Part shown: positions 1-64,000 of the stretch, in pieces
Position numbering within the stretch: the first letter of the stretch is position 1
How the letters are laid out: each line of letters starts with the position of its first letter
Source: Candidatus Avimonas intestinalis
GTDB taxonomy: Bacteria > Bacillota > Clostridia > Oscillospirales > Acutalibacteraceae
Direction of reading: 5' to 3'
Length of the DNA: 64,000 bases
Assembly: GCA_904380375.1 (NCBI GenBank)
Contig: CAJFID010000006.1
Location: 1,330-65,329 of the forward strand
Notes under the pieces: generated by a model
Database searches by the model: none
What the model saw: the letters and a program-made list of their open reading frames with translations, nothing else
Told to the model about the DNA's origin: nothing
Made by a program: the position numbers and the translations under genes

Positions 1-37
1 CCCCTTCACACGCAAAGGGTCAATACAGATATTGGCC

Positions 38-1051
38 TCATCTGTTGTTGATTACACTCACTGGATGGCCGTTGAGGTACTGGCGGTAGTTGTTGATGGC
101 GAGCGAGACCTGCCGTAGGCGGGAGCTTTTCGGCAACCAGGCGATGTGACCGGTAATGGTGGCGTTTTGCTGCTGCAGGATAGGCAGGGGCCGCGTGGGC
201 GGTTCCTCGCTGATTACATCAAGGCCAACGGCGTAGATCTTTCCGCTTTGGAGACCATCTACAAGGGCGTCTTCATCAACGAGAGCGCCCCGCGCCGTGT
301 TGATGAGAATCACTCCGTTCTTCATTTTGGCGATGGAATCGCGATTGATCATCCGGTTGGTGGAGGCATTGAGCGGTGCGTGCAGGGAGATAACGTCCGC
401 ACGGGCATAAAGCTCGTCGAGCGGCACCTGTTCAATGAAGGCAAACTCTGGCCCCTCTTTTATGTGGCGGTTGTAGGCGATGACCTTCATGCCGAACCCC
501 CGGGCGATCTGCGCGGCATGCCAGCCGATTTTGCCGAGACCTATCACGCCAAAGGTCATATTACACAGCTCAAGCTGCTTGGTGATGGCATAGGTGTATT
601 TGGGCGCGCCGAACTCCCACCACTTTGTCTCCTTTATGTATTGGCTGTGCAGCCCAATCCTGTGACAAATATCCAGCAGCAGAGCAAAGGCAAACTCCGC
701 GATAGTACTTGCGCCGTAAGCCGTGTTGGTGATCGTTACACCGTACCGCCGGCTGACACTGAAATCCATATCCTCGTAGCCGTGCGCCAGACCGGCGATA
801 TATTTGCACTTGGGATGCGTTTCAAAGAAATGCTCCGACAGAAAGTTTTTGGTCACCCACACACCGAGGGCGGCGTCTGCATCCTCATCAATGAGGGCGT
901 TAAATTCTTCCGGTGTGGGGAATGTCTTATACCGCTTGACTATGTAGGTGACGTCTGGCAGCTCGCTGAGGCCCGCCCATTCGTGCAGCATTTCTTCAGT
1001 GGAGATATCCGTGCTCGTCGGAGTCCCTAACAATACATTTACCTTTGGCAT
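38..1051 (-). CDS. D-isomer-specific 2-hydroxyacid dehydrogenase family protein
   Basis: 337-aa ORF. NAD-binding GVIGLGKIGWHAAQIARGFGMKVIAYNR, LINTARGALVDEDAL and TGHIAW (catalytic His region) are family hallmarks. Confidence 0.85.
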   Translation of the reverse strand: MPKVNVLLGTPTSTDISTEEMLHEWAGLSELPDVTYIVKRYKTFPTPEEFNALIDEDADAALGVWVTKNFLSEHFFETHPKCKYIAGLAHGYEDMDFSVSRRYGVTITNTAYGASTIAEFAFALLLDICHRIGLHSQYIKETKWWEFGAPKYTYAITKQLELCNMTFGVIGLGKIGWHAAQIARGFGMKVIAYNRHIKEGPEFAFIEQVPLDELYARADVISLHAPLNASTNRMINRDSIAKMKNGVILINTARGALVDEDALVDGLQSGKIYAVGLDVISEEPPTRPLPILQQQNATITGHIAWLPKSSRLRQVSLAINNYRQYLNGHPVSVINNR

Positions 1052-1099
1052 GGTTTATCCAGTTCCTTTCCTTTCGGTGCTTATTGGTCGCCCAGTTCA

Positions 1100-1128
1100 A
1101 GTATAAATTATACGCTTATAATTGTCAA
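1100..1128 (-). promoter_or_regulatory. putative sigma-A promoter for the dehydrogenase gene (TTGACA-17 nt-TATACT on minus strand)
   Basis: Minus-strand -35 TTGACA at 1123-1128 and -10 TATACT at 1100-1105 with a 17-nt spacer, in an AT-rich intergenic region. Confidence 0.5.
1106..1123. promoter_or_regulatory. candidate operator copy 1: imperfect palindrome AATTATA-CGCT-TATAATT
   Basis: Fills the spacer of the minus-strand promoter. Its reverse complement recurs 17/18 identical at 1265-1282. Confidence 0.4.
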
Positions 1129-1253
1129 TTGCTTTTTAAGTTCACAATCTTTTTGTAATTAGCATTTTAACCAATATAAAGAAATATAAATTAGAATATA
1201 TACACTATACTTTCAAAGTTAATTGCGTTAGCAAGGATTTTTCTGAAACGTTC

Positions 1254-1281
1254 TTGACAAGAAAATTTATAAGCGTATAAT
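1254..1281 (+). promoter_or_regulatory. putative sigma-A promoter for the MATE gene (TTGACA-16 nt-TATAAT)
   Basis: -35 TTGACA at 1254-1259 and -10 TATAAT at 1276-1281, about 90 nt upstream of the ATG at 1373. Confidence 0.55.
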
Positions 1282-1282
1282 T
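1265..1282. promoter_or_regulatory. candidate operator copy 2 (ATTTATAAGCGTATAATT)
   Basis: 17/18 identical to the reverse complement of 1106-1123. Overlaps the spacer and -10 of the plus-strand promoter. Confidence 0.4.
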
Positions 1283-1372
1283 AATACATCGAATGTAAGC
1301 GCTCCATTCGACAGAGGGAGGAGTTCGACTAAGAGCTTCCTTGAAGGGCCGACAGAGAAAGGAGGGGTTCCC

Positions 1373-2797
1373 ATGAACGCACAGGAACGTGTGGCAAAAC
1401 TCGGTACGCAGCGGATGCTGCCGCTGATACTTTCAATGTCGGTCCCAGCTATCTGCGGGAATGTAGTCAATGCATTATATAATGTGGGAGACCGCATTTT
1501 CGTCGGCCGTCTCGTAGGGACGGATGCGCTCGGCGCCGTGGGTCTTACCTTTCCATTGAACAACATCACCGGGGCGCTCACTATTATGATCTCCATCGGC
1601 GGCGGGGCGATGCTTTCGCTTTCGCTGGGACGCCGGAAAACCGAGCAAACCAACCGGATCTTTACAAGCATCTGCGTGATGGCATTTGCTATCGCCGTCC
1701 TGATCGCCGCCGGCTTCTTCCTGTTTGCGGGGGCGCTCGTGCGGGTATGCGGGGCAGACCCCGGTTCCACCTTGTATCCCCTTGCTGTCACCTATCTGCG
1801 GATCACTGCCGTCGGCCAATTCTTCTCCATTATCAATCTGGCGCTGGCGGCTGTCATCCGGGCAGAGGGCAATACCAAATACGCCATGATCGTCACCGTA
1901 AGCGGCGCGCTTCTCAACTGCGCTATCGACGCCGTGCTAATGATCGTTTTTGACATGGGCGTGACCGGCGCAGCAATCGGCACGGTGATCGGCCAGATCA
2001 TAAGCTGTGCGCTGAGCCTGCAGTATTACGTGCGCCGCATCGGCGTGGCGCGGTTCCTGGGGGTGCGGGCTTTCCGCTTCTCCACCGCCGTGCGGGTGGT
2101 TTCACTGGGCCTGGCACCCTCCGTGTTCCAAGCCCTCAGCTTTGTGAACAACGTGATCGTAAACCAGTCCCTAAGGCATTATGCGGACCTGGAGCTTGGT
2201 GCGGGCGGCGGCGACCTTGCTCTTTCGGCCATCACCGTGATCCAGACTGTGGAGAATCTGGCCATCATGTTCATTATGGGCATGAACAACGCGATTTCCA
2301 CCATTATCAGCTACAATTACGGCTCCGAGCAGTATGGCCGCGCCAAGCAGGCCACGCTCACCGGCCAGGTGGTGGCCACGGCGGTGTCGATTCTCCTGTG
2401 GGCGTTCATGATGTTCGCGCCCGGTTCGCTTTTCGCGATTTTCAGCCCCGACAGCCCGGAGTTGGCCGAATACGGGGCCAGGGCCATGCGCCTGGGGAAG
2501 GTTTTTATTTTCGGCCTGGGCTTTCAAACGCTTTCGTCGATGTATTTTTCCGCCATCGGCCAGCCTAAAAAGGCGGTCCTCATCTCCATCAGCCGCAACG
2601 GGCTGTTCCTCATCCCCAGCCTGCTCCTCCTGCCCGTATTTTTCGGCCTTGACGGCGTGCTGTGCGCCACTAGTGTGTCGGACGCCTGTTCGCTCGTCCT
2701 TGTAGCGTGTATATATATTTCCGGCGTGCGGGCTCTTTCCAATAAGCAGGAGCGGCAGCCGGTGGAGTGCATTGGGCCGCCGACCTCGGCAAATTGA
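1373..2797 (+). CDS. MATE family efflux transporter
   Basis: 474-aa polytopic membrane protein. The N-terminus LPLILSMSVPAICGNVVNALYNVGDRIFVGR resembles the MatE signature. RBS AAAGGAGGGG lies upstream. Confidence 0.88.
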   Translation: MNAQERVAKLGTQRMLPLILSMSVPAICGNVVNALYNVGDRIFVGRLVGTDALGAVGLTFPLNNITGALTIMISIGGGAMLSLSLGRRKTEQTNRIFTSICVMAFAIAVLIAAGFFLFAGALVRVCGADPGSTLYPLAVTYLRITAVGQFFSIINLALAAVIRAEGNTKYAMIVTVSGALLNCAIDAVLMIVFDMGVTGAAIGTVIGQIISCALSLQYYVRRIGVARFLGVRAFRFSTAVRVVSLGLAPSVFQALSFVNNVIVNQSLRHYADLELGAGGGDLALSAITVIQTVENLAIMFIMGMNNAISTIISYNYGSEQYGRAKQATLTGQVVATAVSILLWAFMMFAPGSLFAIFSPDSPELAEYGARAMRLGKVFIFGLGFQTLSSMYFSAIGQPKKAVLISISRNGLFLIPSLLLLPVFFGLDGVLCATSVSDACSLVLVACIYISGVRALSNKQERQPVECIGPPTSAN

Positions 2798-2829
2798 ACC
2801 TCGATATGCTGGATAAGGTTAGATAGAGA

Positions 2830-2874
2830 ACGGCAAAGGCGCTGTTTAGACAGTACCTTTGTCGTTTTTGTTTT
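2830..2874 (+). terminator. intrinsic terminator after the MATE gene
   Basis: 10-bp stem ACGGCAAAGG / CCTTTGTCGT (one G-U pair), 16-nt loop, followed by TTTTTGTTTT. Confidence 0.6.
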
Positions 2875-2908
2875 ACCTCAGAAGGAACCCGAAGAAGGAG
2901 GAAATCTG

Positions 2909-3835
2909 ATGATGATCAAGTACATCGTCAAACGATTGGCCATGGGTGTTGTGACTATGTTTTTCCTTATCACCATCACCTTTGTGCTCACCAGGCTGAT
3001 GCCGGGCAGCCCCTTTGCAACAGACAACATATCGCCTTCTGTGCTGGCCACGCTGGAAGCAAATTATGGACTGGATAAGCCGATTGATCAGCAGTTCCTC
3101 ATCTATCTGCAATCCCTTCTGCAGGGGAATCTGGGCGTATCGTACACGAGGACGGGCGTAACGGTCAACCAACTCATCGCCGAAGGCTTCCCCGTTACGC
3201 TGCGGCTGGGCCTTATTTCCTTTGCCATTGCCCTCGTTGTCGGGTCCGCCATCGGGATTTGGATGTCGACCACAAAATCGAGCGCTGTCAAGGGCTGGCT
3301 GATTACCGGCTCCACACTGTTTATCAGCATTCCCGGCTTTGTGCTGGCTATTGTGCTGCTTATGGTGTTTGGCCAGTGGCTGAAGGTGATGCCCGTGCTG
3401 TTTGACGGGGGCTTTCTAAGCTACATTATGCCGGTACTGGCCCTCGCCGTTTATCCCATTGCCCAGATCTCACGCCTGGTGCACGCGAGCTATACCGAGG
3501 CCATGAACCAGGATTATGTAGTGATGGCGCGGGCCAAGGGGCTTGGCAAGCGACGAATTCAGATTCTCCACGTTTTGAAAAACGCACTGCTGCCGCTCAT
3601 TACGGTGTGCGGGCCGATGATTGCCTTCCAGATTACGGGCAGCTTCGTGGTAGAGAGTATCTTTACCATCCCCGGCATCGGCGAGGAGTTCGTGAACTCT
3701 GTAAACAGCCGTGATTACACCGTGATCATGGGCCTTACGATTTTCCTCGGCGGTATTATCATCATTGCCAACCTTATCAGCGACGTAGCCTGCGCCCTGG
3801 TGGATCCGCGCGTCAAGATCGGCAAAGGCAACTGA
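2909..3835 (+). CDS. peptide ABC transporter permease (OppB/DppB type)
   Basis: 308 aa. N-terminus MIKYIVKRLAMGVVTMFFLITITFVL and the segment VVMARAKGLGKRRIQILHVLKNALLPLIT are typical of OppB/DppB permeases. Confidence 0.9.
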   Translation: MMIKYIVKRLAMGVVTMFFLITITFVLTRLMPGSPFATDNISPSVLATLEANYGLDKPIDQQFLIYLQSLLQGNLGVSYTRTGVTVNQLIAEGFPVTLRLGLISFAIALVVGSAIGIWMSTTKSSAVKGWLITGSTLFISIPGFVLAIVLLMVFGQWLKVMPVLFDGGFLSYIMPVLALAVYPIAQISRLVHASYTEAMNQDYVVMARAKGLGKRRIQILHVLKNALLPLITVCGPMIAFQITGSFVVESIFTIPGIGEEFVNSVNSRDYTVIMGLTIFLGGIIIIANLISDVACALVDPRVKIGKGN

Positions 3836-3851
3836 CAGGAGGGAATCAAAC

Positions 3852-4763
3852 ATGCTGCAGAAGTCAGAATATTTTCGGCCGATCGACAAGTCGGAGCAGA
3901 ACAGCGAGTTTATCGCTATGGAGTCGCGCAGCTTCTGGCGCGATGTGTGGGAGCGCTTCCGCTCCAACCGGCGTGCGCTGGTAGGCTTCATCATTCTGCT
4001 TCTTATCGCGCTTCTAGCCATTATCGGGCCGCTGGTTTCGCCGTACCCGTACGACGGCATGGGCACCGAGATAAACCGGGGCCCCAGCGCCGCGCATTGG
4101 TTCGGCACGGACGCCCTCGGCCGCGACCTCTTTACCCGTGTGCTCTACGGCATCCGCATCAGCCTGTTTGTCGGCTTTGTGTCCACCTTAATAAACGTTG
4201 TCATCGGCATCGTCTACGGCGGCGTGGCCGGTTATGTGGGGGGCAAGCTTGACAACGTGATGATGCGCATAGTGGACGTTATTTACGCCGTACCATCGCT
4301 GCTTTACATCATTCTGCTTATGATGCTCTTTGGCGCAAACGTAGGCAGCATCATGCTGGGCATGTGCATTTCCGGCTGGGTAGGGAATGCCCGGCTGATG
4401 CGCACACAGGTCATTGCCCTCAAGGAAAGGGAATATGTGCTCGCATCCTACACGCAGGGCGCCAGCCCGGTGCGTATCCTGCTCAAGCATATATTCCCCA
4501 ACGCCATGGGCCCCATCCTCGTGCAGGCCACGCTTGCCATTCCCCAGGCCATTTTTCAGGAGGCGTTTTTGAGCTTTATCGGCATGGGTATTTCAGCCCC
4601 GCAGGCAAGCCTTGGGACTCTTGCGCAGGATGCGAGGATGTACATGGTGATCTATCCGCACCAGATGGTGTGTCCCATCGTGATGATCTGCGTTATCATT
4701 TTCGCCTTGAATTTCATCAGCGAAGGACTCAGCGAAGCGCTTGATCCCACCAACAACCGATAA
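3852..4763 (+). CDS. peptide ABC transporter permease (OppC/DppC type)
   Basis: 303 aa. FWRDVWERFRSNRRALVGFIILLL and HWFGTDALGRDLFTRVLYG are typical OppC N-terminal motifs. Confidence 0.9.
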   Translation: MLQKSEYFRPIDKSEQNSEFIAMESRSFWRDVWERFRSNRRALVGFIILLLIALLAIIGPLVSPYPYDGMGTEINRGPSAAHWFGTDALGRDLFTRVLYGIRISLFVGFVSTLINVVIGIVYGGVAGYVGGKLDNVMMRIVDVIYAVPSLLYIILLMMLFGANVGSIMLGMCISGWVGNARLMRTQVIALKEREYVLASYTQGASPVRILLKHIFPNAMGPILVQATLAIPQAIFQEAFLSFIGMGISAPQASLGTLAQDARMYMVIYPHQMVCPIVMICVIIFALNFISEGLSEALDPTNNR

Positions 4764-4776
4764 GGGAGGCCCGGTT

Positions 4777-5826
4777 ATGCCATTACTGGAGATTAAAAAT
4801 CTATGCGTGGAATTCAAAACACGCGGCGGCATTGTCAAGGCGGTACGGAACGTGAGTTATTCCGTCGATGACGGGGAACTGCTGGGCGTTGTGGGCGAAT
4901 CCGGCTCTGGCAAAAGTGTGGGGATGCTGGCTATTATGGGGCTTTTGGCGTCAAATGGCTGCGTTTCCTCCGGGGAAATCCTGCTTGACGGCGAAGATAT
5001 CAGCCCGCTTGCGCCGGCTTTTGCCGGCAAGCCAAAGGCATATGAGGAAAAGATGAAGGCTATCCGCGGCAATCGCATCGGCATGGTGTTTCAAGATCCG
5101 ATGACGTATCTGAACCCGGTGCTGCGTATCGGCACCCAGCTTACGGAGGGCATTCTTTGCCACGAGAAATGCAGCCGTGAGGAAGCGAAAAAGCGTGCCA
5201 TCTCCCTCATGAAGCAGGTGGGCATTCCCAGCGCGGAGGAACGTTTCCGCCAATATCCATTCGAGTTTTCCGGAGGCATGCGGCAGAGGATCGTTATCGC
5301 CATCGCGCTGGCATGTCGGCCGCGGCTTATCATTGCGGATGAACCTACTACCGCCCTGGACGTAACGGTACAGGCACAGATCATTGACCTTCTGAGGGAG
5401 ATTGCCCAGGTGGAGCATACCGCGGTTATTATGATTACCCACGATCTCGGCGTGGTAGCGCAAATGTGCGACAGGGTAAACATTATGTACGCCGGCGAAA
5501 TTGTGGAGCGTGGTACGCTTGACGAAATCTTTTATGAGCCGAAGCACCCATACACGCAGGGCTTGCTCAAAAGCGTGGGCACGCACGGTGCCGCAGGTCG
5601 GCAGAGCCTTTCTTCGATTCCCGGCACGCCGCCGGACCTGCTCAAGCTCAACACAGGGTGCGCTTTCATGCCGCGCTGCTCACAGGCCATGAAGATCTGC
5701 AAAGATTACATGCCGGCGGCGCATACATTCAGCGGTAGCCACTGCGCCGCCTGTTGGAATTACTGCCGGGAGGCGGCCGACGGGATTGTCGCCGCTGCGA
5801 ACGCGGTATCGGAAAGCGAGGGGTGA
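4777..5826 (+). CDS. peptide ABC transporter ATP-binding protein (OppD type)
   Basis: Walker A GESGSGKS, signature FSGGMRQR, Walker B LIIADEPTTALD, Cys-rich Opp C-terminal region. Start moved to the ATG at 4777, behind RBS AAGGGAGG; the track start at 4741 is a TTG inside the upstream gene. Confidence 0.9.
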   Translation: MPLLEIKNLCVEFKTRGGIVKAVRNVSYSVDDGELLGVVGESGSGKSVGMLAIMGLLASNGCVSSGEILLDGEDISPLAPAFAGKPKAYEEKMKAIRGNRIGMVFQDPMTYLNPVLRIGTQLTEGILCHEKCSREEAKKRAISLMKQVGIPSAEERFRQYPFEFSGGMRQRIVIAIALACRPRLIIADEPTTALDVTVQAQIIDLLREIAQVEHTAVIMITHDLGVVAQMCDRVNIMYAGEIVERGTLDEIFYEPKHPYTQGLLKSVGTHGAAGRQSLSSIPGTPPDLLKLNTGCAFMPRCSQAMKICKDYMPAAHTFSGSHCAACWNYCREAADGIVAAANAVSESEG

Positions 5827-5829
5827 GCC

Positions 5830-6819
5830 ATGGCTAAACAAATTGCGAGAAAAAAAGAACCGGTTGTGAGCATTCATCATGCCAAAAAGTATTTCCTTGC
5901 CTCCCGCCATCTGCTCAAGCCTTCCGACTACGTAAAGGCAGTTGACGATGTAAGCTTCGATATTATGTCAGGCGAAACAGTGGGCCTTGTAGGGGAAAGC
6001 GGCTGTGGAAAGAGTACGCTGGCGCGTACCATCATCCGTATCTATGAGCCGAGCGCCGGAAAAATCTATTACAAGGGCGAAGATATCTCCCATCTTTCCA
6101 ACACGAGGCTCCGTCCCTATCGAAGCAAAATGCAGATGATCTTTCAAGATCCTTATGCCAGCCTTGATCCGCGCTGCACGGTGGGCGAGATCATCGGCGA
6201 GCCGATGAAGATTTACCAGATGTATGACAAGGCCGGCAGAGAAGCACGAATACAGCGGCTTCTTGAGCAGGTGGGTCTGAAGCCGGATCACATCTTCCGC
6301 TATCCGCATGAATTTTCCGGCGGGCAGCGGCAGCGCATTGGTATTGCAAGGACGCTGGCTCTTAATCCGGATTTTATTGTATGCGACGAGCCGATTTCCG
6401 CGCTGGACGTCTCTATTCAAGCGCAGATCATTAACCTTCTGGAGAAAATCCAGGATGAAAGCGGTATCACCTACCTCTTCATTGCTCACGATCTGACGAT
6501 GGTACGCCATATCAGCCATAAAATCGGCGTGATGTACCTCGGCCACCTGGTGGAGTTTGGCGACGCCGACGAGGTGTATGAAAACCCGCTCCATCCGTAT
6601 ACAAGGGCCCTCACCTCTGCGGCGCCTATACCGGATCCCCGCCTTGCCCGCAAGAGGACACGCATAAAACTCACAGGCGAGGTGCCGAGCCCTATTCACG
6701 CACCGGCCGGCTGTCCCTTCTGCACCCGCTGCCCGGAATGTCGGCCTGAGTGCCTCATCGCCCCGCCCGTCATGGCAAATCAGAATGGCCATCGGGTTGC
6801 CTGTTATAAATATGTGTGA
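5830..6819 (+). CDS. peptide ABC transporter ATP-binding protein (OppF type)
   Basis: Walker A GESGCGKST, signature FSGGQRQRIGIARTL, Walker B FIVCDEPISALD. Confidence 0.9.
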   Translation: MAKQIARKKEPVVSIHHAKKYFLASRHLLKPSDYVKAVDDVSFDIMSGETVGLVGESGCGKSTLARTIIRIYEPSAGKIYYKGEDISHLSNTRLRPYRSKMQMIFQDPYASLDPRCTVGEIIGEPMKIYQMYDKAGREARIQRLLEQVGLKPDHIFRYPHEFSGGQRQRIGIARTLALNPDFIVCDEPISALDVSIQAQIINLLEKIQDESGITYLFIAHDLTMVRHISHKIGVMYLGHLVEFGDADEVYENPLHPYTRALTSAAPIPDPRLARKRTRIKLTGEVPSPIHAPAGCPFCTRCPECRPECLIAPPVMANQNGHRVACYKYV

Positions 6820-6898
6820 GGAATCCCCGCACGTACAGGACTCTATGAACAGACCATACAGCCGGAGCTTCCCGGCTACCAAAAAAGGAGTGTGCAAC

Positions 6899-8518
6899 AT
6901 GAAAAAAACAAAAAGATGGTTGTCGCTGCTGCTGGCGGCAAGCTTGTGCGTTTCTCTCGCCGCATGCAGCGGCGGAGGAGGCAACTCCTCGGCGGCGTCT
7001 TCCGGCGAAAAGGTACTCACCCTCTCCGACGCCGAACTGGAGGGCGGCTTCGATCCAGCCGGCTTCGCCCTAGGCGGATGGGTCACTTTCGCAAGGCTGT
7101 GTTCCGCCCCGCTGCTCTCCTACGACAACGAGGGGAACGAGATTATGGAATCCGCCGAAAGCTACGAAACGAGCGACGACCAGCTTGTGTGGACCTTCCA
7201 CCTCCGGGAAGATGCAAAGTGGAGCGACGGCTCTGCTGTGACGGCGGCCGATTTTATTAATACCATTCGCCGTGCCCTTGACCCAGAAACCAGCCAATCC
7301 ATTTATGCCGACCAGTTATATGTGATCGCCGGCGCAGAGGCCTATCATGCCGGCGAGGGCTCGTGGGAGGGCGTGCAGGTGTTCGCCTCTGATGACTATA
7401 CCCTGGAATTTCACCTCGCACAGCCCTGCGGCTACTTCCTCAAGCTCCTCTCCCTGCCCGTTTATTATCCCTCCAAGGAAGGCGTGGCCACTACGGAGAA
7501 TGAAGCTTGGGCCACCACGCCGGAAACCTGCCTGTGCAACGGCGCCTACATGCTTACCGAGTTCGTGCAGGGCCAGTATTACACCATTGAGAAAAACCCC
7601 TATTACTACAATGCCGGCGAAGTAAAGATTGACACGATTACCACCCGTATCATTAACGATACCCAGGCGAAAATCGCGGCATATGAGGCCGGGGAAATCG
7701 ACGTAGCCAACGGCCTGCCGGATTATATTGAAACCCAGTATGAAGGAACAGACGAACTCGCCATTTGGAATATGCTCACCACCCTGGCCGTGATGCCGAA
7801 TCTGGAAGTGGAGCCGCTGGATGATGTACGTGTGCGTGAGGCGATTGCCCTGGCCTTGAGTCGCGATACGATTGCTGCCTCCATGGGTGCAAACTACGAG
7901 GCAAGCTATACCTGGGTGCCGAAATATATGCAGTCGAATGTGGGCAGCGGCCTGTTCAGCGAGGAGGCGGCTTCCTTCTCGGAGGATGCCGAGCGCGCCA
8001 AGGAACTGCTGGCCGAGGCCGGTTATCCGGACGGCGCCGGCTTCCCGAACCTGACCTATACCTATCCGAACAACGATAAGGACGCGCTTCTGGCCCAAGC
8101 CCTCCAAGCGCAGCTGAAGTCGGTTTTGAACATTGATATCAGTTTGCAGGCCCAGGAATCCGAAGTGTATAACACCACAAAGAGCGAGGGGAGCTTTGAT
8201 CTGCTTCGCTATAGCTGGACAGCCGATTTTGATGACCCGATCAACTATCTCTCCATGTTTGTTTCCACCTCCGCCTTGAATTTCAACCATGTAAGCGACT
8301 CCGCTTTTGACGAGGCTGTTGCAGCTTCCAATGTGGCCTCTGACCAGCAGGAGCGCAATGGATATCTGCATGAGGCCGAAACGATCCTCGTGGATGAAAA
8401 CTTCTATATCATCCCTGTAACAACCATGCATTATATCGGCCTGCGCAACCCCAGCATCACAAACGTCCAGTACGACGGCACAGGGCTTTCCCTCTACCGC
8501 TACGCCGATATTTCATAA
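6899..8518 (+). CDS. peptide ABC transporter substrate-binding lipoprotein (SBP family 5)
   Basis: Start moved to MKKTKRWLSLLLAASLCVSLAAC (lipobox LAAC) behind RBS AAAGGAG. Length and composition are typical of OppA/DppA-like proteins. Confidence 0.88.
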   Translation: MKKTKRWLSLLLAASLCVSLAACSGGGGNSSAASSGEKVLTLSDAELEGGFDPAGFALGGWVTFARLCSAPLLSYDNEGNEIMESAESYETSDDQLVWTFHLREDAKWSDGSAVTAADFINTIRRALDPETSQSIYADQLYVIAGAEAYHAGEGSWEGVQVFASDDYTLEFHLAQPCGYFLKLLSLPVYYPSKEGVATTENEAWATTPETCLCNGAYMLTEFVQGQYYTIEKNPYYYNAGEVKIDTITTRIINDTQAKIAAYEAGEIDVANGLPDYIETQYEGTDELAIWNMLTTLAVMPNLEVEPLDDVRVREAIALALSRDTIAASMGANYEASYTWVPKYMQSNVGSGLFSEEAASFSEDAERAKELLAEAGYPDGAGFPNLTYTYPNNDKDALLAQALQAQLKSVLNIDISLQAQESEVYNTTKSEGSFDLLRYSWTADFDDPINYLSMFVSTSALNFNHVSDSAFDEAVAASNVASDQQERNGYLHEAETILVDENFYIIPVTTMHYIGLRNPSITNVQYDGTGLSLYRYADIS

Positions 8519-8551
8519 GTCTGAACAAGTTAAAAAGGGAGATATAAGTCG

Positions 8552-9670
8552 ATGGACAAGATTGAACAACTCATAAAAGAGGGCATCCGCAACATTCCGC
8601 CCTATATTCCCGGAAATACATCCGAGAGCGTAAAGGAAAAATACCATCTTGACCATGTGCTCAAGCTGGCCTCAAATGAAAACCAGTACGGCTGCTCGCC
8701 GAAGGCGAGGGAGGCCATGCTGCAGGCTGTAACAGAATCAAACATCTATCCGGATCCATTCTGTATGCAGCTTCGCAAAAAGCTGGGCGTAAAATTCGGC
8801 TTTGACGATTCCGGCGACAACGTCATCATCTCCGCCGGCGCCAGCGGGATCCTCCTGCTGCTTGGCGAGGTCTTTGTATGCGGCGGCGACGAGGTGGTGT
8901 TCTGTGAACCCACCTTCGGCGCGTACGCCAGCGCGGCCACCCGCAATAACGGCAAGCCAGTGGCCTGCCCACTCACGCCGGACCAGAAATTTGACCTTAA
9001 GACCATGGAACAGGCCGTCACCGAAAAAACAAAGCTTGTCTTTATCTGCAACCCGAACAACCCAAGCGGCACGGCGGTGGACAGTGAGGAGCTTCGCGCC
9101 TTTCTGCACAGGCTCCCGAAGCATGTAATCGCCGTCGTGGACGAGGCGTACATTGAATTTGCCACCGATCCCGCCGTGCAGAGCATGATCCCCGAGATCA
9201 GCGAGGATCTCAACCTGATTGTCGTGCGCACCTTCTCGAAAATCTACGGGCTGGCAGGTGAGCGTATCGGGTATTCCCTCATGAACAAGAAACTGCATGC
9301 CGTGCTGCAGAAGGCAACCTCTGTGTTTGTGGTGGGACGTACCGCGCTGGCGGGCGCAATGGCCGCCCTTGACGATGATGACTTCCTCGTTTCCACGCGG
9401 GAGGGAATACGCGAGGGTCGCGACTATCTTACGCAGGAGCTTACCGCCATGGGCTGGCAGGTGTGGGAATCGCACACAAATTTCCTCTATGCCGATTCCC
9501 ATCTCAACACAAAACTCCTTGCGCAGGAACTGGAGAAGAAGGGGCTGATTATCCGCGGCAATTTCCGGTATTCACGCATCACTGTGGGTACGATGGAACA
9601 GAACCGCGAGATGATTGCCATCATTAAGGAGACGGTGGCGCAGGGCCGTGTGCCGGCCGCGCAGCCGTAA
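8552..9670 (+). CDS. hisC: histidinol-phosphate aminotransferase-like class I/II aminotransferase
   Basis: 372 aa. KLASNENQYGCSP and the PLP-lysine motif FSKIYGLAGERIGY match the HisC family pattern. Confidence 0.75.
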   Translation: MDKIEQLIKEGIRNIPPYIPGNTSESVKEKYHLDHVLKLASNENQYGCSPKAREAMLQAVTESNIYPDPFCMQLRKKLGVKFGFDDSGDNVIISAGASGILLLLGEVFVCGGDEVVFCEPTFGAYASAATRNNGKPVACPLTPDQKFDLKTMEQAVTEKTKLVFICNPNNPSGTAVDSEELRAFLHRLPKHVIAVVDEAYIEFATDPAVQSMIPEISEDLNLIVVRTFSKIYGLAGERIGYSLMNKKLHAVLQKATSVFVVGRTALAGAMAALDDDDFLVSTREGIREGRDYLTQELTAMGWQVWESHTNFLYADSHLNTKLLAQELEKKGLIIRGNFRYSRITVGTMEQNREMIAIIKETVAQGRVPAAQP

Positions 9671-9702
9671 CAAATCGAAGACAAACAATCTGGGGGCCTA
9701 CC

Positions 9703-11325
9703 ATGGAAAACATTTATGCATTGATGATGAGCATGGCAGCGGCGCTTCTGGCTTTGCTGGGCTACATAGCGACGGAAGCGGGGTTTGCCAGGGCCAAAAA
9801 CACGGGTAACGTGATGATCAAGGCACTCACCGGCTTCTGCATCGGCGTCCCCTGTTTCCTGTTTGCGGGCCGGTATCTGGCGTTTGGAAGCGAACCCGGC
9901 GCCCGTACGCTTTTTTTCACGGCACTTGCCGCCGCGCTGGCGGTGTGTGTGTTCGCCGCCGCTGTGATGGGCCGGATGCGCTTTTCCGCTTTCTGTGTGA
10001 TGAGCGTGCTTCTTGCGGCCGTGCTTTTCCCGCTTACCGTGCGCGCCAGCAGCTTTTTTACGGCGCAGTTCGGCTTGCTGGACCCCATGAATTTCGGCCT
10101 TTTGGGTACGGCGGCCGGGACGGCCGGTTTTATGGGCGCGAAAGTCCTGGGCGCACGCCTGGGTAAATACACGAAGGGCGGCGTGGCGCACGCCATGCCG
10201 GGCCATAATATCCCGCTCAGCCTGTGCGGCATCCTGCTGCTCTCTTTAGGCGTGGTCATTCTGGCCGGCAGCCGGGCGGTAGTAGACGGCGCCAGCGAAG
10301 ACACGCTGCTGCGCGCCATGGAGAATATGATCCTCTGCGGCGGCCTCTCGGCGCTAACGGCCCTGCTCTTTACCGCCATCCGCTACCGCAAGCCGGAGAT
10401 CACGATGACGATCAGCGCCTTTTTGACCGGCATAATCGCATCCTTCCCCGGATGTATGGGGCTTACGCCGGCTTTTTCCAGCATCTTGGGCTTTCTTTGC
10501 GGATTTTTTACCGTTCTTACCATTGAGAACATGGACTGCCATATGAATGTGGATGACCCGGCCGGGCTGTGCGGCATTACCCTGGTGGGCAGTGTGCTTG
10601 GGCTTCTCGGCAGCGGCCTCTTCTATGAAGGGCGCGGCTTGTTCGCGGGCGGCGGCTTTCAGCTCCTCGGCGCGGCGGCTCTGGGCATCCTCGCCGTAGG
10701 CATCGGCGCCGGCCTTTTCTCCGGGATTTTTACCTGGATTTTTCATTGGCTCAAAATCCTGCGCCTTACGCCTGAGCAGGAAATTGAAGGCTGCGATTTA
10801 AGCGAACACGGCATGGCGAGCGTCTACCATGATTTTGCCCTCAACCTTGACACGACCGACTGCTCAGATTCCTATCTGTACGCTGCGGAGGGCTGTGAGG
10901 AAATCGAGGAACTAGAGGCGCACAGGCCGTATGAATATCCGCCTGTGGAAGCCGGCGATCGCCAGCCCCTCACGAAGATCGAAATTGTTGCCAGGAAGGA
11001 AAAGCTTGAGCACCTCAAACGCGCACTGAATGACATCGGTATCACGGGCATGACGGTCTTCCCCGTGGCGGGCTGCGGTGTACAGAAAGGCTATAACGAG
11101 CGCTACCGCGGCGTGCCGGTTGAAATTCAGCTCCGTGCGAAAATCCGTGTGGAAGTGGTGGTGGCCAAGGTGCCCGTGGCCGAAGTAGTCAACACCGCCC
11201 GACGCGTTCTTTACTCAGGCCATGCAGGCGACGGCAAGATCTTTATCTATTCCCTCAACGATGTTGTCCGTGTTCGCACCGGCGAGAGCGGCTATGATGC
11301 TATGCAGGGCGCATCCTCCGAATAA
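9703..11325 (+). CDS. Amt-like membrane domain fused to a C-terminal P-II (GlnB/GlnK) domain
   Basis: 540 aa. Amt-like segments include EAGFARAKNTGNVMIKAL, MPGHNIPLSL and NVDDPAGLCGI. The C-terminal ~115 aa (ITGMTVFPVAGCGVQKGYNERYRG...GDGKIFIYSLNDVVRVRTGESG) form a clear P-II fold with a T-loop Tyr. Confidence 0.8.
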   Translation: MENIYALMMSMAAALLALLGYIATEAGFARAKNTGNVMIKALTGFCIGVPCFLFAGRYLAFGSEPGARTLFFTALAAALAVCVFAAAVMGRMRFSAFCVMSVLLAAVLFPLTVRASSFFTAQFGLLDPMNFGLLGTAAGTAGFMGAKVLGARLGKYTKGGVAHAMPGHNIPLSLCGILLLSLGVVILAGSRAVVDGASEDTLLRAMENMILCGGLSALTALLFTAIRYRKPEITMTISAFLTGIIASFPGCMGLTPAFSSILGFLCGFFTVLTIENMDCHMNVDDPAGLCGITLVGSVLGLLGSGLFYEGRGLFAGGGFQLLGAAALGILAVGIGAGLFSGIFTWIFHWLKILRLTPEQEIEGCDLSEHGMASVYHDFALNLDTTDCSDSYLYAAEGCEEIEELEAHRPYEYPPVEAGDRQPLTKIEIVARKEKLEHLKRALNDIGITGMTVFPVAGCGVQKGYNERYRGVPVEIQLRAKIRVEVVVAKVPVAEVVNTARRVLYSGHAGDGKIFIYSLNDVVRVRTGESGYDAMQGASSE

Positions 11326-11341
11326 ACGCATTAACAAGGAA

Positions 11342-11394
11342 CTCCAGCGCTCCTTCTTTGTGGTTGACAGACCATTTCCATTGTAGCGCTGGAG
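11342..11394 (+). terminator. possible weak terminator hairpin after the amt-PII gene
   Basis: 10-bp arms CTCCAGCGCT / AGCGCTGGAG with a long (33-nt) loop and a T-rich tail ATTCTTCCTTC. Weak. Confidence 0.25.
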
Positions 11395-11529
11395 ATTCTT
11401 CCTTCACTAAAGTTCTTTTTATTTACTCCAGTTTAACTGGGCGTGTCTTGTTTCTTCGGCGCAAATCAAAGTAAAGAGCACCGCATATCCGAGGGCTTTA
11501 CGGAAAACGCCTGAATTGTCAACGCCGAA

Positions 11530-12141
11530 TTAAAAATGCAAGAAAATGTCGAGGAAATAATGTAGGATAGCGGCGGAGAAAAGATGTAAAAAATCAGGCG
11601 TTGCCCTGGTCAAAAAGAGTGTTGAAAAGCCTTGAAAGTCGTTGTTTCGGGGATCAATCCAGGAAACCTCGCCGGTAAGCGCCGCCGCGCGGATTCCCAG
11701 AACACCTGCTCTGCGTACAAAATTGCGCGTCTCCGCATAGGAAGCCGTGCCGCCGGACGGGCGCATCCCGTCAACGCACAAATAGATTTCGGTCACCCCG
11801 TTTTCTTCTAAGAAACGCAGGTATTTTCCCCTTGTATCCCCATGAATCTGTCCGATATCCCACCACCAGACTCCCATGCTGCCCGCGGCCTCGCTCTGCG
11901 GCCGCGGCTGGGTCGCTGCGACGGTGGACGGGGAGGCGACGGTAGAGACAGCAGAGGAGACGGAGGAGGCGGAGGAAGCCGGCGGCTCGCTTTTCGCCGT
12001 TTGCTCCATCCCGGCAGTCGTCCGTTCCAGCGGCCGGCCCGTGGCAGGCTTGGAGAAACCACACAAGGAAAATCCCGCACAATAAAATACTAAATAAAGA
12101 AATACCAAAGAATATGAAGAATATAGGCGAGAATATGGCAT
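11530..12141 (-). pseudogene. truncated exported protein (N-terminal fragment, possibly glycosidase-like TIM-barrel family)
   Basis: Hydrophobic N-terminal anchor and a Ser/Ala/Pro linker, then a plausible domain start (GVWWWDIG...YLRFLEENGVTEIYLCVDG). This dissolves after WIDPRN into a nonsensical tail in AT-richer DNA. Only about 100 aa of the domain remain. Confidence 0.45.
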
Positions 12142-12146
12142 GGCTA

Positions 12147-12850
12147 TTAAAGAAACTTCATTCTTGATAGCGAAATAGAATGCTTGTGAATTTTCTCATA
12201 AAATAAACAGCGAGCCGCCCAACGGAGAAAAAACCGTTGTTTCGGCGGCTGTATGTTCACGCGCCAAAACAGAATATAGAAGCCTAACGGCGGTTTGAAA
12301 ATTACATTTCTACCGCCGTTTTCCTTTTGACAAAATGGGTTTTCGAAGGGTGTCTTGAGTAGTGATAAGGAAGTAATCGTATCTTGCAGGGCGGCATAGC
12401 GTGTGGCTATGCCGTTCTGCCTTCTTTGCCGTTCAATCACTTGACCGTCGTTAGGAAGATTAACTTTCCCAATAAAGTTCCATATAATTTGCACTTTCTG
12501 TCGGCGGTGGCCGCTGGACTTATCCGGCGCATGGACTATGATTTTCTTCACAAACTCATTCACTATCGTAGGGGTTAATTCTTTCACGCCCACATACTTG
12601 CGAATGACGGCGGCAAAGTTGTCAAAGTCTGCCTTGTCCTGCTCAAAGATATGAACAGCGTTTTGCTCTACCTGAACAAACTCCGTCAATTCTTTCTGCT
12701 CGGCTTTCGGCTATCCGTTTCCTTGCCTGTTCCAATGCCTTCTTGCGCCGCTTCATATCCTTTTCCATTTTCTCAAAACGCTGCTCATACACCATATCGC
12801 GAAACGAAGTAATCCCTTGCCGCGTGGGAAACGCGCCCGCAAAGCCGCTT
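12147..12850 (-). mobile_element. decayed C-terminal remnant of a large serine recombinase (DUF4368-type)
   Basis: LTPTIVNEFVKKIIVHAPDKSSGHRRQKVQIIWNFIG is the characteristic DUF4368 tail of Clostridial large serine recombinases. Upstream, 12690-12850 still translates as coiled-coil text (RFEKMEKDMKRRKKALEQARKRIAES) but in a different frame. No resolvase catalytic domain is present. Confidence 0.6.
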
Positions 12851-13069
12851 GTATCAATGCTTTTTCAGCCCCTACTGCGTAACAAAGGGCACGAAAAAGG
12901 CGGGTAAGAAACGCTTTGTTTCCTATCCGCCGTTTTCTGCACCCTGTCTGACAGCTACCCTATTTCAGTTTGTCGGTTGATACTGTTTTATGAGTAGCTA
13001 CCATCGGGCGGCCCTTTTGCCGTGTCCGGGTGAATGGGATGGGGTTCCGCGCGCTGGAAAGGTGTACGC

Positions 13070-14905
13070 TCAGGCGTAATACTGGGCCTGGGCCTGCCAC
13101 ATCGCGGCGTATTCGCCGCCCTTGGCCACCAGCTCGTCGTGGGCGCCGTATTCCGCCACCCGGCCGTCCACAAAGACGGCGATCCGCTCGCTGAACCGGC
13201 AGGAGGAAAGTCGGTGGGAGATATACACCGCGGTTTTCCCCCCGATCAGGGAGTCGAAATGGGTGTAGATCTCGTATTCCGCCAGGGGGTCGAGGGCGGC
13301 GGTCGGCTCGTCGAGGATGGCGACGGGCGCATCCTTGTAAATGGCGCGGGCCAGGGCGATCTTCTGTCCCTCCCCGCCCGAGAATTGGCAGCCGTCGTCG
13401 TCAAAATAGCGGTATACCGTGGTGTGGATGCCTTTGGGAAGCGTTGCCAGCTTTTCCCCGAAGCCGGCCTTCTCCAGCGCCTCGACGACGGGGCCTTCGG
13501 GCGGGTCCTCCCGCCCGGCCAGGTTGACGTCCAGCGGATAGCTCAGGAGCATGAAATCCTGGAACACCACCGAAAACAGCCGGCGGTAGGTATCCTCGTC
13601 GTAGTCCCAGACGTCCTTGCCGTCCAGGAGGATCTGCCCCTCGGTGGGGTGGTAGAGGCGGGTCAGCAGCTTAATGAAGGTGGTTTTGCCCGCGCCGTTC
13701 CGCCCGACCACCGAGAGCCGCCGCCCCGCCTCCAGCGTCAGGGAGACATGGCGCAGGGCGTAGCTTTCCGACCCGGGGTAGCGGAAGGAGACGTCCCGGA
13801 ACTCGAAGACGTGGGGTACGCCGGGATCCGCCGGCAGGGAGCCGGAGACGGCCGCCGCCGGGTATTCTAAGAAGATTTTGCACTCGTTCATGAAGTCGGC
13901 GTTGCGCACCAGGTTGATGACCTCCCGGATGATGGCGGAAAGGCTGTCGACAAAGCTGTTGGCGGAGTTCAGCAGCGCGGTGGCCTGCCCCACCGTGAGG
14001 GAGCCGGCCAGCAGGCTCAGCCCCAGGGTGACGTACAGCACCACCTGCTGGAGGACGTTGAGCCCGTTGGTCGCCGCATCGTACCGGCTGCCGGTTTTGA
14101 CCCGCTTGTTTTCCTGCTCCCAGTCCTCCTGGATGTATTGGTCCACCCGGCCCATCAGCATATCCTGCGCGCCGTACAGCCGCAGGTCCTTGCCGAAGCG
14201 GAAGTCCTTGAGCAGGCTGAAGTAATAGCCGAAAAGGCGGTTGATGCCGACCAGCTCCTTGCGAAAACGGGCGTCCAGCTTTTGGGAGCGGGAGACTAAG
14301 AAGGTGTTGAGCGCCAGGATGGCCAGCAGCACCAGGATCAGCCAGGGGGACAGGGAGCCCAGGATGGCCAGCGTCCCCGCCAGGGTGAGCAGCCCCGACA
14401 GGATGGCGGACAGGTTGCCCGTGATGCCGGCGATCCCGCCGGAATACCAGCTCATGCCGGTTTTCGCCTTCTGCATCTGGGTCAGGACCTCCGCGTTTTC
14501 GGTGTAGGCGAAGTCCATGGTCATCGCCTTGTCCCCGATCAGGCGGTCAAAGCCGGTTTCCATCCGCAGGTTGGCCCGGTTGAGGAAGTAGGAGAGCACC
14601 TGCTTGGCCGCTTCGGCCAGCAGGCCCAGCAGCACCATCGCCGCCACCAGCCAGGCCAGCGTATCCAGCCGCTGCGCGCCCATCAGCTCGTCGATGATCG
14701 CGGCCGGGAACAGGATGCTGATAAAGGGGGCGGCGCCGTTCAGGGCGGCGTTCAGCAGGGTGAGGAAGAAATAGCTTTTCTGGATCCCCCACGCCCGGCG
14801 CAGGAAGAAGGAGAGGACGGGCAGGGCGGTTTTTAGGGTGATTTCCTGCTTTTGGCCCTTCTCCGCGCCGGCTTTCCCGGCCCTTTTGGTTTCTTTGGCT
14901 TTCAT
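13070..14905 (-). CDS. ABC exporter, fused permease/ATPase subunit
   Basis: 611 aa with an N-terminal 6-TM domain. Walker A GRNGAGKTT, signature FSGGEGQKIALARA, Walker B ILDEPTAALD. Confidence 0.9.
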   Translation of the reverse strand: MKAKETKRAGKAGAEKGQKQEITLKTALPVLSFFLRRAWGIQKSYFFLTLLNAALNGAAPFISILFPAAIIDELMGAQRLDTLAWLVAAMVLLGLLAEAAKQVLSYFLNRANLRMETGFDRLIGDKAMTMDFAYTENAEVLTQMQKAKTGMSWYSGGIAGITGNLSAILSGLLTLAGTLAILGSLSPWLILVLLAILALNTFLVSRSQKLDARFRKELVGINRLFGYYFSLLKDFRFGKDLRLYGAQDMLMGRVDQYIQEDWEQENKRVKTGSRYDAATNGLNVLQQVVLYVTLGLSLLAGSLTVGQATALLNSANSFVDSLSAIIREVINLVRNADFMNECKIFLEYPAAAVSGSLPADPGVPHVFEFRDVSFRYPGSESYALRHVSLTLEAGRRLSVVGRNGAGKTTFIKLLTRLYHPTEGQILLDGKDVWDYDEDTYRRLFSVVFQDFMLLSYPLDVNLAGREDPPEGPVVEALEKAGFGEKLATLPKGIHTTVYRYFDDDGCQFSGGEGQKIALARAIYKDAPVAILDEPTAALDPLAEYEIYTHFDSLIGGKTAVYISHRLSSCRFSERIAVFVDGRVAEYGAHDELVAKGGEYAAMWQAQAQYYA

Positions 14906-17010
14906 CCCGCCGGCACCTCCGTTTCCTTGCGATAGTATTTCGCCTGGGTTTCAAACAGCTCGGCGTAGCGGGTGGGCCGCGCCATCAGGCTGTCGTGGGT
15001 CCCCTCTTCGATCACCCGGCCGCCCTCAAGCACCGCGATCCGGTCGCAGAAGCGGGTGCTCGCCAGCCGGTGGGAGATATACAGCGCGGTCTTGCCCTGC
15101 GTCATCCCGTCGAACTGCTGGTACAGCCGTTCCTCCGCCAGGGAATCCAGCGCGGCGGTCGGCTCGTCGAGCAGGATGCAGGGGGCGTCCTTGTAAAGCG
15201 CGCGGGCCAGGGCCAGCTTGGCGCTTTCCCCGCCCGAAAGCTCCACGCCGTCCTCCCTGACGACCTTGAGCAGGCTGTGGTCGATTCCACCGGGGAGGGC
15301 GGCGATCTTTTCCCAGAGCCCGGCGGTTTGCAGGCTGCGCTCCACCCGGGGGCGGTCGACCTCCGCCGGCTCCTTCATCCCCACGTTTTCCGCCACGGTA
15401 AAGGCGAAAAGCTGGGTCTCCTGGAACACGGGGGCGAACAGGCGGAAATAGTCGGCGCGGCGGTAGTCCCGCACGTTTTTCCCGTTGAGCAGGATTTCCC
15501 CCTCGTCCGGCTCGTACAGCCGGGTCAGGAGCTTTAGGAAGGTGGATTTCCCCGCCCCGTTTAGCCCCACCACCGCCAGCCGTTCGCCGGGGCGGATGGT
15601 AAAGCTGACGTCGTGCAGCGCGTCCTGATCCTGCCCGGGGTAGCGGAAGGTGACGTGGCGGAACGCAAAGCAGAGGGGCTCGTGCAGCAGGGCGTCCGGT
15701 ACCGGCTCCCCGCCATCGGGGATGTCCGGCAGGTCGAGGAATTCGCGGTAGTCGGCGACGACCTCGTTCTGCTGGCGGATGCCGATGAGGTTGTTCATCA
15801 GACCGTTCACCGCGTTGATGAAGGTGTGGATGCCGGTGGAATACATCAGGAAATCCCCGATCAGGATCCGCCCGTTGATCACGCCGGAAATCAGGAAGAC
15901 GTAGAGCAGGATCTCCTGCAAAAGGGACAGAAAGGCGAAGGTGACCGACGCCCCCATCCACAGCCGCCAGATGCGGGACTGCCCGTCCAGCCGCCGGCGC
16001 ACCTCGGCGTCAAACTGGCCGAGCAGGAAATGCCGCAGGGAAAACAGCCGCACATCCTTGCCGAACTGGAAGTTGCTCATGGCTTCGTTGTTCAGGTACC
16101 ACAATTTCCGCCATACGGGGGAGAGGGCGTCGTTTTCCTCCTTGTCCTTCTTCCAGACTTTCCAGAGGATGACCTGGTTGACCGCGAGCAGCAGCAGGAT
16201 GGCGAGCACCAGCAGGGGGTTGAGCAGAGCGACGACTGCGCCGGCCGAAAGCAGGACCAGCAGGCTGCTCGCGCCGTTCTGGACCCGGTGCATGATCCCT
16301 TCAATGCCGACGTCGTTGCTACCTGTCGCCCGGTCGCCCTTCTGGGCCAGGTCGAGCATGTCGGGGTCCTCAAGCTTTTGGTAGTCCATGCGGATGAATT
16401 TGGCGCCCGCGCGGGCGATGAAGCGCAGACGGACGGTGACGAAGCGGGTGCCGATGTTCCACCTGGAGATGGAGCCCCAGGCCCGGGCCAGCAGCAGGAG
16501 GGCGCCGAACCCGGCGGAGTAGGCGACGACCAGGGCGGCGCTCCCGCCCATCGCCGCTTCGTTGATGATGTATTTGGGCATCAGCACCGGAATGAATTGG
16601 ATGGCGGCCGCGCACAGGATGTTGAGGGCCAGGTAGGGCAGGAGGCGGGGGTCGTACTCCCGGATGCCGGCCAGCACATACCGGATGTTGCTGAGGTTGG
16701 AATACCGCGGCTTCTTTTTCTCTTTTTTCTTTTCATTCTTTTCTGCATCCTTCTTGGGCGTCCCGGCCTCGTTCCGGGAGCCCGCCTGGGCGCCGCCGCC
16801 TTCTCCGGAGCCCTTTTTGTCCGCCGGCTGGCCCTCCTCCTCGCCCGAAGCCCTGCCGGGCGCTGGTTCCGGCGCTGGACAGGGGGAGGCGGGCGCTTCC
16901 GGAGGCTGAGCCTCGGCAGCCGGCGGGGAAGCCGCGGCCTGCGGCTCCGGCTTCTGCGGACCGGGGGAGGAGGGTGCCGCTTTGGGTGCCGGGGTTGTTT
17001 TTTCGGACAT
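14902..17010 (-). CDS. ABC exporter, fused permease/ATPase subunit with a low-complexity N-terminal extension
   Basis: Walker A GLNGAGKST, signature LSGGESAKLALARA, Walker B LLDEPTAALD. ATGA overlap with the downstream subunit. Start set at the ATG at 17010 (MSEKTTPAPK...); the track start at 17139 is a TTG. Confidence 0.85.
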   Translation of the reverse strand: MSEKTTPAPKAAPSSPGPQKPEPQAAASPPAAEAQPPEAPASPCPAPEPAPGRASGEEEGQPADKKGSGEGGGAQAGSRNEAGTPKKDAEKNEKKKEKKKPRYSNLSNIRYVLAGIREYDPRLLPYLALNILCAAAIQFIPVLMPKYIINEAAMGGSAALVVAYSAGFGALLLLARAWGSISRWNIGTRFVTVRLRFIARAGAKFIRMDYQKLEDPDMLDLAQKGDRATGSNDVGIEGIMHRVQNGASSLLVLLSAGAVVALLNPLLVLAILLLLAVNQVILWKVWKKDKEENDALSPVWRKLWYLNNEAMSNFQFGKDVRLFSLRHFLLGQFDAEVRRRLDGQSRIWRLWMGASVTFAFLSLLQEILLYVFLISGVINGRILIGDFLMYSTGIHTFINAVNGLMNNLIGIRQQNEVVADYREFLDLPDIPDGGEPVPDALLHEPLCFAFRHVTFRYPGQDQDALHDVSFTIRPGERLAVVGLNGAGKSTFLKLLTRLYEPDEGEILLNGKNVRDYRRADYFRLFAPVFQETQLFAFTVAENVGMKEPAEVDRPRVERSLQTAGLWEKIAALPGGIDHSLLKVVREDGVELSGGESAKLALARALYKDAPCILLDEPTAALDSLAEERLYQQFDGMTQGKTALYISHRLASTRFCDRIAVLEGGRVIEEGTHDSLMARPTRYAELFETQAKYYRKETEVPAG

Positions 17011-17197
17011 AGATACCACAGCCTTTCGGATCAAAGTAGGGGGCGGCAGGGCCGGAACCGGGTCCTCCGCCGGGACGGAGGGGGCCGCGCGGATGCGGAG
17101 GGACCGCGGGAAACGGCAAGGAGAAAGGAAAAAAGCCAAAACTCATGGGATAAAGCACAGGAAAATGGAAAGAATAATAAAAAAATAGGCTGCTTTA

Positions 17198-17226
17198 ACC
17201 ATACATCGACAGAGGATCCAAGTCAA
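17198..17226 (-). promoter_or_regulatory. putative sigma-A promoter for the ABC exporter operon (TTGACT-17 nt-TATGGT)
   Basis: Minus-strand -35 at 17221-17226 and -10 at 17198-17203. Implies a ~180-nt GC-rich leader. Confidence 0.45.
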
Positions 17227-17400
17227 GCAACTGTCCATAGAATTTCACAACGGCTGGTAGATCAATTCTGCAACGGTTGGTTGAGCGCGGCCGTTTTGCC
17301 TGGAAAAAGCGGGGGATGAGGCGGGAAATAGGCGCGGATCGGCCGCCTCCGGCGGGAGCCGGCGGCAGGTCTCCTTTTTCCTTTCCCCGGCCCTGCGGAG

Positions 17401-17423
17401 GGATGCAGCCACTGGCTGCATCC
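17401..17423. promoter_or_regulatory. perfect 10-bp inverted repeat GGATGCAGCC-ACT-GGCTGCATCC just upstream of the cysK -35
   Basis: Read directly from the sequence. It ends 9 nt before the TTGACA at 17433. There is no adjacent T-tract and no upstream gene to terminate. Confidence 0.35.
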
Positions 17424-17432
17424 GGGCACGGC

Positions 17433-17461
17433 TTGACAGGGAGGGGAAAATCGGGTATAGT
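17433..17461 (+). promoter_or_regulatory. putative sigma-A promoter for cysK (TTGACA-17 nt-TATAGT)
   Basis: -35 at 17433-17438 and -10 at 17456-17461, about 55 nt upstream of the ATG at 17517. Confidence 0.6.
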
Positions 17462-17516
17462 CAGTGTACTGAATCATATAAAATCACTAGGATAACTATG
17501 AAATGGAGCGATAGCT

Positions 17517-18461
17517 ATGAACACGCAGCGGAAAAACCCCGTCGCCAAGAGCCTGGCCGACCTGGTCGGCAACACTCCCCTGCTCGAGCTGGGGAACCTC
17601 ATGCGCAAGGAGGGGCTGGGGGCGCGGGTGCTGGCCAAGCTGGAATCCTTTAACCCGGCCGGCAGCGTCAAGGACCGGGTCGCCCTTGCGATGATTGACG
17701 ACGCGGAGGCGGCCGGCCGGCTCAAGCCCGGCGCGGTGATTATTGAGCCGACCAGCGGCAATACCGGCATCGGCCTGGCGGCGGTGGCGGCGGCCCGCGG
17801 CTACCGCGTCATCCTGACCATGCCCGAAACCATGAGCGTGGAGCGCCGCAGCCTGCTCAAGGCCTATGGCGCCGAACTGGTCCTGACCCCGGGGCCGGAG
17901 GGGATGAAGGGCGCGATCGCGAAGGCGGAGGAGCTCGCCAAGGAGATCCCGGGGGCCTTGATTCCCGGCCAGTTTGACAACCCGGCGAACCCGGCGGCCC
18001 ACCGCACGACCACCGGGCCGGAGATCTGGCGGGATACCGACGGCGCGGTCGACGTTTTCGTCGCGGGAATCGGGACCGGCGGCACCATCACCGGGGTGGG
18101 CGAATACCTCAAGCAGCAGAACCCGGCCGTCCGGGTGGTGGGGGTGGAGCCCAAGGATTCCCCCGTGCTGAGCGGGGGCCCCGCCGGGCCGCACAAGATT
18201 CAGGGGATCGGCGCGGGCTTTGTGCCCGCGGTGCTTAACACCGCGGTTTACGATGAGCTCCTCACCGTGCGCAGCGAGGACGCCTTCCGGGCGGGGAGGG
18301 AGCTGGCGCGCTCCGAAGGGCTGCTGGCGGGGATTTCCTCCGGCGCGGCGCTGTGGGCGGCGCTTACGGTGGCCCGCCGGCCGGAAAGCGAGGGCAAGAC
18401 CATCGTCGTCCTGCTGCCCGACACCGGCGACCGTTACCTCTCGACCCCGCTGTTTGAATAA
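17517..18461 (+). CDS. cysK: cysteine synthase A (O-acetylserine sulfhydrylase)
   Basis: 314 aa. PLP-lysine motif [18 protein letters not shown] and [10 protein letters not shown] are canonical for CysK. Confidence 0.9.
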
Positions 18462-18585
18462 CGCGGGCGGTTTCCCTCGGCGTACTTGGCAGAAAGGCGG
18501 CCGGCATTGCATTCGCCGGCCGCCTGCGCTATACTGGAGGGAAAGCCGCCGGCCGCCGCCGGCGATATCATTGGAGGGACGGGTT

Positions 18586-19431
18586 ATGCGGGAGCCGGCA
18601 CGGCCAAAGGCGCAGCGAATTTATTCCAAAAACGCGGCGTATCAAAAATTTGAGGTGCTCAAGACCAACCGGAACAAGCGGTATAAATACGGGGAGTTTT
18701 TTGTCGAGGGCGTGCGCAACCTAAACCAGGCGGTGCGGGGCGGCTGGGAGATAGCGAGCCTGCTGTACTCCTTTGAAACGCCGCTGTCCCGCTGGGCGCA
18801 GGGGATGCTGGATTCGGTCAAAACCCCGCAGAATTATGAATTGACCGACGCGCTGATGGCGGACCTCAGCGGCAAAAGCGACGTTTCCGAGCTGATGGCG
18901 GTGGTCCGGATGCGGCCGGACGACCCGTCCCGCCTCCGCCTGAGCGAGAACCCGGTGCTGGCGCTGTTTGACCGGCCGTCCAATCGGGGGAACCTGGGCA
19001 CCCTGATCCGCTCCTGCGACGCGCTGGGGGTGGAGGCGCTGGTGCTCACCGGCCACGGCGTGGATCTCTACGACCCCGACGTGGTGGTTTCCTCTATGGG
19101 CTCCTTTTTCAAGGTGCCGGTGCTGCGCATGGCCTCCAATGAGGAGGTAGAGGGCTGGATCGCGTCGCTTAAGGGGAGGTATCCCTCGCTCCAGGTGCTG
19201 GGCACCACCTCCCACACGCAAAGGGAGCTGTTCCGTTACGACCTGTCCGGCCCCGTCCTCTTTTTGATCGGCAACGAGACCGACGGGCTCTGCGCCCGGT
19301 TTAAGGAGCTGTGCGACGGGCTGGCGACCATCCCCATGGCGCCGGACGCCTGCGCCTCCTCCTTCAACGTGTCCTGCGCGGCGACCGTGCTGTTTTACGA
19401 GGCGGCGCGGCAGCGCCGGGCCAAGCTGTAA
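18586..19431 (+). CDS. TrmH/SpoU-family RNA 2'-O-methyltransferase
   Basis: 281 aa from the ATG at 18586 (RBS GGAGGG). SpoU motifs LFLIGNETDGL and IPMAPDACASSFNVSCAATVLFYE. The upstream part of the track ORF overlaps cysK and is discarded. Confidence 0.8.
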   Translation: MREPARPKAQRIYSKNAAYQKFEVLKTNRNKRYKYGEFFVEGVRNLNQAVRGGWEIASLLYSFETPLSRWAQGMLDSVKTPQNYELTDALMADLSGKSDVSELMAVVRMRPDDPSRLRLSENPVLALFDRPSNRGNLGTLIRSCDALGVEALVLTGHGVDLYDPDVVVSSMGSFFKVPVLRMASNEEVEGWIASLKGRYPSLQVLGTTSHTQRELFRYDLSGPVLFLIGNETDGLCARFKELCDGLATIPMAPDACASSFNVSCAATVLFYEAARQRRAKL

Positions 19432-19446
19432 TCTTGGCTGCAAAAG

Positions 19447-19485
19447 CAAAAGGCCCCGTGAGGCATACGTCTCACGGGGCCTTTT
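19447..19485. terminator. bidirectional intrinsic terminator between convergent genes
   Basis: AAAA-GGCCCCGTGAG-(8-nt loop)-CTCACGGGGCC-TTTT. An 11-bp GC-rich stem is flanked by an A-run and a T-run. Confidence 0.8.
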
Positions 19486-19486
19486 G

Positions 19487-19654
19487 TCACTTTCCTGTCA
19501 GATGGTCTGCGCACTGCTGGAGTTGCTGCTTTGACGTGATTTTCACTCCCGACTGATGGATCGTCTCCTGGACGTATTTCGGGAGGGACTGGAAGCACTG
19601 CTGAATTTCCGGATCCTGCGTCAAAGGATCGCTCTGCGGATTTCCGTTTGCCAT
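19487..19654 (-). CDS. small hypothetical protein (55 aa)
   Basis: Strong RBS AAAGGAGG 8 nt upstream of the ATG at 19654 (MANGNPQSDPL...). Shares an SLPxxVQE core with the upstream small ORF. Confidence 0.5.
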   Translation of the reverse strand: MANGNPQSDPLTQDPEIQQCFQSLPKYVQETIHQSGVKITSKQQLQQCADHLTGK

Positions 19655-19689
19655 AACGGTCTGCCTCCTTTTCCGGGCGAGCGGGAAAT

Positions 19690-19878
19690 TCAGGAGCGCA
19701 GCCCCAAGTACCGGACAAAATTCACGATGTCCTCTTCGGAATGGAATTCGTCCTGGTGGGCGTTGACCTGTTCCTGCACTTCCTCCGGCAACGAATAAAA
19801 ATCCAGTTCCCGGCGCTGCTGCCATTGGGCAATCGCCGCCACGCCGAGCGGATTCGCTCCGTTAATGCCCTCGATCAT
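19690..19878 (-). CDS. small hypothetical protein (62 aa)
   Basis: ATG at 19878 preceded by AAAGGCGGGAAAACC. Sequence MIEGINGANPLG...YSLPEEVQEQV. Paralogue-like to 19487-19654. Confidence 0.45.
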   Translation of the reverse strand: MIEGINGANPLGVAAIAQWQQRRELDFYSLPEEVQEQVNAHQDEFHSEEDIVNFVRYLGLRS

Positions 19879-20125
19879 GGTTTTCCCGCCTTTCTGCACG
19901 GCGCATGGTTGCCGGCGGCCGGTCCGGAGCGATGATCCGCAGGCGATGAATCGCCCGGATCCTTCGCCGATGGCCGGCCCGCCGGCATTCGGAAAACGCC
20001 GCGCGGTGCGGCGCCTTCCGGTTCTTAGTTTGCGGAAAAACCATGCGGATAGGCAGGAAAAAAGCGGCGGAAAATTTTTAATTTGAAACCCATCGGCGCA
20101 GCGCCTTGAGCTAGGCGGCAATGAC

Positions 20126-20165
20126 GGCGGGGGAGCGGGATGGTTTTCCTGCTCCCCCGCCTTTT
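20126..20165. terminator. GC-rich hairpin just downstream of the GH43 stop
   Basis: 11-bp arms GGCGGGGGAGC / GCTCCCCCGCC. The T-run is on the plus-strand side only, so its function as the GH43 (minus-strand) terminator is uncertain. Confidence 0.35.
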
Positions 20166-20170
20166 GACGG

Positions 20171-21088
20171 TCAAGCCATCGTCTGCTCTTGCCCAAGCGG
20201 GACGGGGGAGCCGAACACCGGCCGCCCGTCCTCCCAGGTGAATTTCTGCGCCCGCACGCTGCGGCCGTCCCAGCCGCCGCCGGGGATTTCTATAGCGTGG
20301 TAGACGATCCAGTCCTCCGACCCGTCGGGGGAGGTGGTAAAGGAGCAATGCCCCGGGCCGTTTGCCGCCTCGGCCTTTGAAAACACGGGCTGGGGCGATT
20401 TGCTCCAGTGCTGCGGGTTCAGGAGATCGTCCCCTTGCAAGGTGAGCATCCCCAGGCAGTAGTCGTCCGTCCAGCTCCCGCTGGCGGAGTAGACCAGGTG
20501 CAGCGCCCCGTCCTTGATCAGCGCCTCCGGCCCTTCGTTGACCGTGGGGAAGCCGACGCATTCCCAGGCATACTCCGGCCGGGAGAGGCAGACCCGCTGC
20601 CCGCGCAGGGTAAAGGGGTCGGCCATCTCCGCGATGTAGAGCTGCTGGGAGACGTCCACGTCGCCCTCCCAGCCCGACCAGACGAAGTAGCGCTTGTCCC
20701 GGTACGAGAAGGCCGTGCCGTCAATGGCCCAGTGGTCGTCGGGCGTGCTGACCTTGCCTGCCATACGAAAAGGCGACTGCGGCCCGTCGCCTGCCAGGGC
20801 GTACATCCGGTGCCGGGCATTCTGCCCGTCGTCCGCGGCGACATAGATCACCCAGCCGCCGTCGATGCGGTGCAGCTCGGGTGCCCAATAGTCCCGCGAA
20901 TAGGCCGTGCCCTCCGGCGCGGTGTAAACCCGCACCGGCTCCGCCCGGCCGATCCCGCTTAGCCGCTCCGACCGGGAGACAAAAACGGAGCTGCCCTCGG
21001 AGAAACAATAATAATACGCGCCCTCGTGGTAAAAGACCCATGGGTCGGCATGGGGAGTAGGAAGCAGGGGGTTGAGGATGGTGTCCAT
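20171..21088 (-). CDS. glycoside hydrolase family 43 protein
   Basis: 305 aa from the ATG at 21088 (MDTILNPLLPTPHADPWVFYHEGAYYY). GH43 hallmarks are ADPW (catalytic Asp), YWAPEL, IDG and NEGPE. Confidence 0.85.
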   Translation of the reverse strand: MDTILNPLLPTPHADPWVFYHEGAYYYCFSEGSSVFVSRSERLSGIGRAEPVRVYTAPEGTAYSRDYWAPELHRIDGGWVIYVAADDGQNARHRMYALAGDGPQSPFRMAGKVSTPDDHWAIDGTAFSYRDKRYFVWSGWEGDVDVSQQLYIAEMADPFTLRGQRVCLSRPEYAWECVGFPTVNEGPEALIKDGALHLVYSASGSWTDDYCLGMLTLQGDDLLNPQHWSKSPQPVFSKAEAANGPGHCSFTTSPDGSEDWIVYHAIEIPGGGWDGRSVRAQKFTWEDGRPVFGSPVPLGQEQTMA

Positions 21089-21194
21089 ACAAGGATTCCC
21101 CTTTCTAAAATAAAAATACCGGTCCATCCGCGCCGGCGCGCCGGGATGGATAGGACGGCAGGAATCCCGGCACGCCGGACATCCGTCCGACTTA

Positions 21195-21223
21195 TATATA
21201 AGCCAAACGGGGCCAAATGTCAA
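21195..21223 (-). promoter_or_regulatory. putative sigma-A promoter for GH43 (TTGACA-17 nt-TATATA)
   Basis: Minus-strand -35 at 21218-21223 and -10 at 21195-21200. Confidence 0.5.
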
Positions 21224-21304
21224 ATGCTTTTGGATTTCTATTTTAAGGAAAATTATCCAATAACAGTTTGATCGTTGATAAACACAAAAAATTTCAAAAT
21301 AGTA

Positions 21305-21332
21305 TTGACAATTCATTGGTTTATGATATACT
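21305..21332 (+). promoter_or_regulatory. putative sigma-A promoter (TTGACA-16 nt-TATACT with TG extended -10)
   Basis: -35 at 21305-21310, TG at 21324-21325 and -10 at 21327-21332. Drives the plus-strand M24-fold/EamA/ADH genes. Confidence 0.6.
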
Positions 21333-21338
21333 CATTTT

Positions 21339-21368
21339 TAGATTAACGTTAACGTTATCGATAATCTA
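21339..21368. promoter_or_regulatory. 30-bp palindromic element, copy A (TAGATTAACGTTAACGTTATCGATAATCTA), candidate operator
   Basis: Starts 6 nt after the -10 and is 26/30 self-complementary. It is 27/30 identical to 48556-48585. Confidence 0.5.
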
Positions 21369-21517
21369 AGGCCCGTACGACAGATCACTGCGGAAAACCA
21401 TCAAAAAGAGTTGTTTGGTTTGCCAGTGCCGTTTTCATGAACAAAAGGCCGCCGGCTCATGCGGCAGGCGGCGGACAGAGCCCGGCCCGACCGCCGGGGA
21501 AGGGAGAGGGAAAAGGG

Positions 21518-22573
21518 TTGGAAACGCAGAAGAAGCTGGAACGCCTCCGGCGGTATTTGCAGGAGAACGGGATCCCGGCAGCGGTCATCAGCCGGCAGCC
21601 GAATTTTTCTTGGCTGACCGGCGGAGGGCGAGGCTTCATCGGCCTGGCGTCGGAAGCTGCCTGCGGCCGTCTTGTCGTTACAGCCGACCGGGCGGTCCTG
21701 GTGGCCAACAACATTGAAGCCGGCCGCTTGGCCGCGGAAGAGCTTCCCGCCGGCGTGTTTGCCAGTGAGATCGTCCCCTGGGCGCAGGACGGGGAGATCC
21801 CGGCGGTGATCCGGGGCCTGTGCCCGGACGGCTACCGCGCGGACGCGGAGCTGGAGCCCTTCTTCTTAAGCCAGCGCACCGTCTTGTGCCCGGAGGAAGC
21901 CGGCCGCTTCCGCCTTTTGGGCCGGGAGGTAGACAGGGCGATGTGGGAAGCGGCGCGGGGCGCCTCTTGCGGGATGTCGGAATTTGAAATGGCCGGCCGC
22001 CTGTCCGCCGCCCTTTGGAGCCGGGGGATTGAGCCGATCACCCTGTTGATCGCGGCGGACGGCCGGAGCCGGAGGGTGAGGCATTATGTCCCCACCGGCG
22101 CTTTGGCCCGGCAGGGGTTCCTCTGCTCGGTTTGCGCCCGCCGGGGAGGGCTGGTTGCCTCCGCCACCCGCATCCTGGCGTTCCGGCCGGACTTTGCACA
22201 GGAGTATGAACGGCTGCTTGAAGTAGAGGCCGCCGCAATCGGGGCAACGGTTCCCGGCCGGACGATGGGGGAGGTTTTCCGGATCATCGCCGCGGCTTAC
22301 GAGAAGGCGGGGTTCCCGAGGGAAATCCGGCGGCATCACCAGGGCGGGCTGACCGGCTACCAGCCCCGCGAGATCCGGGCGGATGCGGAAACGGCGCATG
22401 AGATCTGCGCGGGCGAGGCATACGCCTGGAACCCCTCCTGCGAGGGGGCGAAATGCGAGGACACCCTCCTGGTTACAGCGGAGGGGGCGGAGATCCTGAC
22501 CGCCGGCGGCGGTTGGCCGTCCCGGTTGGTTGCGGGGAGGGAGCGGCCGGCTGTGCTGCGGCTGTATGGCTGA
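21518..22573 (+). CDS. M24 (creatinase/Xaa-Pro peptidase) fold protein
   Basis: N-terminal LETQKKLERLRRYLQENGIPAAVIS and C-terminal pita-bread-like region. Start assigned to the TTG at 21518 behind GGGAGAGGG; the in-frame ATG at 21437 has no RBS. The start is uncertain. Confidence 0.65.
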   Translation: METQKKLERLRRYLQENGIPAAVISRQPNFSWLTGGGRGFIGLASEAACGRLVVTADRAVLVANNIEAGRLAAEELPAGVFASEIVPWAQDGEIPAVIRGLCPDGYRADAELEPFFLSQRTVLCPEEAGRFRLLGREVDRAMWEAARGASCGMSEFEMAGRLSAALWSRGIEPITLLIAADGRSRRVRHYVPTGALARQGFLCSVCARRGGLVASATRILAFRPDFAQEYERLLEVEAAAIGATVPGRTMGEVFRIIAAAYEKAGFPREIRRHHQGGLTGYQPREIRADAETAHEICAGEAYAWNPSCEGAKCEDTLLVTAEGAEILTAGGGWPSRLVAGRERPAVLRLYG

Positions 22574-23546
22574 CCGGAGGAGCCCGGCGACCGGGCCGGG
22601 CGCCGGGCTGGATGGCCGCTCCGCCGGCCTGCTGCTGGCCCTTTCCCTGATCTGGGCGGTGTATTACCTGTTCAGTCAGAGGCTGGTGGCGGCGCTCACC
22701 TGCTTCCCCGCCGGCCTGGCCATCCGGGTGCTCACGTTTTTCCTCCTGCCGCTCCTTGCGGCGGCCGGCCGGCGCATCCGGGAGCTGAAGCCCCCGCCGC
22801 TGCGGATGATGCCGGTGATGATGCTGATTGGGCTGCTGGGTTTTCTGCTTGACTTTACGGCGTTTTTAGGCCTGCGGCATGAGAGTGCCGGCGGCGGCAC
22901 CGTCCTGCTGAAAACCGACGTCCTTATGGCGGCGGTAATCGGCGCCGTGGTCTGCAAGGAAAAATTCCGGCTCCGGGACGTCGGGGCGATCCTATTGATG
23001 TTCAGCGGCGTCCTGCTGACCATGGATGTCTTTCATTTGAGGCTTTCGGGGCTTAACGACCTGTTTTTTGTCCTCAGCGCCTTTTTCGTTACGCTCAACG
23101 CCTTTGTCATCCAGTGGGCGCTCCACCACCCCCGCACCCCGGTCAAGGGGATGACGATTGGGTTTTACAACAATTTTTACGCGATGCTCCTATTTGGCGC
23201 CGCCGTCCTGATCAGCGGGACGGGGGAGGAGCTCGCCCAGGGGATATCCCGTCCGGACGTATGGGGCGTGGCGCTGGCAGCGGGCCTGGGCCAAAGCTTT
23301 GTCTATGTATTTTATTACGCTGCGCTGGGCCGCCAGCCGGTCTGGATCGTCAAGGTGTTCCTGCTGCTGATGCCGGTGTTTACCACCGCCATAGAGGCAG
23401 CCGCCTCGTGGCTCTTAACAGGGGAGTCCGGGCTGAGCTGGTCCCGCTTGGCGGGGATGGCTCTGGTGCTGGCCGGGGCGGCGGTCCTGCTCCTGAAAAA
23501 GAGGCCGGCGGCCTCCGCATCCCCGCCCCCGCAAAAAGGGGAATAA
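22566..23546 (+). CDS. EamA/DMT-family transporter
   Basis: About 326 aa with ~10 TM helices in two repeats. The ATG at 22566 overlaps the upstream stop. Confidence 0.75.
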   Translation: MADRRSPATGPGAGLDGRSAGLLLALSLIWAVYYLFSQRLVAALTCFPAGLAIRVLTFFLLPLLAAAGRRIRELKPPPLRMMPVMMLIGLLGFLLDFTAFLGLRHESAGGGTVLLKTDVLMAAVIGAVVCKEKFRLRDVGAILLMFSGVLLTMDVFHLRLSGLNDLFFVLSAFFVTLNAFVIQWALHHPRTPVKGMTIGFYNNFYAMLLFGAAVLISGTGEELAQGISRPDVWGVALAAGLGQSFVYVFYYAALGRQPVWIVKVFLLLMPVFTTAIEAAASWLLTGESGLSWSRLAGMALVLAGAAVLLLKKRPAASASPPPQKGE

Positions 23547-23578
23547 ACGAAACGAGGGAAACGAAAGGGAGAAAGCCA

Positions 23579-24733
23579 ATGGAATTTTCGTGTTATCTGC
23601 CGGTGCGCATCCGGTTCGGCTCCGAGGCGCTGCGGCAGCTTGCCGGCCGGGCGGCCCCGCCGGTGCTGATTGTCAGCACCGAAGCCCTGACGCGGCTGGG
23701 TATCACCGGCAAAGCGGCGAAAGCCTGCGGCGGCGCGCCGCTGATTTACGACCAGGTGGAAGCCAACCCCACGGTGCATACGGTAGAAAGCCTGGCCTGC
23801 CTGATCCGGGAAAAGCGGGTCGCTACGGTCGTAGCGGTCGGCGGCGGAAGCAGTATGGACGCCGCCAAGGCCGCCTCCTGCCTGGCGGCGGGGGAGGCCG
23901 ACCTGCGAGGATGCCTTTACCGGGGCGATCCCCTTCCCCGCCGGACGGTGTCCCTCCTGCTGGTTCCCACGACGGCGGGGACGGGGAGCGAGGTCACCAA
24001 CGTGGCGGTCCTTTCCGACCCGGAGGGGAACCGGAAAACCCCGCTGGTTTCCGACCATTTGTGGGCCGATGCGGCGATCCTGGCCCCGGAGATGACGCAG
24101 ACCGCCCCGCCGGGCGTGACGGCCTCCACCGGCTTTGACGCGCTGATCCACGCTGTTGAGGCGTACTGGGCCGTCTCTACCCAGCCGATTAGCCGGGCGC
24201 TCGGCCTGGAAGCCGCTCGCCTGGTCTGCCACAACCTGCGCCGCGCCTATGACGACGGCAGCGATTTGCAGGCGCGGGAGGGGATGCTCCTGGGCAGCCT
24301 TTTGGCGGGCATGGCCTTTTCCCAAACCCGCACGACCGTCCTGCACGCGGCGAGCTTCCCCCTCACCAGCGAATTCCATGTTGACCATGGCCGGGCCTGC
24401 GCGGTCAACCTGCTGCCCGTCCTGCGCTACGTCCGGCGGTATATCCCGGGGCCGATGGAGGCCCTGGCTGCATACTGCGGATACGCCGGCTTTGCGGAGT
24501 GGGCGGCGATGCTGGAGGAGTTGATGGCCCACTGCCGGATGCCTCTTAGCCTAGGCGAGGTAGGGGTCACAGCGGCGGATATCCCCCATCTGGCGAAGGT
24601 GACCGTGAGCGCCGCCATCGCCGGGCTTACCCCGGCGCCGATCAATGAGACCGTCGTACAGAGCCTGCTGGCAGACAATTTGTACCGCAGGAAAGGAGGG
24701 GCCACACCGCCCGAGGATTCGGGCAATGCGTAA
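23579..24733 (+). CDS. iron-containing alcohol dehydrogenase family protein
   Basis: 384 aa from the ATG at 23579 (RBS GAAAGGGAG). Motifs AVGGGSSMDAAKA, LVPTTAGTGSEVT and GFDALIHAVEAY. Confidence 0.85.
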   Translation: MEFSCYLPVRIRFGSEALRQLAGRAAPPVLIVSTEALTRLGITGKAAKACGGAPLIYDQVEANPTVHTVESLACLIREKRVATVVAVGGGSSMDAAKAASCLAAGEADLRGCLYRGDPLPRRTVSLLLVPTTAGTGSEVTNVAVLSDPEGNRKTPLVSDHLWADAAILAPEMTQTAPPGVTASTGFDALIHAVEAYWAVSTQPISRALGLEAARLVCHNLRRAYDDGSDLQAREGMLLGSLLAGMAFSQTRTTVLHAASFPLTSEFHVDHGRACAVNLLPVLRYVRRYIPGPMEALAAYCGYAGFAEWAAMLEELMAHCRMPLSLGEVGVTAADIPHLAKVTVSAAIAGLTPAPINETVVQSLLADNLYRRKGGATPPEDSGNA

Positions 24734-24799
24734 AAAGGACGCCGGCAGTTTCAAACAGTTCAGAAAATGAGAGAGCGATTTGGAGGGAGGAATCCAATT

Positions 24800-26011
24800 G
24801 TGAAAAGAGCGCTTACCTTGTGCCTGGCTTTGGCGTTCGCCGTTTTATCGGCCGTTCCCGGGATTTGCGCCGAAGCCGCCGATACGCCGCGGCTGGTTGC
24901 GCACTATGAGTTTGCGGACGGCGCCGTAGGGGAAGACTCCGCCGGCTCGGGCAGCCTCAAGGCCGTCGGCACCGACGGCGCCTCGGAGGCGGTGCCCAAG
25001 CTGGTGGAAGGGCCCAACGGGATGAAGGCGGTGGAATTTGACCAGACCTACGCCCTCGTCACCGACAAGCAGGATGTGACCGATACCCTGACCGAGTTTA
25101 CCGTCAGCTTCCTGATCAAGGCCAACGAGGCCGGGGAGATGCGCAACAACGTGTTCTCTACCGGCCTGGGCAACGGCAACCACCCCGACCATAGCGGGAT
25201 CAATATGCTGCTCAACCCCACCAAGGGGTATCCGGAGATCCGGCTGTACGGCGGCTCCGCCCCCAACAACGGGGAGAAGTGGGGGACGGATCAGTTCAAA
25301 AACGACGACGGGGAGGCCGGCGCCGCCAATTGGAAAAACCGAGAAAATCCCTATGTCTACGATACGAGCAAGTGGTACCGCGTGGTGCTGACCGTGAAGC
25401 TGGCCGACGGCAGCGCTTCCGGCTTCCAGAGCTGCTATATTGAGGCGATGGACGCAGTGCAGTCCAAGGCGGATTTCCGGGAAAACGACAATTACTACGT
25501 CGCCGCCCTGCCCAACAACCTGACCAGCATCCAAAACGAGAAATACCCGCTGTCGATCGGCGGTACCTACAATTATTGGGTAAGCGGCAGCAACCCGGAG
25601 ACCTTCTACAACGAAGCGGGCAAATTTTACGGGATGTTCATCGGCCAGCTGGCGGATTTCCGCATTTACGACAAAGCGCTGACCGACGACCAGATTGTGG
25701 AGCTCTTTGTCAGCAACCAGCTGGAGGGGGAGCAGGCGGCGGAAACCGACCCGCCGGCCGATACCCCGGAAGAGACGGATCCGGTCACTGAGCGGACCGA
25801 AAGCGATCCGCCCGCGCAAGGGACGGAGGACCGCCCCACAGAGCCTTCGGGTACGACGGCCGGGGAAGAAGAGGGCCTTAGCCCCGGGGCGATCGCGGGC
25901 ATTGCAGCGGCGGTGGTCGTGGTCGCGGCAATCGGCGTGGCGGCCGCGGTGCTGGCCAGCCGCAAAAGGCCCAAGGGAGACGGCACGCCTCCGAATTCCG
26001 GCGAGATTTAG
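24800..26011 (+). CDS. surface-anchored LamG/concanavalin-A-like lectin-fold protein (paralogue 1)
   Basis: GTG at 24800 behind GGAGGGAGG, then a signal peptide. LamG-type ends LVAHYEFADG...DSAGSG and LADFRIYDKALTDDQIVELF. P/T/E-rich linker, C-terminal TM helix and basic tail. Confidence 0.72.
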   Translation: MKRALTLCLALAFAVLSAVPGICAEAADTPRLVAHYEFADGAVGEDSAGSGSLKAVGTDGASEAVPKLVEGPNGMKAVEFDQTYALVTDKQDVTDTLTEFTVSFLIKANEAGEMRNNVFSTGLGNGNHPDHSGINMLLNPTKGYPEIRLYGGSAPNNGEKWGTDQFKNDDGEAGAANWKNRENPYVYDTSKWYRVVLTVKLADGSASGFQSCYIEAMDAVQSKADFRENDNYYVAALPNNLTSIQNEKYPLSIGGTYNYWVSGSNPETFYNEAGKFYGMFIGQLADFRIYDKALTDDQIVELFVSNQLEGEQAAETDPPADTPEETDPVTERTESDPPAQGTEDRPTEPSGTTAGEEEGLSPGAIAGIAAAVVVVAAIGVAAAVLASRKRPKGDGTPPNSGEI

Positions 26012-26097
26012 CGCCGGAAGGTCTGTGCAAGCTTTGGCGGTTGCTTGTAAATCGAACCGCTTAAAAATTTAGGGTGAAGCAAAGGAGAGAAACGGTC

Positions 26098-27291
26098 ATG
26101 AAAAAACGCACGATTTCCTGCGCGGTCCTGTCCGCCTGCCTGCTGTTCGGCGGCGCCACCGCGGCGATGGCGGAGACCCCAGCCCCGAACCTGGTGGCCC
26201 ATTACACCTTTGCCGATGCAAGCAACGTCGGCAAGGATTCCGCCGGCTCGGACGATATGACGGTGGTCAGCGCCAGCCTGCAGGAGGACGCCGGCCTGGC
26301 CAAGGTCGTGGACGGCCCGGACGGGATGAAGGCGCTGGAGTTTGACCAGTCCTACGCGCTGCGCACCGACGCCGACGACGTGCTGGACGGCCTCAAGGAG
26401 TTCACCATTACCTACCTGGTGGCGGCCAACGACGCGGGGGAGCTCAAGTACAACATGTTTTCCACCGGCTTGGGCAACGGCAACAACATCCAGAACAGCG
26501 GCATCAACGCCCTGATGGATTTTGCCAAGGATGAAAGCGTCCGCACCGGTTCTCCGGACGTCCGCCTGTACGGCAGCGAAAACGTCGGCGAGAAGTGGAC
26601 GGCCGACCAGCGCAAGAACGACGACGGCAAAAACGGCCGGAGCTTCTGGATCGACCGGATCGGCGGCGATATTGACGCGCCGGTGCCGACGTCCTATGCG
26701 GCCGGCGAATGGTACCGCATTGTCATCACCGTCAAGCTGAGCGACGGCACCAAGACCAGCGAGGAGCAGCAGCTGTGGCCGAACGGGAACCAGGGCGACG
26801 CCTTCTATCCCGGCACCGGCACGCAGAGCGTGTACATTGAAAAAATGGACGGCATCCAGGCCAAAAGCGACCTGGTCGAGAGCCAGAATTTCTATGAAAC
26901 CGTGCTGCCGTATGACCTGACCAGCATCAAAAACGAGAAATACGGCCTCACCCTCGGCGCGGCCTACGACGTCGGGAAAGACGCCTTCAACACCTCCGCC
27001 GGCGCCAATTACAGCATGTTCATCGGGAAGATGGCGGATTTCCGCATCTATGACAAGGCGCTGACCCAGGACCAGATCGTCAGCCTGTTCCAGAACAACG
27101 AGCTGACCGACACCAGCGGGCAGGAGGACGACACGACGCCGGTTACCAAGCCTCAAACGCCGGCCACTCCCTCCGGCGACGGCAACCCGTCCACCGGCGT
27201 GGAAACCAGCCTGCTGCCGTTCCTGGCGCTGATCCCTGCGGCGGCCGTAGTCGGCGTCCTGGCGGTCCGCCGCCGCAAGGCCGAAAAGTAA
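26098..27291 (+). CDS. surface-anchored LamG/concanavalin-A-like lectin-fold protein (paralogue 2, sortase-signal-like C-terminus)
   Basis: ATG at 26098 behind AAAGGAGAG, then a signal peptide. LVAHYTFADA...DSAGSD and MADFRIYDKALTQDQIVSLF. The C-terminus reads NPSTG, hydrophobic stretch, RRRKAEK. Confidence 0.72.
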   Translation: MKKRTISCAVLSACLLFGGATAAMAETPAPNLVAHYTFADASNVGKDSAGSDDMTVVSASLQEDAGLAKVVDGPDGMKALEFDQSYALRTDADDVLDGLKEFTITYLVAANDAGELKYNMFSTGLGNGNNIQNSGINALMDFAKDESVRTGSPDVRLYGSENVGEKWTADQRKNDDGKNGRSFWIDRIGGDIDAPVPTSYAAGEWYRIVITVKLSDGTKTSEEQQLWPNGNQGDAFYPGTGTQSVYIEKMDGIQAKSDLVESQNFYETVLPYDLTSIKNEKYGLTLGAAYDVGKDAFNTSAGANYSMFIGKMADFRIYDKALTQDQIVSLFQNNELTDTSGQEDDTTPVTKPQTPATPSGDGNPSTGVETSLLPFLALIPAAAVVGVLAVRRRKAEK

Positions 27292-27362
27292 CGGCCGGAT
27301 TGTCCAAGCTTTCCCCGCCGCGCCGGTGCGCGGCATGAAACCTCCTTTCACCAGACGGCGAA

Positions 27363-27386
27363 GGGCGGCGGGCCGGCCCGCCGCCC
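27363..27386. terminator. perfect 24-nt GC palindrome GGGCGGCGGGCC/GGCCCGCCGCCC after the LamG genes
   Basis: Read directly from the sequence. It would form a ~10-bp all-GC stem. There is no U-tract, so a terminator role is tentative. Confidence 0.3.
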
Positions 27387-27477
27387 GGCCGCCCTACCAA
27401 GACGGGATCCCCGGGGGACGGCGTTGCCTCCGTTCCCCGGGCCGGTTCCCCATTACAATAGGAGAGAAGAATACCAT

Positions 27478-28569
27478 ATGAATCCGTTTCGCGTAGCGGT
27501 GCTCGGTGCGGGCGACCGCGGGAAAGCCTACAGCAAGGCGCTCAAACAGCTGGAAAACGACTGCGTGCTGGTCAATGTCTGCGACATCCTGGACGACCGG
27601 GCGCAGAAAGCCAAAGAGGATTTTGGCTTTGAAGAAACCTTTTACGATTACCGGGACGCCGTGGATACAAATGACATCGACATCGTTATTGTCTGCACCC
27701 CGGCGTATTTCCACAGCGAGATGGCGATGTACGCCTTGAACCGCAAAAAGCATGTCCTATGTGAAAAACCGATGGACCTGTCCTTTGAAAAAGCGAGCGA
27801 AATGGTGGCTTGCGCCAAACGAAACGGCCGTGTGCTGGCCATCGGCCACCAATATCATAATTTTATGAACTTCTGCAAGCTGAAAAAGGTATTTGAGCAG
27901 GGGGCGGTGGGCCGGCCGGTCCTGATGCGGTGCGAGGATACCCGCCCCGTCCGCCCGAAAATCGCCATGCACGACGCCGAATTCGGCAACGGCGGGCCGC
28001 TTAACGATATGTCCTGCCATTTTACCGACCTGATGCGGTGGTACTTTGACGCGGATCCGGTCAGCGTCTGCGCCAAAGGGCTGGTGCTGGCGGAAAACAG
28101 CCCCACGCTGGCATCCATCCCCAACAAAGCGGTGGATACGGTGAACATCCTTGTCACGTTTGCTTCCGGCGACGTCGGCGTCATTACCGTGAGCTGGGCG
28201 TATCCCAAAAACAAGCATTGGCGCCAGCAGGTATCCGCCTACGGCCCGGCCGGCACGGTCGAAGTGGCCGGCGACGCCGTGACCGCCTATCTTGAGGACG
28301 ACAACAACGTTACCTATGAACTGGACAGCCGGGAACGGGATGAGACGGAGAACCCGGAAAAGACGGTGCTCCGCCATTTCCTTGACGAGATCAACGGCGT
28401 GGGCAAGGTGCAGGTGACGGGGGAGGACGCGCTCAAGGCCTTTGCGGTATCCCTGGCCGCCGTCAAGTCCTCCCGGCTGGGCCGGCCGGTCTCCCTGCAG
28501 GAGATATACAACGAGAAGCCCAGCATCTACAGCGCGATGCACGAAAAAGAGGAGGGAAGGACATGGTAA
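27478..28569 (+). CDS. Gfo/Idh/MocA family oxidoreductase
   Basis: ATG at 27478 behind AGGAGAG. Motifs FRVAVLGAGDRGKAY (Rossmann) and HVLCEKP. Confidence 0.85.
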   Translation: MNPFRVAVLGAGDRGKAYSKALKQLENDCVLVNVCDILDDRAQKAKEDFGFEETFYDYRDAVDTNDIDIVIVCTPAYFHSEMAMYALNRKKHVLCEKPMDLSFEKASEMVACAKRNGRVLAIGHQYHNFMNFCKLKKVFEQGAVGRPVLMRCEDTRPVRPKIAMHDAEFGNGGPLNDMSCHFTDLMRWYFDADPVSVCAKGLVLAENSPTLASIPNKAVDTVNILVTFASGDVGVITVSWAYPKNKHWRQQVSAYGPAGTVEVAGDAVTAYLEDDNNVTYELDSRERDETENPEKTVLRHFLDEINGVGKVQVTGEDALKAFAVSLAAVKSSRLGRPVSLQEIYNEKPSIYSAMHEKEEGRTW

Positions 28570-29333
28570 AAATCGCCTGCCAGACCATTGTGTTTGGGGA
28601 ACATATCAAAGAAAACATCAAGACCATCCTCCCGGCCGTAAAAAAGGCCGGGTACGACGGGGTGGAAATCGGCGTCCGCCATCTGGACAAGGCCCGTCCG
28701 GACTATTACCGCGAGCTGCTCCGGCGCAACGGGCTGGAGCTCCTGGCCATCCATGTGGGCGGCAACTTTTTGGAGCCGGATTCCGTACAGAAGCAGATTG
28801 ATACCTTTGAAGACACCCTGCGTTTTGCCTGCGAGCTGGAAATCCCTTACCTGTTTATTTCCGGATTTCATAAAAAGGGCAAGACCAAGGAGGATTACCA
28901 GGAGGAGGCGGCCGTCTATAACCGCTTAGGGGAAATGTGCCGCAGCCAGGGCCGGAAGCTTTGCTTCCACAACCATGACTGGGAGATCTGGAACGGGGAA
29001 ATGGGGTTCCGTACCCTGATGGCCAATACCGACCCGGAGGTATTCCGCCTGGTGCCGGACGTGGGCTGGGTGTTCCGCGGCGGAGCCGACCCGGTGACGC
29101 TCCTTACCGAATTCAAGGACCGCATTGAGGCGCTGCATTTTAAGGAATTTACCGCGGACAATTCCTTTACGGAGCTGGGGGAGGGCGTCGTGCCGTTCCG
29201 GGAGGTATACCAGGCGTTCCACGGCCTCCGGGATCCGCTGTGGCTGGTGGCCGAGCAGGACAAGACCGTCAAGGGCCCCGAGGCCAGCGCGGCGGAAAAC
29301 TACCGCTATCTTGCCGGCCTCTGCGGCCGATAA
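28563..29333 (+). CDS. sugar phosphate isomerase/epimerase (xylose-isomerase-like TIM barrel)
   Basis: 256 aa. KKAGYDGVEIG, LCFHNHDWE and DVGW are typical of the AP_endonuc_2/xylose isomerase-like family. Overlaps the upstream stop by 7 nt. Confidence 0.82.
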   Translation: MVKIACQTIVFGEHIKENIKTILPAVKKAGYDGVEIGVRHLDKARPDYYRELLRRNGLELLAIHVGGNFLEPDSVQKQIDTFEDTLRFACELEIPYLFISGFHKKGKTKEDYQEEAAVYNRLGEMCRSQGRKLCFHNHDWEIWNGEMGFRTLMANTDPEVFRLVPDVGWVFRGGADPVTLLTEFKDRIEALHFKEFTADNSFTELGEGVVPFREVYQAFHGLRDPLWLVAEQDKTVKGPEASAAENYRYLAGLCGR

Positions 29334-29345
29334 GGGGGGCGCCCG

Positions 29346-30662
29346 ATGAAATATCCGGTAACCATCGGCGTCGTGATGCTCGCGCGCAACACCTTTGATT
29401 ACGAAGCCGCCCGCAGCCTGTATGCGCAGATCCGCCGGGACCTGCAAAGCGTGCCCAACGCGTCGTTTGTCTGCGCGGACGACCTGGTGTTTGAAGTCCC
29501 CGACCTGGACGCGCCGATCAAAAAGATCCAAAAGGCGGGGGTGGATGGCCTGGCGATTATCAGCGGCACCTTCCATCTGGGCCATCTGGCGCTGGAGATC
29601 GCCAAGCGGACTGACGTGCCGCTGCTGCTCTGGGGCCTGCCCGAGTTGCCATACAACGGCGGGAAGATCCGGCTGAATTCGGTATGCGGCGTCAACCTGA
29701 ACGCCTCCAACCTGTATAAGGCGGGGCGGGACGATTTTCATTACTGCGTGTCGGATAAGATCGACCAGGATTGGGTCGATGCCGTGCGGATCCGCGCCAA
29801 GCTGAAAGCGGCGAAAATCGGCCTGCTGGGCTTCCGAGCGCACGGGTTTTTCAACCTTGCGTTTGACGAGCTTTCCCTGTACCAAGAAACCGGCGTCCTC
29901 CTTGACCATTTCGAGCTGGCCGATTTGTGGAACGAGCCGGTCGAACCCGAATCGGTGCAGGCGCGCAGGGCGCAGATCGCCGGGCTGTTTGACCTTTCGG
30001 GGGTGAGCGGCGCCCAGGTGCAGAAGGTAGCGGAGCTTTGCGAACGCTTCCGGGCGTTTATGGACCGCCGGGGCTTGTCCGGCCTGGCGGTGCGCTGCTG
30101 GCCGGAATTTGCCGCCGGCTACGGCGTGTCCCCCTGCGCGGCCATGTCCGTTTTGCAGGGCGAGGGTTATATAATCGGCTGCGAGGGGGATGTGCAGGGG
30201 GTCATTTCCCAGTTGATGCACACCGCCATCGGGGTGGAGCAGCCCTTCCTGGCCGATCTGTCGCAGGTCGATTTTGAGGACGATTCCGCCCTGATGTGGC
30301 ACTGCGGTGTGGCGCCCTGCGGCCTTTGGGACGAGTGCAGCGTCCGCTCCCTGGATTCCTATTACGCGGGAGGCCGGGGCGTTACCGCCGATTTCGTGCT
30401 TAAGAGCGGACGGGTCCAGGTGCTGCGGATGGATTTTGCCCGGGGCCGGTCCCGGCTTTTCGTGGGCTGCGGCGAGGCGTTTTCGGTCCCCAAGGAGCTC
30501 AAGGGTACCTATGTCAAGGTCGTATTTGACAAGCCTGTAGAGGAAGTGCTGGATACCGTCATACGCAACGGGATTGCCCATCACGTCTCCCTGGCGTATG
30601 GGGACAACGTCCGGCCGCTTGCCCTGTATGCCCGCATGAACGGCATGAAGTGGATTGAATGA
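29346..30662 (+). CDS. L-fucose/L-arabinose isomerase family protein (FucI-like)
   Basis: 438 aa. The pattern GLLGFRAHGF...IIGCEGDVQGVISQL...MWHCG resembles the COG2407 isomerase family. Confidence 0.75.
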   Translation: MKYPVTIGVVMLARNTFDYEAARSLYAQIRRDLQSVPNASFVCADDLVFEVPDLDAPIKKIQKAGVDGLAIISGTFHLGHLALEIAKRTDVPLLLWGLPELPYNGGKIRLNSVCGVNLNASNLYKAGRDDFHYCVSDKIDQDWVDAVRIRAKLKAAKIGLLGFRAHGFFNLAFDELSLYQETGVLLDHFELADLWNEPVEPESVQARRAQIAGLFDLSGVSGAQVQKVAELCERFRAFMDRRGLSGLAVRCWPEFAAGYGVSPCAAMSVLQGEGYIIGCEGDVQGVISQLMHTAIGVEQPFLADLSQVDFEDDSALMWHCGVAPCGLWDECSVRSLDSYYAGGRGVTADFVLKSGRVQVLRMDFARGRSRLFVGCGEAFSVPKELKGTYVKVVFDKPVEEVLDTVIRNGIAHHVSLAYGDNVRPLALYARMNGMKWIE

Positions 30663-30677
30663 GAAAGGCGGTATAGC

Positions 30678-31505
30678 ATGCAGGAAACAGAACGCAAACG
30701 GCTGAATGAGAAATGCGCGGATATCCGCCGCTTGATTATTGAGGAGATCGGGCGTCTGGGGGTCGGCCATATCGGCGGCTGCCTTTCGATTGTGGAGGCG
30801 CTGGTCGTGCTGTATTACCGGCAGATGCATATTGACCCCCGGAACCCGTCCCTGCCCGACCGGGACCGCTTCGTCCTTTCCAAGGGGCATGCCGGCCCGG
30901 CGCTGTACGCCGTGCTGGCCGACCGCGGCTACTTTGACAAGGAGTGGCTGTGGACCCTCAACCAGCCGGGAACCAGGCTGCCCAGCCACTGCGACCGGCT
31001 GCGGACCCCCGGCGTGGATATGACCGCCGGTTCCCTGGGCCAGGGCTTTTCGGTGGCGGTCGGTATGGCCAAAGCCGCCCGGATGGACGGGAAGACCCAC
31101 TGGGTCTATGCCATGATCGGGGACGGCGAAAGCCAGGAGGGTCAGATTTGGGAGGCCGCCCAGTTTGCCGGCCAGCATAAGCTGCGCAACCTGATCGCCA
31201 TGATGGATTACAACAACATGCAGATTGACGGCCTGGTTTCCGACCAGCTCGACGTCCAGCCGGCAGTGCAGCGCTGGGAATCCTTCGGCTTCTCCTGCGA
31301 GACGGTGGACGGGCACGACGTGGCGGCGATTGACGGGGCGATACAGCGTGCCAAAGCCGCCGGCCGCCCCTGCATGATCGTCCTGCGCACCATTAAGGGC
31401 AAGGGCGCCTATTTTGCCGAGGGAAAGGTGGAATCCCACAATATGACCGTGACCGAGGAGATGTGGAGGTCCTGTATGAAAGGAGGGGGCCGCGATGTGG
31501 GATAA
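30678..31505 (+). CDS. transketolase, N-terminal (TPP-binding) subunit
   Basis: 275 aa. Motifs SKGHAGPALYAVLA, GSLGQGFSVAVGMA and GDGESQEGQIWEA. Confidence 0.9.
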   Translation: MQETERKRLNEKCADIRRLIIEEIGRLGVGHIGGCLSIVEALVVLYYRQMHIDPRNPSLPDRDRFVLSKGHAGPALYAVLADRGYFDKEWLWTLNQPGTRLPSHCDRLRTPGVDMTAGSLGQGFSVAVGMAKAARMDGKTHWVYAMIGDGESQEGQIWEAAQFAGQHKLRNLIAMMDYNNMQIDGLVSDQLDVQPAVQRWESFGFSCETVDGHDVAAIDGAIQRAKAAGRPCMIVLRTIKGKGAYFAEGKVESHNMTVTEEMWRSCMKGGGRDVG

Positions 31506-32448
31506 GCTGGATGCGCAGGAGCTGCGCGCCGTATACATAGACGAACTGATCCGGTACGCGCAGTCCGACGAAAGGATCACCCTGGTCGAGGCCGATCTTT
31601 CCAAGGCGCTTACCTCTCCCCGGTTTAAAGCGGCCTATCCCGAACGGCTGATTGACGTCGGGATCTGCGAAGCCCATATGATCGGGGTGGCCGCCGGGCT
31701 CGCGCTTGAAGGCAAGCTGCCGTTTACCCATACCTTTACCCCCTTTGCTACCCGCCGTGTCTGCGACCAGATTGCGATTTCGGTGCTGTACGCGGGGTTA
31801 AAGGTAGTCATGGTAGGCTCCGACCCCGGTATTTCGGCGGAGCTCAACGGCGGCACCCACATGAGCTTTGAGGACATCGGCGTGCTGCGTTCCCTGCCTG
31901 GTCTTACGATTGTGGAGCCCGTGGACGCCGCCCAGCTTAGGCAGGCGCTCCCCCAGATCATTGCCGCGCCGGGGGCGGTATACCTCCGCCTGTTCCGCAA
32001 GCAGGCGCGCACGGTGTATGGCGAAGGCGCCCCGTTTGCCTTGGGCAAAGCCAATACCCTGCGGCAGGGGAGCGACGTCACGCTGATCGCCGGCGGGATG
32101 ATGGTGGCCGAAGCATTGCAGGCGGCCGACCGGCTGGCCGGCGAGGGGGTTCAGGCGCGGGTGCTTGATATGCACACTGTCAAACCGATTGACCGGGAGG
32201 CTGTGCTGCTGGCCGCCAGGGAAACCGGCGCGATCGTCACCTGCGACAACCATAACGTCATCGGCGCCATCGGCAGCGCCGTATGCGAGATAACGGCGGA
32301 GGAATGCCCGGTCCCGGTCGTACGCATCGGCGTGACCGACCACTTCGGCGAGGTAGGGAAAACTGCCTTCCTCAAGGAAAAATACCGCATGACGGCGGCG
32401 GATATCGCCGGCGCCGCTAAGGCGGCGATACAAAAAAAGCGAGGGTAA
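31495..32448 (+). CDS. transketolase, C-terminal (pyrimidine-binding) subunit
   Basis: 317 aa. Motifs GICEAHMIGVAAGLALEG and THMSFEDIGVLRSLPG. Overlaps the N-terminal subunit by 11 nt. Confidence 0.9.
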   Translation: MWDKLDAQELRAVYIDELIRYAQSDERITLVEADLSKALTSPRFKAAYPERLIDVGICEAHMIGVAAGLALEGKLPFTHTFTPFATRRVCDQIAISVLYAGLKVVMVGSDPGISAELNGGTHMSFEDIGVLRSLPGLTIVEPVDAAQLRQALPQIIAAPGAVYLRLFRKQARTVYGEGAPFALGKANTLRQGSDVTLIAGGMMVAEALQAADRLAGEGVQARVLDMHTVKPIDREAVLLAARETGAIVTCDNHNVIGAIGSAVCEITAEECPVPVVRIGVTDHFGEVGKTAFLKEKYRMTAADIAGAAKAAIQKKRG

Positions 32449-32453
32449 ACGCG

Positions 32454-32936
32454 ATGAGGATTGCATTGGGCTCAGACAAATCCGGCTTCCTGCTCAAGGA
32501 GGCGGTCAAAAAGTATTTGGACAGCCAGGGCATTGCGTACACGGATCTGGGGACCCTGGACGCCGAGCAGGGCCGTCCGTATTACGAGGTAGCTCCCGCC
32601 GTGGCCAAGGCCGTGCAGGCAGGGGGCTATGGCCGGGGGATCCTGGTCTGCGGGACCGGCATGGGCATGGCGCTGGTCGCCAACAAATTTTCCGGCATCT
32701 ACGCCGCCTGTGCGGAAAGCGTGTACGCGGCCCGGATGTGCCGGGCGGTCAACAACGCCAACATCCTGACCATGGGCGGCTGGATTATCGGTCCCGAAAT
32801 GGGCGTGGACATGGTCAAGGCGTTCCTGGAAACCGGGTTTACCCAGGGCCTTGAACCGTGGCGGGCGGAATTTTTGACCAAGGCGTATCAAATCGTACAG
32901 GAAATGGAGTCAGGAACGCAGTCAAATACCATCTAA
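32454..32936 (+). CDS. rpiB: RpiB/LacA/LacB family sugar-phosphate isomerase
   Basis: 160 aa. ILVCGTGMGMALVANK with the catalytic Cys region, and NILTMGG. Confidence 0.88.
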   Translation: MRIALGSDKSGFLLKEAVKKYLDSQGIAYTDLGTLDAEQGRPYYEVAPAVAKAVQAGGYGRGILVCGTGMGMALVANKFSGIYAACAESVYAARMCRAVNNANILTMGGWIIGPEMGVDMVKAFLETGFTQGLEPWRAEFLTKAYQIVQEMESGTQSNTI

Positions 32937-32952
32937 AAGGAGGATATCCCAG

Positions 32953-34428
32953 ATGAAAAAAGCTGTACGGCTTCTCAGCGCGGCGCTGATAGGCGCCTTG
33001 ATGGCCTTCCCCCTTGCCGGATGCAACCAGGAGCCGGCGGACACCCCGTCTTCGGATGGAGGCGGCAGCGAATTGACCGGCTCGCTGACGCTGGCTACCC
33101 TGCCTAAGTGGGTAGAGGACGTTACGGCCTATGTGGAGAACTTCAACGAGATCTATCCCAACGTCGTGGTGGAGATCATCGGCTTTGAGGGGACGGGCAA
33201 CGATTATCTGACCGCACAGGCCGCCGTGACGGACCTCCCCGACCTGATTTACGGCTTTTCCTCCGACAGCAACGTCCGGTACTCGGTGGAGCAGGGCTGG
33301 GCCTATCCGCTGGACGATTACGTCAATGCGGATCCCGAATTTGAGGAGATCAATACCGACGCGCTGCAGGCGTATACCTATGGCGATCAGCTCTACGGGC
33401 TGCCCTATGAGCTGGAATTCGACACGTTTGTTATCAATGCGGACCTGCTCGACACCCTGAACCTTGATATGCCCGAGATGGACTGGACGCTGGACGAGTA
33501 TATGGATCTGCTCAAAAAGGCGACCACCACCGAATATTCCGGCCAGAACGCGCTGGGGAATTTTTCCCAGAAGCTGACGGGGATTTTCGGGTCGGAAAAC
33601 GACCTGGGGGCCCATGGGTATAATCGGGAGGCCAATACCGTCAACCTGACCGATGGCTCCTGGGTCAGCGCCCAGCATTTTATCAAGGAAATGAAGGACA
33701 TCCCCGGCCTGATCTCGGATAACATGAAGGATCAGGAGAAGCGCAACGCCGGCCAGCTGGACGACTATCAGAAAAAATTCGGCGAGAACGCCGACGCCGC
33801 CCGCGAGGGCAAGGTGCTGTTTATGTTTAAGGCCAGCTGGGATTGGCAGTGGGTCAACTCCCTGGCCAACGACTGGCAGTATCTGCCCCTGCCCCATCCC
33901 GATGGCCAGCCCAGCCGGCAGTCGATGCATACCAAATGGGCGATGATGATGTCGACGACGGAATACCCGGACGCGGCGTTCGCCCTCCTCAAGCACCTCA
34001 CCTACGGCAAGGACGGCAACGTCAGCAAGCTGGAATACCTCAAGAACAAGCTCAACGAGTCCGGTGAGCCGGCCATGGAATTCTATATCCCTGTCACCAG
34101 CAATGACGAGGTCAACGCGGCGTTCCGCGATCTCGGCTTTGTCCCGGAGGGGCTGATGTGGCTGTACGAGAACATGGATACCGGCGCGTATGAGACTTTC
34201 CGCTCCGACTGGTATAAGGACGTTCCCGGCTGGGGGGATGTTTCCTCCAACATGAGCCAGCGTGCTATCCAGTGCGAAAACGGCGAGGTGCAGCCGGAGG
34301 CGGTGGCCAAGGAGACCGAAACGATGTGCAACGAGATCCTGGCGGAGCAAAAGGCGATCAGCGACGAAGCGATCGCCGCCGCGCAGGCCTCTTTTGCCGA
34401 AATCCGCGCGCAGGTGGAAGGCCAGTGA
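32953..34428 (+). CDS. carbohydrate ABC transporter substrate-binding lipoprotein (SBP family 1)
   Basis: 491 aa. Signal plus lipobox MKKAVRLLSAALIGALMAFPLAGC. Size and context are typical of a CUT1 SBP. Confidence 0.82.
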   Translation: MKKAVRLLSAALIGALMAFPLAGCNQEPADTPSSDGGGSELTGSLTLATLPKWVEDVTAYVENFNEIYPNVVVEIIGFEGTGNDYLTAQAAVTDLPDLIYGFSSDSNVRYSVEQGWAYPLDDYVNADPEFEEINTDALQAYTYGDQLYGLPYELEFDTFVINADLLDTLNLDMPEMDWTLDEYMDLLKKATTTEYSGQNALGNFSQKLTGIFGSENDLGAHGYNREANTVNLTDGSWVSAQHFIKEMKDIPGLISDNMKDQEKRNAGQLDDYQKKFGENADAAREGKVLFMFKASWDWQWVNSLANDWQYLPLPHPDGQPSRQSMHTKWAMMMSTTEYPDAAFALLKHLTYGKDGNVSKLEYLKNKLNESGEPAMEFYIPVTSNDEVNAAFRDLGFVPEGLMWLYENMDTGAYETFRSDWYKDVPGWGDVSSNMSQRAIQCENGEVQPEAVAKETETMCNEILAEQKAISDEAIAAAQASFAEIRAQVEGQ

Positions 34429-34461
34429 TAGACCGAGTGCGGCTTTCCTAGGCTGCCGAAG

Positions 34462-34537
34462 CCCGGCCCGGTGCGGGAAAGCGCCGGGCCGGGAGGCCGC
34501 CGCTCCCCGCCGCCGCGGGAGCCGGCGCCCGCTTTTT
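34462..34537 (+). terminator. intercistronic hairpins between the two SBP genes (possible partial terminator)
   Basis: 10-bp stem CCCGGCCCGG / CCGGGCCGGG (34462-34493), then GCGGG...CCCGC followed by TTTTT (34515-34537). Confidence 0.3.
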
Positions 34538-34565
34538 AAGTAAGCGGCGGAGGAAAGGGGCTCGT

Positions 34566-37373
34566 ATGAGAAAGCGGAAAAAAGCATGCTCCCTGGTTTC
34601 CTGCCTGGCGGTGGCCGCCGGGATGCTTGGAGCCGCCGGCGCTCCGGCGGCCGCCGCATCCGCGGCCCCGCAGGCGGAATGGCTGGCCATCCCGCCGGAG
34701 GACGTGGCCGCCCGCTACGCCGTGGAGGACGGCTTGGCCCTTGAGGCGGGGGATTCCGTTGAGATCACCCTGGATATCCCCCGCGAAGGCGAATACCGGC
34801 TGGCCCTGGTTTACCGGCAGGACGAATATCCCGCCTTCGGCAATACCGGGGAGCTGGTCATCAACGGCGAAGAACGGGCCGGCTTCAATCTGGGCGGCGT
34901 TTGGTACGACGAGCAGGAGGAGCCGCAGCTGGACCGGTATGGCAACGAGGTCGTGAGCGGCAGCGCCTTTGTGCAAGGGGCGGTCACCCAATATCTGAGC
35001 AGGGAAACCGACTACTACCGTCTCCAAAGCACCTACCTTCTCAAGGAGGGGGCCAATACCCTGGCCCTGACGGTTTCGGAGCTCCCGGTCACCGTCTACG
35101 AATTGATAGCGGTGCAGCCGGCCGCTTACAGCGGGCTTTCCGGCACGGCGGAAAAAAACGGGCGGCAGGTTGCAATCCAGGCGGAGGACTACGTTTGGAA
35201 ATCGGATTCCTATATCCACGCCGGCAATGCGCAGGACGCGGATGTGACCCCTTACGAAGTCGAGCGCAAAAGGCTCAATGTCCTGGACGGCTCCACGTTT
35301 GACACCCACCGCCAGAAGGTGGTGTATCAATTCTATGTGGAGCAGGAGGGCGATTACCGGATCGCGCTGCGGTATAACCAGGATTCCAAAAAGGGGATGA
35401 GCGTTTACCGCACGATTGCGGTGGACGGCCGGGTGCCGGACGCCTGCTTTGAAAGCGTCTCCTTTGCCTATACCGGCCTGGATTATGTGACCCAGACCGT
35501 GACGGACGGCGACGGTGAGGCATGGATCCACCTGACCCAGGGCTGGCACACCCTATCCGTCATCGCCACCGCCGCCCCCGTGGCCGCGTACCAGGAACGG
35601 CTGACGCAAACGCTTGAGGAGATCAGCGCGGCGGGCGTGGAAGTCAAAATGATTACCGGCGGACAGAACGACGAGAACCGGACCTGGAATATTGAGGAAT
35701 ACCTCCCCACCATTGTGGACGACCTCAACCGCTGGGCCGACGAGTTGGACGCGATATACGGCGAGCTGGAGCAGCTGGCCGGACAGAAACCCTCGTTTGC
35801 TTCCGCCCTGCCGAAGTCCGCCCAATACCTGCGCAGCGCCGCCTCTTCCCCCCGCACCCTGCCTTCCAAGACCACCAAGATCTTTGAGGGCTCCGGCTCG
35901 GTGGCCCAGATGATCGGCGACCTGATTACCCCGCTGCTCCAGCAGCAGCTGACCCTTGACCAGCTGTTTGTATACAGCGCGGACCAGCCGGCGGAGGAAT
36001 ACCCCGGTTTATTCCAGCGGATCCTGAACGGGATCCAGCATTTCCTGCTCTCCTTTTCGGCCGACTACAACGGCTTTGCGGACAGCGGCTTGCAGGAGGA
36101 TGCCCTTGACGTCTGGGTGAACCGCCCTTTGATGGCGGTGGAGACGCTCCAGATGCTGGCGGACGCTTCCTTTACCCCTGCCACCGGCATCCCGGTCAAG
36201 GTGACCATCATGCCCAGCGAGGATAAGCTGACCCTGGCCAACGCCGCGCAGGAAACCCCGGATATCGCGATGGGGCTGTCCCTGAGCAAGCCGTACGAGC
36301 TCGGCCTGCGGGGCGCGGTGGCCGACCTGTACGAATTCGACGATTTTCTTGATTACTACGGCGAAAATTACGACCTCCGGCTGCTGATCCCCCTTTGGGT
36401 GGACGGCAAAATGAGCGGCGTGGTGGAGAGCCGGAACTTCCAGGTGCTCTTTTACCGCAAAGACATCCTTGAGCGGCTCGGCCTGGAAGTCCCGGACACC
36501 TGGGAGGATGTCAAGCAGATGATGCCGGAGCTCAAGCGCAACGGCATGAACTTCCATGTGGCGCTGGCTTCCCACACCGGCAACAAGCCGATCGCGACCA
36601 CCTCGTATTATTTCGTCCAGAACGGGGCGGAGCTGTATTCCTCCGATGGGATGACCACCGCGATCAATCAGGAAAAAGGGCAGGAGGCCTTTGAGCTGCT
36701 GACCGACCTGTTTAATGTGTATTCCCTGCCGGTCACGACCGAGAATTTCTTTAACAGCTTCCGTTACGGCCGCATCCCGATCGGCATCTCCAACCTGGAC
36801 ACCTATATCCGCCTGAAAAACGCGGCGCCGGAAATCGCCGGGCTGTGGGATATCGCCCTTTCCCCCGGGATAGAGGATGAGCAGGGCGTCATCCACCGCG
36901 ACCAGACCAGCGCGGGCGAGACCGCCGTCATCATGCAGCGCACGGATCAAAAGCAGGAGGCGTGGGCTTTCCTCAAGTGGTGGCTTTCCACCGACGTGCA
37001 GGAGGAATACGGCTTTATCATGCAGACCAAGTTCGGCCCGTCCTTTATCTGGAATACCGCCAACGAGGAGGCGTTCCGGTCGGTCGACATTGAAAAGCGG
37101 CATATGGACGTGATTTTCGGGCAGTGGGAATGGACCTACGAGGTGCCGCTCCATCCCGCCTCCTATATCCTTGAGCGGGAGCTGTCCAACGCCTGGAACG
37201 ACGTGGTGGTCAAGAAAAAGGAGGTCCGCTCCTCGCTGGACAAAGCGGTCATCAACATTGACCGGGAGATAGAGCGGAAGCTTCAGGAATTCGGCTATGT
37301 GAAAAACGGGGAGATGGTCCAGCCCTACCGGCTGGCCACCCTTGAACGGATACAGGAAGGGGGAGGCGCATGA
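34566..37373 (+). CDS. 935-aa secreted fusion: two N-terminal beta-sandwich (CBM-like) modules plus an SBP family 1-like domain
   Basis: Signal peptide. Internal repeat [13 protein letters not shown] / [13 protein letters not shown] about 190 aa apart. The C-terminal ~550 aa resemble extracellular solute-binding proteins. Its stop overlaps the permease start (ATGA). Confidence 0.75.
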
Positions 37374-38260
37374 CGCGGATGAAGGCTTGGGTGGACAGGA
37401 AAGCGCATTGGGCCCTTTTGGCGCCGTTTTTGCTGCTGTTCGCCCTGTTTATCCTGCTGCCGGTGCTGGCGGCGGTCGGCCTCTCCTTTACCTACTTCAA
37501 TTCAATCGAGGCGCCCACCTGGGCCGGGCTGCAAAATTACTTATCCCTTCTCAAGGATCCGGTATTTATGCAGAAAATCCTCCCCAATACCATCCAGTTC
37601 GCCGTCATTGTAGGCCCGGGCGGGTTCCTGCTCTCCTTTATCATGGCCTGGCTGCTCGCCCAGCTGACCCGCGGGCCCCGCACGGTGCTGGCCGTGATCC
37701 TGTACTCGCCGTCAATGATCGGCGGTGTGACGATGGCCGTGGTATGGCGGGTTATTTTCAGCAGCGACCAGGCGGGCTACCTCAACAGCCTGCTGCTGTC
37801 CCTGGGGGCCATCAACGAGCCGGTCAACTGGCTGCAGAGCGAGGCCCTGCTGATGCCGATTATGATCCTGGTTTCGCTTTGGAGCTCGATGGGCGTCGGC
37901 TTCCTGGCGATGCTTTCCGGCATCATCAACGGGGACCGGGAGGTTTATGAGGCGGCGTATATTGACGGGGTATCCAACCGCTTTCAGGAAATTGTGTATA
38001 TCACCATCCCCACCATGAAGCCGCAGATGCTTTTCGGCGCGGTGATGGCCATCGTCAACACCTTTAAAACCAGCGACATCGGCGTACAGCTCTCCGGCTC
38101 CAACCCGACGCCGCAGTATGCAGGCAGCCTGATTGTCAACCATATCCAGGACTACGGGCTGATCCGGCATGAAATGGGATATGCGGCGGCGCTCTCCGTC
38201 GTGCTCCTTCTCCTCATCTTTTTCTCTTCCCAGGTTGCCAACAAGCTGTTTTCGGAATAA
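37370..38260 (+). CDS. carbohydrate ABC transporter permease (MalF-like), pair 1
   Basis: 296 aa with 6 TM helices. EAA motif [25 protein letters not shown]. Confidence 0.9.
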
Positions 38261-38283
38261 ACGCAAAGGAGCGTAGGTTTCTG

Positions 38284-39153
38284 ATGGCAATGAAGAGCGT
38301 GGGGATCAACCCCTCGAAATTCCATAAAAGCCAGATTAAGTTTTACCTGATCCTCCTGCCTGTGACGGCCTTTATGGTCCTGCCGATCCTGTATATCGTC
38401 ATGCATGCGCTCAAGCCGATTGACGAGCTGTTTTTGTACCCGCCCCGCTTTTTTGTGCAGAACCCGACGCTGGACAATTTTATCCGGCTGTTCAGCCAGA
38501 CGGAGCTGACCCAGATCCCGGTTTCCCGCTTTTTGTTCAACAACATCGTCATTGCGGCAGTCACCGTCGCCGCGACGATCTATGTCAGCGTGGCCGCGGG
38601 GTATGCCCTGTCCAAAATCCGTTTCCGGGGGCGCCGGGCCATCTTTACCGTCAATAAGCTGGCGCTGATGTTTGTGGCGGTGGCGGTGCAGATCCCGCGG
38701 TACATCGTGATCACCAAGATCGGGCTGAGCGATAACTTCCTGGTCCATATCCTGCCGGAGCTCGCCATGCCGGTGGGACTGTTCCTGGTCAAGCAGAATA
38801 TTGACCAGATCCCTGATTCCCTGATTGAAGCGGCGGAAATAGACGGCGCGACCCAATTCTACGTCCTGCGTAAAATCATTGTGCCGCTGGTCAAGCCGGC
38901 CCTGGCCACCGTCGCGATCCTTTCCTTCCAGGCGGCCTGGAACAGCACGGCGGAATCCAACACCTTTATCAATGACGAGAGCATCAAGTCCTTTGCCTAT
39001 TATATCAACCAGGTTGCCAACACCGGCAACGGCCTGGAAGGGCAGGGGATGGCGGCCGCTGCGGCGCTGCTGATGTTCCTGCCCAACCTGATCCTCTTTA
39101 TTATCATGCAGTCCAGGGTGATGGATACGATGACCAACGCCGGGATTAAGTAA
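38284..39153 (+). CDS. carbohydrate ABC transporter permease (MalG-like), pair 1
   Basis: 289 aa. EAA motif EAAEIDGATQFYVLRKIIVPLVKP. Confidence 0.9.
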   Translation: MAMKSVGINPSKFHKSQIKFYLILLPVTAFMVLPILYIVMHALKPIDELFLYPPRFFVQNPTLDNFIRLFSQTELTQIPVSRFLFNNIVIAAVTVAATIYVSVAAGYALSKIRFRGRRAIFTVNKLALMFVAVAVQIPRYIVITKIGLSDNFLVHILPELAMPVGLFLVKQNIDQIPDSLIEAAEIDGATQFYVLRKIIVPLVKPALATVAILSFQAAWNSTAESNTFINDESIKSFAYYINQVANTGNGLEGQGMAAAAALLMFLPNLILFIIMQSRVMDTMTNAGIK

Positions 39154-39165
39154 GGGGTGGTACGC

Positions 39166-41211
39166 GTGAAAAAAGGCGGTATGCTTTGCGTGCTGCTGGC
39201 GGTTCTGGCCACGGCCCTCGGGAGCCTGCCCGCCTTGGCCGGGAATTCAACGGCGAATACCTATACCATATCGGTCAACGGGGAGTGGATCAAGACCCAG
39301 GACGCCTACCTGCCGGGGCAGGTGTTTTTCAAGGACGAAGGGCTGAACCGTCCGTCCGACCTGGTTGTGGCGGGGCGGCGGATGTATGTGGCGGACTCGG
39401 ACAATGCGCGGATCCTGGTCAAGGATCTGGACAACCCGCAGGCGCCCTCGTCTGTGCTGGGGCAGGACGCGCTTAACCGCCCGACCGGGATCCATGTGGC
39501 GGCGGATGGGACCCTGTATATTGCCGACTCCGGCGCGAAAACCGTGGTGGTCATGGCCCCGGACGGGACGGTGCAGATGACCATCGGGGAACCGGACTCC
39601 CCCCTGTTCGGCGCCGACGCGATGTGGGAGCCCTCCAAGGTGGCGGTAGATGGGCGGGGCAATATCTATGTGATGTGCGAGGGCGGCTTCAACGGCTTGG
39701 TGCAGTTTAGCCGGGACGGGGAGTTCCTGGGGTATTTCGGGGGGAACCAGACCTCCAAAACCTTCATTGAAGCGGTCCAGGACATCTTCTTTTCCCCGGA
39801 GCAGATCGCCAAGCTCTTCAACCGCAAGCCCGCGGCCTTTACCAACCTGGCGATTGACGGGGACGGCCTGATCTATACCGTTACGGCGGACGGCGAAGGC
39901 AACGTGGTCAAAAAGCATAACGTCGCCGGGACCAACATCCTTTCCGCCTCGCGGAGCCGCACGATGTTTGACGACATCAATTTTGCGGATATCACGGTCG
40001 GTAAGTGGGGCCAGATTTATGTGGTCTCAACGACCGGGGTGATCAACGAATACGACTATAACGGCAATATCCACTTTTCCTTCGGCGGGCTGTCCATCGC
40101 CACCGACCTAAACGGCCTGTTTACCGTGCCGTCCGGCATCGCCGTTGATGATAACGACTGCGTGTATGTCCTGGACTACGAAAAGGGGATCGTCCAATCG
40201 TTTTACCCGACCGCGTTCGCCAACCTGACCCATCAGGCCCTGCGCCTGTATGACCGCGGCCGGTACCAGGAGAGCATCGGCTACTGGCGGCAGGTGCTCC
40301 AGCTGGCCGGCTCCTCCCGCGTGGCGCATTACGGGCTGGGGCAGTGCTACCTGAATCTAAAGGACTACGAAAACGCGGCGTATCATTTTCGAATCGCTTC
40401 CGACCCCGTCTCCTATTCGGACGCGTATTGGGAGCTGCGGGATCAATGGATGGCCGACCACACCGTTTTTGTCGCGCTGGGGGTACTGGCGCTGTGCGTC
40501 CTGCTGTTCGTGCTGGTGCATAAGCGCCGGCGGCGGGAGGGCCGGTACGTCTATTCCCCTTACGCCTGCCCGCCCGGAAAGGGGCTGTGGGGGGACCTGA
40601 AGTTTATGGCGTTTTCCTGCCGGCATCCGATTGACGCGGCGCTTTACATCAAAAGCGGGCAGAAGGCGTCCAATCGGAGCGCCGTGGCAGTCGGCATCCT
40701 GGGGATCGCTGTATACCTGTTTGATTACGCCTGCCGCGGTTTCATTTTCAACAGCCATGACCTGCGGAATACCCAATACCCGGTGCTGCTGGCGACCGTG
40801 GTCGTCCCGGTGCTGCTCTGGATCGTCTGCAACTATATGATTGCCGCGATCCAAGCAGGGGACGGCGCCCTGCGGTATGTGTTCCGCTCGACCGTTTACG
40901 CGTTCAGCCCGTATATCCTGATCACGCCCTTTGCCACCATCCTGTCGCTGGTCCTGACCAGGGACGAGGGCTTCCTCCTCAGCATGATGGATACGGTGGC
41001 CATGCTTTGGGTCGCAGTCAACCTGTTCCTGTGCATTAAGAAGGTGCAGAGCTTTACCTTTTGGGAGACGGTCAAAAACATCCTGCTCACCCTGTTCCTG
41101 ATCGTGGTGGTGCTGCTTGCCGCGACCTTGGTTTATTCGCTTTGGAATTCGATTTCCGAATTTGCCGTGTCTGTCTACAGGGAGGTGTTCTACCGTGGGT
41201 TTGACAAATAA
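39166..41211 (+). CDS. exported NHL-like six-blade propeller + TPR-like segment + C-terminal Yip1-like polytopic membrane domain
   Basis: Signal peptide, then six repeats of the x-[IL]Y[VI]-x-D type (RRMYVADSDNARILV, DGTLYIADSGAKTVVV, RGNIYVMCEGG, DGLIYTVTADG, WGQIYVVSTTG, NDCVYVLDYEKG). TPR-like GRYQESIGYWRQVLQL...LKDYENAAYHF follows. The last ~230 aa have a TM helix plus ~5 further TM helices. The start is ambiguous: GTG at 39157 or 39166, or ATG at 39181. Confidence 0.72.
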   Translation: MKKGGMLCVLLAVLATALGSLPALAGNSTANTYTISVNGEWIKTQDAYLPGQVFFKDEGLNRPSDLVVAGRRMYVADSDNARILVKDLDNPQAPSSVLGQDALNRPTGIHVAADGTLYIADSGAKTVVVMAPDGTVQMTIGEPDSPLFGADAMWEPSKVAVDGRGNIYVMCEGGFNGLVQFSRDGEFLGYFGGNQTSKTFIEAVQDIFFSPEQIAKLFNRKPAAFTNLAIDGDGLIYTVTADGEGNVVKKHNVAGTNILSASRSRTMFDDINFADITVGKWGQIYVVSTTGVINEYDYNGNIHFSFGGLSIATDLNGLFTVPSGIAVDDNDCVYVLDYEKGIVQSFYPTAFANLTHQALRLYDRGRYQESIGYWRQVLQLAGSSRVAHYGLGQCYLNLKDYENAAYHFRIASDPVSYSDAYWELRDQWMADHTVFVALGVLALCVLLFVLVHKRRRREGRYVYSPYACPPGKGLWGDLKFMAFSCRHPIDAALYIKSGQKASNRSAVAVGILGIAVYLFDYACRGFIFNSHDLRNTQYPVLLATVVVPVLLWIVCNYMIAAIQAGDGALRYVFRSTVYAFSPYILITPFATILSLVLTRDEGFLLSMMDTVAMLWVAVNLFLCIKKVQSFTFWETVKNILLTLFLIVVVLLAATLVYSLWNSISEFAVSVYREVFYRGFDK

Positions 41212-43477
41212 GCTGCTGGCGGCGGCTGCGGCCGCGGCGCTTTTGTGCGGGCTGTCCGTCCGGGGAGAGGAAGACGGTGCGCTTGCGGGCAGCTATGGGC
41301 TCCCCGAGGTGATCGCGGACCTTGAAGTCCATTCGGCCCGGCACTCCCGGGCGGAGGATTATGCCCAGGCGGCGGCCCTGCTGACCACGCAGGGGTACGA
41401 GCCGCTCCTTGAGGACGATCTCGCCGCCGTTTACCTCCGGGAGGAAAACGCCTCTCTCCGGGTGGTGGATAAGCGCAGCGGCTATGTCTGGGGCGGCCTG
41501 GACGGCGACGAGGAGATGAACAAGACCTGGACCTCCTTCGGAAACGGCATGGTGGCCATTGACGTGGTGGATTCCAAGCTGGTGTCCAAAAAACAGGGGC
41601 TGGGATATCCGGAGGAGACCACCTTTTCCTATACGGTGGACGGCGCCAGCGCCCGCTTTGAGGCGGAATTTGCCGAATACGGGATTTCCTTTGGGTTTAC
41701 GGTGGCGCTTGATGACGGCGATCTCCTGTTTTGCATGGATACGTCCCAGATCCAGGAAACGGGGGATTACTGGGTTCAAAACGTGTATTTTGTCCCCTTC
41801 CTGGGCTGCACCCGGGAGGACGAGACGCCGGGGTATTTCTTCCTCCCCGACGGGTCCGGCGCGCTGATGCGGTTCCAGAAAGCCAGCGCCTACAACGTGG
41901 TGTATGACCAGCGGGTCTACGGCAAGGACTATGCCATTGACCAGACGGCGCAGACCAACGACCTGAACTCCTCCCGCCCCAATGACTTCTTAGTAGGGGA
42001 GCACGCCATCACCCTACCAGTTTTCGGCGGGGTGCACGGGGTCAAGCAGCACGGCTTTGTTGCGGAAATTACGCAGGGCGCGGAATATGCCGCCGTAACG
42101 GCGACGCCGGCCGGGATGACCACCCCGTATAACTGGATCGCCGCCCGCTTTATCGTGCGGCAGAATTATATGCAGCCCACCTCCAAGAGCGGGGCCGGTA
42201 TCCAGGTGTCCCAAAAGCAGGCGAACCAGTATACGGCCTGCGTCCGGTACCACTTCCTGGACGGGGAGGAAGCCGACTATGTCGGGATGGCAAAATGGAC
42301 GCGCACCCGCCTTCAGCAGGAGGGGGCGCTGGCCGACCGGACGGATGGCGCGGAGGGGGGGATCCCCCTGCAGCTTGACGTGATTATGGCGGACGTCCGC
42401 CGGGGGCTGCTTTCCAACGGCGTTGAGGCGGTCACGACGGCAAGCCAGGTTTCCGGGCTGATGGATTTTTTGGAGGGGGAGGGGATCGGCAACGTCCAGT
42501 ATGTGCTCAAGGGCTGGCAGTCCGGCGGCCTGAACGGCTACAACCCCGAAAAGCCCGGCTTTGAAAAACGCAGCGGCAGCGCGGCGGAGTATCGGGCCCT
42601 GATTGCCAAAGCGTCCGCGGCCGGCGGCACGGTGGTGTTTTTTGAGGACCCGGTCGATCTGACCGAAAAGCAGGCGGGCTATTCCGGGTATACTGCCCAC
42701 ACCATGTCCCAGATGCCGGTAGAGGTGGTGCTCGAAAACGACACCCTTTTGTACAACACCCGGCTGTATACCGGGCTGGACATCCTTCCCCGGATGATGG
42801 AGGCATCCCGCGCGTTTTATGGGGAGCACGATATCCGCCATGTAGCGCTGGGCAGCGTCGGCGGAGTGCTCTACGCCGACCAATACCGCGGGGAGGAGGT
42901 CTACCGCGACCAGGCGCTCAGCCTCCTGACGCAGGCGGTGGAGGCTTATGCGCAAAGCGGCCTGGAAACGGCGTTTTACACGCCGAACCGCTACATGCTC
43001 CCCTACTGTGCGGCGTATTACGACATGCCGCTGACCAACAGCCAGTTCCAATTTGAGACCGATTCCGTCCCCTTCCTGCCCATTGTGCTGCGGGGGAGCG
43101 TCGACTATTTCGCCCCGTATGTCAACGAAGGGCTGTTTTCCCAGACGGATATCCTCAAGATGGTGGAATATGGCGCGTATCCCAGCTATATTCTCACCGG
43201 CAAGCAGAATTTTGAATTGTCCGATACTGCGTCCAACCAGCTGTATTCCACCTATATAGACGAGTGGACGGAGAATATGGTTTCCACCTACCGCGAGCTG
43301 GACCAGGCGCTGCGGCCGGTCGCTGGCTCGGCCATTGAGGGCCGCGAGGTGCTGCAGGAAGGCGTCGTCCGGGTCGACTACGCCAACGGGGTGGCCATTT
43401 ACGTCAATTACCTGGGCTCCGCCGTCACCGCCGACGGCGTGACGGTGCCTGCGCAGGATTATCTGGTGAGGGGGTGA
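41195..43477 (+). CDS. 760-aa exported hypothetical protein (possibly DUF5696-like; function unknown)
   Basis: GTG at 41195 behind AGGGAGG, overlapping the upstream gene by 17 nt. N-terminal hydrophobic signal. I recognise no catalytic motif. The DUF5696 label rests only on my recollection of similar loci and is unverified. Confidence 0.55.
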   Translation: MGLTNKLLAAAAAAALLCGLSVRGEEDGALAGSYGLPEVIADLEVHSARHSRAEDYAQAAALLTTQGYEPLLEDDLAAVYLREENASLRVVDKRSGYVWGGLDGDEEMNKTWTSFGNGMVAIDVVDSKLVSKKQGLGYPEETTFSYTVDGASARFEAEFAEYGISFGFTVALDDGDLLFCMDTSQIQETGDYWVQNVYFVPFLGCTREDETPGYFFLPDGSGALMRFQKASAYNVVYDQRVYGKDYAIDQTAQTNDLNSSRPNDFLVGEHAITLPVFGGVHGVKQHGFVAEITQGAEYAAVTATPAGMTTPYNWIAARFIVRQNYMQPTSKSGAGIQVSQKQANQYTACVRYHFLDGEEADYVGMAKWTRTRLQQEGALADRTDGAEGGIPLQLDVIMADVRRGLLSNGVEAVTTASQVSGLMDFLEGEGIGNVQYVLKGWQSGGLNGYNPEKPGFEKRSGSAAEYRALIAKASAAGGTVVFFEDPVDLTEKQAGYSGYTAHTMSQMPVEVVLENDTLLYNTRLYTGLDILPRMMEASRAFYGEHDIRHVALGSVGGVLYADQYRGEEVYRDQALSLLTQAVEAYAQSGLETAFYTPNRYMLPYCAAYYDMPLTNSQFQFETDSVPFLPIVLRGSVDYFAPYVNEGLFSQTDILKMVEYGAYPSYILTGKQNFELSDTASNQLYSTYIDEWTENMVSTYRELDQALRPVAGSAIEGREVLQEGVVRVDYANGVAIYVNYLGSAVTADGVTVPAQDYLVRG

Positions 43478-43483
43478 GCGGCT

Positions 43484-44404
43484 ATGGCGCAATCGGAAAA
43501 ACGGCCTGCCCGCACGACGGGGCAAAAAGGGCGGAGCAGGGGCCCGCGGCTGCGCAGCCGGACGCGCAACATGCTGGTAGGGTATGCGTTTATCCTTCCA
43601 TGGCTGTTCGGGCTGCTGGTATTTACCGCCTGGCCCGTGATCTATTCGATGTACCTGAGCCTGTGCGAGGTGGCCGTGACCACCCGCGGCATTGACGCGC
43701 AGCTGACCGGCCTGGTGAATTATGTCCGGGCCTTCCGGGAGGACACCGTCTGGAGCGGGTATTTGATTAACCAGGCGGCGTATGTGCTGATGTGCACCCC
43801 GCTCATCCTGGTGTTTTCAGCGATTATGGCCCTGCTGCTCAACCAAAAGGTGCGCGGTCGCCTTTTCTTCCGGGCCCTGTATTTCTTCCCGGTCATCATC
43901 ATCAGCGGCCCGGTGATGACCAAGCTGGTTGATAACAACGCCTCAAGCATCATCACAGCGGAGGGTAACGCCATTTACCAGGTGTTTTCCCAGATCCCAT
44001 ATATCGGGGACGCGATCATTTACGCCTTCAGCAACCTGGTGCTGATTTTATGGTACTCCGGCGTGCAGGTCCTGATTTTCCTGGCCGGCCTGCAGAAAAT
44101 CGACCGATCAATGTATGAGGCGGCTCGCATTGACGGCGCATCCGGATGGGCAATTTTCTGGAAGATCACGATCGTGCAGATGAAGCCCATGGCGCTGATC
44201 AACGCGATCTTTACCATTGTGCAGCTGACCGGCTTTTCGGACAACGAGGTCAACACCCATATCAGCAGCCAGATGTTTGAAACGGGGAAGATCTATTCCT
44301 ATTCGGCGGCGCTGGCCTGGAGCCATTTCCTTGTGGCCCTGCTGATGATCGGCCTGGCGTTTCTGATCCTGCGCAGCCGGCGGGACAAGGAGGTGAAAGC
44401 ATGA
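43484..44404 (+). CDS. carbohydrate ABC transporter permease (MalF-like), pair 2
   Basis: 306 aa. EAA motif EAARIDGASGWAIFWKITIVQMKP. Confidence 0.9.
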   Translation: MAQSEKRPARTTGQKGRSRGPRLRSRTRNMLVGYAFILPWLFGLLVFTAWPVIYSMYLSLCEVAVTTRGIDAQLTGLVNYVRAFREDTVWSGYLINQAAYVLMCTPLILVFSAIMALLLNQKVRGRLFFRALYFFPVIIISGPVMTKLVDNNASSIITAEGNAIYQVFSQIPYIGDAIIYAFSNLVLILWYSGVQVLIFLAGLQKIDRSMYEAARIDGASGWAIFWKITIVQMKPMALINAIFTIVQLTGFSDNEVNTHISSQMFETGKIYSYSAALAWSHFLVALLMIGLAFLILRSRRDKEVKA

Positions 44405-45399
44405 AGCGTATCATGGAATCCCTGCGCCCGCCGGCGCTGAGCGGCATGGCGGGCAAAGCGGCCGGGACCGCCCGGGCCGCTGCGCGCAAGCTCCGGCTCC
44501 GCCGGCGGCTGCTTGGTTCGGCCGATTCCTTGGGGCTTCTCAAAAAGCTGGCCGTATATTTTTTCCTGATTACCATCGGCTTTGTGTATCTGTACCCGCT
44601 TTTGTATATGGTCGTCAACAGCCTGATGACCACGGAGGATTTGATTGACCCGGCGGTCAACTGGGTCCCTACCTCCCTATACCTGGACAACTTCCGGGTG
44701 GCCTTCCGGGTGCTGGATTTTGGCCGGACGATCGGGTATTCCCTGCTGATCTCGAGCGTCTGCGCGGTGTCCCAGACGCTGATCGGCGCGGTGGCCGGCT
44801 ACGGCTTTGCCCGCTTTCGCCTGCCGGGCAAGGGGCTGCTGATGGTCCTGCTGGCGGCCACGTTCCTTGTGCCGGAGCAGGTGACGATGGTCCCCCGGTA
44901 TATCCTGTTCAACGCCTACGGTATGAACGATTCCCTCTGGCCGGTTTTCCTCCCCGCTCTGCTGGGGCAGGGGGTAAAGGGCGCCCTGTTCATCCTGGTG
45001 TTTGTCATGTTTTTCCAGTCGTATCCCCTTGCGCTGGACGAAGCGGCCGAGATTGACGGGGCCGGCAAGCTGCGGGTTTTCCTGCGGATCGCCCTCCCGA
45101 TGGCCGTGCCGGCCATCGTGGTATCCCTGATTTTCTCCTTTGTGTGGAATTGGAACGAGACGTTTAATATTTCCCTGTACGACAAGGATATCCAGACCCT
45201 GCCCATGCAGCTCAATGCTTTCGTGTCCCGTTACCAGGAAATGTACCCCACCACCGACGGGAGCGAGGTGAACCGCCTCAACGAAGGGATCCAAATGGCC
45301 GCCACGCTGATTACCATCGCGCCGCTGGTGGTGATGTATATGGCGCTGCAAAAGCAGTTTGTGGAAAGCATTGAACGCACCGGCCTGACCGGGGAATAA
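44401..45399 (+). CDS. carbohydrate ABC transporter permease (MalG-like), pair 2
   Basis: 332 aa. EAA motif EAAEIDGAGKLRVFLRIALPMAVP. ATGA overlap with the upstream permease. Confidence 0.88.
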   Translation: MKRIMESLRPPALSGMAGKAAGTARAAARKLRLRRRLLGSADSLGLLKKLAVYFFLITIGFVYLYPLLYMVVNSLMTTEDLIDPAVNWVPTSLYLDNFRVAFRVLDFGRTIGYSLLISSVCAVSQTLIGAVAGYGFARFRLPGKGLLMVLLAATFLVPEQVTMVPRYILFNAYGMNDSLWPVFLPALLGQGVKGALFILVFVMFFQSYPLALDEAAEIDGAGKLRVFLRIALPMAVPAIVVSLIFSFVWNWNETFNISLYDKDIQTLPMQLNAFVSRYQEMYPTTDGSEVNRLNEGIQMAATLITIAPLVVMYMALQKQFVESIERTGLTGE

Positions 45400-45498
45400 G
45401 AGCGCCGATAGCAAACCGCTGTAGGCCACTATCGAACAAATAAGTAAAAGAAAAAGCAGGCCTTTGTATATATTTTGTACAGAAACACTGCCGGCGGG

Positions 45499-45526
45499 TT
45501 GAAAGAGGGGGAACATATGTTAAAAT
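45499..45526 (+). promoter_or_regulatory. putative sigma-A promoter for lacI-family gene/GH2 (TTGAAA-16 nt-TAAAAT, TG extended -10)
   Basis: -35 at 45499-45504, TG at 45518-45519 and -10 at 45521-45526, about 28 nt upstream of the ATG at 45555. Confidence 0.5.
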
Positions 45527-45554
45527 AGATGGGAACACTAAGGGGGGAAGAAAT

Positions 45555-46547
45555 ATGAAAAAAGTCACCTTAAAGGATATTGCCGTCGTCACCGGCTTAA
45601 GCGTAAACTCCGTTTCCCGGGCCCTGAAGGATAAGGACAGCATTTCGGCCGAAACCCGGAAAATGGTGCAGGAGGCAGCCAAGAAAATGGGCTATATTCC
45701 CAATTCTTTGGCCAGCTCTATGCGTTCCGGAAAGACGTACAGTATTGCGGTGATTTTGGGGGAGATTGTCAACCCCTATAACGCTCACCTCCTGAACAAC
45801 CTGACGACCCGCCTGCACGATGCCGGGTATACTCTGCTGGTATTCGTCACAAACCAGCGCCGCTCCCTTGAGGACAGCGCCGTGCAGAATGCCATCAGCA
45901 AGAACGTGGACGCTCTGGTTGCCTGTACCCAGCTCAAGCCGGACAACATGGAGCTGATCCGGGGGCTCGGCATCCCCTTCCTGCAGATCGGCCTGGTCTC
46001 TACAACGCCGGAATTTTGCCAGGTGAGCAAGGACGAATACCACGCGGGCTATCTCGCGGCAAGGCATCTGCTGGAGAAGGGGCACCGGCGGATCCTGCAT
46101 ATTGTCTTCCCCCAAAAATATTTTGCGTTTTCCGGCGAGCGGACCCGCGGCTTCCGCCAAGCCTATGAGGAAGCCGGCGTCCCCTTTGACGAGGGGCTGC
46201 TGTATACGTACTACCGGGAAAACACGATCCAGCGTATTCTGGAGCAGGCGGCCGAGAAGTCGCCCGGCTTTACCGCCATTACTGCGGGCAACGACATGCT
46301 GGCTTGGCAGGTGATTGAAACCCTGCGGAACCAAGGATTCCGGGTGCCGGAGGATTACGCGGTTGTCGGCTTTGACGATCTGCGCTCCTTTATCCGTGTC
46401 CCTTACCGGCTGACCTCGGCCGCGTCCAACCTGTCCGACCTGTCCCGGCGTGCCGTCGAGATTTTGATGGCCCAGCTGGACGATCCCCAGGCCTCCCCCC
46501 GGGTTTATGTGGAAACCACCTATTTGGTAGAGGGGGAAAGCACCTAA
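45555..46547 (+). CDS. LacI family transcriptional regulator
   Basis: 330 aa. N-terminal HTH VTLKDIAVVTGLSVNSVSRALKD plus a periplasmic-binding-protein-like sugar-binding core. Confidence 0.9.
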   Translation: MKKVTLKDIAVVTGLSVNSVSRALKDKDSISAETRKMVQEAAKKMGYIPNSLASSMRSGKTYSIAVILGEIVNPYNAHLLNNLTTRLHDAGYTLLVFVTNQRRSLEDSAVQNAISKNVDALVACTQLKPDNMELIRGLGIPFLQIGLVSTTPEFCQVSKDEYHAGYLAARHLLEKGHRRILHIVFPQKYFAFSGERTRGFRQAYEEAGVPFDEGLLYTYYRENTIQRILEQAAEKSPGFTAITAGNDMLAWQVIETLRNQGFRVPEDYAVVGFDDLRSFIRVPYRLTSAASNLSDLSRRAVEILMAQLDDPQASPRVYVETTYLVEGEST

Positions 46548-46568
46548 CGCAAGCAAGGAGGTTTGCGC

Positions 46569-48362
46569 ATGAGAGAGGAGTATCCCCGCCCGCAGTTTGT
46601 GCGGGAGCAATATATGACGCTCAACGGAGCGTGGGACTTTGCCTTTGACGACCAAGGGCTGTCCCTGCGGGAGCAGTGGTTCCGCCCGGGCAAGGCGCTG
46701 GACAGGACCATTGAGGTCCCGTTTGTGTATGAGTGCCCGCTTTCCGGGCTTGGCTGCCCCGGTGAGAGGCACGACACGGTTTTTTATAAGCGCCGCTTTA
46801 CCCTGCCGCCCGCCTGGGCGGGGCAGCGGGTCCTGCTGCATTTCGGCGCGGTCGATTACCGCGCGCGGGTATATCTCAACGGCGTTTACCTCGGCGGTCA
46901 CGAAGGCGGGCACGCCCCCTTTTCCTTTGACATTACCGACAGCCTGACCGACGGCGAGCAGGAGCTGTCCGTCTGGGCCAACGACCCCCTTGAGGACGAA
47001 TCCATCCCCCGGGGCAAGCAGTATTGGAAGCTGCAAAGCCGCGGGATCTGGTATACGCGGTCTACCGGCATCTGGCAGCCGGTATGGCTGGAGCCGGTGC
47101 CGGAGGTGCGCGTGGATTCGGTGCGCTTTACGCCGGAAGTCGACGCCGGGCGGGTGCGCGTCCAGGCCCGCTTTGCCGGCGACTGGCGGGGTACGGATTT
47201 CTGCCTGCGGCTTTCGCTGCGGGGGGAGGAGCTGCTGCGGGAGACGGTCCGGGTATCCGGGGAGACGGTGGAGATCACCGCCTCCTTGGTGCAGAACCAG
47301 ATTTTCCATACCAACGCGCACGACGCGGGCCTGCTCTGGTCCCCCGAACATCCCAACCTGATTGACGCCTCGCTCTCCCTTGTCCGGGAGGGGGAGACGC
47401 TGGACCGGGTGTCCAGCTACTTCGGTATGCGCAAGATCCATACCGAAAACGGGATGGTGATGCTGAACAACCGGCCGTATTATATGAAGCTGGTGCTCGA
47501 CCAGGGGTATTGGCCGGAAAGCCTGATGACCGCCCCCTCCGACCAAGCGTTCCGTACCGACATCGAGCTGGCCAAGAAGATGGGCTTCAACGGCTGCCGC
47601 AAGCATCAGAAGGCGGAGGATCCCCGCTTCCTATACTGGGCGGACCGGCTGGGCTATCTGGTCTGGGGGGAGATGGCGGCGGCCTGCGTATACAGCGAGA
47701 CTGCCGCGGCGCGCACCGCCCGGGAATGGATAGAATTGGTGGAGCGGGATTACAACCATCCCAGCCTCTGCGTCTGGGTGCCGCTCAACGAGAGCTGGGG
47801 CGTCCCGGATATTGCCCGCGACCCGCAGCAGCAGGCGCACAGCCTCGCTATGTATTACCTGCTCAAGAGCCTGGATACCACCCGGCTTGTTGTCAGCAAC
47901 GACGGCTGGGAGATGACCCGGACGGATATCTGCGCGATCCACAATTACACCCATGGAACGACGGCGGAGACAGAGAAGTACGAGCATTTCTGCCGCTCGG
48001 TCGGGCAAAGGGAGGACATCCTTCGGGACGTCCCCGCCGGCCGGCCGGCGTATGCGGACGGGTATGCCTACCGCGGAGAACCCATCCTGATTACCGAGTG
48101 CGGCGGGATCGCCTTTGACGTCAGCCGCCCCGACGGCTGGGGCTACACGATGGCGGCCTCGCCGGAGGATTTCCGGGAGCAGTACCGCCGCGTCATTGCC
48201 GCCATCCTGCGTTCCCCGGCGGTTTTCGGCTTCTGCTATACCCAGTTGACCGATGTGGAGCAGGAGGTCAACGGCCTGCTGAATGCGGACCGCACCCCCA
48301 AATGCCCGCCGGAGGAGATCTGGAAGATCAATGCCTCCTACCGGCCCCGCGGCGTGTATTAG
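46569..48362 (+). CDS. glycoside hydrolase family 2 protein
   Basis: ATG at 46569 behind AAGGAGG. RPQFVRE...LNGAWDF N-terminus, acid/base region NHPSLCVWVPLNESWG and nucleophile region ILITECGG. Confidence 0.85.
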   Translation: MREEYPRPQFVREQYMTLNGAWDFAFDDQGLSLREQWFRPGKALDRTIEVPFVYECPLSGLGCPGERHDTVFYKRRFTLPPAWAGQRVLLHFGAVDYRARVYLNGVYLGGHEGGHAPFSFDITDSLTDGEQELSVWANDPLEDESIPRGKQYWKLQSRGIWYTRSTGIWQPVWLEPVPEVRVDSVRFTPEVDAGRVRVQARFAGDWRGTDFCLRLSLRGEELLRETVRVSGETVEITASLVQNQIFHTNAHDAGLLWSPEHPNLIDASLSLVREGETLDRVSSYFGMRKIHTENGMVMLNNRPYYMKLVLDQGYWPESLMTAPSDQAFRTDIELAKKMGFNGCRKHQKAEDPRFLYWADRLGYLVWGEMAAACVYSETAAARTAREWIELVERDYNHPSLCVWVPLNESWGVPDIARDPQQQAHSLAMYYLLKSLDTTRLVVSNDGWEMTRTDICAIHNYTHGTTAETEKYEHFCRSVGQREDILRDVPAGRPAYADGYAYRGEPILITECGGIAFDVSRPDGWGYTMAASPEDFREQYRRVIAAILRSPAVFGFCYTQLTDVEQEVNGLLNADRTPKCPPEEIWKINASYRPRGVY

Positions 48363-48550
48363 GGCCTTGCGTGCGGCGGCCGTCCCTTCACCCGGCGGGA
48401 AACCGGCCGGCGGAGGGACGCAGAAGCAGCAGATGCCTATAGAAGCAGGCAGAAACGGCCCGAAGGCCGCGGAAACGAATAGCAGCGGAGGAAGGGCATA
48501 AGGCGCGCAGAGAGCACAGGGAACACAAGGAACACAAGGAACGGGAAAAA

Positions 48551-48590
48551 GCGTCTAGATTAACGATAAGGTTATCGTTAATCTAGACGC
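48551..48590. promoter_or_regulatory. perfect 40-bp palindrome containing 30-bp element copy B (TAGATTAACGATAAGGTTATCGTTAATCTA)
   Basis: 19-bp arms GCGTCTAGATTAACGATAA / TTATCGTTAATCTAGACGC around a central GG. The core 48556-48585 is 27/30 identical to 21339-21368. It lies between GH2 and the Asp-box paralogues. Confidence 0.5.
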
Positions 48591-48812
48591 CCGGCCGATG
48601 CGACGCGCCGAAGATCCGGGCCGCGATCAAAAGCCGCGGCTGTTTGGCGGGTGCCGCCGGCGGACGGCGTTTCCCATCCCTGTCGATTCCGCGGGACGTC
48701 CTCCGCCTTTGAAGAAGGGGTGACGCTCCCGGACATATGAGCGATGGAAAGCGCCTCTGCGGGGAAATAAACTCCATGGGAGAAAATTCGACAGAAAGAA
48801 GGGGTGTGCCGT

Positions 48813-50633
48813 ATGGCGCCGGCTCTTTGCCCGGGGACGCTCACCGCGCGTTCCCGCCAAACCAAGAAACAGCCGACCGAGGTGGAGATTACCGCGATTG
48901 ACCGGCTGAACGATGGGAATGCGGTGGTCAACGACCACGCGGGTGACTGGGAAACCAGCCGCCTGGAGCCCAATTACCGCCAATATACCGAGATAGGTCC
49001 CGACATACTGCGGATCGGCAACGCCACCTATCCCCGGATTAAAAAGACGGCGGAGGATCGCTACCTCCTCTTTTACCAGGATGGGCAGATCGGCTGGAAT
49101 ATTTATTATTCCCTCAGCCGGGACCTGGTCGCATGGGAGCCGGGGCGAAAGCTGTTTGAGTCCGTCGGGATTGAGGTGGACGGGCAGGAGGACGACCGCT
49201 GCTATTCCACCTGCGATGCTGCGGTTCTGGACAACGGGGACGTGCTGGCGGTCGCCTCTTTCCGCTCCAATAAGCATTTCCGCTCCGACAACCGGTACAA
49301 TGGGCTGGCCATGAAAAGGAGCGCGGACGGCGGCAGGACCTGGAGCGCGGAAAAAGTGATTTATACGGGCTCTAACTGGGAGCCGTCCCTGCTCCAACTG
49401 CCGGATGGGGAGATCCAGGTGTATTTTACCCATTCCGCCCCCAAGAACCAGCCGCAGATTGAGGCGGGCGTTCCGGTCAGCCGGATCGTGGCGTCCTCCG
49501 GCACGGCGATGATCCGTTCCAGGGATTATGGCGAGACGTGGGAGCCCCACGTCACCAAGCCGCCCTATGCGGCCTGGCGGGTGAGCCAGCAGTATACCCA
49601 TACCCAAGACGGCATCAAGGTGTTCACCGACCAAATGCCGGTGGCGATCCGGCTGAACAACAGCCCCACGACCGCCCTGGCCGCGGAATCCAAATTCCTC
49701 CGGGATGGGCGGGAGACCTTTTTTGTCACCCTGGCATACAGCGATGACAACTGGGCCAGGGCCCTGGGCCTAGACGAGGCCGGCCCCGCCGACAAGCAGG
49801 AAAACCTGTTCGCAGGGGCGGCGCCGTATATCCGGCAGTTCCCGTCCGGGGAGACGGTTTTGGCCAGCAACCGGGGATCGGTATTCCAGATGCGGCTGGG
49901 AGACGCCGGGGCGCGGCATTTCCATGACCCGATTCAGCCGCTGGCGGGCGCCGGCTACTGGGGGGCCTTGGAGCTGGTGCGCTCCCATACCATGCTGGGG
50001 ACCATGGCCAACGTGCGAAGGGTTGACGGCGTTTTCCAAAACCGTATTATGGTCAGTCAAAGCTACTTAAACCACCGCATTACCGTGCCGTTTGCGGCCA
50101 TCGCCGTGGACGGGAACAACGCCGAGTGGGAGGGCTGCACCGACGCGCTGTTCGTGGGAAGCGACTCCCAAGCCCAAACGGCGGTGCGGCCCGCACAGGA
50201 TGCGGAAAACCTGTATTTCCTGATTGAGACGCTGGACGACACCCTGATGCCGCAGGACGCCGTGGAGATTTATCTTCAGGGCGGCGGCCCTGGCGTGCTG
50301 GGTGCGCATACCCTGCGGGTCCGGGTGGGGCCGTCCGGCCCGGCGGAGGTCGCCCGATACGACGGCAAGGGTTTTTCCCTCGTGCCGGAGCGGGAGCTTA
50401 GGGGAGTCCGTGCGGCGGTTACGGTCCAGGGGACCGTCGGGGACTGTACGGACAAGGACACCGGCTACCTGGCGGAGCTGGCGATTCCCCGCCGCCTCCT
50501 GGGAGGCGGCGACCGGCTGCGCTGCCACATCATCCTCAGGAACCAGGAGGCGGATGGGCGGATAGTGGTCGACCAATGGGACGATACGCATCACAGCGAC
50601 CCCAGCAGCTGGATACCGCTGGTGCTCGCATGA
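48813..50633 (+). CDS. BNR/Asp-box (sialidase-fold) protein with C-terminal CBM9-like domain, no signal peptide
   Basis: Asp-boxes SADGGRTWS and SRDYGETWE. C-terminal IAVDGNNAEWEGCTDALFVG resembles CBM9/DOMON-type modules. An in-frame stop at 48768 excludes any upstream signal peptide. Confidence 0.72.
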   Translation: MAPALCPGTLTARSRQTKKQPTEVEITAIDRLNDGNAVVNDHAGDWETSRLEPNYRQYTEIGPDILRIGNATYPRIKKTAEDRYLLFYQDGQIGWNIYYSLSRDLVAWEPGRKLFESVGIEVDGQEDDRCYSTCDAAVLDNGDVLAVASFRSNKHFRSDNRYNGLAMKRSADGGRTWSAEKVIYTGSNWEPSLLQLPDGEIQVYFTHSAPKNQPQIEAGVPVSRIVASSGTAMIRSRDYGETWEPHVTKPPYAAWRVSQQYTHTQDGIKVFTDQMPVAIRLNNSPTTALAAESKFLRDGRETFFVTLAYSDDNWARALGLDEAGPADKQENLFAGAAPYIRQFPSGETVLASNRGSVFQMRLGDAGARHFHDPIQPLAGAGYWGALELVRSHTMLGTMANVRRVDGVFQNRIMVSQSYLNHRITVPFAAIAVDGNNAEWEGCTDALFVGSDSQAQTAVRPAQDAENLYFLIETLDDTLMPQDAVEIYLQGGGPGVLGAHTLRVRVGPSGPAEVARYDGKGFSLVPERELRGVRAAVTVQGTVGDCTDKDTGYLAELAIPRRLLGGGDRLRCHIILRNQEADGRIVVDQWDDTHHSDPSSWIPLVLA

Positions 50634-50649
50634 AAGGAAGGGATACGTT

Positions 50650-52482
50650 ATGAAAAAACGACTGGCCTGCGGCGCGGCGGCGCTTGTTGCCGCCGCCCTG
50701 CTGACCTCCTGCGCAAAGGAACCGGCCGACCCGGCATCGCTCGCCATTACATCAATCCAGAAGCTGAACGCCGCCGAACCGGTTGTCAACGACCATGCCG
50801 AAGACTGGCAGTACAGCCAGCTGGAGCCGAATTTCCGCGAGTATGTGGAATTGCAGGAAAGCGTCCTGAAAACCAACGTCGCCAATTATCCCCGGATTAA
50901 GAAGGTGACGGACGACCGCTACCTGCTGTTTTATCAGGATGCGCAGACGGCCAAAAACATTTATTATACCTCAAGCACCGATCTTCAGGAATGGGAATTC
51001 GGCAAAAAGCTGTTTAGCTCGCGCAACATCACGGTCAACGGGGAAAACGATACGCTATGCTTTTCGACCTGTGACGCCCTGGTGCTTCAAAACGGGGATA
51101 TTATGGCGATCGCCTCCTTCCGGTCGGGCCGGAACTTCCGCCGGACCAACGAATACAACGGCCTGATGATGCGCATCAGCTCGGACGGCGGGGAGACCTG
51201 GGGAGAGGAACAGATCATTTATAAGGGCTCGAATTGGGAGCCGCAGATCCTACAGCTTCCCTCAAGGGAAATCCAGGTTTATTTCACCCACGGCGGGCCT
51301 AAAATCCAGCCCCAGATGGAAGCAGGCATCCCCACCTCCGAAATGGTGCCGTCCTCCGGGACAGCCATCATCCGCTCCTATGACAACGGGCAGACCTGGG
51401 ATCCCTACGTTATGGAGCCGCCCTACGCGGCCTGGCGGGTGAGCCAGCAGTACACCCATACCAAAAACGGCATCAAGGTGTTCACCGACCAGATGCCCTG
51501 CGCCATCCTTTTGAACAATACGAATACCATCGCCTTGGCGACCGAATCCAAGTTTTTGGAAGGCAACGAGGAGGTCTATTACATCACCATGGCGTACAGC
51601 GACGACAACTGGGCGCAGGAGCTGGGCATTGACGAGGAGGGACCCGCCGACAAGCAGGAGAACATGTATTTGGGAGCGGCCCCCTATTTGAAGCAGTTCC
51701 CCTCCGGGGAAACGATCCTTTCCAATAACCGGCAGTCCAAATTCCAGATCCGCTTGGGGGATTCCCTGGCCAGGGAATTCGGGGATCCGATCAACCCGCT
51801 GGCCGGCACCGGCTACTGGGGTTCACTGGAGGTGATCCGTTCCCACACGGTCGTGGGCACCATGGCCTATGCGCGCAAGCTGGGCGACAAAAACCAGAAC
51901 CGGATCATGATCAGCCAAAACTACCTGAACCACCGGATTGACGTGCCGGAGGCGGAGATTGCCATTGACGGCAGCAATACGGAATGGGCGGCGTATACCG
52001 ACGCGCTCTTTGTGGGGAGCGATTCCCAGGCGCAGGTATCGGTCCGGCCCGTGCAGGACGAAGAGAACGTCTCCTTCCTGCTGGAGGTGCTGGACAGCGA
52101 CCTCAACCAAGGGGATGCGGTCGAGCTGTATCTTTCGGCCGGGGAGGGCGAAACGCTGGACGAGACGTCCTTCCGCCTGACGGTGGAGCCGGACGGGACG
52201 GTGGAAACGGCCCGCTTTGACGGGACGGATTTTGCAGCGGTCGAGGACGCTGCGGTAAAATCGGCCGTGACCCTTCAGGGGACCGTGGGGGACGGCGGCG
52301 AGGATACCGGCTACCTGGCGGAGGTGTCGATCCCGCGGTCCCTGCTCGGCGCAGACGGCGGGACGCTGCGCTGCCATATCGTCCTGCACAACCAGGACAC
52401 GGGTGCGGTTCCGGTAGAGGATAAGCTGGGGGAATCCCGGTGGAATGTGCCCGGCGAGTGGATGCCGCTCGCACTGGGATAG
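50650..52482 (+). CDS. BNR/Asp-box (sialidase-fold) lipoprotein with C-terminal CBM9-like domain
   Basis: Lipobox MKKRLACGAAALVAAALLTSC. Asp-boxes SSDGGETWG and SYDNGQTWD. Collinear paralogue of 48813-50633. Confidence 0.78.
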   Translation: MKKRLACGAAALVAAALLTSCAKEPADPASLAITSIQKLNAAEPVVNDHAEDWQYSQLEPNFREYVELQESVLKTNVANYPRIKKVTDDRYLLFYQDAQTAKNIYYTSSTDLQEWEFGKKLFSSRNITVNGENDTLCFSTCDALVLQNGDIMAIASFRSGRNFRRTNEYNGLMMRISSDGGETWGEEQIIYKGSNWEPQILQLPSREIQVYFTHGGPKIQPQMEAGIPTSEMVPSSGTAIIRSYDNGQTWDPYVMEPPYAAWRVSQQYTHTKNGIKVFTDQMPCAILLNNTNTIALATESKFLEGNEEVYYITMAYSDDNWAQELGIDEEGPADKQENMYLGAAPYLKQFPSGETILSNNRQSKFQIRLGDSLAREFGDPINPLAGTGYWGSLEVIRSHTVVGTMAYARKLGDKNQNRIMISQNYLNHRIDVPEAEIAIDGSNTEWAAYTDALFVGSDSQAQVSVRPVQDEENVSFLLEVLDSDLNQGDAVELYLSAGEGETLDETSFRLTVEPDGTVETARFDGTDFAAVEDAAVKSAVTLQGTVGDGGEDTGYLAEVSIPRSLLGADGGTLRCHIVLHNQDTGAVPVEDKLGESRWNVPGEWMPLALG

Positions 52483-52506
52483 GAAGGATAAGCCGGATAC
52501 AGGAAA

Positions 52507-52539
52507 GCGCGGGGGAACCGATATACGGTTCCCCCGCGC
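52507..52539. terminator. intrinsic terminator between convergent genes
   Basis: 14-bp stem GCGCGGGGGAACCG / CGGTTCCCCCGCGC with a 5-nt loop and a T-rich tail GTATTCTTGT. Confidence 0.7.
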
Positions 52540-52593
52540 GTATTCTTGTATGGGATTGCCAAGGGCTTCGGCGGAAAGCGCCGCCTCAGGCGG

Positions 52594-53745
52594 CTACCGC
52601 TTGAGCCAGACCGTCTGGTTGACGATTTTGGTATAGCTTTGGATCAGCTTGACCACCTTGACCGAGACGTTGGTGTCGGCATAGTCTTCGGCCATCACGG
52701 TTTCTTCCCCGTTTTCCCGCATCGCGGCCGCCAGCTCCACCGCCTGCAGCACGTCCTCGCCCCGGATGCCGCCGATGACGACGGTGCCCTTGTCGAGAAC
52801 CTCCGGCCGTTCGGTTGAAGTGCGGATGAGCACCCCGGTGAAACCCAGCATCGCGGATTCCTCCGACAGGGTGCCGCTGTCCGACAGGACGCAGTAGCTG
52901 TTCATCTGCAGGTGGTTGTAATCAAAAAAGCCGAAGGGCTTAAGGTTCTGCACCAGCGGGTGGAAGCGGAAGCCCCGCGCCTCAATGAATTTCATAGAGC
53001 GGGGGTGGGTGGAGTAGATCACCGGCATCCGGTAGTTTTCGGCGATCCGGTTGATCGCGTTCATCAGATCCAGGAAGTTGTCCTCGTTGTCGATGTTTTC
53101 CTCCCGGTGGGCGGATACCAGGAAATACTTCCCCTTCTCCAGCCCGAGCCGCTCCAGCACATCGCTCTGCTCAATCCGTGCCCGGTGGGTGCGCAGCACC
53201 TCCCGCATCGGGGAACCGGTGACGAAGATCGTTTTGCCGTCAATCCCTTCCGACAGGAGGTAGCGGCGGGAATGCTCGGTATAGGGCAGGTTGATGTCCG
53301 AAATGTGGTCGACGATCTTGCGGTTGATCATCTCGGATACGTTCCAGTCCCAGCAGCGGTTGCCCGCCTCCATGTGGAAGATCGGGATCTTCAGCCGCTT
53401 GGCGGAAATGGCGGAGAGGGCGGAGTTGGTATCCCCCAGGATCAGCACCGCGTCCGGCCGCTCCTTTTGCATCACCTGGTACGACTTGGCGAGGATGTTG
53501 CCCATCGTTTCTCCCAGGTCGGCCCCCACGCTGTCCAGGTAGTAATCCGGCGCGCGCAGCCCCAGGTCGTCGAAAAACACCTGGTTCAGGGTGTAATCCC
53601 AGTTTTGGCCGGTATGTACCAGGAGATGGTCAAAATACCGGTCACAGGCCCGGATGCAGGCCGACAGGCGGATGATCTCCGGCCGGGTGCCCAGGATGGT
53701 CATCACTTTCAGCTTTTTGACGGTTTCGGCTGCTTGTACGCTCAT
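52594..53745 (-). CDS. fnlC: UDP-N-acetylglucosamine 2-epimerase family (FnlC/CapG-like)
   Basis: 383 aa. Motifs ILGTRPEIIRL, LGDTNSALSA and HMEAGNRCWD. Lies downstream of CapE/CapF homologues. Confidence 0.82.
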   Translation of the reverse strand: MSVQAAETVKKLKVMTILGTRPEIIRLSACIRACDRYFDHLLVHTGQNWDYTLNQVFFDDLGLRAPDYYLDSVGADLGETMGNILAKSYQVMQKERPDAVLILGDTNSALSAISAKRLKIPIFHMEAGNRCWDWNVSEMINRKIVDHISDINLPYTEHSRRYLLSEGIDGKTIFVTGSPMREVLRTHRARIEQSDVLERLGLEKGKYFLVSAHREENIDNEDNFLDLMNAINRIAENYRMPVIYSTHPRSMKFIEARGFRFHPLVQNLKPFGFFDYNHLQMNSYCVLSDSGTLSEESAMLGFTGVLIRTSTERPEVLDKGTVVIGGIRGEDVLQAVELAAAMRENGEETVMAEDYADTNVSVKVVKLIQSYTKIVNQTVWLKR

Positions 53746-53781
53746 AGGCGCCGCCTTTCCCCGCGGGCGGGCAAAGCCCGG

Positions 53782-54912
53782 TTACGCGGACGGGTTTTCC
53801 TGCCGGACAGGCAGGGGGTAGGTGTCCGGATGATCAGGGTCAAAGGGCTCGTTGGCCCACATAAAGGTGATCAGGTCGGTATCCCCCACGTTTTCAATGC
53901 TGTGGGTGTAGCCGGTCGGGATATCAACCACCGTGAAATGCTCCCCGTCCACCGGGTATTCTATCACCTGGTCGGAGTCGATGCGGCGGAAGCGGATGAC
54001 CGCTTTGCCGCTGACCACCAGGAATTTTTCGTTTTTGCTGTGGTGCCAATGGTTGCCCTTGGTGATCCCCGGCTTGGCCACGTTGACCGAAAACTGCCCC
54101 CGGTCGGCGGTGCGCAGGATTTCGGTAAAGGAGCCCCGCGCGTCCTGGTTCTGCTTGAGGGAGTAGGCAAAGCCGTCCTCCGGCAGATAGCTCAGGTAGG
54201 TGCTGTACAGCTTCTTGGTCAGCGGGTCGCCCATGTCCGGCACCGCCAGGGTTTTCCGGCTCTCGGCAAAGGAGCGCAGGATCTCGGCAATTTCCCCCAG
54301 CGTGGCGGTGTGGGTCACCGGGACGGTGCAGAAATCCCCCTCCCGGGTTTCCTGCCCCTGCAGCGCACGGATCAGCTCCGCTACCAGGTCGTCAATATAC
54401 ACCAGCCGGAGGGAGACGGCCGGGTCGTTGACCGTGATGGGCAGGCCGCGGGCGATGTTGTGGCAGAAGGTGGCGACCACGCTGTTGTAGTTCGGCCGGC
54501 ACCATTTGCCGAAAACGTTGGGGAACCGGTAGATCAGCACATCGGCCCCCGTCTCCCGGCCATAGGCGGCCAGCAGCTCCTCCCCGGCCCGCTTGCTGCG
54601 GCCGTAGGGGTTGTCCTGCGCGGCCTGGATCGAAGAGGCCAGCATGACCGGGCAGGGATTCCGGCGCCGGCGCAGCGCGGCCAGCAGGTCGGCGGTAAAG
54701 CCGGCGTTGCCGGTCATGAATTCCGCTTCGTTCTGCGGGCGGTTTACCCCGGCCAGATGGAAGACGAAATCGCAGCCGGCGGCCCACTCGTTTAACCGGG
54801 CGGGGTCGGTGTCCACATCGTAGGCGCGCAGGTCGTCGTATCCGCGGTTATGCAGCTCGGCGATCAGGTTGCGGCCGATAAAGCCGTTGGCGCCGGTAAT
54901 CAGGATCTGCAT
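53782..54912 (-). CDS. fnlB: CapF/FnlB-like bifunctional reductase/epimerase (SDR domain + C-terminal cupin)
   Basis: 376 aa. ILITGANGFIGRNL at the N-terminus. The cupin segment ITKGNHWHHSKNEKFLVVSG is highly characteristic of CapF. Confidence 0.85.
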   Translation of the reverse strand: MQILITGANGFIGRNLIAELHNRGYDDLRAYDVDTDPARLNEWAAGCDFVFHLAGVNRPQNEAEFMTGNAGFTADLLAALRRRRNPCPVMLASSIQAAQDNPYGRSKRAGEELLAAYGRETGADVLIYRFPNVFGKWCRPNYNSVVATFCHNIARGLPITVNDPAVSLRLVYIDDLVAELIRALQGQETREGDFCTVPVTHTATLGEIAEILRSFAESRKTLAVPDMGDPLTKKLYSTYLSYLPEDGFAYSLKQNQDARGSFTEILRTADRGQFSVNVAKPGITKGNHWHHSKNEKFLVVSGKAVIRFRRIDSDQVIEYPVDGEHFTVVDIPTGYTHSIENVGDTDLITFMWANEPFDPDHPDTYPLPVRQENPSA

Positions 54913-54933
54913 GATGGCTCCGCCTTTCCGCGC

Positions 54934-55965
54934 TTACCGCTGGGCGTCCCAGAGGGCCAGCTCGTTCTGGATGTATTCTAGGGAGAGCAGCTTTTCCTTG
55001 ACTTCCTCCACGGTTAAGAGCTCGGTGTTGTTGGAATCGAATTCCTTCAAAAGCAGGTGCGGCTGCGTCCCGTTGACGAAATACTTGTCATAGTTCAGGT
55101 CCCGTTTGTCCGCCGGCACGCGGTAGAAATTCCCGAGGTCAATCGCGCTGGCGCATTCCTCGTTGGTCAGCAGGGTTTCAAACATCTTTTCCCCGTGCCG
55201 GATGCCGATGACCTTGGTCGGGTGGTTTTCCGCGTGGAAAATCTGCTTAACCGCGTCCGCCAGCACCTGGATGGTGCAGGAAGGGGCCTTCTGCACCAGG
55301 ATATCCCCGCTTTCGGCATGCTCAAACGCGAAGAGGACCAGCTCGACCGCTTCCTCAAGGCTCATGATAAAGCGGGTCATGGCCGGCTCGGTGATGGTGA
55401 TCGGCTTGCCGCTCTTGATCTGCTCAATGAACAGCGGGATGACCGAGCCGCGGGAGCACAGCACGTTGCCGTACCGGGTGCCGCAGATCAGGGTTTTCTC
55501 CGGGGAAACGGTGCGGGCCTTGGCCACGAACACCTTTTCCATCATCGCCTTTGAGGTCCCCATGGCGTTGACGGGGTAGGCGGCCTTGTCGGTGGACAGG
55601 CAGATGATCTTGCGCACGCCGGCGTCAATCGCCGCGTTGAGCACGTTTTCGGTGCCCAGCACGTTGGTCTTGACCGCCTCTATCGGGAAAAATTCGCAGG
55701 AGGGAACCTGCTTGAGGGCCGCCGCGTGAAAGACGTAATCCACCCCGTGCATCGCGTTGCGGATGCTGTCCTGGTCGCGGACGTTGCCGATGTAGTATTT
55801 GATCTTTTCGTCGTGGTAGATGTGGCGCATGTCGTCCTGCTTCTTTTCGTCGCGCGAAAAGATGCGGATTTCGCCGATATCGGTCTGCAAAAAGCGTTCG
55901 AGCACCGCGTTGCCGAACGAGCCGGTCCCTCCGGTAATCAGCAGGGTTTTTCCAGTAAACAGCAT
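54934..55965 (-). CDS. fnlA: UDP-N-acetylglucosamine 4,6-dehydratase/5-epimerase (CapE/FnlA-like)
   Basis: 343 aa from the ATG at 55965 behind GAGGAGGAA. Motifs LITGGTGSFGNAV and YGNVLCSRGSVIP. Confidence 0.85.
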   Translation of the reverse strand: MLFTGKTLLITGGTGSFGNAVLERFLQTDIGEIRIFSRDEKKQDDMRHIYHDEKIKYYIGNVRDQDSIRNAMHGVDYVFHAAALKQVPSCEFFPIEAVKTNVLGTENVLNAAIDAGVRKIICLSTDKAAYPVNAMGTSKAMMEKVFVAKARTVSPEKTLICGTRYGNVLCSRGSVIPLFIEQIKSGKPITITEPAMTRFIMSLEEAVELVLFAFEHAESGDILVQKAPSCTIQVLADAVKQIFHAENHPTKVIGIRHGEKMFETLLTNEECASAIDLGNFYRVPADKRDLNYDKYFVNGTQPHLLLKEFDSNNTELLTVEEVKEKLLSLEYIQNELALWDAQR

Positions 55966-56137
55966 ATGCGTTTCCTCCTCAGCGTCTCCGGCGATGCGGC
56001 TTGTCCGAAATTGCCGCCGGGACGGCCGGTATTTTGCTCTGTCCCGCCACCTTAGCCCGGATGCCTGGGCCAAGGTGGGGATTCCGTATAGGTATGTATT
56101 CATTGTAACCGTGGGGGCAAGGGGAAATACGCCCTTT

Positions 56138-56166
56138 ATTATACGGCGTGCCGGATTTTTTTGCAA
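56138..56166 (-). promoter_or_regulatory. putative sigma-A promoter for fnlABC (TTGCAA-17 nt-TATAAT)
   Basis: Minus-strand -35 at 56161-56166 and -10 at 56138-56143. Implies a ~165-nt leader. Confidence 0.55.
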
Positions 56167-56193
56167 CGCTTGGTTCCGCGCGGCAGACCGACA

Positions 56194-56233
56194 GGCAAAC
56201 AGGACGCCGCGGGCTGCGCCGTCCTGCCGTTTG
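56194..56233 (-). terminator. possible terminator after the acetyltransferase gene
   Basis: Stem CAGGACGCCGC / GCGCCGTCCTG (one mismatch) with a 5-nt loop. The minus-strand tail is TTTGCCTGT. Confidence 0.35.
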
Positions 56234-56872
56234 TCACGCTTCGCCAGAGGAAGCGAGGATTTCCGCCAGCCCGTTTTCCGCCGGCCGGTACCGCCGCCCG
56301 CAGTGGGGGCAGGAAAGCCCCTCGTCCAGGACTGCGCCGCATTCGCAGGCCCAGCCGATCCGGCGGGCGGGGACGCCCGCCATCAGCGCGTGGTCCGGCA
56401 CGTCCTTGGTCACCACCGCGCCGGCGGCGATCAGGGCGTTTCTGCCGATGGTATGCCCGCACACCACCGTCGCGTTGGCGCCGATGGTCGCGCCTTGGCG
56501 GACCAGCGTCCTTTTGTACCCCGCGCTTCCCTTGGGGTAGCGGCTCCGGGGGGTGAGGTCGTTGGTAAAGACCATGGACGGCCCGCAGAAGACGTAATCC
56601 TCCAGCTCCACCCCTTCGTAAAGGGAGACGTTGTTCTGCACCTTGACGTGGTCGCCTACCCGGACGTTGTTCGAAACATTGACGTTCTGCCCGAAGGAGC
56701 AGTGCGCGCCGATCACCGCGCCGGTCTGGATATGGCAGAAATGCCAGATCTTCGTCCCCTCGCCGATGGTCACGCCGTCGTCCACATAGCTGCTCTCGTG
56801 TACAAAATAGGGCAGGTCCCCCGCCTCCGGCGCGGTGTTCGCCGCCTTTTGGGGATGATTCCTGTTATTCAT
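56234..56872 (-). CDS. left-handed beta-helix (hexapeptide) sugar N-acetyltransferase, WbpD/WlbB-like
   Basis: 212 aa from the ATG at 56872. Hexapeptide repeats (IGEGTKIWHFCHIQTGAVIGAHCSFGQNVNVSNNVRVGDHVKVQNNVSL) and a C-terminal Cys pair CECG...CPHCG. Confidence 0.82.
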   Translation of the reverse strand: MNNRNHPQKAANTAPEAGDLPYFVHESSYVDDGVTIGEGTKIWHFCHIQTGAVIGAHCSFGQNVNVSNNVRVGDHVKVQNNVSLYEGVELEDYVFCGPSMVFTNDLTPRSRYPKGSAGYKRTLVRQGATIGANATVVCGHTIGRNALIAAGAVVTKDVPDHALMAGVPARRIGWACECGAVLDEGLSCPHCGRRYRPAENGLAEILASSGEA

Positions 56873-57944
56873 GGTCAAAACGCCCCGCAAAGTCCAGGGT
56901 GGAGCAGTCGGCCAGCGGCAGCTTGACCGGGCGGTGCTCCGCCGCCGAGAGGTAGATGGCCAGTACCAGCTCGAGCGCCCTCCGTCCGGCCTCGGCGTCG
57001 ACATAGGGCTTGCGGCCGGTCTGGATCGCGTTCATCACGTCGGCGTACAGCGGGGTGTGGCCGAAGCCGTATACGTTGGGGGGATTTTCGTGGAAACGGG
57101 CCTTGACCTCTTCGGCGTCGTCCAGGCCGTCGCCGAAGAGCCACTCTTCAATGACGTTGACCGACTTGCCGCCCGCCTTGACCGTGCCCTTTTCCCCGAA
57201 CAGGTAAAGGGTTTCCTCAAGGTTTTTGGGGAAGACGTTGGTCGTCCCTTCGATAATGCCATAGGCGCCATTGCGGAAACGCACCACCGCGATGCCGAGG
57301 TCCTCCGCCTCAATATAGGGGTGGCCCAGGTTATCGGTGTAGGCCATGACCTCGTCCACCTCGTCGCCCATCATCCAGCGCAGCAGGTCGATGTTGTGGA
57401 TGCACTGGTTCATCAGCGCGCCGCCGTCCTGCTCCCAGGTGCCGCGCCAGGGGGCCTGCTCGTAATACGAGGGCCCGCGGTTCCAGCGGATGTGCGCCGT
57501 CCCGTGGAAGAGCCGGCCGAACCGGCCCTGCTCCATCGCCTCCCGGATCTTCTGCACCGATTTGTTGAAGCGGTTCTGATGGCAGGCGCAGACGCAGACG
57601 CCCTTTTCCTTTGAAAGCGCGATAATCCTGTCCGCGTCCTTCAGCGAAAGGGCGATCGGCTTTTCAATAATGACGTTGACGCCGGCCGCGATGCAGTCGA
57701 GCGCGATGGCGGCGTGCTTGCCGCTTTCGGTGGCGATGGCGACCAGGTCAAGCTTCTCGTTTTTCAGCATTTCCCTGTAGTCGGTGTATTTTTTCACCGA
57801 GGCGGGGAGCTGGAATTTCTCGGCTTTCTCCTCCATGTGGGAAGGGTCGATGTCGCAGAGCGCGACAATGTTGAGCTTGTTTTCAAGCGCGGCGGCGACA
57901 TGGTTGAAGGAGATGCGGCCGCAGCCGATCAGCGCGTAATTCAT
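56865..57944 (-). CDS. Gfo/Idh/MocA oxidoreductase, WbpB/WlbA-like
   Basis: 359 aa. Motifs NYALIGCGRIS and VIIEKP. Overlaps the downstream acetyltransferase start by 8 nt. Confidence 0.8.
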   Translation of the reverse strand: MNYALIGCGRISFNHVAAALENKLNIVALCDIDPSHMEEKAEKFQLPASVKKYTDYREMLKNEKLDLVAIATESGKHAAIALDCIAAGVNVIIEKPIALSLKDADRIIALSKEKGVCVCACHQNRFNKSVQKIREAMEQGRFGRLFHGTAHIRWNRGPSYYEQAPWRGTWEQDGGALMNQCIHNIDLLRWMMGDEVDEVMAYTDNLGHPYIEAEDLGIAVVRFRNGAYGIIEGTTNVFPKNLEETLYLFGEKGTVKAGGKSVNVIEEWLFGDGLDDAEEVKARFHENPPNVYGFGHTPLYADVMNAIQTGRKPYVDAEAGRRALELVLAIYLSAAEHRPVKLPLADCSTLDFAGRFDHE

Positions 57945-57960
57945 GGGAATGCCCCTCTTT

Positions 57961-59073
57961 CTATTCCTTTTTCATTTGGGCCTCGTTAAGAATTTCCAAT
58001 ATCCGTTCGGCCGCGCGGCCGGTCCCGTAGTACGGCGGGCGGTTGGCCTCGTCAATCGGGGTGTGGTACACCTTGTCCAGGATATCCCCGGTCAGCGGCT
58101 TGGCCAGGACGTTGTGTCCGCCGTTCAGGGTTTCCACCCATTCGGTCTGGTCGCGGACCGTGACGCAGGGGGTATTTAGGATATACGCCTCCTTCTGCAG
58201 GCCGCCTGAGTCGGTCACCGCCTTGACCGCGTTTTTGGTGAAGTAGAGCATATCGAGATACCCCATCGGCTCGGTAAACAGGATGTTGCGGTAGCCGTGG
58301 GCGGCGCAGAGCTCCCGGACCATCCCCTTGGTGCGGGGATGGACGGGGAAAAGCACCGGGGCGTCGAGCTGCTCAAAGGCGTTCAGCACCTGGCGGATTT
58401 TTTCCAGCGAATCGGTATTCTCCGCCCGGTGGATGGTGGCAAGATACCAGCGCTCGACCGGCTCCACCGGGCCGAAAAGCCCCTGCAGCCGGCTGAAATA
58501 GAAGCTGGGCGGGTTCTTTTCCATCTCCCGGGAATAGTGCAGCACCGCGTCGCACATCACATCCCCGACGTTGTACACGCCGCGGGTGATCCCCTCGTCC
58601 CGGAGATGGTTCACCGCCGTATCGGTGGGGCAGAACAGGAGGCGGGAGATCCGGTCGGTCAGGATCCGGTTCTGCTCCTCCGGCATGGCCATGTTGAAGG
58701 AGCGCAGGCCGGCTTCCACATGGATGACCGGGATCAGGATTTTGGATGCGGCGATTGCCCCGGCCAAGGTGGAGTTGGTATCGCCGTAGACCATCAGGTA
58801 GTCCGGCTTTTCCTTAAGCAGGATATCCTCAATACCGACCATCATCGCCGCCGTCTGCCTGGCGTGGCTGCCCGAGCCCACGCCGAGGTTGTAGTCCGGG
58901 CGGGGGATCTGCAGCTCCTCAAAAAAGATGTCGGACATGTTGCTGTCGTAATGCTGGCCGGTGTGGACCAAAATTTCCGTATGCTCCTTGCGCAGCACGC
59001 GGGAAACGGCCGCCGCCTTGACAAACTGCGGCCGTGCCCCGACCACGGTGACGATTTTTAACGGGATTGTCAT
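57961..59073 (-). CDS. wecB: UDP-N-acetylglucosamine 2-epimerase (non-hydrolysing, WecB-like)
   Basis: 370 aa. Motifs VVGARPQFVKA, YGDTNSTLAGA and HVEAGLRS. Confidence 0.88.
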   Translation of the reverse strand: MTIPLKIVTVVGARPQFVKAAAVSRVLRKEHTEILVHTGQHYDSNMSDIFFEELQIPRPDYNLGVGSGSHARQTAAMMVGIEDILLKEKPDYLMVYGDTNSTLAGAIAASKILIPVIHVEAGLRSFNMAMPEEQNRILTDRISRLLFCPTDTAVNHLRDEGITRGVYNVGDVMCDAVLHYSREMEKNPPSFYFSRLQGLFGPVEPVERWYLATIHRAENTDSLEKIRQVLNAFEQLDAPVLFPVHPRTKGMVRELCAAHGYRNILFTEPMGYLDMLYFTKNAVKAVTDSGGLQKEAYILNTPCVTVRDQTEWVETLNGGHNVLAKPLTGDILDKVYHTPIDEANRPPYYGTGRAAERILEILNEAQMKKE

Positions 59074-59124
59074 AAAATACCACCTTATACTTGGTCTTCA
59101 GCGTGTGATATTACACGTCTGCAA

Positions 59125-60270
59125 TTACCGCCTAGGGTTCTGCAAAACCTCTTGATACACCGCCATAATCTGTTGGCAGACGGCTTGTTGCGAAAAACGG
59201 CGCCGGCAGTCCTCCCGGATTACGCCGGGGTCGTACCGGTCGTAATGGTCAATCAAGCTTTGCATGCTTTCCGTCAGCGCCGGAATGTCCTCCAGCGGCA
59301 CAACAAAGCCGTTCTTTTCATTGACAATGGTTTTGGAAGCGTCGGTAGCGGCCATAATTACCGGTTTGCCACAGGCCAATGCCTCAATAAACACAATGCC
59401 GAAGGTTTCAAATCGGCTTGGCAGCACGAACGCTTGGGCCTGCTGCATTTGCCGGCATACGTCTTGCCTTGACAGATTGCCGGTGAAGGTGACGCAGGAC
59501 GCCACCCCTTCGTCAGCAGCCTGTTTTTTAAGAGATTCTTTTTCCGGCCCGTCCCCGCAGATAACCAGCTCGCTATGTGGATAGCTTTTTTCCAGCTGAG
59601 CAAAAGCGGCGATCAAGAGGTCCATCCCCTTATGGCGGTTCAGATAGCCGACCGAAAGAAAACGGAAAGGCGGCGCTGCCTGTGCGGAACTGCAATCCAT
59701 CTTCTCCTCCGCCCCTTGCTGAAAGAAGGAGTCGCTGACCATATTGGGGATTACAATAGGCTCTTTATTACAGTAAGGGGCGATCCGTGCCTTTAAGCCG
59801 TCGCTGACGGCGACCACCCGCCGGGCGGCGCGGAACCCTCTCCGCGCAATCCATTTTTTTCGCCGTGTCAAGAGGTTGCGGGCAAACGCGGAGCTGTGTT
59901 CCGTGACAATATAAGGGATCCGGTATTTACGGGAAAGCAAACGGGCGTAAGAAGTGGCCATAAAGGAATGCACATGGATGATATCCGGGGGGGATTCCTT
60001 AAAAAATTTGCGGAAGGCCTCCATCACATAATGCCGCTGCAGGAGGAAGTTGATGTGGTAAGGAGAATGCTTATAGTGGACCAGGACGGTGCGGACCCCC
60101 TCGTCGTCCAGCTCCTCAAAATACACCTTGTCTTTGGCGTCGCTGTACCAGTAGAGAAGGCTCACCGTACAGCCAGCTTTGGCGAGGGCGATTGCCTGCT
60201 CTCGAAAGAAAGAACCGACTTGCGGAGATGTGGCAGAACGATACCACGACGGAATCACCAAGACATGCAT
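59125..60270 (-). CDS. glycosyltransferase family 4
   Basis: 381 aa from the ATG at 60270 (MHVLVIPSWY). C-terminal motif SRFETFGIVFIEALACGKPVI (E-x7-E type). Confidence 0.85.
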   Translation of the reverse strand: MHVLVIPSWYRSATSPQVGSFFREQAIALAKAGCTVSLLYWYSDAKDKVYFEELDDEGVRTVLVHYKHSPYHINFLLQRHYVMEAFRKFFKESPPDIIHVHSFMATSYARLLSRKYRIPYIVTEHSSAFARNLLTRRKKWIARRGFRAARRVVAVSDGLKARIAPYCNKEPIVIPNMVSDSFFQQGAEEKMDCSSAQAAPPFRFLSVGYLNRHKGMDLLIAAFAQLEKSYPHSELVICGDGPEKESLKKQAADEGVASCVTFTGNLSRQDVCRQMQQAQAFVLPSRFETFGIVFIEALACGKPVIMAATDASKTIVNEKNGFVVPLEDIPALTESMQSLIDHYDRYDPGVIREDCRRRFSQQAVCQQIMAVYQEVLQNPRR

Positions 60271-60287
60271 AGCCAAAAGTTCCCTCC

Positions 60288-61751
60288 CTATTGTTTTTTC
60301 CTTCTGACCAATCCTCGCAGGATCTCCATCCCAAAGCGGAAAAGGTATTTTGCCTCCTGGCGATAAATGAGTATAAGTAGCGCCAGCAGGGCCACCACTA
60401 GGGCGTATTTCAGTACCGCCGCCGAAACCAGCCAATTGATAAGGGCGGCGCTAAACAAAATGGCAATGGCGCCGAAGGTTTGAGGAAAGTTGGTGACGCA
60501 GGCATAATATTTCTCGCCAAGGATGGTTTTAAAAATCAGCATCACAATCGCGGAAGCACTGGAGGCAATTGCCGCGCCGGCAACCCCGACCATTGGAAGA
60601 AAGATTATGCACAGCAGAATATTGACGGTCACGTTGGCGGCAAAAGTGATTACATTGAGATAAGTCTTTTTGGAAAGGTTGATGCCGACGCCCGTCGTTT
60701 CGGCAATGGTGTAGCAGATAGGGGAGAGGAGCAGGAAGGGGAAAAACGCTTTGCCAGCGCGGAATTTTTCCCCAAGCAGGAGATAAATGATATCTTGTCC
60801 TAAAATGATGCACAGCCCCAAAGCGACAGCACAGAAGGTAATCAGACGATGCACTTTCTGAATCTGGGACTGCCGCGTCTGGTAGTTTTCATATACAAAT
60901 GGATACCAATAGGTGTTAAAGCCGGTTTGCAGAAGGTTTACGATGTTGGCGACAGCGACAGCGTTGGTATATATACCGATCGCGGCAAAATCCACATAGT
61001 TGCGGATAAACAGCTGGCCGACGGAATTGTTTGCCCAAGAAAGGACGGAAACTGGTACGAGCGGCAAAGAAAAGGAAAACAATGCCTTTACCATGCCGGA
61101 GGAGAGGCGGAACGAACGCGTCAGGCAGTTCCTGGACTGGATTACAAAAAGGATCAGCGTCATCAGAAGATATCCGCCGGTCAGCAGGACAATGGCATAC
61201 AGATGGTTCGGATTCCAGAAGGCCACGAGGACATACAGGAGGCGGTTGATTACCGCCAAAGCAATTGTCTGCGCGGAATACAAACCTGCTTTGGATTTCA
61301 TCCGAGCTGCCAGGTTGAAAAACCGGATGGCGATGTTGGCCACCAGGGCCAGCGCAAGGCAAACGGCGATAATAAAGGATTCGCTGCCGCTGATCCCGAC
61401 GGAGAGGGGACTCCAGAACAGGAAAATACCGATGGTCAGGACCCCCGCAAACGCCTCGGAAAGTCCTAGGCAGATGGTGAACAGACCCTTTTGGCTTTGT
61501 CCTTCCGGCGGGTCGAAGTAAAAGCGGATGTACGCCTGATCAAGCCCCAGATAGGCGAACATCAGGAACATATTTATATAGGTGGAGAAGAGATTGATCT
61601 TCCCCACTTCCTCTGGAGAGAACAGGCGGGTGGTGATGGGGGAGGAAAGGAAGCTTAAGACAAAGCTGACCCATGTTGCAGCGGAAAAGCCGGCCAGTTT
61701 TTTGATAAAGTTTTTTCCGGAAATGCCGGAGGTTTGATTTCCCATAAGCAA
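60288..61751 (-). CDS. wzx: oligosaccharide flippase (Wzx, MOP superfamily)
   Basis: 487 aa with ~12-14 TM helices, in a polysaccharide-locus context. Confidence 0.8.
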   Translation of the reverse strand: MLMGNQTSGISGKNFIKKLAGFSAATWVSFVLSFLSSPITTRLFSPEEVGKINLFSTYINMFLMFAYLGLDQAYIRFYFDPPEGQSQKGLFTICLGLSEAFAGVLTIGIFLFWSPLSVGISGSESFIIAVCLALALVANIAIRFFNLAARMKSKAGLYSAQTIALAVINRLLYVLVAFWNPNHLYAIVLLTGGYLLMTLILFVIQSRNCLTRSFRLSSGMVKALFSFSLPLVPVSVLSWANNSVGQLFIRNYVDFAAIGIYTNAVAVANIVNLLQTGFNTYWYPFVYENYQTRQSQIQKVHRLITFCAVALGLCIILGQDIIYLLLGEKFRAGKAFFPFLLLSPICYTIAETTGVGINLSKKTYLNVITFAANVTVNILLCIIFLPMVGVAGAAIASSASAIVMLIFKTILGEKYYACVTNFPQTFGAIAILFSAALINWLVSAAVLKYALVVALLALLILIYRQEAKYLFRFGMEILRGLVRRKKQ

Positions 61752-61814
61752 ATTTCCTTATTTTTGAAATAGAGTAAATGAAGATGCGTTCTCTGATTGC
61801 GATACGAGTTTTGT

Positions 61815-63011
61815 TCATTTTAAGTGGGTATTCAGCAGCTTTTCATACCGCTGATTTTGTCTACCTCGGGAATAGTTTTCCGGTTGAAGCCCAGGACTGA
61901 GCGTAGACAACTGGTCGTTAAGAATACGGGATACGGCCTGCTGGATTTCTTCTTTGGAATTGCAGATAAAGCAGTTCTCAAATTGCGACAAAAATTTGGA
62001 GTAATAAATCTCCGGGGGCGAAATACTAATAATCGGGCGGTTCAGATAGATATAGTCAAACACTTTTGTACCGAGACCGGTGGGATGAACATATTCTGAA
62101 GCTAAAATATCGCTTTGGCTTAATGCTTCCATTCCTTTTGGATAGTCCATATCGCCGTATCCGATATAGACTGCGGGATCCAGACGCTGCTTACGGATAT
62201 ACTCTCCAATCAAAGGATTCGGGGCGCCGATATGATGCAGGGCAATATCGGTGCCCTGCCGGCGCAACGTATCAAGGGCTTCCAGAAGCCAACCGCCCCG
62301 TTGCGGAGAATATACCATGAATTTGCCAAAATAGCCGACCCGGACGCAAGAAACGGCGTCTGACCTGCGCCAGGTATTCGGCGGAGGGAGTACGCTGTCG
62401 TCATAGCCGTTGTAAATGGTAGTGATGGCCGATGGCGGAATATGAAAAGCGGATTGGGTCTTCTTCTGATCGCCTGGACAAACAACCACAAGATGAGCGG
62501 CGCTTTTCGCGCACTGCTTTTCGCGGCTGGCTTCCCAATAGGCAACGGCGCGGTTTTTCATCCGCAGCAGAAGGGAGGATGCAGAGGGAGGGGCATTCAA
62601 ACCGCCCAGATCTCGATAGTCAATGATATATGGCAGCGAATACTTTTGACTTATTTTTTTTATATGGTGAATCGTATAAAACGGGCCGCAGGAGACCAGC
62701 ATCAAATCAAACGTGTTTGTTTGTAGGTACGCCTCCAATTGCCGGCGGAATTCCTCGGCGCGGATCCGTTCCCTTTTTATATAATGCAGCCCCTTACCAT
62801 TGATAACGGAGAAGCGAACCGCCGTCACATTTTCCGGAACAGGAGAATTGAGGCATTCCGATCCAGCTTCCTCTTTCAAGGATTTTTCATCCAGGGCGAA
62901 CACTGTTACGCTGTGGCCTTTCTTCGCCAGGTAACGGGACAAGCTGACCATCCGGACGCTGCCTACCCGGGAATAGGGCGCGTAATAGGGAGAAACGATC
63001 AGTAATTTCAT
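61815..63011 (-). CDS. glycosyltransferase (GT-B, GT4-like)
   Basis: 398 aa. The N-terminus MKLLIVSPYYAPYSRVGSVRMVSLSRYLAKKGHSVTVF is typical of GT4-like enzymes. Confidence 0.68.
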   Translation of the reverse strand: MKLLIVSPYYAPYSRVGSVRMVSLSRYLAKKGHSVTVFALDEKSLKEEAGSECLNSPVPENVTAVRFSVINGKGLHYIKRERIRAEEFRRQLEAYLQTNTFDLMLVSCGPFYTIHHIKKISQKYSLPYIIDYRDLGGLNAPPSASSLLLRMKNRAVAYWEASREKQCAKSAAHLVVVCPGDQKKTQSAFHIPPSAITTIYNGYDDSVLPPPNTWRRSDAVSCVRVGYFGKFMVYSPQRGGWLLEALDTLRRQGTDIALHHIGAPNPLIGEYIRKQRLDPAVYIGYGDMDYPKGMEALSQSDILASEYVHPTGLGTKVFDYIYLNRPIISISPPEIYYSKFLSQFENCFICNSKEEIQQAVSRILNDQLSTLSPGLQPENYSRGRQNQRYEKLLNTHLK

Positions 63012-63108
63012 GATATTGTTCCTTTACTGATGATTATTTGTGTTTTGGGAGAAAAGTATGGCTAGATATGGGATTCAGACGATTGGTTGATTCCTTGGAT
63101 CCGGTTCT

Positions 63109-64000
63109 TTAGCCGTAGGCCCCACTGTTTGTGGAGCGGAGATTGTTCGATATCGGGCGTCGACAGCATCCCTGAAAGGCGATCGCTACCGCCCAGAAAA
63201 CCCAGAGCCATTCCATCCCCATGACCGAGCTGGGACTGATGCCCCCGAGAATGAATCCGACCATGCAGCAAAGCAGGCCGAGGCAGATCGATTTTACCGT
63301 CGGGTCGTCGGTACTCCGCATGCCATGATAGAGATCCCGGAACAGCTTCACATAAAAGATCAGGTAGGCAGCGAAAATGAGTACGCCAAATTCGGTTAAA
63401 ACTTGCATCCACCAGTTGTGCATATTAAAAATTCCTTCCGTAGGGAAAGCGGGGGATGCAGCCATCCAGCTTTCAACGCCCCCTGCGCCGGTGCCTATGC
63501 CAAAGGTCCGCCCCAGGAAATAAAAGCCGTTTAAAATGAGATTGATCCGTGTGGAATTGGAGTTCATTTCTCCGGCCTTAAAATCAAAGCGGAATAAGGA
63601 AAACAGGGACTCGCGGATATTGGGGATCAGCAAGGCGATAACCGCCGCCGCGCCGGCTAAAATCGCCAGGTGCTTCGGCTTCGGCCGGAACACGACGATA
63701 ATATAAAAGGCGGCGCTCATGATCAGCCCCAGGAGGACCGCCCGCGACTGGGTCATCAGCGCTAGGACCAGGCTGCTGATCCCAATGGCGATGCTGGCGA
63801 TGCCCTCCCATTTTTTGCGCCGGCAGCGATAGCAGATAAAGCAGATAAAGATGCCGAAAAGCATCAGCAGGGCAAAGTTATTAGGGTTCCCCGTCCAGGA
63901 AATCGGTATCCGGCGGGACGATGTGGAGTAATGCGCTGCATTGGCAGGGCTGAGGAAGTGGTAGTTTCGGAAGATCACTTCGTACCACCCCATCAGGTTG
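63109..64000 (-). CDS. O-antigen ligase/polymerase-like (Wzy-type) membrane protein, 5' end outside the window
   Basis: Polytopic. The segment GNPNNFALLMLFG...ALMTQSRAVLLGL is Wzy_C-like. The frame stays open to the window edge, so the ATG at 63993 is probably internal. Confidence 0.6.
   Translation of the reverse strand, partial: NLMGWYEVIFRNYHFLSPANAAHYSTSSRRIPISWTGNPNNFALLMLFGIFICFICYRCRRKKWEGIASIAIGISSLVLALMTQSRAVLLGLIMSAAFYIIVVFRPKPKHLAILAGAAAVIALLIPNIRESLFSLFRFDFKAGEMNSNSTRINLILNGFYFLGRTFGIGTGAGGVESWMAASPAFPTEGIFNMHNWWMQVLTEFGVLIFAAYLIFYVKLFRDLYHGMRSTDDPTVKSICLGLLCCMVGFILGGISPSSVMGMEWLWVFWAVAIAFQGCCRRPISNNLRSTNSGAYG

Follow-up and report, generated by a model that had tools for sequence, protein, structure and literature searches.

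The window analysed here, a 64-kb stretch of DNA from Candidatus Avimonas intestinalis, was mapped with a GC3-based ORF filter combined with Pfam and NCBIfam scans, and carries an unbroken plus-strand gene series that runs from an M24-like gene through two BNR/Asp-box paralogues. Two 30-bp palindromes are found in the window, copy 1 (operator O1, 21339-21368, TAGATTAACGTTAACGTTATCGATAATCTA) and copy 2 (operator O2, 48556-48585, TAGATTAACGATAAGGTTATCGTTAATCTA), both listed as composite sites and neither assigned to a strand. As the first-pass annotation had read them, the two copies are identical at 27 of 30 positions and differ at three, which was confirmed directly; no third match at ≤3 mismatches occurs in the 64-kb window, and none was expected by chance (0 in 100 shuffles). 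Self-complementarity reaches 26/30 in copy 1 and 28/30 in copy 2, where it rises to 34/36 over the extended palindrome at 48553-48588, and no similarity between the copies was found beyond these 30-36 bp.

Promoters and genes at the two sites

The promoter of the first operon (21305-21332, plus strand) has the form TTGACA-16-TATACT with a TG-extended -10 element (11/12 match). Copy 1 begins 6 nt past this -10 and thus covers the expected transcription start, predicted at ~21339-21340, so that the site spans approximately +1 to +30 of the transcript; relative to the start codon it lies at -179 to -150. The operon predicted to be regulated from here (21518-34428, plus strand) was delimited by gene spacing and by a terminator-like hairpin with T-run (34511-34532, plus strand; a consensus match only), which probably closes it, and is supported by Pfam/NCBIfam matches and by synteny in the relatives L131/L132. 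Its genes encode, in order, an M24-like protein, an EamA protein, an Fe-ADH, two LamG-like proteins, a GFO/IDH/MocA protein, a xylose-isomerase-like TIM protein, an AGE/SftI-like isomerase, a split transketolase, RpiB and a 491-aa protein of unknown function. The M24-like gene was taken to start at the TTG at 21518 because its orthologues are ~352 aa long. Within the operon (22530-24733 and 29346-32936), an AGE-fold isomerase, a split transketolase, RpiB, an Fe-ADH and an EamA exporter occur together, a gene set reminiscent of transketolase-type catabolism of a sulfosugar or unusual sugar; the best NCBIfam match of the isomerase is sulfoquinovose isomerase SftI, with 201 bits, far under the cut-off of 700.

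Copy 1 is flanked on its other side, away from the M24-like gene, by a minus-strand GH43 gene. The divergent promoter-like site on its side (21252-21281, minus strand; TTATCA-18-GATAAT), both hexamer regions of which fall in blocks conserved with L131, is ~60-110 bp away from O1 and does not overlap it. The earlier suggestion that GH43 might share the regulon receives no support from this geometry, its conserved promoter being clear of the operator.

After the first operon follow genes for a 935-aa solute-binding protein, two permeases, an NHL/TPR/Yip1 protein, a DUF5696 protein and two more permeases, and then the gene for a LacI-family regulator (45555-46547, plus strand, 330 aa; PF00356 with PF00532/PF13377). 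The insertion of the 684-aa NHL/TPR/Yip1 protein and the DUF5696 protein between two ABC permease pairs (39157-43477) is an unusual order that is kept in L120 and L121. The LacI gene is preceded by a promoter of its own (45499-45526, plus strand; TTGAAA-16-TAAAAT with TG), with no operator unit overlapping it. Of the four distinct sequences from close orthologues, three (L120, L121 and L122/L123) keep the promoter block TTGAAAG...TATGTTAAAATA, which is not evident in L124. A GH2 glycosidase gene (46563-48362, plus strand) starts 15 nt past the end of the LacI gene, and two paralogous BNR/Asp-box (CBM9-related) genes follow (48804-52482, plus strand), the Pfam matches of their orthologues including CBM9_1. 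The strong bidirectional terminator-like hairpin after BNR2 (52507-52539, 14-bp stem) is the end of this lacI-GH2-BNR1-BNR2 unit.

The Pfam/NCBIfam gene map agrees with the earlier placement of copy 2 between the LacI-GH2 unit and the Asp-box/CBM9 genes. Copy 2 forms an AT-rich island in a GC-rich gap of 441 bp, ~190 bp 3' of GH2, ~220 bp 5' of the BNR genes and ~2 kb from the LacI gene. A sigma-70 scan gave no promoter-like site near copy 2, and no terminator was found between GH2 and BNR1; the BNR genes (48804-52482) are the presumed targets regulated via O2. Hence, the classic repressor-operator geometry proposed in the first-pass annotation holds for copy 1 and not for copy 2, which has no recognisable promoter.

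Several other features of the window were recorded. Tandem paralogue pairs with ~67-74% DNA identity comprise LamG-like 1/2 (24767-27291), BNR 1/2 (48804-52482) and two ABC ATPase-permease fusions (13070-17139). In a single 540-aa ORF (9703-11325), an ammonium transporter domain is followed by a P-II (GlnK-like) domain at the C-terminus. The minus strand also has a 180-aa ORF (12147-12689) in a low-codon-bias segment (11.3-13.1 kb); its only match is DUF4368, the domain with which large serine recombinases typically end, and it is probably what is left of a mobile element. Downstream of the BNR terminator, a surface-polysaccharide biosynthesis cluster occupies the minus strand (52594-63993), with two UDP-GlcNAc 2-epimerases, dehydratases/epimerases, a hexapeptide acyltransferase, GT4 glycosyltransferases, a flippase and a Wzy-like polymerase, and its codon bias falls toward the window end.

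Anatomy of the 30-bp element

The general pattern of the 30-mer, TAG-ATTAWC·GWTAAC-GTTAWC·GWTAAT-CTA (dots at the CG centres), consists of a pair of CG-centred 12-bp palindromes whose centres are 12 bp apart; with conserved flanks it becomes two 16-bp units, AYRTTAWC·GWTAAYRT, offset by 12 bp and overlapping by 4 bp. In O1 these units are 21340-21355 (central CG at 21347/8) and 21352-21367 (central CG at 21359/60), and in O2 they are 48557-48572 (centre 48564/5) and 48569-48584 (centre 48576/7). The CG-centred unit consensus, (T/A)AC-ATTAWC·GWTAAT-GT(A/T), is 16-18 bp long (unit matrix AYRTTAWCGWTAAYRT), and in the lineage of the window its flank is AG...CT, the lineage-specific form (A)AG-RTTAACG being common to copy 1, copy 2 and the sites of relatives. 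No further unit at ≤3 mismatches was found in the other intergenic gaps of the 64-kb window or at the LacI promoter.

Operators of the LacI family are overwhelmingly even palindromes of 16-22 nt with a central CG (PMC4052901, Ravcheev et al. 2014). The unit matches at 21340, 21352, 48557 and 48569 are even 16-nt palindromes with central CG and follow this rule. The 30-mer as a whole lies outside it, because the centre of copy 2 is GG, a centre step that is rare (1 of 69 sites among the matches listed). We initially entertained, and dropped, a single 30-bp palindrome bound symmetrically at its centre, and the two-unit reading was adopted because 26 of the 29 regulator-adjacent double sites have TG/CA as their centre step (CG in the remaining 3), because the middle register fits the unit worse (2-3 mismatches, 2 in O1) than the CG-centred registers do (1-2 mismatches, 1 each in O1), because isolated units are common, and because the intergenic DNA of close orthologues shows units in other arrangements. 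Among 48 further units in subgroup loci, seed sites excluded, 32 are isolated, many of them perfect 18-bp palindromes such as TACATTAACGTTAATGTA; where further units are paired, 12 bp is the commonest spacing (5/8), with single cases of 6, 21 and 33 bp. These comparisons show a unit that would be a canonical LacI-type operator standing alone, and a 30-mer that would be an overlapping tandem of two. Thus, the length of 30 bp, which had appeared odd for a LacI operator, is explained by two overlapping 16-bp CG-centred units at an offset of 12 bp. This tandem layout typifies the subgroup and has a precedent in E. coli GntR.

Longer arrangements occur in L004, L011, L013, L014, L093 and L128 (160-195), where arrays of at least three 12-bp units or up to six consecutive RTTAAY hexamers are seen, the L128 array having CG at one junction only; the behaviour of the motif is therefore that of a hexamer-periodic array and not of a site of fixed length. 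Operator-like units also lie within coding DNA, in the GFO/IDH/MocA orthologue of L131 (15843-15866) and near the BNR start of L124 (5288-5299), and the GFO gene of the window contains a weaker operator-like 10-mer (28001-28010); such coding-region units may reflect chance runs of codons (N-I-N-V-N) or be internal sites.

The element and its probable LacI subgroup in other genomes

Reference genomes, one per species, were scanned with ATTANCGNTAANNTTANCGNTAAT, and at least 119 loci matched. Among the matches listed, 69 carry A/T at the N positions and 50 do not. Matches with C/G at these positions resemble coding repeats or chance, and the A/T-class matches form a coherent class, from Clostridia, Paenibacillaceae (Cohnella, Paenibacillus), Spirochaetes and a few Actinobacteria and others, with the typical site TAC-ATTAWCGWTAAYRTTAWCGWTAAT-GTA. 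When the proteins of the window were searched by tblastn, LacI was the only one commonly encoded near the motif (40 loci among the matches listed). Sites of the A/T class associate with its homologues: again among the matches listed, a homologue lies in the same locus of ≤8 kb for 35/69 A/T-class sites versus 5/50 others (Fisher p = 2e-6), and for 27 A/T-class sites the homologue's start (18) or stop (9) is no more than 350 bp away. Each reference genome has at most two matching loci among those listed, and two are present in Cohnella sp. WGS1546, Howiella and HRGM_Genome_3484.

The product of 45555-46547 scores above cut-offs for PF00356 (48 bits), PF00532 and PF13377, i.e. an HTH_LacI domain and a periplasmic-binding-protein-like effector domain, and its best PDB relatives are CelR, CcpA and PurR. 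It is the only DNA-binding regulator that the Pfam/NCBIfam scans recognised in the 64-kb window. No NCBIfam equivalog was reached (68.8 bits against a cut-off of 433 for NF011563, and 144.7 against 400 for NF052440), and the protein falls outside the orthologous group of E. coli GntR. Its recognition helix is VNSVSRALK and its hinge ASSMRSG; the corresponding head N[TS][VI]S[RHC]AL.. and hinge A.S[LM]R.G are common to the motif-adjacent homologues and to all 120 database homologues, and the few LacI genes beside non-A/T sites have canonical-like heads (e.g. STVSRVLN / ARGL). The motif is thus most likely the operator of a distinct LacI-family subgroup (N[TS]VSRALK, ASS[LM]RSG) that includes the 45555-46547 protein. 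This large subgroup with the NTVSRALK / ASSLRSG head ranges over Clostridia, Paenibacillaceae, Spirochaetes and some Actinobacteria, and appears to be uncharacterised experimentally; a literature search with motif strings returned only primers and unrelated text, and the operator was not found in print in the papers searched.

In a complementary approach starting from the protein, six diverse subgroup members on long contigs were chosen blind to the motif and their loci were scanned. The motif was present in five of the six, in intergenic DNA beside the regulator or a neighbouring transporter/enzyme operon, and the double form with 12-bp offset at ≤3 mismatches was present in four of the six, versus 0.004 loci expected (500 shuffles); no motif was found in the remaining locus, L126. 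Two perfect copies of the double form occur in L129. In L125 a single unit lies 6 nt past the -10 of the regulator's own promoter, with the spacing seen at copy 1, and the promoter of the next operon has a double unit directly against it; in L128 one unit overlaps a -10. In L127, a Spirochaetia MAG, a single operator unit lies in the intergenic region between the subgroup LacI gene and a divergent operon (2280-4833) with GFO/IDH/MocA, Creatinase_N/M24, EamA and M20 peptidase genes; this M24-like/EamA/GFO trio compares with window positions 21518-23546 and 27424-28569 and may be a recurring regulated module.

Both sites of the window leave footprints in relatives. An orthologue of the M24-like protein (69% identity) sits in a syntenic operon in L131/L132, a locus that is L114 in the reference set and comes from a human-gut 'Eubacteriales' MAG. 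The region upstream of this gene has otherwise diverged from that of the window, and the main conserved island, besides the divergent promoter blocks, is TTGACAATTCAT...TATACT + 6 nt + GAGATTAACGATAACGTTATCGATAAT. Hence, double site, promoter and 6-nt offset are all kept. At the other site, the loci of close LacI orthologues (69-79% identity; L120-L124) keep the order perm-perm-LacI-GH2, and the full 30-mer is absent from them even at 8 mismatches. The post-GH2 spacer contains one unit in L120 and two units 21 bp apart in L121/L123, and no unit was detected in this gap in L122 and L124; the adjacency of LacI, GH2 and unit is thus kept in L120, L121 and L123 and not in L122 and L124, and the 12-bp double form after GH2 is not kept in the closest relatives. 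In a four-way alignment of post-GH2 spacers, AAGRTTAACGAT, the left unit of O2, is the only invariant island. In total, three independent comparative tests, i.e. the co-localisation of motif and homologue across phyla, the presence of the motif in protein-chosen loci and the footprints of both sites, support the LacI gene at 45555 as the candidate repressor named in the first-pass annotation, its binding being putative.

Regulatory model, alternatives and known systems

The sequence architecture, the promoter overlap of copy 1, the conservation of both positions and the co-occurrence of motif and regulator are observed features of this system, and we consider it likely that each 30-mer is a double operator of a LacI-family repressor, most probably the 45555-46547 product. 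In the proposed mechanism, repressor dimers would occupy the site when the inducing sugar is absent. At copy 1, bound repressor would block initiation or escape at the strong promoter of the ~13-kb M24-like/EamA/Fe-ADH/.../transketolase operon, since the site covers approximately +1 to +30. Copy 2 has no recognisable promoter and is inside the lacI-GH2-BNR unit, and may therefore act as a roadblock, which is its likeliest role: bound repressor would keep transcription that starts at the lacI-GH2 promoter, which has no operator, from running on into the BNR genes. Alternatively, it would repress a weak promoter missed by the scan. Binding of the inducer to the sugar-binding domain would then release both sites. 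Two LacI-type dimers with centres 12 bp apart may clash; the double operator could be either occupied simultaneously or bound in alternative registers. The binding of both sites by the 45555-46547 product, the number of dimers, the roadblock and the inducer are thus what we infer from the comparative data.

The sites could instead be operators of a different regulator encoded outside the window, either a same-subgroup paralogue or a member of another family, with the adjacent LacI protein controlling something else. Such a regulator would be compatible with a view of the genome that covers 64 kb, with the presence of more than one match or subgroup member in some genomes, and with the lack of a unit at the LacI gene's own promoter, which is atypical for the LacI family, in which 72% of the regulators are autoregulated (PMC4052901). 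Nevertheless we regard it as rather improbable: the LacI gene is the only regulator gene in the window and is 2 kb from copy 2, its adjacency to GH2 and the unit persists in the three relatives named above (not in L122 and L124), both copies share the (A)AG-RTTAACG flank with the relatives' sites, and adjacency of motif and regulator is the rule in the subgroup. 

A role in RNA was also considered, with copy 1 as a 5'-terminal stabilising stem-loop and copy 2 as a processing site or 3' stabiliser. Copy 1 does begin at the predicted +1, and copy 2, which is probably inside a transcript, folds to a 16-bp stem (-21 kcal/mol, z = -8.2); however, the fold of copy 1 is weak (-5.2 kcal/mol, z = -1.4), and the long stem cannot be formed by the single units of relatives. 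Moreover, nothing preserves the stem, because the variable W positions pair in only 17/29 and 14/29 of the 29 regulator-adjacent sites, with no covariation, and the primary sequence is conserved across phyla, unlike that of a structure-only element. The stems are AT-rich, with no T-run and no Rfam match, and are neither intrinsic terminators nor structured RNAs by these measures. RNA hairpins are thus a very improbable explanation of the palindromes, and a secondary RNA effect may exist at copy 2. Still harder to credit is a small dispersed repeat of the REP/MITE type, or two recombination sites at the ends of a 27-kb island, as might be suspected from near-identical palindromes that flank a 27-kb same-strand carbohydrate cluster. 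The repeat reading put forward in the first-pass annotation is not supported by two copies in 64 kb with no further intergenic unit, by at most two loci per reference genome (among the matches listed), by the lack of likeness beyond 30-36 bp, or by relatives that keep the site positions while the unit arrangement varies; for recombination, neither an integrase nor a transposase was found within the interval or next to it. A mobile-element boundary was likewise rejected, as there are no recombinase genes at the interval and the only remnant, the DUF4368 ORF at 12147-12689, is 9 kb away.

Under the double-operator model, the sites tie the M24-like/EamA/Fe-ADH/AGE-like isomerase/split transketolase/RpiB operon to the BNR/CBM9 and GH2 genes through what would be one sugar-responsive switch, and the linked gene set narrows the substrate search. 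The operator consensus, a 16-18-bp unit or a 12-bp-offset pair, would apply to a widespread, unstudied LacI subgroup of gut and soil Firmicutes and of Spirochaetes, and the regulons of many uncharacterised glycan-utilisation clusters could be predicted from it. The overlapping layout with its 12-bp offset would also be a natural test case for whether two LacI-type dimers can share one site, and in what way, a question left open by Ravcheev et al. 2014. A joint and more demanding reading, in which the subgroup routinely works on hexamer-periodic (RTTAAY)n operators with two simultaneous dimers and the second site serves as an intra-operon roadblock, we hold to be possible but doubtful. If it is true, two dimers at 12-bp centres would abut and bind cooperatively, a mode for which the LacI family has no structural precedent yet, and the second site would uncouple the BNR genes from constitutive lacI-GH2 transcription.

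Like canonical LacI, PurR and CcpA, the system combines an HTH_LacI and a sugar-binding domain with even palindromic units having a central CG, and as for canonical LacI/GalR regulators, a site (copy 1) overlaps the promoter or transcription start and the regulator gene is within the regulated sugar cluster. It differs from them in three respects: the overlapping double form, elsewhere an exception, is common in the subgroup of the window; the LacI gene's own promoter has no operator; and copy 1, at the distance from the start codon given above, is beyond the usual range of -140 to -30. Multiple LacI-family sites are found for ~20% of operons, and intragenic sites are documented (PMC4052901). 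Like the roadblock sites of E. coli lacO2 in lacZ and PurR in purB, copy 2 comes after a promoter and two genes, without a terminator in between or a recognisable promoter for itself, whereas it is intergenic and the known ones are intragenic, and the roadblock in the window is a prediction only.

The double overlapping LacI-type operator is a known but rarer arrangement. Upstream of 110 operons, LacI-family sites form overlapping pairs spaced by ~13 bp, a layout whose functional example is E. coli GntR at gntKU (PMC4052901). Published GntR sites are ATGTTACCGATAACAG, with the consensus ATGTTACCCGTAACAT (PMC10450161). In the gntK control region of E. coli MG1655 we found ATGTTACCGATAACAGTTACCCGTAACAT, a 29-bp composite of two GntR 16-mers at an offset of 13 bp. 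The 16-bp RTTA-N4-TAAY unit and the overlapping-tandem layout are alike in the two systems, whereas the offset is 12 bp in the window versus 13 bp in gntK, and the inner positions of the window unit are A/T (WCGW) versus C/G-rich in GntR. The regulators are not orthologous (on the E. coli GntR model, with its cut-off of 433, the window protein reaches ~69 bits), their heads differ (TKMTVSRFLRN / NRAPDIL in GntR, SVNSVSRALKD / NSLASSM in the window), and the targets would serve glycan use in the window versus gluconate use for GntR. By analogy, the window element would work like the GntR/gntKU operator while belonging to another, apparently uncharacterised, LacI subgroup.

Follow-up and report, generated by a model that had tools for sequence, protein, structure and literature searches.

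Organization of the locus

Six tightly packed open reading frames, all on the plus strand, occupy positions 27478–32936 of the window, the whole 64-kb stretch of DNA that was analysed. As described in a first-pass annotation of this DNA, two pairs of genes overlap, by 7 nt (27478–28569 and 28563–29333) and by 11 nt (30678–31505 and 31495–32448). The intergenic gaps are 12, 15, 5 and 16 nt in order; the range of 12–17 nt given earlier holds for three of these but not for the 5 nt between the gene of the transketolase C-terminal subunit and that of RpiB. Pfam bears out the earlier family assignments Gfo/Idh/MocA, TIM barrel, Transketolase_N, Transket_pyr with Transketolase_C, and LacAB_rpiB. The features of the locus and its surroundings are as follows.

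21305–21368, plus strand: sigma-70-like promoter (TTGACA-16-TATACT with TG; promoter match 11/12), then a putative 30-bp LacI-type palindrome
21437–22573, plus strand: M24/creatinase-fold protein, first gene of the operon (Pfam Peptidase_M24 and Creatinase_N)
22530–23546, plus strand: EamA/DMT transporter, candidate isethionate exporter (Pfam EamA; start codon uncertain)
23580–24733, plus strand: Fe-dependent alcohol dehydrogenase (Fe-ADH), candidate sulfoacetaldehyde reductase in the SqwF role (Pfam Fe-ADH; ATG at 23580 behind GGGAG)
24767–26011 and 26074–27291, plus strand: two LamG-type surface proteins within the operon (weak Laminin_G_3 matches)
27292–27477, plus strand: GC-rich structured spacer with three hairpins and without a T tract (-91.2 kcal/mol, z -2.57)
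27478–28569, plus strand: Gfo/Idh/MocA NAD-dependent pyranose/cyclitol dehydrogenase, putative sulfoquinovoside 3-dehydrogenase (ATG behind AGGAG)
28563–29333, plus strand: xylose-isomerase-like TIM-barrel metalloenzyme, putative 3-keto-sulfoquinovoside 1,2-lyase (family call, fold match)
29346–30662, plus strand: predicted SqvD-type sulfoquinovose (SQ) isomerase, SQ to 6-deoxy-6-sulfofructose (homologue loci, tree)
30678–31505, plus strand: predicted sulfofructose/sulfoerythrulose transketolase, ThDP-binding subunit, SqwG (Transketolase_N; tree)
31495–32448, plus strand: predicted pyrimidine-binding and C-terminal subunit of the same transketolase, SqwH (Transket_pyr and Transketolase_C; tree)
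32454–32936, plus strand: predicted RpiB-family 4-deoxy-4-sulfoerythrose isomerase, SqwI (LacAB_rpiB; SQ-clade motifs)
32953–34428, plus strand: 491-aa protein, presumed first solute-binding protein of a downstream uptake cassette (first-pass call)
34511–34532, plus strand: terminator-like hairpin and T run, after the 491-aa gene

The promoter at 21305–21368 is the sole strong match within 20.8–35 kb, and the operon likely starts there, near 21330; all of the genes would then lie in one LacI-controlled operon. The two LamG-type proteins are conserved in loci L001, L003 and L004, and the spacer that follows them matched no Rfam family. The 491-aa gene is co-transcribed with the catabolic genes, and its product is 78–82% identical in L001–L004. 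Its earlier designation as a solute-binding protein finds no Pfam match, but the next gene (935 aa) does carry solute-binding domains. The absence of kinase, aldolase and PTS families noted in the first pass stands for the 26 main ORFs annotated in 21–55 kb. The locus is surrounded by GH2, BNR, DUF5696 and LamG genes; the surrounding GH2, BNR and LamG genes are a poor fit to a simple diet of sulfoquinovosyl-glycerol.

The isomerase belongs with those of sulfoquinovose loci

The product of 29346–30662, previously called FucI-like, has no Pfam match of its own at the default threshold. PF02952 is present in many of its homologues, and the protein scores 201 bits against the NCBIfam model for the SQ isomerase SftI, below the cut-off of 700. 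This low score fits the equally low scores of isomerases from bona fide SQ loci (219 and 196 bits), as well as the 32% identity between the SQ isomerases of the MSTE9 type (Faecalicatena) and of P. aryabhattai SOS1 (PMC11659671).

In the genome-neighbourhood comparison suggested for this enzyme in the first pass, homologues with 52–84% identity were found in 80 loci, where their most frequent neighbours are GH31 (48 loci), a ROK regulator (38), the C-terminal transketolase subunit (37), DUF4867 of the SqvB family (32), the N-terminal transketolase subunit (30), Fe-ADH (27), RpiB (25) and TauE (21). In dozens of genomes, isomerases 52–60% identical to the window enzyme adjoin a YihQ-type sulfoquinovosidase, DUF4867/SqvB, a split transketolase, RpiB, Fe-ADH and TauE, and the GH31 protein of one such locus (L005) is a YihQ equivalog (1015 bits, cut-off 553). 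Other homologue loci carry either transaldolase and SLA-reductase-type genes, or a CoA-acylating aldehyde dehydrogenase and an ADP-forming CoA ligase. Together these loci are the known sulfo-TK and sulfo-TAL variants of sulfoglycolysis (PMC9594981, PMC12890257).

The window isomerase aligns over all 438 aa without indels to the 52–60% identical enzymes from YihQ-containing loci, and in the tree it nests within them. The isomerases of L076, L037 and L064 form the sister group of the window clade (support 98); these loci have GH31 or SqvB, the GH31 of L064 being a fragment. Judged by gene context and trees, the protein is most likely an SqvD-type sulfoquinovose isomerase.

The transketolase and RpiB are dedicated copies

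The window transketolase nests inside the clade of SQ-locus transketolases, where its sister group (support 94) contains the YihQ+SqvB loci of Caloramator and other Clostridia. Its N subunit is 50–63% identical to SQ-locus transketolases, whereas the enzyme is 45% identical to a second transketolase of its own genome. RpiB is 58–66% identical to the RpiB proteins of Clostridia SQ loci and shows the SQ-clade signatures GSDKSG, NNAN and LEPWR, including the altered anion-pocket motif of that clade. The clade motifs are absent from the two RpiB paralogues of the same genome, in which RHQRR occupies the position of LEPWR.

The first-pass annotation had pointed out that a sole transketolase and a sole ribose-5-phosphate isomerase would indicate general pentose-phosphate housekeeping. 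These are indeed pentose-phosphate enzyme families, and no RpiA was found in the genome. However, a second split transketolase on contig C18 outscores the window enzyme on the transketolase model, two further RpiB genes (C4 and C32) score about 200 bits each against 142 for the window copy, and the window copies lie under a putative LacI-type operator among transport genes. DXS is also encoded. With a second split transketolase and two more RpiB genes in the genome, the window set is not the housekeeping one, and a housekeeping role has a negligible probability.

A probable core of the sulfoglycolytic transketolase pathway

Taken together, genes 29346–32936 likely encode the central steps of the sulfoglycolytic transketolase (sulfo-TK) pathway, which degrades the plant sulfo-sugar sulfoquinovose. 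The orthology rests on gene context and trees, and the enzyme activities are taken by analogy from the published pathway. The SqvD-type isomerase would convert SQ to 6-deoxy-6-sulfofructose. SqwG/SqwH would then transfer C1-C2 of this ketose to glyceraldehyde 3-phosphate, so that xylulose 5-phosphate is formed and 4-deoxy-4-sulfoerythrose is left. After isomerization of the latter to sulfoerythrulose by the RpiB paralogue SqwI, a further cut by SqwG/SqwH would produce sulfoacetaldehyde together with another xylulose 5-phosphate. The pathway would run without a kinase, because the sulfonate at C6 takes the place of a phosphate.

Much of the original proposal is retained in this reading: the transketolase pathway is a dedicated one, it has no kinase and it supplies the pentose-phosphate pool with C2 units, with RpiB predicted to act on a tetrose-level intermediate. 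The statement that the enzyme set matches no known pathway is superseded, since isomerase, split transketolase, RpiB and Fe-ADH make up the published sulfo-TK pathway (PMC9594981). It is a known pathway and not a new one, and the only unusual feature of this operon is the pair of a dehydrogenase and a metal-dependent barrel found where the sugar-releasing glycosidase usually lies.

The substrate had been proposed to be a branched or rare sugar, converted to pentose-phosphate intermediates by an undescribed route of an apiose-like or tetritol-like kind. Split transketolases and RpiB paralogues dedicated to one pathway are indeed part of apiose and tetritol routes. Those routes use kinases, however, and there is none among the annotated ORFs in 21–55 kb; the D-apiose transketolase route, with its kinase-supplied phosphorylated ketose, was rejected on this ground. 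Moreover, the clades that contain the isomerase, the transketolase and RpiB are all associated with sulfoquinovosidase loci, which makes sulfoquinovose the most likely substrate. Neither a branched or rare neutral sugar nor an apiose-like route is likely, and a new pathway for such a sugar is very improbable.

Candidate genes for sulfoacetaldehyde reduction and isethionate export

The Fe-ADH at 23580–24733 scores 201 bits against the NCBIfam sulfoacetaldehyde reductase SarD (cut-off 700), and its NCBIfam scores do not single out this function. It is 33–44% identical to the Fe-ADHs of SQ loci and clusters weakly with these rather than with its own paralogues (support 68, long branch). This candidate sulfoacetaldehyde reductase would probably produce isethionate, which would then leave the cell through the EamA transporter. 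Homologues of this transporter (40–42% identity) are situated between SqvD and GH31 in L037, L061 and L076, and no homologue of the TauE/SafE-type exporter SqwE was found in the genome. The EamA protein probably exports isethionate, standing in for TauE/SqwE.

The M24/creatinase-fold protein also has homologues (38–42% identity) inside SQ loci (L039 and L075); in an alignment to 5giu, both Asp metal ligands of prolidase are replaced. The transporter and binding proteins of the window show no relationship to their counterparts in other SQ loci.

A dehydrogenase and a TIM barrel as a possible replacement for a sulfoquinovosidase

The window lineage consists of five gut Oscillospiraceae-type genomes, the window genome and four sisters. 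The window genome, which is 99.4% complete, yielded no YihQ equivalog, no DUF4867 and no close SqgA, and neither YihQ nor DUF4867 was found in the four sisters (the DUF4867 search included a positive control). YihQ or SqgA and SqvB are accessory entry genes, outside the core chemistry. In three of the sisters, the genes for the Gfo/Idh/MocA protein (Gfo) and the TIM barrel are conserved beside the transketolase genes, with about 80% identity; in the fourth, the contig begins inside the locus, so that this region lies beyond its reach.

Gfo belongs to a small family with the motif R-P-K..MHDA..GNGGP and contains the catalytic residues K97, D177 and H181. Its nearest folds are pyranose and cyclitol secondary-alcohol dehydrogenases, including the C3-oxidising DgpA1, KanD2 and levoglucosan dehydrogenase. 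In the GH188 enzyme SqgA, Arg166 and Lys172 are sulfonate ligands and His321 contacts the anomeric oxygen (PMC10755693). By alignment, the family-specific K161 of Gfo corresponds to Lys172, a position occupied by T, E, P or S in five non-sulfo relatives; R156 corresponds to SqgA R166, yet it also occurs in non-sulfo relatives. The 14-residue loop of the C-terminal domain that carries His321 is missing from Gfo, as would be expected if the work were shared with a distinct lyase. GH188 membership was rejected on the absence of this loop and on the match to 8qc3 (2e-15, compared with 1e-58 for the SqgA of L007).

The structure model of the TIM barrel has a pLDDT of 97.6, and E141, D166, H192 and E231, which form an E-D-H-E metal site, are invariant. 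By sequence and fold, the nearest solved relatives are 3-keto-beta-glucopyranoside 1,2-lyases (8tct, 8tcd) and IolE. The lyase from B. thetaiotaomicron, 8tct, is the best fold match (E 1.9e-15, TM 0.80) and 8tcd ranks fifth; IolE 3cny is about equal to 8tct, so the fold leaves the reaction unfixed. A natural fusion of the same two subfamilies, TIM barrel and Gfo, exists (P0206).

We tentatively propose, at somewhat below even probability, that the two proteins release SQ from its glycosides in the cytoplasm. Gfo would use NAD+ to oxidise the sulfoquinovoside at C3, and the metal-dependent barrel would split off the aglycone of the 3-keto-glycoside by elimination. Rehydration and reduction of the product would then restore SQ; a hydratase acting on the eliminated glycal is not apparent. 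The pair would replace the GH31 (YihQ) or GH188 (SqgA) sulfoquinovosidase missing from the lineage.

Alternatively, the pair could be an IolG/IolE-like module for a cyclitol or neutral glycoside from another glycan component, with SQ freed extracellularly by the DUF5696 protein or another glycosidase. The best NCBIfam matches are IolG for Gfo (161 bits) and IolE for the barrel (79 bits), and the best full-length PDB matches include the inositol dehydrogenases 3ezy and 3cea (IolG-type) and IolE 3cny. The exported DUF5696 protein encoded downstream resembles GH101/GH129/GH31 glycosidases (Atlas features), and SQ could be released by this protein instead of by Gfo and the barrel. The scores are nevertheless far under the curated cut-offs (355 for IolG and 290 for IolE), and the IolB/KduI family was not found in the genome; on these grounds a myo-inositol module was rejected. 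Further against the alternative, the two genes overlap by 7 nt, lie 12 nt upstream of the SQ isomerase and are kept in the sister genomes whose contigs reach there, and K161 matches the sulfonate ligand of SqgA. We regard it as unlikely.

A different possibility is that the same transketolase chemistry serves another anionic C6-substituted sugar, such as a sulfofucose-type epimer, an SQ-bearing oligosaccharide or a host-glycan sugar 6-sulfate, which Gfo and the barrel would epimerise or convert to a transketolase-competent sulfo-ketose. This would agree with a lineage that has none of the classical SQ entry genes, with the long branches of the window clade (0.45 in the isomerase tree, 0.42 in the transketolase tree), and with a locus embedded among GH2, BNR and DUF5696 glycan genes. 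The fold matches of the barrel among xylose-isomerase-like proteins also include ketose and 3-keto-glucoside epimerases (UlaE, YcjR, psicose epimerases). On the other hand, the isomerase is nested without indels among the 52–60% identical enzymes of YihQ-containing loci, and no sulfatase or other sulfo-sugar-specific gene is present among the annotated ORFs. In addition, the D-threo configuration that transketolase needs is already present in SQ-derived sulfofructose. This possibility is improbable.

Comparison with known systems

The reductive sulfo-TK cluster of Clostridium sp. MSTE9 comprises SqvD, SqvB, SqwGH, SqwI, SqwF, SqwE and YihQ (Liu et al. 2021, reviewed in PMC9594981 and PMC12890257). 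Both clusters combine a FucI-family SQ isomerase, a split ThDP transketolase, an RpiB-family tetrose isomerase and Fe-ADH without a kinase, in an anaerobic Clostridia-type host. Unlike the MSTE9 cluster, the window cluster has no GH31 sulfoquinovosidase or DUF4867/SqvB, and it has an EamA transporter for the TauE-type exporter and a LacI-type regulator for the ROK repressor. The Gfo/Idh/MocA protein, the TIM barrel, the M24-like protein and the two LamG proteins are additional, and the window cluster is continuous with a multi-part cassette for ABC uptake.

Faecalicatena sp. DSM22707 has a sulfo-TK/sulfo-TAL cluster with an NAD+-dependent sulfoquinovosidase (PMC11659671). As in the window, the sulfo-TK core is of the anaerobic Clostridia type, and the release of SQ is attributed tentatively to a protein of the Gfo/Idh/MocA fold instead of GH31. 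In Faecalicatena this protein is homologous to GH188, with 35% identity to SqgA, whereas Gfo of the window is not a GH188 enzyme and is paired with a TIM barrel. The Faecalicatena cluster also contains a candidate mutarotase and transaldolases, and the window cluster lacks a transaldolase.

Gut Bacteroidota and Agrobacterium have a 3-keto-glycoside route (BT2156-2159, PMC8121099) with 3-dehydrogenases of the Gfo type, the 3-keto-beta-glucopyranoside 1,2-lyases BT1/AL1 (8TCT/8TCD) and an O-glycoside beta-eliminase (8BVK). It resembles the window in the dehydrogenase gene beside a xylose-isomerase-like barrel, the best fold match to 8tct and the conserved metal tetrad. The identity is about 20%, however, the window cluster contains no separate hydratase or DUF1080 protein, and its genes are set in a sulfo-sugar pathway, not in one for neutral glucosides.

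SqgA is a GH188 NAD+-dependent sulfoquinovosidase (PDB 8QC2-8QC8; PMC10755693). Gfo shares its fold and keeps equivalents of Lys107, Tyr136, His193 and the sulfonate ligand Lys172. C3 oxidation is the proposed first step of both enzymes, and, unlike in SqgA, the elimination in the window would be carried out by a separate enzyme.

Identification of a probable sulfoglycolytic transketolase core

The six genes between positions 27478 and 32936 are all on the + strand and lead directly to the gene of a 491-aa protein at 32953, as the first-pass annotation had placed them.

27478-28569, + strand, Gfo/Idh/MocA oxidoreductase (Gfo)
28563-29333, + strand, xylose-isomerase-like TIM barrel protein (TIM)
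29346-30662, + strand, 438-aa isomerase
30678-31505, + strand, N-terminal transketolase subunit (TK-N)
31495-32448, + strand, C-terminal transketolase subunit (TK-C)
32454-32936, + strand, RpiB-family isomerase

The genes are tightly packed, with overlaps of 7 and 11 nt and gaps of 12, 15 and 16 nt that fall within the 12-17 nt described for them, but one gap is only 5 nt. The family assignments of five of the six were backed by Pfam and NCBIfam. The exception is the 438-aa protein, which had been described as FucI-like. A Pfam search gave no match of its own, and the single NCBIfam match was to the sulfoquinovose (SQ) isomerase SftI, with 201 bits against a cut-off of 700. This match changed the reading of the pathway.

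The 438-aa family of the isomerase is tightly conserved. Among species-representative genomes, a scan revealed 80 loci with homologues at 52-84% identity, and the neighboring genes were counted by clustering all ORFs in these loci. The most common neighbors are a 670-aa GH31 protein (48 loci), a ROK regulator (38), TK-C (37), DUF4867 (32) and TK-N (30), followed by an iron-type alcohol dehydrogenase (Fe-ADH; 27), RpiB (25) and a TauE/SafE exporter (21); MFS_2 or ABC importers are also found. The GH31 protein of the Caloramator locus scores 1015 bits on the model of the sulfoquinovosidase YihQ (cut-off 553). In other loci a transaldolase is accompanied by a beta-hydroxyacid dehydrogenase, or an ADP-forming CoA ligase by a CoA-acylating aldehyde dehydrogenase. 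These are the gene sets published for the sulfoglycolytic transketolase (sulfo-TK) pathway, in its reductive and sulfoacetate-forming versions, and for the sulfo-TAL pathway, which comprise SqvD, SqvB (DUF4867), SqwGH, SqwI (PF02502), SqwF (PF00465), SqwE, SqwD/KL and YihQ (PMC9594981, PMC12890257). The isomerases in bona fide SQ loci have equally low SftI scores (219 and 196 bits), in agreement with the identity of only 32% between the MSTE9-type (Faecalicatena) SQ isomerase and the enzyme of P. aryabhattai SOS1 (PMC11659671).

A tree of the concatenated transketolase subunits, rooted on the other transketolase of the same genome (contig C18), places the window and four sister genomes, which include human-gut and other Ruminococcaceae/Oscillospiraceae MAGs, in one clade nested among the transketolases of SQ loci. 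Its sister group (SH-aLRT 94) includes loci of Caloramator and other Clostridia that have both YihQ and SqvB. In the isomerase tree the same five rows are sister (support 98) to three loci that carry GH31 or SqvB, one of them (L064) a GH31 fragment.

In an alignment, the window RpiB carries the signatures of the SQ clade, GSDKSG, CGTGMGM, NNAN and LEPWR, where the two ordinary RpiB proteins of the genome have SDH/NDH, CGTGVGIS, HND/HNN and RHQRR. In RpiB structures the last of these motifs contains the phosphate-binding arginines, so a rebuilt anion pocket in the window protein is plausible. Throughout the SqwI-type RpiB clade, LE(E/P)WR stands in place of RHQRR and NNAN in place of HND/HNN, a difference by which sulfoerythrose isomerases could be recognized from sequence.

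The gene set had been thought to match no recognized pathway. Neighbors, trees and motifs instead assign the core to the known sulfo-TK pathway, with enzyme functions that are predicted throughout. In the pathway as published, the phosphate is replaced by the C6 sulfonate, and two C2 units are transferred to glyceraldehyde 3-phosphate to give xylulose 5-phosphate, leaving sulfoacetaldehyde. This role of the sulfonate accounts for the kinase-free design of the cluster. An apiose-like route was rejected, as there is no kinase family among the annotated ORFs of 21-55 kb.

The suggestion that the set is dedicated, and not the sole transketolase and RpiB of the organism, holds. Besides the window genes, the genome (2.76 Mb, 99.4% complete) has another split transketolase (contig C18), a DXS and two more RpiB genes, the latter scoring about 200 bits compared with 142 for the window RpiB; RpiA was sought in the same genome and not found. 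The window transketolase subunits share only 45% and 44.5% identity with their C18 counterparts, and the window RpiB is 35-39% identical to its two paralogues. A general role in pentose-phosphate housekeeping is ruled out by the C18 transketolase and the two better-scoring RpiB genes. Of 301 genomes sampled from the same order, only 2 contained the isomerase, and the sulfo-TK cluster is therefore patchily distributed there.

Organization of the wider operon

The operon runs on one strand, probably from a sigma-70-like promoter, in the order M24-fold protein, EamA, Fe-ADH, two LamG proteins, a 186-nt spacer, the six genes and the 491-aa protein.

21305-21332, + strand, sigma-70-like promoter, the only strong one in 20.8-35 kb, directly 5' of a LacI-type palindrome
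23580, + strand, ATG start of the Fe-ADH
34511, terminator-like hairpin after the 491-aa gene

The Fe-ADH is 33-44% identical to the Fe-ADHs of SQ loci and clusters with those, not with the paralogues in its own genome, at a support of only 68; it likely takes the SqwF role. Three other loci have a homologue of the EamA protein (40-42% identity) with SqvD on one side and GH31 on the other, and a search of the genome for a TauE homologue found none; EamA is thus a reasonable candidate for a stand-in exporter.

The first gene of the operon (21437-22573) encodes a protein of the M24/creatinase fold in which both prolidase Asp metal ligands are substituted. Homologues at 38-42% identity occur inside two unrelated SQ loci (L039:8883-9971 and L075, about 1587-2690), adjoining SqvD in one and between the transketolase and RpiB in the other. 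The protein is possibly an accessory enzyme of sulfoglycolysis that has gone unrecognized.

The spacer between the LamG and catabolic genes (27292-27477) has no T tract and forms three hairpins rich in G+C (-91 kcal/mol, z -2.6). Rfam families were sought in 20-36 kb, spacer included, and none was found. The spacer may act in the processing or stability of the mRNA. The G+C content is about 0.55 at 1-14000, rises to 0.60-0.66 at about 14 kb (14000-60000) and is about 0.50 after 60 kb, so that the carbohydrate region is compositionally unlike its flanks.

A candidate two-protein sulfoquinovosidase

The YihQ equivalog, DUF4867 and a close homologue of SqgA, the GH188 NAD+-dependent sulfoquinovosidase, were sought in the window's own genome, and YihQ and DUF4867 in the four sister genomes. 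None was found, and the DUF4867 search was positive in the Caloramator control. The place of the missing SQ entry genes is occupied by Gfo and TIM, which overlap by 7 nt and lie 12 nt upstream of the isomerase. Both are retained, with an identity of about 80%, wherever the sister contig extends that far, which it does in three of the four genomes. The families are small: 62 proteins for Gfo at E 1e-30 or better, and 53 for TIM among 1.84 billion representatives. Proteins of Mahella australiensis (AEE97844.1) and Luoshenia tenuis (WP_249285354.1) are among their members. A metagenome scan with Gfo gave a single relative (28%), and a 400-genome sample of the phylum contained no orthologue at E 1e-40.

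One protein (P0206) is a natural TIM-Gfo fusion, which argues that the two act together. The Gfo half of the fusion shares 34% identity with the window Gfo and keeps the family motif R-P-K..MHDA..GNGGP. The best match to the window TIM is a tandem TIM-TIM protein (P0183), and in two larger relatives (P0245, P0295) the barrel is joined to ThuA or GSDH sugar-oxidation domains.

The TIM model (pLDDT 97.6) matches best to 8tct, according to its PDB title a 3-keto-beta-glucopyranoside 1,2-lyase from B. thetaiotaomicron; an Alistipes lyase (8tcd) ranks fifth, and IolE (3cny) is essentially tied. The metal tetrad Glu-141, Asp-166, His-192 and Glu-231 is invariant. Gfo resembles secondary-alcohol dehydrogenases of inositols and pyranoses, including the C3-oxidizing DgpA1, KanD2 and levoglucosan dehydrogenase. 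A classical inositol pathway was rejected, as the IolG and IolE scores are below the cut-offs and the genome has no IolB/KduI family.

Gfo retains the equivalents of SqgA Lys-107, Tyr-136 and His-193, and in an alignment with SqgA homologues its Arg-156 and Lys-161 fall at the positions of the two sulfonate ligands. The 14-residue loop bearing SqgA His-321 is absent. In SqgA, His-321 contacts the anomeric oxygen (PMC10755693, also for the other residue roles). Gfo was rejected as a GH188 sulfoquinovosidase itself, with 2e-15 to 8qc3 compared with values reaching 1e-58 for true SqgA homologues (L007, L014, L021, L065). Controls qualify the match at the sulfonate ligands: Arg-156 is also present in DgpA and KanD2, while Lys-161 is replaced by Thr, Glu, Pro or Ser in five non-sulfo relatives. 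The main alternatives are that Gfo and TIM act on some other sugar from the imported glycan or, instead, convert a different sulfo-sugar.

Gut Bacteroides offer a precedent for a 3-keto-glycoside route in which a Gfo dehydrogenase works together with an IolE-like barrel (PMC8121099). Together with the missing YihQ and SqgA, the conserved pairing, the fusion, the fold matches and Lys-161, this precedent supports, but does not prove, that Gfo and TIM form a split sulfoquinovosidase that would first oxidize and then eliminate.

In the Christensenella SQ locus L064 (767-3978), checked for an independent pair of Gfo and TIM, the SqgA-like Gfo also lacks the His-321 loop; beside it is a 274-aa protein without a Pfam family, and an amidohydrolase gene comes next. 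Two further loci, L057 and L058, have yet another Gfo subfamily upstream of SqvD; an Amidohydro_2-type protein is adjacent in L057 and lies nearby in L058.

A 935-aa binding protein and an NHL-TPR-Yip1 membrane protein, in most copies with a DUF5696 protein, occur together about seven times in the genome: twice on contig C1, where one copy lies amid several GH31 genes, once each on C15, C17, C18 and C22, and in the window at 34566-43477. For the window DUF5696 protein (41195-43477) the nearest named ESM Atlas clusters are GH101, GH129 and GH31 families, and a search by sequence for a solved relative found none; it is probably an alpha-glycosidase-like enzyme. This exported protein could be the actual SQ-releasing enzyme in place of Gfo and TIM, and its resemblance to these glycosidases in Atlas features is a lead only.

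Significance and comparison with known clusters

Sulfoquinovose is made on a gigatonne scale, and the markers used in surveys of its degraders are usually the glycosidases YihQ or SqgA. The five-genome lineage, which includes human-gut MAGs (MGYG-HGUT records), would escape such surveys despite its whole transketolase core. The gut breakdown products of SQ, isethionate and DHPS, have been described as feeding H2S-producing Bilophila (PMC12890257). We tentatively propose, while considering it somewhat doubtful, that Gfo and TIM constitute a sulfoquinovosidase of a third kind, in which two proteins, dependent on NAD+ and a metal, would oxidize and then eliminate in place of both GH31 YihQ and GH188 SqgA. 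With such a system, Oscillospiraceae-type bacteria of the human gut could import SQ glycoconjugates by way of a multi-part binding-protein machine and release isethionate, which sulfite-respiring, H2S-forming gut bacteria use as a substrate. If the pair does free SQ, it would be a new class of gateway enzyme and a new marker, and sulfo-sugars would join the targets of the 3-keto-glycoside cleavage strategy; otherwise the locus is just one more sulfo-TK cluster. The significance beyond the known pathway rests almost wholly on this hypothesis for Gfo and TIM.

Compared with the known sulfo-TK clusters, this locus differs in four respects. Its putative entry module consists of Gfo and TIM, whereas theirs consists of YihQ or SqgA with SqvB. 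The candidate exporter is EamA, and the regulator is of the LacI type. Finally, the set is fused to one of the seven genomic copies of the large binding-protein/NHL-Yip1/DUF5696 uptake cassette.

What the first reader, a model, noticed from the sequence alone, without database searches (positions are those of the whole stretch)
32953..45399. Composite ATPase-less ABC import locus: two SBPs and two permease pairs split by a propeller-Yip1 membrane protein and a 760-aa unknown exoprotein
Eight co-directional genes have overlaps or gaps of no more than 23 nt after the SBP1 hairpin. In order they are: a lipoprotein SBP, a 935-aa CBM-SBP fusion, permease pair 1, an NHL-propeller/TPR/Yip1 protein, a 760-aa signal-bearing protein with no recognisable motif (its start overlaps the previous gene by 17 nt), and permease pair 2 (ATGA-coupled). 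No nucleotide-binding subunit is encoded. That is normal for CUT1 systems using a shared MsmX/MsmK-type ATPase. Two full permease pairs in one transcription unit is not normal, nor is a pair of non-transporter proteins wedged precisely between them. The coupling suggests the propeller-Yip1 and 760-aa proteins are stoichiometric parts of the uptake machinery. A Yip1-family membrane protein is known as an accessory to an ABC system in Bacillus (YknW with YknXYZ). I know of no characterised carbohydrate importer with such components. This is my best candidate for an undescribed system in the window.
Basis: partly seen in the sequence, partly recalled or inferred. Interest (0 to 1): 0.78.

Follow-up and report, generated by a model that had tools for sequence, protein, structure and literature searches.

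The report
Conserved two-translocator sugar-uptake cassette
These eight genes are one copy of a widespread, uncharacterised gene cassette with a fixed gene order: two sugar-importer channels, one or two sugar-binding proteins, a glycosidase-like protein and a propeller-bearing membrane protein, a likely new kind of multi-part carbohydrate-uptake machine.

Summary
The eight co-directional genes are real and lie at the stated coordinates. They are not a chance composite.

**Synteny.** The order giant SBP, permease pair 1, NHL-TPR-Yip1, DUF5696, permease pair 2 recurs in every related locus with enough flank:
- 80 genome loci reached through DUF5696
- 80 metagenome loci reached through NHL-Yip1
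- 3 very distant family members

The loci come from Clostridia, Bacilli, Thermotogota, Chloroflexota and Acholeplasmatales. A lipoprotein SBP usually comes first. The seven core proteins co-diverge (r = 0.85-0.96). Only 4 of 163 loci have an ABC ATPase nearby.

The "760-aa unknown" is Pfam DUF5696 (E = 1e-160). Its confident predicted fold is closest to GH129/GH101 glycosidases. Whether it is catalytically active is unresolved.

**Substrate.** Neighbouring enzymes differ by lineage:
- beta-1,2-glucan genes in Bacilli and Chloroflexota
- beta-1,3-glucan genes in Thermotogota
- GH31/GH65/GH66 in Clostridia
- GH2 and sialidase-like proteins in this window

**Reading.** This is most likely the uptake module of glycan-utilisation loci in bacteria that lack SusC/D-type systems. 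It would be powered by a shared ATPase encoded elsewhere, with the two ecto-proteins as functional partners. Physical association is inferred, not shown. No paper in the searched library describes it.

The parts
32953..34428 (+). SBP1: 491-aa lipoprotein solute-binding protein (lipobox LAGC). It is the most variable component of the cassette and is sometimes absent.
   Evidence: ORF. Weak PDB SBP matches, best E = 4.5e-10. An SBP1-family HMM finds it in most loci, but not in 6 Clostridial loci or in L083. A lipobox is present in 38/48 homologues.
34511..34537 (+). Terminator-like hairpin plus T-run in the 137-nt SBP1/SBP2 spacer. Probably an attenuating stem-loop that lets SBP1 be expressed in excess.
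   Evidence: The median SBP1-to-SBP2 spacer across loci is +138 nt, while the other junctions are tight.
34566..37373 (+). Giant SBP, 935 aa. Order of parts: signal peptide, two beta-sandwich (CBM-like) domains, a helical spacer, and a C-terminal SBP_bac_1 domain.
   Evidence: Pfam SBP_bac_1 E = 2e-19 with a weak CBM35 hit. The SBP domain is closest to Lin1841 (5ysb), E = 4e-16. The domain layout comes from a low-confidence AF2 model, pLDDT 50. Present in 62/63 and 56/56 related loci.
37370..38260 (+). perm1A: MalF/UgpA-type ABC importer permease. It overlaps the giant SBP gene by 4 nt (ATGA).
   Evidence: BPD_transp_1. EAA loop conserved in 55/55. Mean identity 65% across phyla.
38284..39153 (+). 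perm1B: MalG/UgpE-type ABC importer permease.
   Evidence: BPD_transp_1. EAA motif in 51/55 by strict pattern. Mean identity 61%.
39157..41211 (+). NHL-TPR-Yip1 membrane protein. Order of parts: signal peptide, six-blade NHL propeller and TPR outside the cell, one TM helix, a 53-aa K/R-rich cytoplasmic loop, and a five-TM Yip1 domain.
   Evidence: Pfam NHL, TPR and Yip1. PDB NHL-propeller and TPR matches. Hydropathy topology. Conserved motifs TQDAY, RHPID, NDGEG and KEIH. At least 1911 related clusters, all unnamed.
41195..43477 (+). DUF5696 protein, 760 aa. Order of parts: signal peptide, N-terminal beta-sandwich, (beta/alpha)8 barrel, C-terminal beta-sandwich. GH129/GH101-like fold. Its start overlaps the NHL-Yip1 gene by 17 nt.
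   Evidence: PF18952 E = 9.8e-161. AF2 pLDDT 87, pTM 0.88. Foldseek best matches: GH129 5opq E = 9e-32 and 5wzn, then GH101, GH36, GH31 and GH97. The sequence profile also reaches GH129 at E = 5e-4. Family size is 3816 clusters at E <= 1e-30.
43484..44404 (+). perm2A: MalF/UgpA-type permease with a basic N-terminal extension.
   Evidence: BPD_transp_1. EAA motif in 53/55. 25% identical to perm1A.
44401..45399 (+). perm2B: MalG/GlcU-type permease. It overlaps perm2A by 4 nt (ATGA).
   Evidence: BPD_transp_1. EAA motif in 54/55. 23% identical to perm1B.
45555..46547 (+). LacI-family regulator, the likely local regulator, with a promoter-like site at 45499-45526.
   Evidence: Pfam LacI and Peripla_BP. 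Promoter scan. A LacI gene flanks the cassette in 28 loci.
46563..52482 (+). Probable cognate catabolic enzymes of this copy: GH2 (46563-48362) and two sialidase-like BNR proteins (48804-50633 and 50650-52482).
   Evidence: Pfam. GH2 is closest to the 7xyr beta-glucuronidase (E = 1e-101) and to a beta-D-galactofuranosidase. The BNR proteins give weak sialidase matches. The same genes follow the cassette in L003.

Best explanation
The locus is one member of a widespread cassette that is inherited and transferred as a unit. Seven genes are invariant, and a lipoprotein SBP is usually added. It most likely serves as the uptake module of glycan-utilisation loci in bacteria without SusC/D-type systems.

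**Shown.** The cassette encodes:
- two complete CUT1-type ABC importer translocators, each a heterodimer of EAA-loop permeases
- no ATPase
- a variable lipoprotein SBP
- a giant secreted SBP with N-terminal beta-sandwich domains
- a secreted three-domain GH129/GH101-like protein (DUF5696)
- a membrane protein that carries an NHL propeller and TPR outside the cell on a Yip1 five-helix anchor

**Inferred.**
- Both translocators are energised by a shared MsmX/MsmK-type ATPase encoded elsewhere.
- The giant SBP and the NHL and DUF5696 ectodomains capture polymer or long oligosaccharides at the cell surface. DUF5696 may also trim them.
- Neither the giant SBP nor DUF5696 appears to have a lipid anchor (DUF5696: 72/77 homologues; the giant SBP was judged on the window copy only). 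They would therefore be held at the translocators by the NHL-TPR-Yip1 protein.
- The imported oligosaccharides are broken down in the cytoplasm by the phosphorylases and exo-glycosidases encoded next door.

**Substrate.** Specificity varies with lineage. In this window the neighbours are LacI, a GH2 and two sialidase-like proteins, plus an upstream rare-sugar operon. The substrate here is therefore not the beta-glucans seen in other lineages, and it remains unidentified.
For: - **Synteny in both directions and at extreme divergence:**
- **Tight junctions across loci.** The pairs SBP2/perm1A, NHL-Yip1/DUF5696, DUF5696/perm2A and perm2A/perm2B have median gaps of -4, -8, -4 and -1 nt.
- **Co-divergence.** Identity matrices of the seven proteins correlate at r = 0.85-0.96. 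The whole cassette has moved between phyla: L007 (Thermotogota) and L005 (Bacillota) share 62% mean identity.
- **Coupling to an ATPase.** The EAA loops are conserved in all four permeases.
- **No local ATPase.** ABC ATPase ORFs occur in only 4 of 163 loci and never inside the cassette. The window has no MsmX-type ATPase.
- **DUF5696 fold:**
- **Location of the ecto-proteins.** DUF5696 has a signal peptide and no lipobox in 72/77 homologues. NHL-Yip1 has the topology described above.
- **Catabolic neighbours.**
  - GH144-like, GH35, GH3 and GH94 SOGP in Bacilli, Chloroflexota and Thermoanaerobacteraceae.
  - GH16, GH3 and GH161 in Thermotogota.
  - GH31, GH65, GH66 and GH30 in Clostridia.
- **Import of sizeable oligosaccharides.** In many Bacillaceae loci the only endo-beta-1,2-glucanase homologue has no signal peptide.
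- **Prior note on missing NBDs.** PMC6484121 independently remarks that ABC systems in GH161 loci mostly lack NBDs and probably share one.
Against: - There is no direct evidence of physical interaction, transport or enzyme activity.
- The putative catalytic positions of DUF5696 are not strictly conserved.
  - The canonical beta4-end position is Gly in the window protein and is D/E in only 70/118 homologues.
  - D562 is D/E in 107/118 and D623 in 117/118.
  - The only invariant acids, D219 and D245, lie in the N-terminal domain.
  - The barrel is the least conserved domain.
- A GH129/GH101/GH36/GH31-type fold is known for alpha-glycosidases. That fits poorly with beta-glucan loci if DUF5696 were the depolymerase. 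Several loci also carry their own secreted endo-enzymes.
- Some loci have one SBP for two permease pairs, which the simple 'two importers' picture does not explain.
- Only the best 80 hits of each scan were inspected.
- Start codons in the other loci were chosen heuristically.
Confidence: 0.55

Rival explanations
1. Co-regulated but separate parts. The cassette would be two ordinary, independent CUT1 importers. SBP1 would serve one permease pair and the giant SBP the other. A free extracellular enzyme or lectin (DUF5696) and an unrelated membrane protein would share the operon only because the set is useful together and moves as one unit. There would be no complex.
For: - The two permease pairs and the two SBPs are ancient paralogues, not a recent duplication.
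- The SBP1 hairpin and the SBP2/perm1A overlap look like standard importer operon grammar.
- Extra enzyme genes can be inserted inside the cassette without destroying it. L026 has a 1649-aa GH31-dockerin gene between NHL-Yip1 and DUF5696.
- PMC6484121 read what is probably the same arrangement in Acholeplasma as two adjacent clusters.
Against: - The gene order is invariant over four phyla, down to 23% identity, with no locus holding only half of the set.
- Some loci lack SBP1, so one permease pair would have no SBP of its own.
- Junctions overlap right through NHL-Yip1, DUF5696, perm2A and perm2B.
- perm1A/B are unusually conserved whatever the neighbouring enzymes are.
- DUF5696, and on the window copy the giant SBP, have no obvious lipid anchor in monoderm hosts.
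Confidence: 0.27
2. Enzyme plus anchor. DUF5696 would be an active surface glycoside hydrolase founding a new family related to GH129/GH101. NHL-TPR-Yip1 would be its membrane tether and substrate-binding partner. Together they would depolymerise the glycan, and the two importers would simply take up the products.
For: - The fold match to GH129/GH101 is strong: E = 9e-32, TM-score 0.62 normalised to the query and 0.71 to the target.
- The 'GW' beta2 motif is shared with NagBb.
- Acidic residues are conserved at 562, 623 and 658 (D/E in 91-100%).
- The protein has a signal peptide.
- Its gene overlaps the NHL-Yip1 gene, with a median gap of -8 nt.
Against: - D and E interchange at the candidate catalytic positions, and the window protein has Gly at the canonical beta4-end site.
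- The barrel is less conserved than the flanking sandwiches.
- One alpha-glycosidase-type fold would have to act on beta-1,2, beta-1,3 and alpha-glucan contexts.
- Separate secreted endo-enzymes are present in many loci.
Confidence: 0.13
3. Not an uptake system. The cassette would serve another surface process, such as sensing or signalling, cell-envelope glycan remodelling or export, with the permease-like proteins co-opted for that role.
For: - The cytoplasmic loops of the Yip1 half carry the strongest motifs (RHPID, NDGEG, KEIH), which suggests an intracellular partner.
- perm1A/B and the SBP domain of the giant SBP are conserved regardless of the apparent substrate.
Against: - BPD_transp_1 permeases with EAA loops and cluster-B SBPs are known only from importers (established knowledge of type I ABC importers).
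- The cassette is flanked almost everywhere by LacI regulators and cytoplasmic glycan-degrading enzymes.
Confidence: 0.04
4. Chance insertion of two unrelated genes between two transporter operons in this genome only.
For: None was found.
Against: The same arrangement occurs in every testable related locus, starting from either inserted gene.
Confidence: 0.01

Closest known systems
CUT1-family ABC sugar importers that share an orphan ATPase (MsmX in Bacillus subtilis, MsmK in streptococci, MsiK in Streptomyces; TC 3.A.1.1)
   Same: Both have MalF/MalG-type permease heterodimers with EAA loops, cluster-B SBPs, no ATPase gene in the operon, and a stem-loop after the SBP gene.
   Different: This cassette has two translocator pairs in one unit. 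One SBP is about 935 aa, with about 460 extra N-terminal residues. Two non-transporter proteins are fixed between the pairs. Some loci have one SBP for two pairs.
Lin1841-Lin1843 sophoro-oligosaccharide ABC importer of the Listeria innocua SOGP cluster (PDB 5ysb; cited in PMC8861115 and PMC12369401)
   Same: The window's giant SBP has Lin1841 as by far its closest solved relative (E = 4e-16). In Bacilli and Chloroflexota the cassette sits beside SOGP, GH3, GH144-like and GH35 genes. Both systems are ATPase-less.
   Different: Lin1841 is a plain 397-aa SBP with one permease pair and no accessory proteins. The window has no beta-1,2-glucan enzymes. The giant SBP of a beta-1,2 locus (L043) is not closest to Lin1841.
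GH129 (NagBb alpha-N-acetylgalactosaminidase; ZgGH129 3,6-anhydro-D-galactosidase) and GH101 endo-alpha-N-acetylgalactosaminidases
   Same: All share the three-domain architecture of N-terminal beta-sandwich, (beta/alpha)8 barrel and C-terminal beta-sandwich. These are the best Foldseek matches. There is a weak profile-level sequence link and a shared GW motif.
   Different: Sequence identity is 11-14%. The catalytic Asp/Glu could not be mapped and the candidate positions are not invariant. The invariant acids lie in the N-domain. DUF5696 occurs only inside this transporter cassette.
Bacteroidota Sus-like systems, in which SusC/D transporters assemble with surface glycan-binding proteins and surface enzymes (comparison from my own knowledge)
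   Same: The logic is the same: a transporter, surface glycan binders and a glycosidase-like protein are encoded together, the modules are exchanged between substrates, and one genome can hold several copies (contig names).
   Different: The parts are entirely different: ABC importers in place of a TonB-dependent transporter, and no SusC/D. Assembly into a complex is not shown here.
YknW (Yip1 family) with the YknXYZ ABC exporter of Bacillus subtilis
   Same: A Yip1-domain membrane protein is encoded with ABC transporter genes.
   Different: YknXYZ is an exporter with a membrane-fusion protein. Here the partners are importer permeases, and the Yip1 domain carries a 430-residue NHL-TPR ectodomain. 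No YknX/Y/Z homologues are present.
GH161/GH94 beta-1,3-glucan loci described in PMC6484121 (for example Acholeplasma laidlawii)
   Same: That paper reports two adjacent ABC permease sets, one 'missing' its SBP, with no NBD, next to GH16, GH3, GH161 and GH94 genes. This matches the cassette context seen here in Thermotogota, in L084 and in an Acholeplasmatales MAG.
   Different: The paper treats them as two clusters and does not mention the NHL-Yip1 or DUF5696 genes. I could not inspect the A. laidlawii genome itself.

Membership tests
CUT1-type ABC importer (TC 3.A.1.1) | Two integral-membrane subunits of the BPD_transp_1 family, each with an EAA coupling loop | tested here: met
   All four permeases hit PF00528 above the cut-off. 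The EAA-x-DG motif is read in all four window proteins and is conserved across 55 loci.
CUT1-type ABC importer (TC 3.A.1.1) | Extracytoplasmic solute-binding protein of the SBP_bac_1 (cluster B) type | tested here: met
   Giant SBP: PF01547 at 71 bits against a cut-off of 26. SBP1: no Pfam hit, but PDB SBP matches down to E = 4.5e-10.
CUT1-type ABC importer (TC 3.A.1.1) | MalK/MsmX-type nucleotide-binding subunit | not testable with these tools
   It is absent from the cassette and from the 64-kb window, and from 159 of 163 related loci. The rest of the genome is not available.
CUT1-type ABC importer (TC 3.A.1.1) | ATP-dependent import of a sugar or oligosaccharide | not testable with these tools
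   This needs an experiment.
Pfam DUF5696 (PF18952) | Full-length match to the family HMM above the gathering score | tested here: met
   536.7 bits against a cut-off of 25.6, covering profile positions 5-612 of 612.
Glycoside hydrolase family GH129 (also considered: GH101) | Three-domain fold with a (beta/alpha)8 catalytic barrel | tested here: met
   AF2 pLDDT 87. Foldseek to 5opq and 5wzn: E = 1e-27 to 9e-32, TM-score 0.60-0.76.
Glycoside hydrolase family GH129 (also considered: GH101) | Significant sequence similarity to family members (the basis of CAZy classification) | tested here: inconclusive
   Single-sequence search finds nothing at E <= 1. Profile searches give E = 5e-4 to 9e-3 over partial regions, with 11-14% identity.
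Glycoside hydrolase family GH129 (also considered: GH101) | Conserved catalytic Asp nucleophile and Glu acid/base on the barrel | tested here: inconclusive
   The alignment to NagBb stops about 10 residues before its catalytic Asp. The beta4-end position is Gly in the window protein and is D/E in only 70/118 homologues. D562 is D/E in 107/118 and D623 in 117/118. No model coordinates were available for checking the pocket.
Yip1 family (PF04893) | HMM match, and five transmembrane helices | tested here: met
   The window protein scores 28.0 bits against a cut-off of 28.6 over profile positions 13-172 of 173. PF04893 is recorded for nearly all of the 120 homologues listed. Hydropathy gives five TM helices after the linker TM.
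YknWXYZ-type system | Yip1 protein working with a YknX membrane-fusion protein and a YknYZ ABC exporter | tested here: not met
   None of the eight proteins has an MFP, ABC exporter or FtsX-type domain.
Beta-1,2-glucan (sophoro-oligosaccharide) utilisation locus | Co-located SOGP (GH94), GH144-type endo-glucanase and GH3 beta-glucosidase | tested here: not met
   tblastn finds no homologue of these markers anywhere in the window. The feature is met in most Bacilli and Chloroflexota copies of the cassette.

The most novel reading that the evidence does not exclude
The seven core proteins would assemble into one surface and membrane supercomplex, a counterpart in SusC/D-lacking bacteria of the Bacteroidota surface transporter complexes.

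In this reading the Yip1 anchor docks the NHL-TPR ectodomain, the GH129-like DUF5696 and the giant SBP onto two ABC translocators. The machine would then capture and import very long or cyclic glycans essentially intact, for example beta-1,2-glucans of DP 17-25 or laminarin chains, for cytoplasmic phosphorolysis.

DUF5696 would act as a non-hydrolytic or chain-feeding module rather than as a classical glycosidase.
Probability: 0.2. Interest if true: 0.88.

Novelty: new variant of a known kind. Interest (0 to 1): 0.75.

Why it matters
ABC sugar importers of Gram-positive bacteria are thought of as an SBP, two permeases and an ATPase. Surface enzymes are assumed to act separately.

This cassette occurs in at least 578 species-level genomes. 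DUF5696 has about 3,800 clusters at 50% identity and NHL-Yip1 has at least 1,900 clusters at 90% identity. The cassette keeps two translocators, a giant SBP, a glycosidase-like protein and a Yip1 membrane protein locked in one order across four phyla. That pattern points to an unrecognised multi-component uptake machine.

It matters for four reasons:
- It sits in the loci for beta-1,2-glucan, beta-1,3-glucan and alpha-glucan use. In the papers read here, uptake by bacteria without SusC/D-type systems is described only as a plain SBP-permease ABC system with a shared ATPase.
- It gives a first functional context to two large families of unknown function: DUF5696 and the bacterial NHL-Yip1 proteins.
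- Cultured Bacillaceae, Paenibacillus and Fervidobacterium carry the cassette, so the idea is directly testable.
- Gut Clostridia hold several copies per genome. It may therefore be a major, overlooked route of glycan capture in the gut.

Tried and rejected
1. **Chance insertion.** Rejected by two-way synteny.
2. **Motif-less exoprotein.** Rejected: the protein is DUF5696 with a GH129-like fold.
3. **Mapping the GH129 catalytic residues by sequence.** A full-length profile and a barrel-only profile align to NagBb/ZgGH129 only in part, and both stop before the catalytic Asp.
4. **AF2 model of the giant SBP.** Only 8 homologues were retrieved. The model has pLDDT 50, so I used it only for a rough domain outline and did not fold-search it.
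5. **Lin1841 similarity as a family-wide substrate clue.** Rejected: the giant SBP of a beta-1,2 locus does not share it, and the window has no beta-1,2 enzymes.
6. **A single substrate for all cassettes.** Rejected: the flanking enzymes differ by lineage.
7. **A local ATPase.** The window's ABC ATPases are Opp-type or exporter-type.
8. **Regulatory RNA.** There are no Rfam matches in 27000-53000.
9. **Literature.**
   - The searches 'DUF5696', 'PF18952' and 'Yip1 + NHL repeat + ABC transporter' return nothing.
   - The single paper matching 'Yip1 + solute-binding protein + ABC transporter + permease' is an unrelated host-microbiome interaction study.
   - The beta-1,2-glucan papers mention only the Lin1841-type transporter.
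   - The Bacillus weihaiensis laminarin transcriptome paper gave no usable information on the cassette.
10. **YknW analogy as family membership.** Rejected: no MFP and no exporter.
11. **Does cassette similarity track substrate rather than taxonomy?** Mixed result. L063 groups with the beta-1,2 Bacilli, while L036 groups by taxonomy.

Full report
**Observation**

They are a 491-aa lipoprotein SBP, a 935-aa SBP, two permeases, a 684-aa NHL-TPR-Yip1 protein, a 760-aa protein and two more permeases. The same DNA is in NCBI MAG GCA_900761355.1, with essentially the same gene calls.

Junctions are tight:
- ATGA overlaps at SBP2/perm1A and at perm2A/perm2B.
- A 17-nt overlap at NHL-Yip1/DUF5696.
- Gaps of 3-23 nt at the other junctions, if NHL-Yip1 starts at the GTG at 39157. 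That start gives a proper K/R-rich signal peptide. NCBI starts the gene at 39190.
- The exception is the 137-nt spacer after SBP1, which holds a terminator-like hairpin with a T-run at 34511-34537.

Pfam and NCBIfam confirm four BPD_transp_1 permeases, SBP_bac_1 in the C-terminal half of the giant SBP, and NHL, TPR and Yip1 in the fifth protein. SBP1 has no Pfam hit but matches solved sugar SBPs. There is no ATPase in the cassette. The only ABC ATPases in the 64-kb window are Opp-type (oligo_HPY domain) or fused exporter-type.

- The 760-aa 'unknown' is a full-length member of Pfam DUF5696 (E = 9.8e-161).
- The 'CBM' label for the giant SBP rests only on a sub-threshold CBM35 hit.

**Is the arrangement conserved?**

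I aligned 24 DUF5696 homologues and scanned one genome for each of 185,579 species. At least 578 loci encode a relative, and the best 80 were fetched with 10-kb flanks. tblastn with the eight window proteins shows the same order in 78 of 80 loci. The other two are frameshift-like splits.

| Gene | Present / testable, starting from DUF5696 | Present / testable, starting from NHL-Yip1 |
|---|---|---|
| NHL-Yip1 | 73/73 | query |
| DUF5696 | query | 65/65 |
| perm1A | 68/68 | 67/67 |
| perm1B | 70/70 | 70/70 |
| perm2A | 73/73 | 61/61 |
| perm2B | 71/71 | 59/59 |
| Giant SBP | 62/63 | 56/56 |
| SBP1 | 51/62 | not tested |

The second column is the reciprocal test. It used an NHL-Yip1 alignment against an independent collection of metagenome contigs.

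The carriers are Oscillospiraceae, Lachnospiraceae and other Clostridia, Bacillaceae, Paenibacillaceae, Thermotogota, Chloroflexota and an Acholeplasmatales MAG.

A family HMM raises the SBP1 count. It leaves six Clostridial loci in which the SBP1 slot holds a GH31, GH66 or esterase gene instead.

The most distant DUF5696 proteins I could reach (23-28% identity) still sit in the same cassette. In one of them the NHL and Yip1 parts are separate genes (L082). Another lacks SBP1 (L083).

The invariant core is therefore seven genes, and SBP1 is a frequent eighth.

**Unit of inheritance**

- Across 55 complete loci the pairwise-identity matrices of the seven proteins correlate at r = 0.85-0.96.
- A Thermotogota cassette is 62% identical, averaged over the seven proteins, to a Bacillota one. 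The set diverges and moves as one block.
- Median junction lengths across loci are +138 (SBP1/SBP2), -4, +19, +33, -8, -4 and -1 nt. Start codons were chosen heuristically. The NHL-Yip1, DUF5696, perm2A and perm2B genes are typically overlapping.
- ABC-ATPase-like ORFs occur in only 4 of 163 loci (2.4 Mb) and never inside the cassette.
- All four permeases keep the EAA coupling loop. They should therefore dock an ATPase encoded elsewhere, as in MsmX/MsmK-dependent CUT1 systems. That last step is inference from established knowledge.
- The two permease pairs are only 23-25% identical to each other, and the two SBPs are barely related. This is an old pairing, not a recent duplication.

**The two non-transporter proteins**

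*DUF5696.*
- AlphaFold2 gives a confident model (pLDDT 87, pTM 0.88). It has an N-terminal signal helix, a beta-sandwich, a (beta/alpha)8 barrel and a C-terminal beta-sandwich.
- Foldseek against the PDB puts GH129 first: ZgGH129 3,6-anhydro-D-galactosidase at E = 9e-32, and the NagBb alpha-GalNAcase. GH101, GH36, GH31 and GH97 follow.
- A sequence profile also reaches GH129 weakly (E = 5e-4). It aligns the shared 'GW' motif at the end of strand beta2.
- Catalytic competence is unresolved.
  - In 118 homologues the only invariant acids, D219 and D245, lie in the N-terminal domain.
  - The barrel acids interchange D and E: position 562 is D/E in 107/118, position 623 in 117/118, and position 658 in 118/118.
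  - The canonical beta4-end position is Gly in the window protein.
  - The barrel is less conserved than the two sandwiches.
- The N-terminus looks like a cleavable signal peptide without a lipobox in 72 of 77 homologues.

*NHL-TPR-Yip1.*
- It has a signal peptide, an ectodomain of about 410 residues (a six-blade NHL propeller plus TPR), one TM helix, a 53-residue K/R-rich loop and five Yip1 helices.
- It is conserved along its whole length.
- The strongest motifs in the membrane half (RHPID, NDGEG, KEIH) fall in predicted cytoplasmic loops.
- At least 1911 clusters of this protein exist. All are named 'YIP1 family protein' or hypothetical.
- DUF5696 has 3816 clusters at 50% identity with E <= 1e-30.

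**What the cassette is used for**

Clustering and annotating the flanking genes shows lineage-specific catabolic sets.

| Lineage | Genes next to the cassette |
|---|---|
| Bacillaceae, Paenibacillaceae, Chloroflexota, one Thermoanaerobacteraceae MAG | GH144-like (PF10091), GH35 of the GLMA/SGT type, GH3, GH94 1,2-beta-oligoglucan phosphorylase; directly downstream of perm2B |
| Thermotogota and L084 | GH16, GH17, GH3, a GH161 beta-1,3-glucan phosphorylase (E = 1.7e-264 to PDB 9qqk), GH94 |
| Clostridia | GH31 (often with F5/8 modules; in one locus with a dockerin, inserted inside the cassette), GH65, GH66, GH30 |
| This window | LacI, a GH2 closest to a beta-glucuronidase and to a beta-D-galactofuranosidase, two sialidase-like BNR proteins |

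The Bacilli/Chloroflexota set is the hallmark of beta-1,2-glucan catabolism as described in PMC8861115 and PMC12369401.

In many Bacillaceae loci the only endo-beta-1,2-glucanase homologue has no signal peptide. This implies that sizeable oligosaccharides enter the cell.

Upstream of the cassette in this window, and contiguous with it, lies an operon with an oxidoreductase, a sugar isomerase-like TIM barrel, a split transketolase and RpiB. No beta-1,2-glucan marker is anywhere in the window.

The SBP domain of the window's giant SBP is nevertheless closest to Lin1841, the sophoro-oligosaccharide SBP (E = 4e-16, with the next hit at 1e-5). The giant SBP of a beta-1,2 locus is not closest to Lin1841. 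I therefore do not use this similarity as a substrate call.

**Most likely mechanism**

*Shown:* the gene content, topology, fold, synteny, co-divergence, absence of an ATPase, and catabolic neighbourhoods.

*Inferred:*
- The cassette is the uptake module of glycan-utilisation loci in bacteria that lack SusC/D-type systems.
- Two ABC translocators are powered by a shared ATPase.
- The lipoprotein SBP1 is the least conserved component (22-35% identity). It probably carries much of the specificity.
- The giant SBP and DUF5696 are secreted. DUF5696 lacks a lipobox in 72/77 homologues. The window's giant SBP has an ambiguous signal that more likely is cleaved by signal peptidase I. I infer that both are kept at the membrane by the NHL-TPR-Yip1 protein. 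There they would capture the glycan, perhaps process it, and hand it to the translocators.
- Cytoplasmic phosphorylases and exo-glycosidases finish the job.

I give this reading 0.55. The main rival, at 0.27, is that the same genes are co-selected but act as separate parts. A narrower variant, at 0.13, makes DUF5696 the surface depolymerase with NHL-Yip1 as its anchor.

Several features fit a physical assembly better than the rival, but none proves it:
- perm1A/B stay 61-65% identical across phyla whatever the neighbouring enzymes are.
- The barrel of DUF5696 is its least conserved domain.
- Some loci have one SBP for two permease pairs.
- The conserved Yip1 motifs are cytoplasmic.

**Comparison with known systems**

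The cassette works like a CUT1 ABC importer with an orphan ATPase, and it meets the sequence-level criteria for one. The ATPase and the transport activity could not be tested.

- It is not a YknWXYZ-type system.
- It is not, in this window, a beta-1,2-glucan locus.
- DUF5696 is GH129/GH101-like in fold but cannot be filed in those families.

The nearest earlier sighting is in PMC6484121. That paper describes, in Acholeplasma laidlawii, a GH161 cluster with 'two permease components' and a 'missing' SBP, next to a GH94 cluster with ABC components. It remarks that most such loci lack NBDs. This is probably the same cassette read as two clusters, with no mention of the two middle genes.

No paper in the searched library mentions DUF5696 or PF18952, or combines Yip1 with NHL repeats and ABC transporters. 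The single paper matching Yip1 with SBP, ABC-transporter and permease terms is an unrelated interaction-prediction study.

**Verdict**

I rate the finding a new variant of a known kind: an ABC importer with a doubled translocator and two fixed accessory proteins from families of unknown function. Interest is 0.75.

Limits:
- Only the best 80 hits of each scan plus three distant members were inspected.
- Start codons in other loci are heuristic.
- The giant-SBP model is poor.
- The substrate of this particular copy is unknown.

Noticed in passing
window 27424-32936 (+): This operon is contiguous with the cassette. It encodes a GFO/IDH/MocA oxidoreductase, a xylose-isomerase-like TIM barrel, a 438-aa protein with no Pfam family (weak fucose-isomerase C hit), a split transketolase (N and C halves as separate genes) and RpiB, which ends 16 nt before SBP1. 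It looks like a rare-sugar catabolic pathway tied to the imported glycan. RpiB is also upstream in L002 and L004.
   Followed up: partly
window 46563-52482 (+): A GH2 is closest to a solved beta-glucuronidase (7xyr, E = 1e-101) and to a beta-D-galactofuranosidase. It is followed by two tandem 609/610-aa sialidase-like BNR paralogues. The same trio follows the cassette in L003. These genes hint at a non-glucan substrate for this clade.
   Followed up: partly
window 24767-27291 (+): Two tandem proteins of about 410 aa have only a faint Laminin_G_3 (concanavalin-like) signal. Their function is unknown.
   Followed up: no
window 1-14000, 14000-60000 and 60000-64000: GC content steps from about 0.55 to about 0.63 near 14 kb, and drops to about 0.50 after 60 kb. 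These may be island or assembly boundaries.
   Followed up: no
L020:14826-18047 (also L010, L014 and L084:15171-18344): The roughly 1060-1074-aa protein without a Pfam family beside Thermotogota cassettes is a GH161 beta-1,3-glucan phosphorylase (E = 1.7e-264 to PDB 9qqk). GH16, GH17 and GH3 genes accompany it, so those loci are laminarin-type.
   Followed up: yes
L026:4989-9935: A 1649-aa GH31 with F5/8-type C and dockerin domains is inserted between NHL-Yip1 and DUF5696 in a Ruminococcaceae genome. It is the only locus where that junction is broken.
   Followed up: partly
L082:7891-9991: In Paenibacillus sp. FJAT-27812 the NHL ectodomain protein (499 aa) and the Yip1 membrane protein (205 aa) are separate, overlapping genes. 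The fusion is therefore not obligatory.
   Followed up: partly
L021/L029, L009/L033 and L019/L032: Each pair of loci comes from one MAG, so some gut Clostridia carry at least two diverged copies of the cassette. This is similar to multiple polysaccharide-utilisation loci in one genome.
   Followed up: no
L043, L044, L046, L050, L051, L056, L064, L066, L076, L079 (first gene after perm2B): The GH144-like endo-beta-1,2-glucanase homologue in these Bacillaceae loci has no signal peptide. Chloroflexota loci have one lipoprotein copy and one cytoplasmic copy.
   Followed up: partly
window 34566-37373 versus L043:3150-6077: The window's giant SBP is closest to Lin1841 (a beta-1,2-oligoglucan SBP), yet the window has no beta-1,2 enzymes. 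The giant SBP of a genuine beta-1,2 locus is closest to other SBPs. This is unexplained.
   Followed up: partly
window 2909-8518 (+) and 13070-17139 (-): The window also holds a complete Opp/Dpp-type peptide ABC importer (two permeases, two oligo_HPY ATPases, an SBP_bac_5 protein) and two fused ABC exporter genes. None is a candidate ATPase for the cassette.
   Followed up: yes
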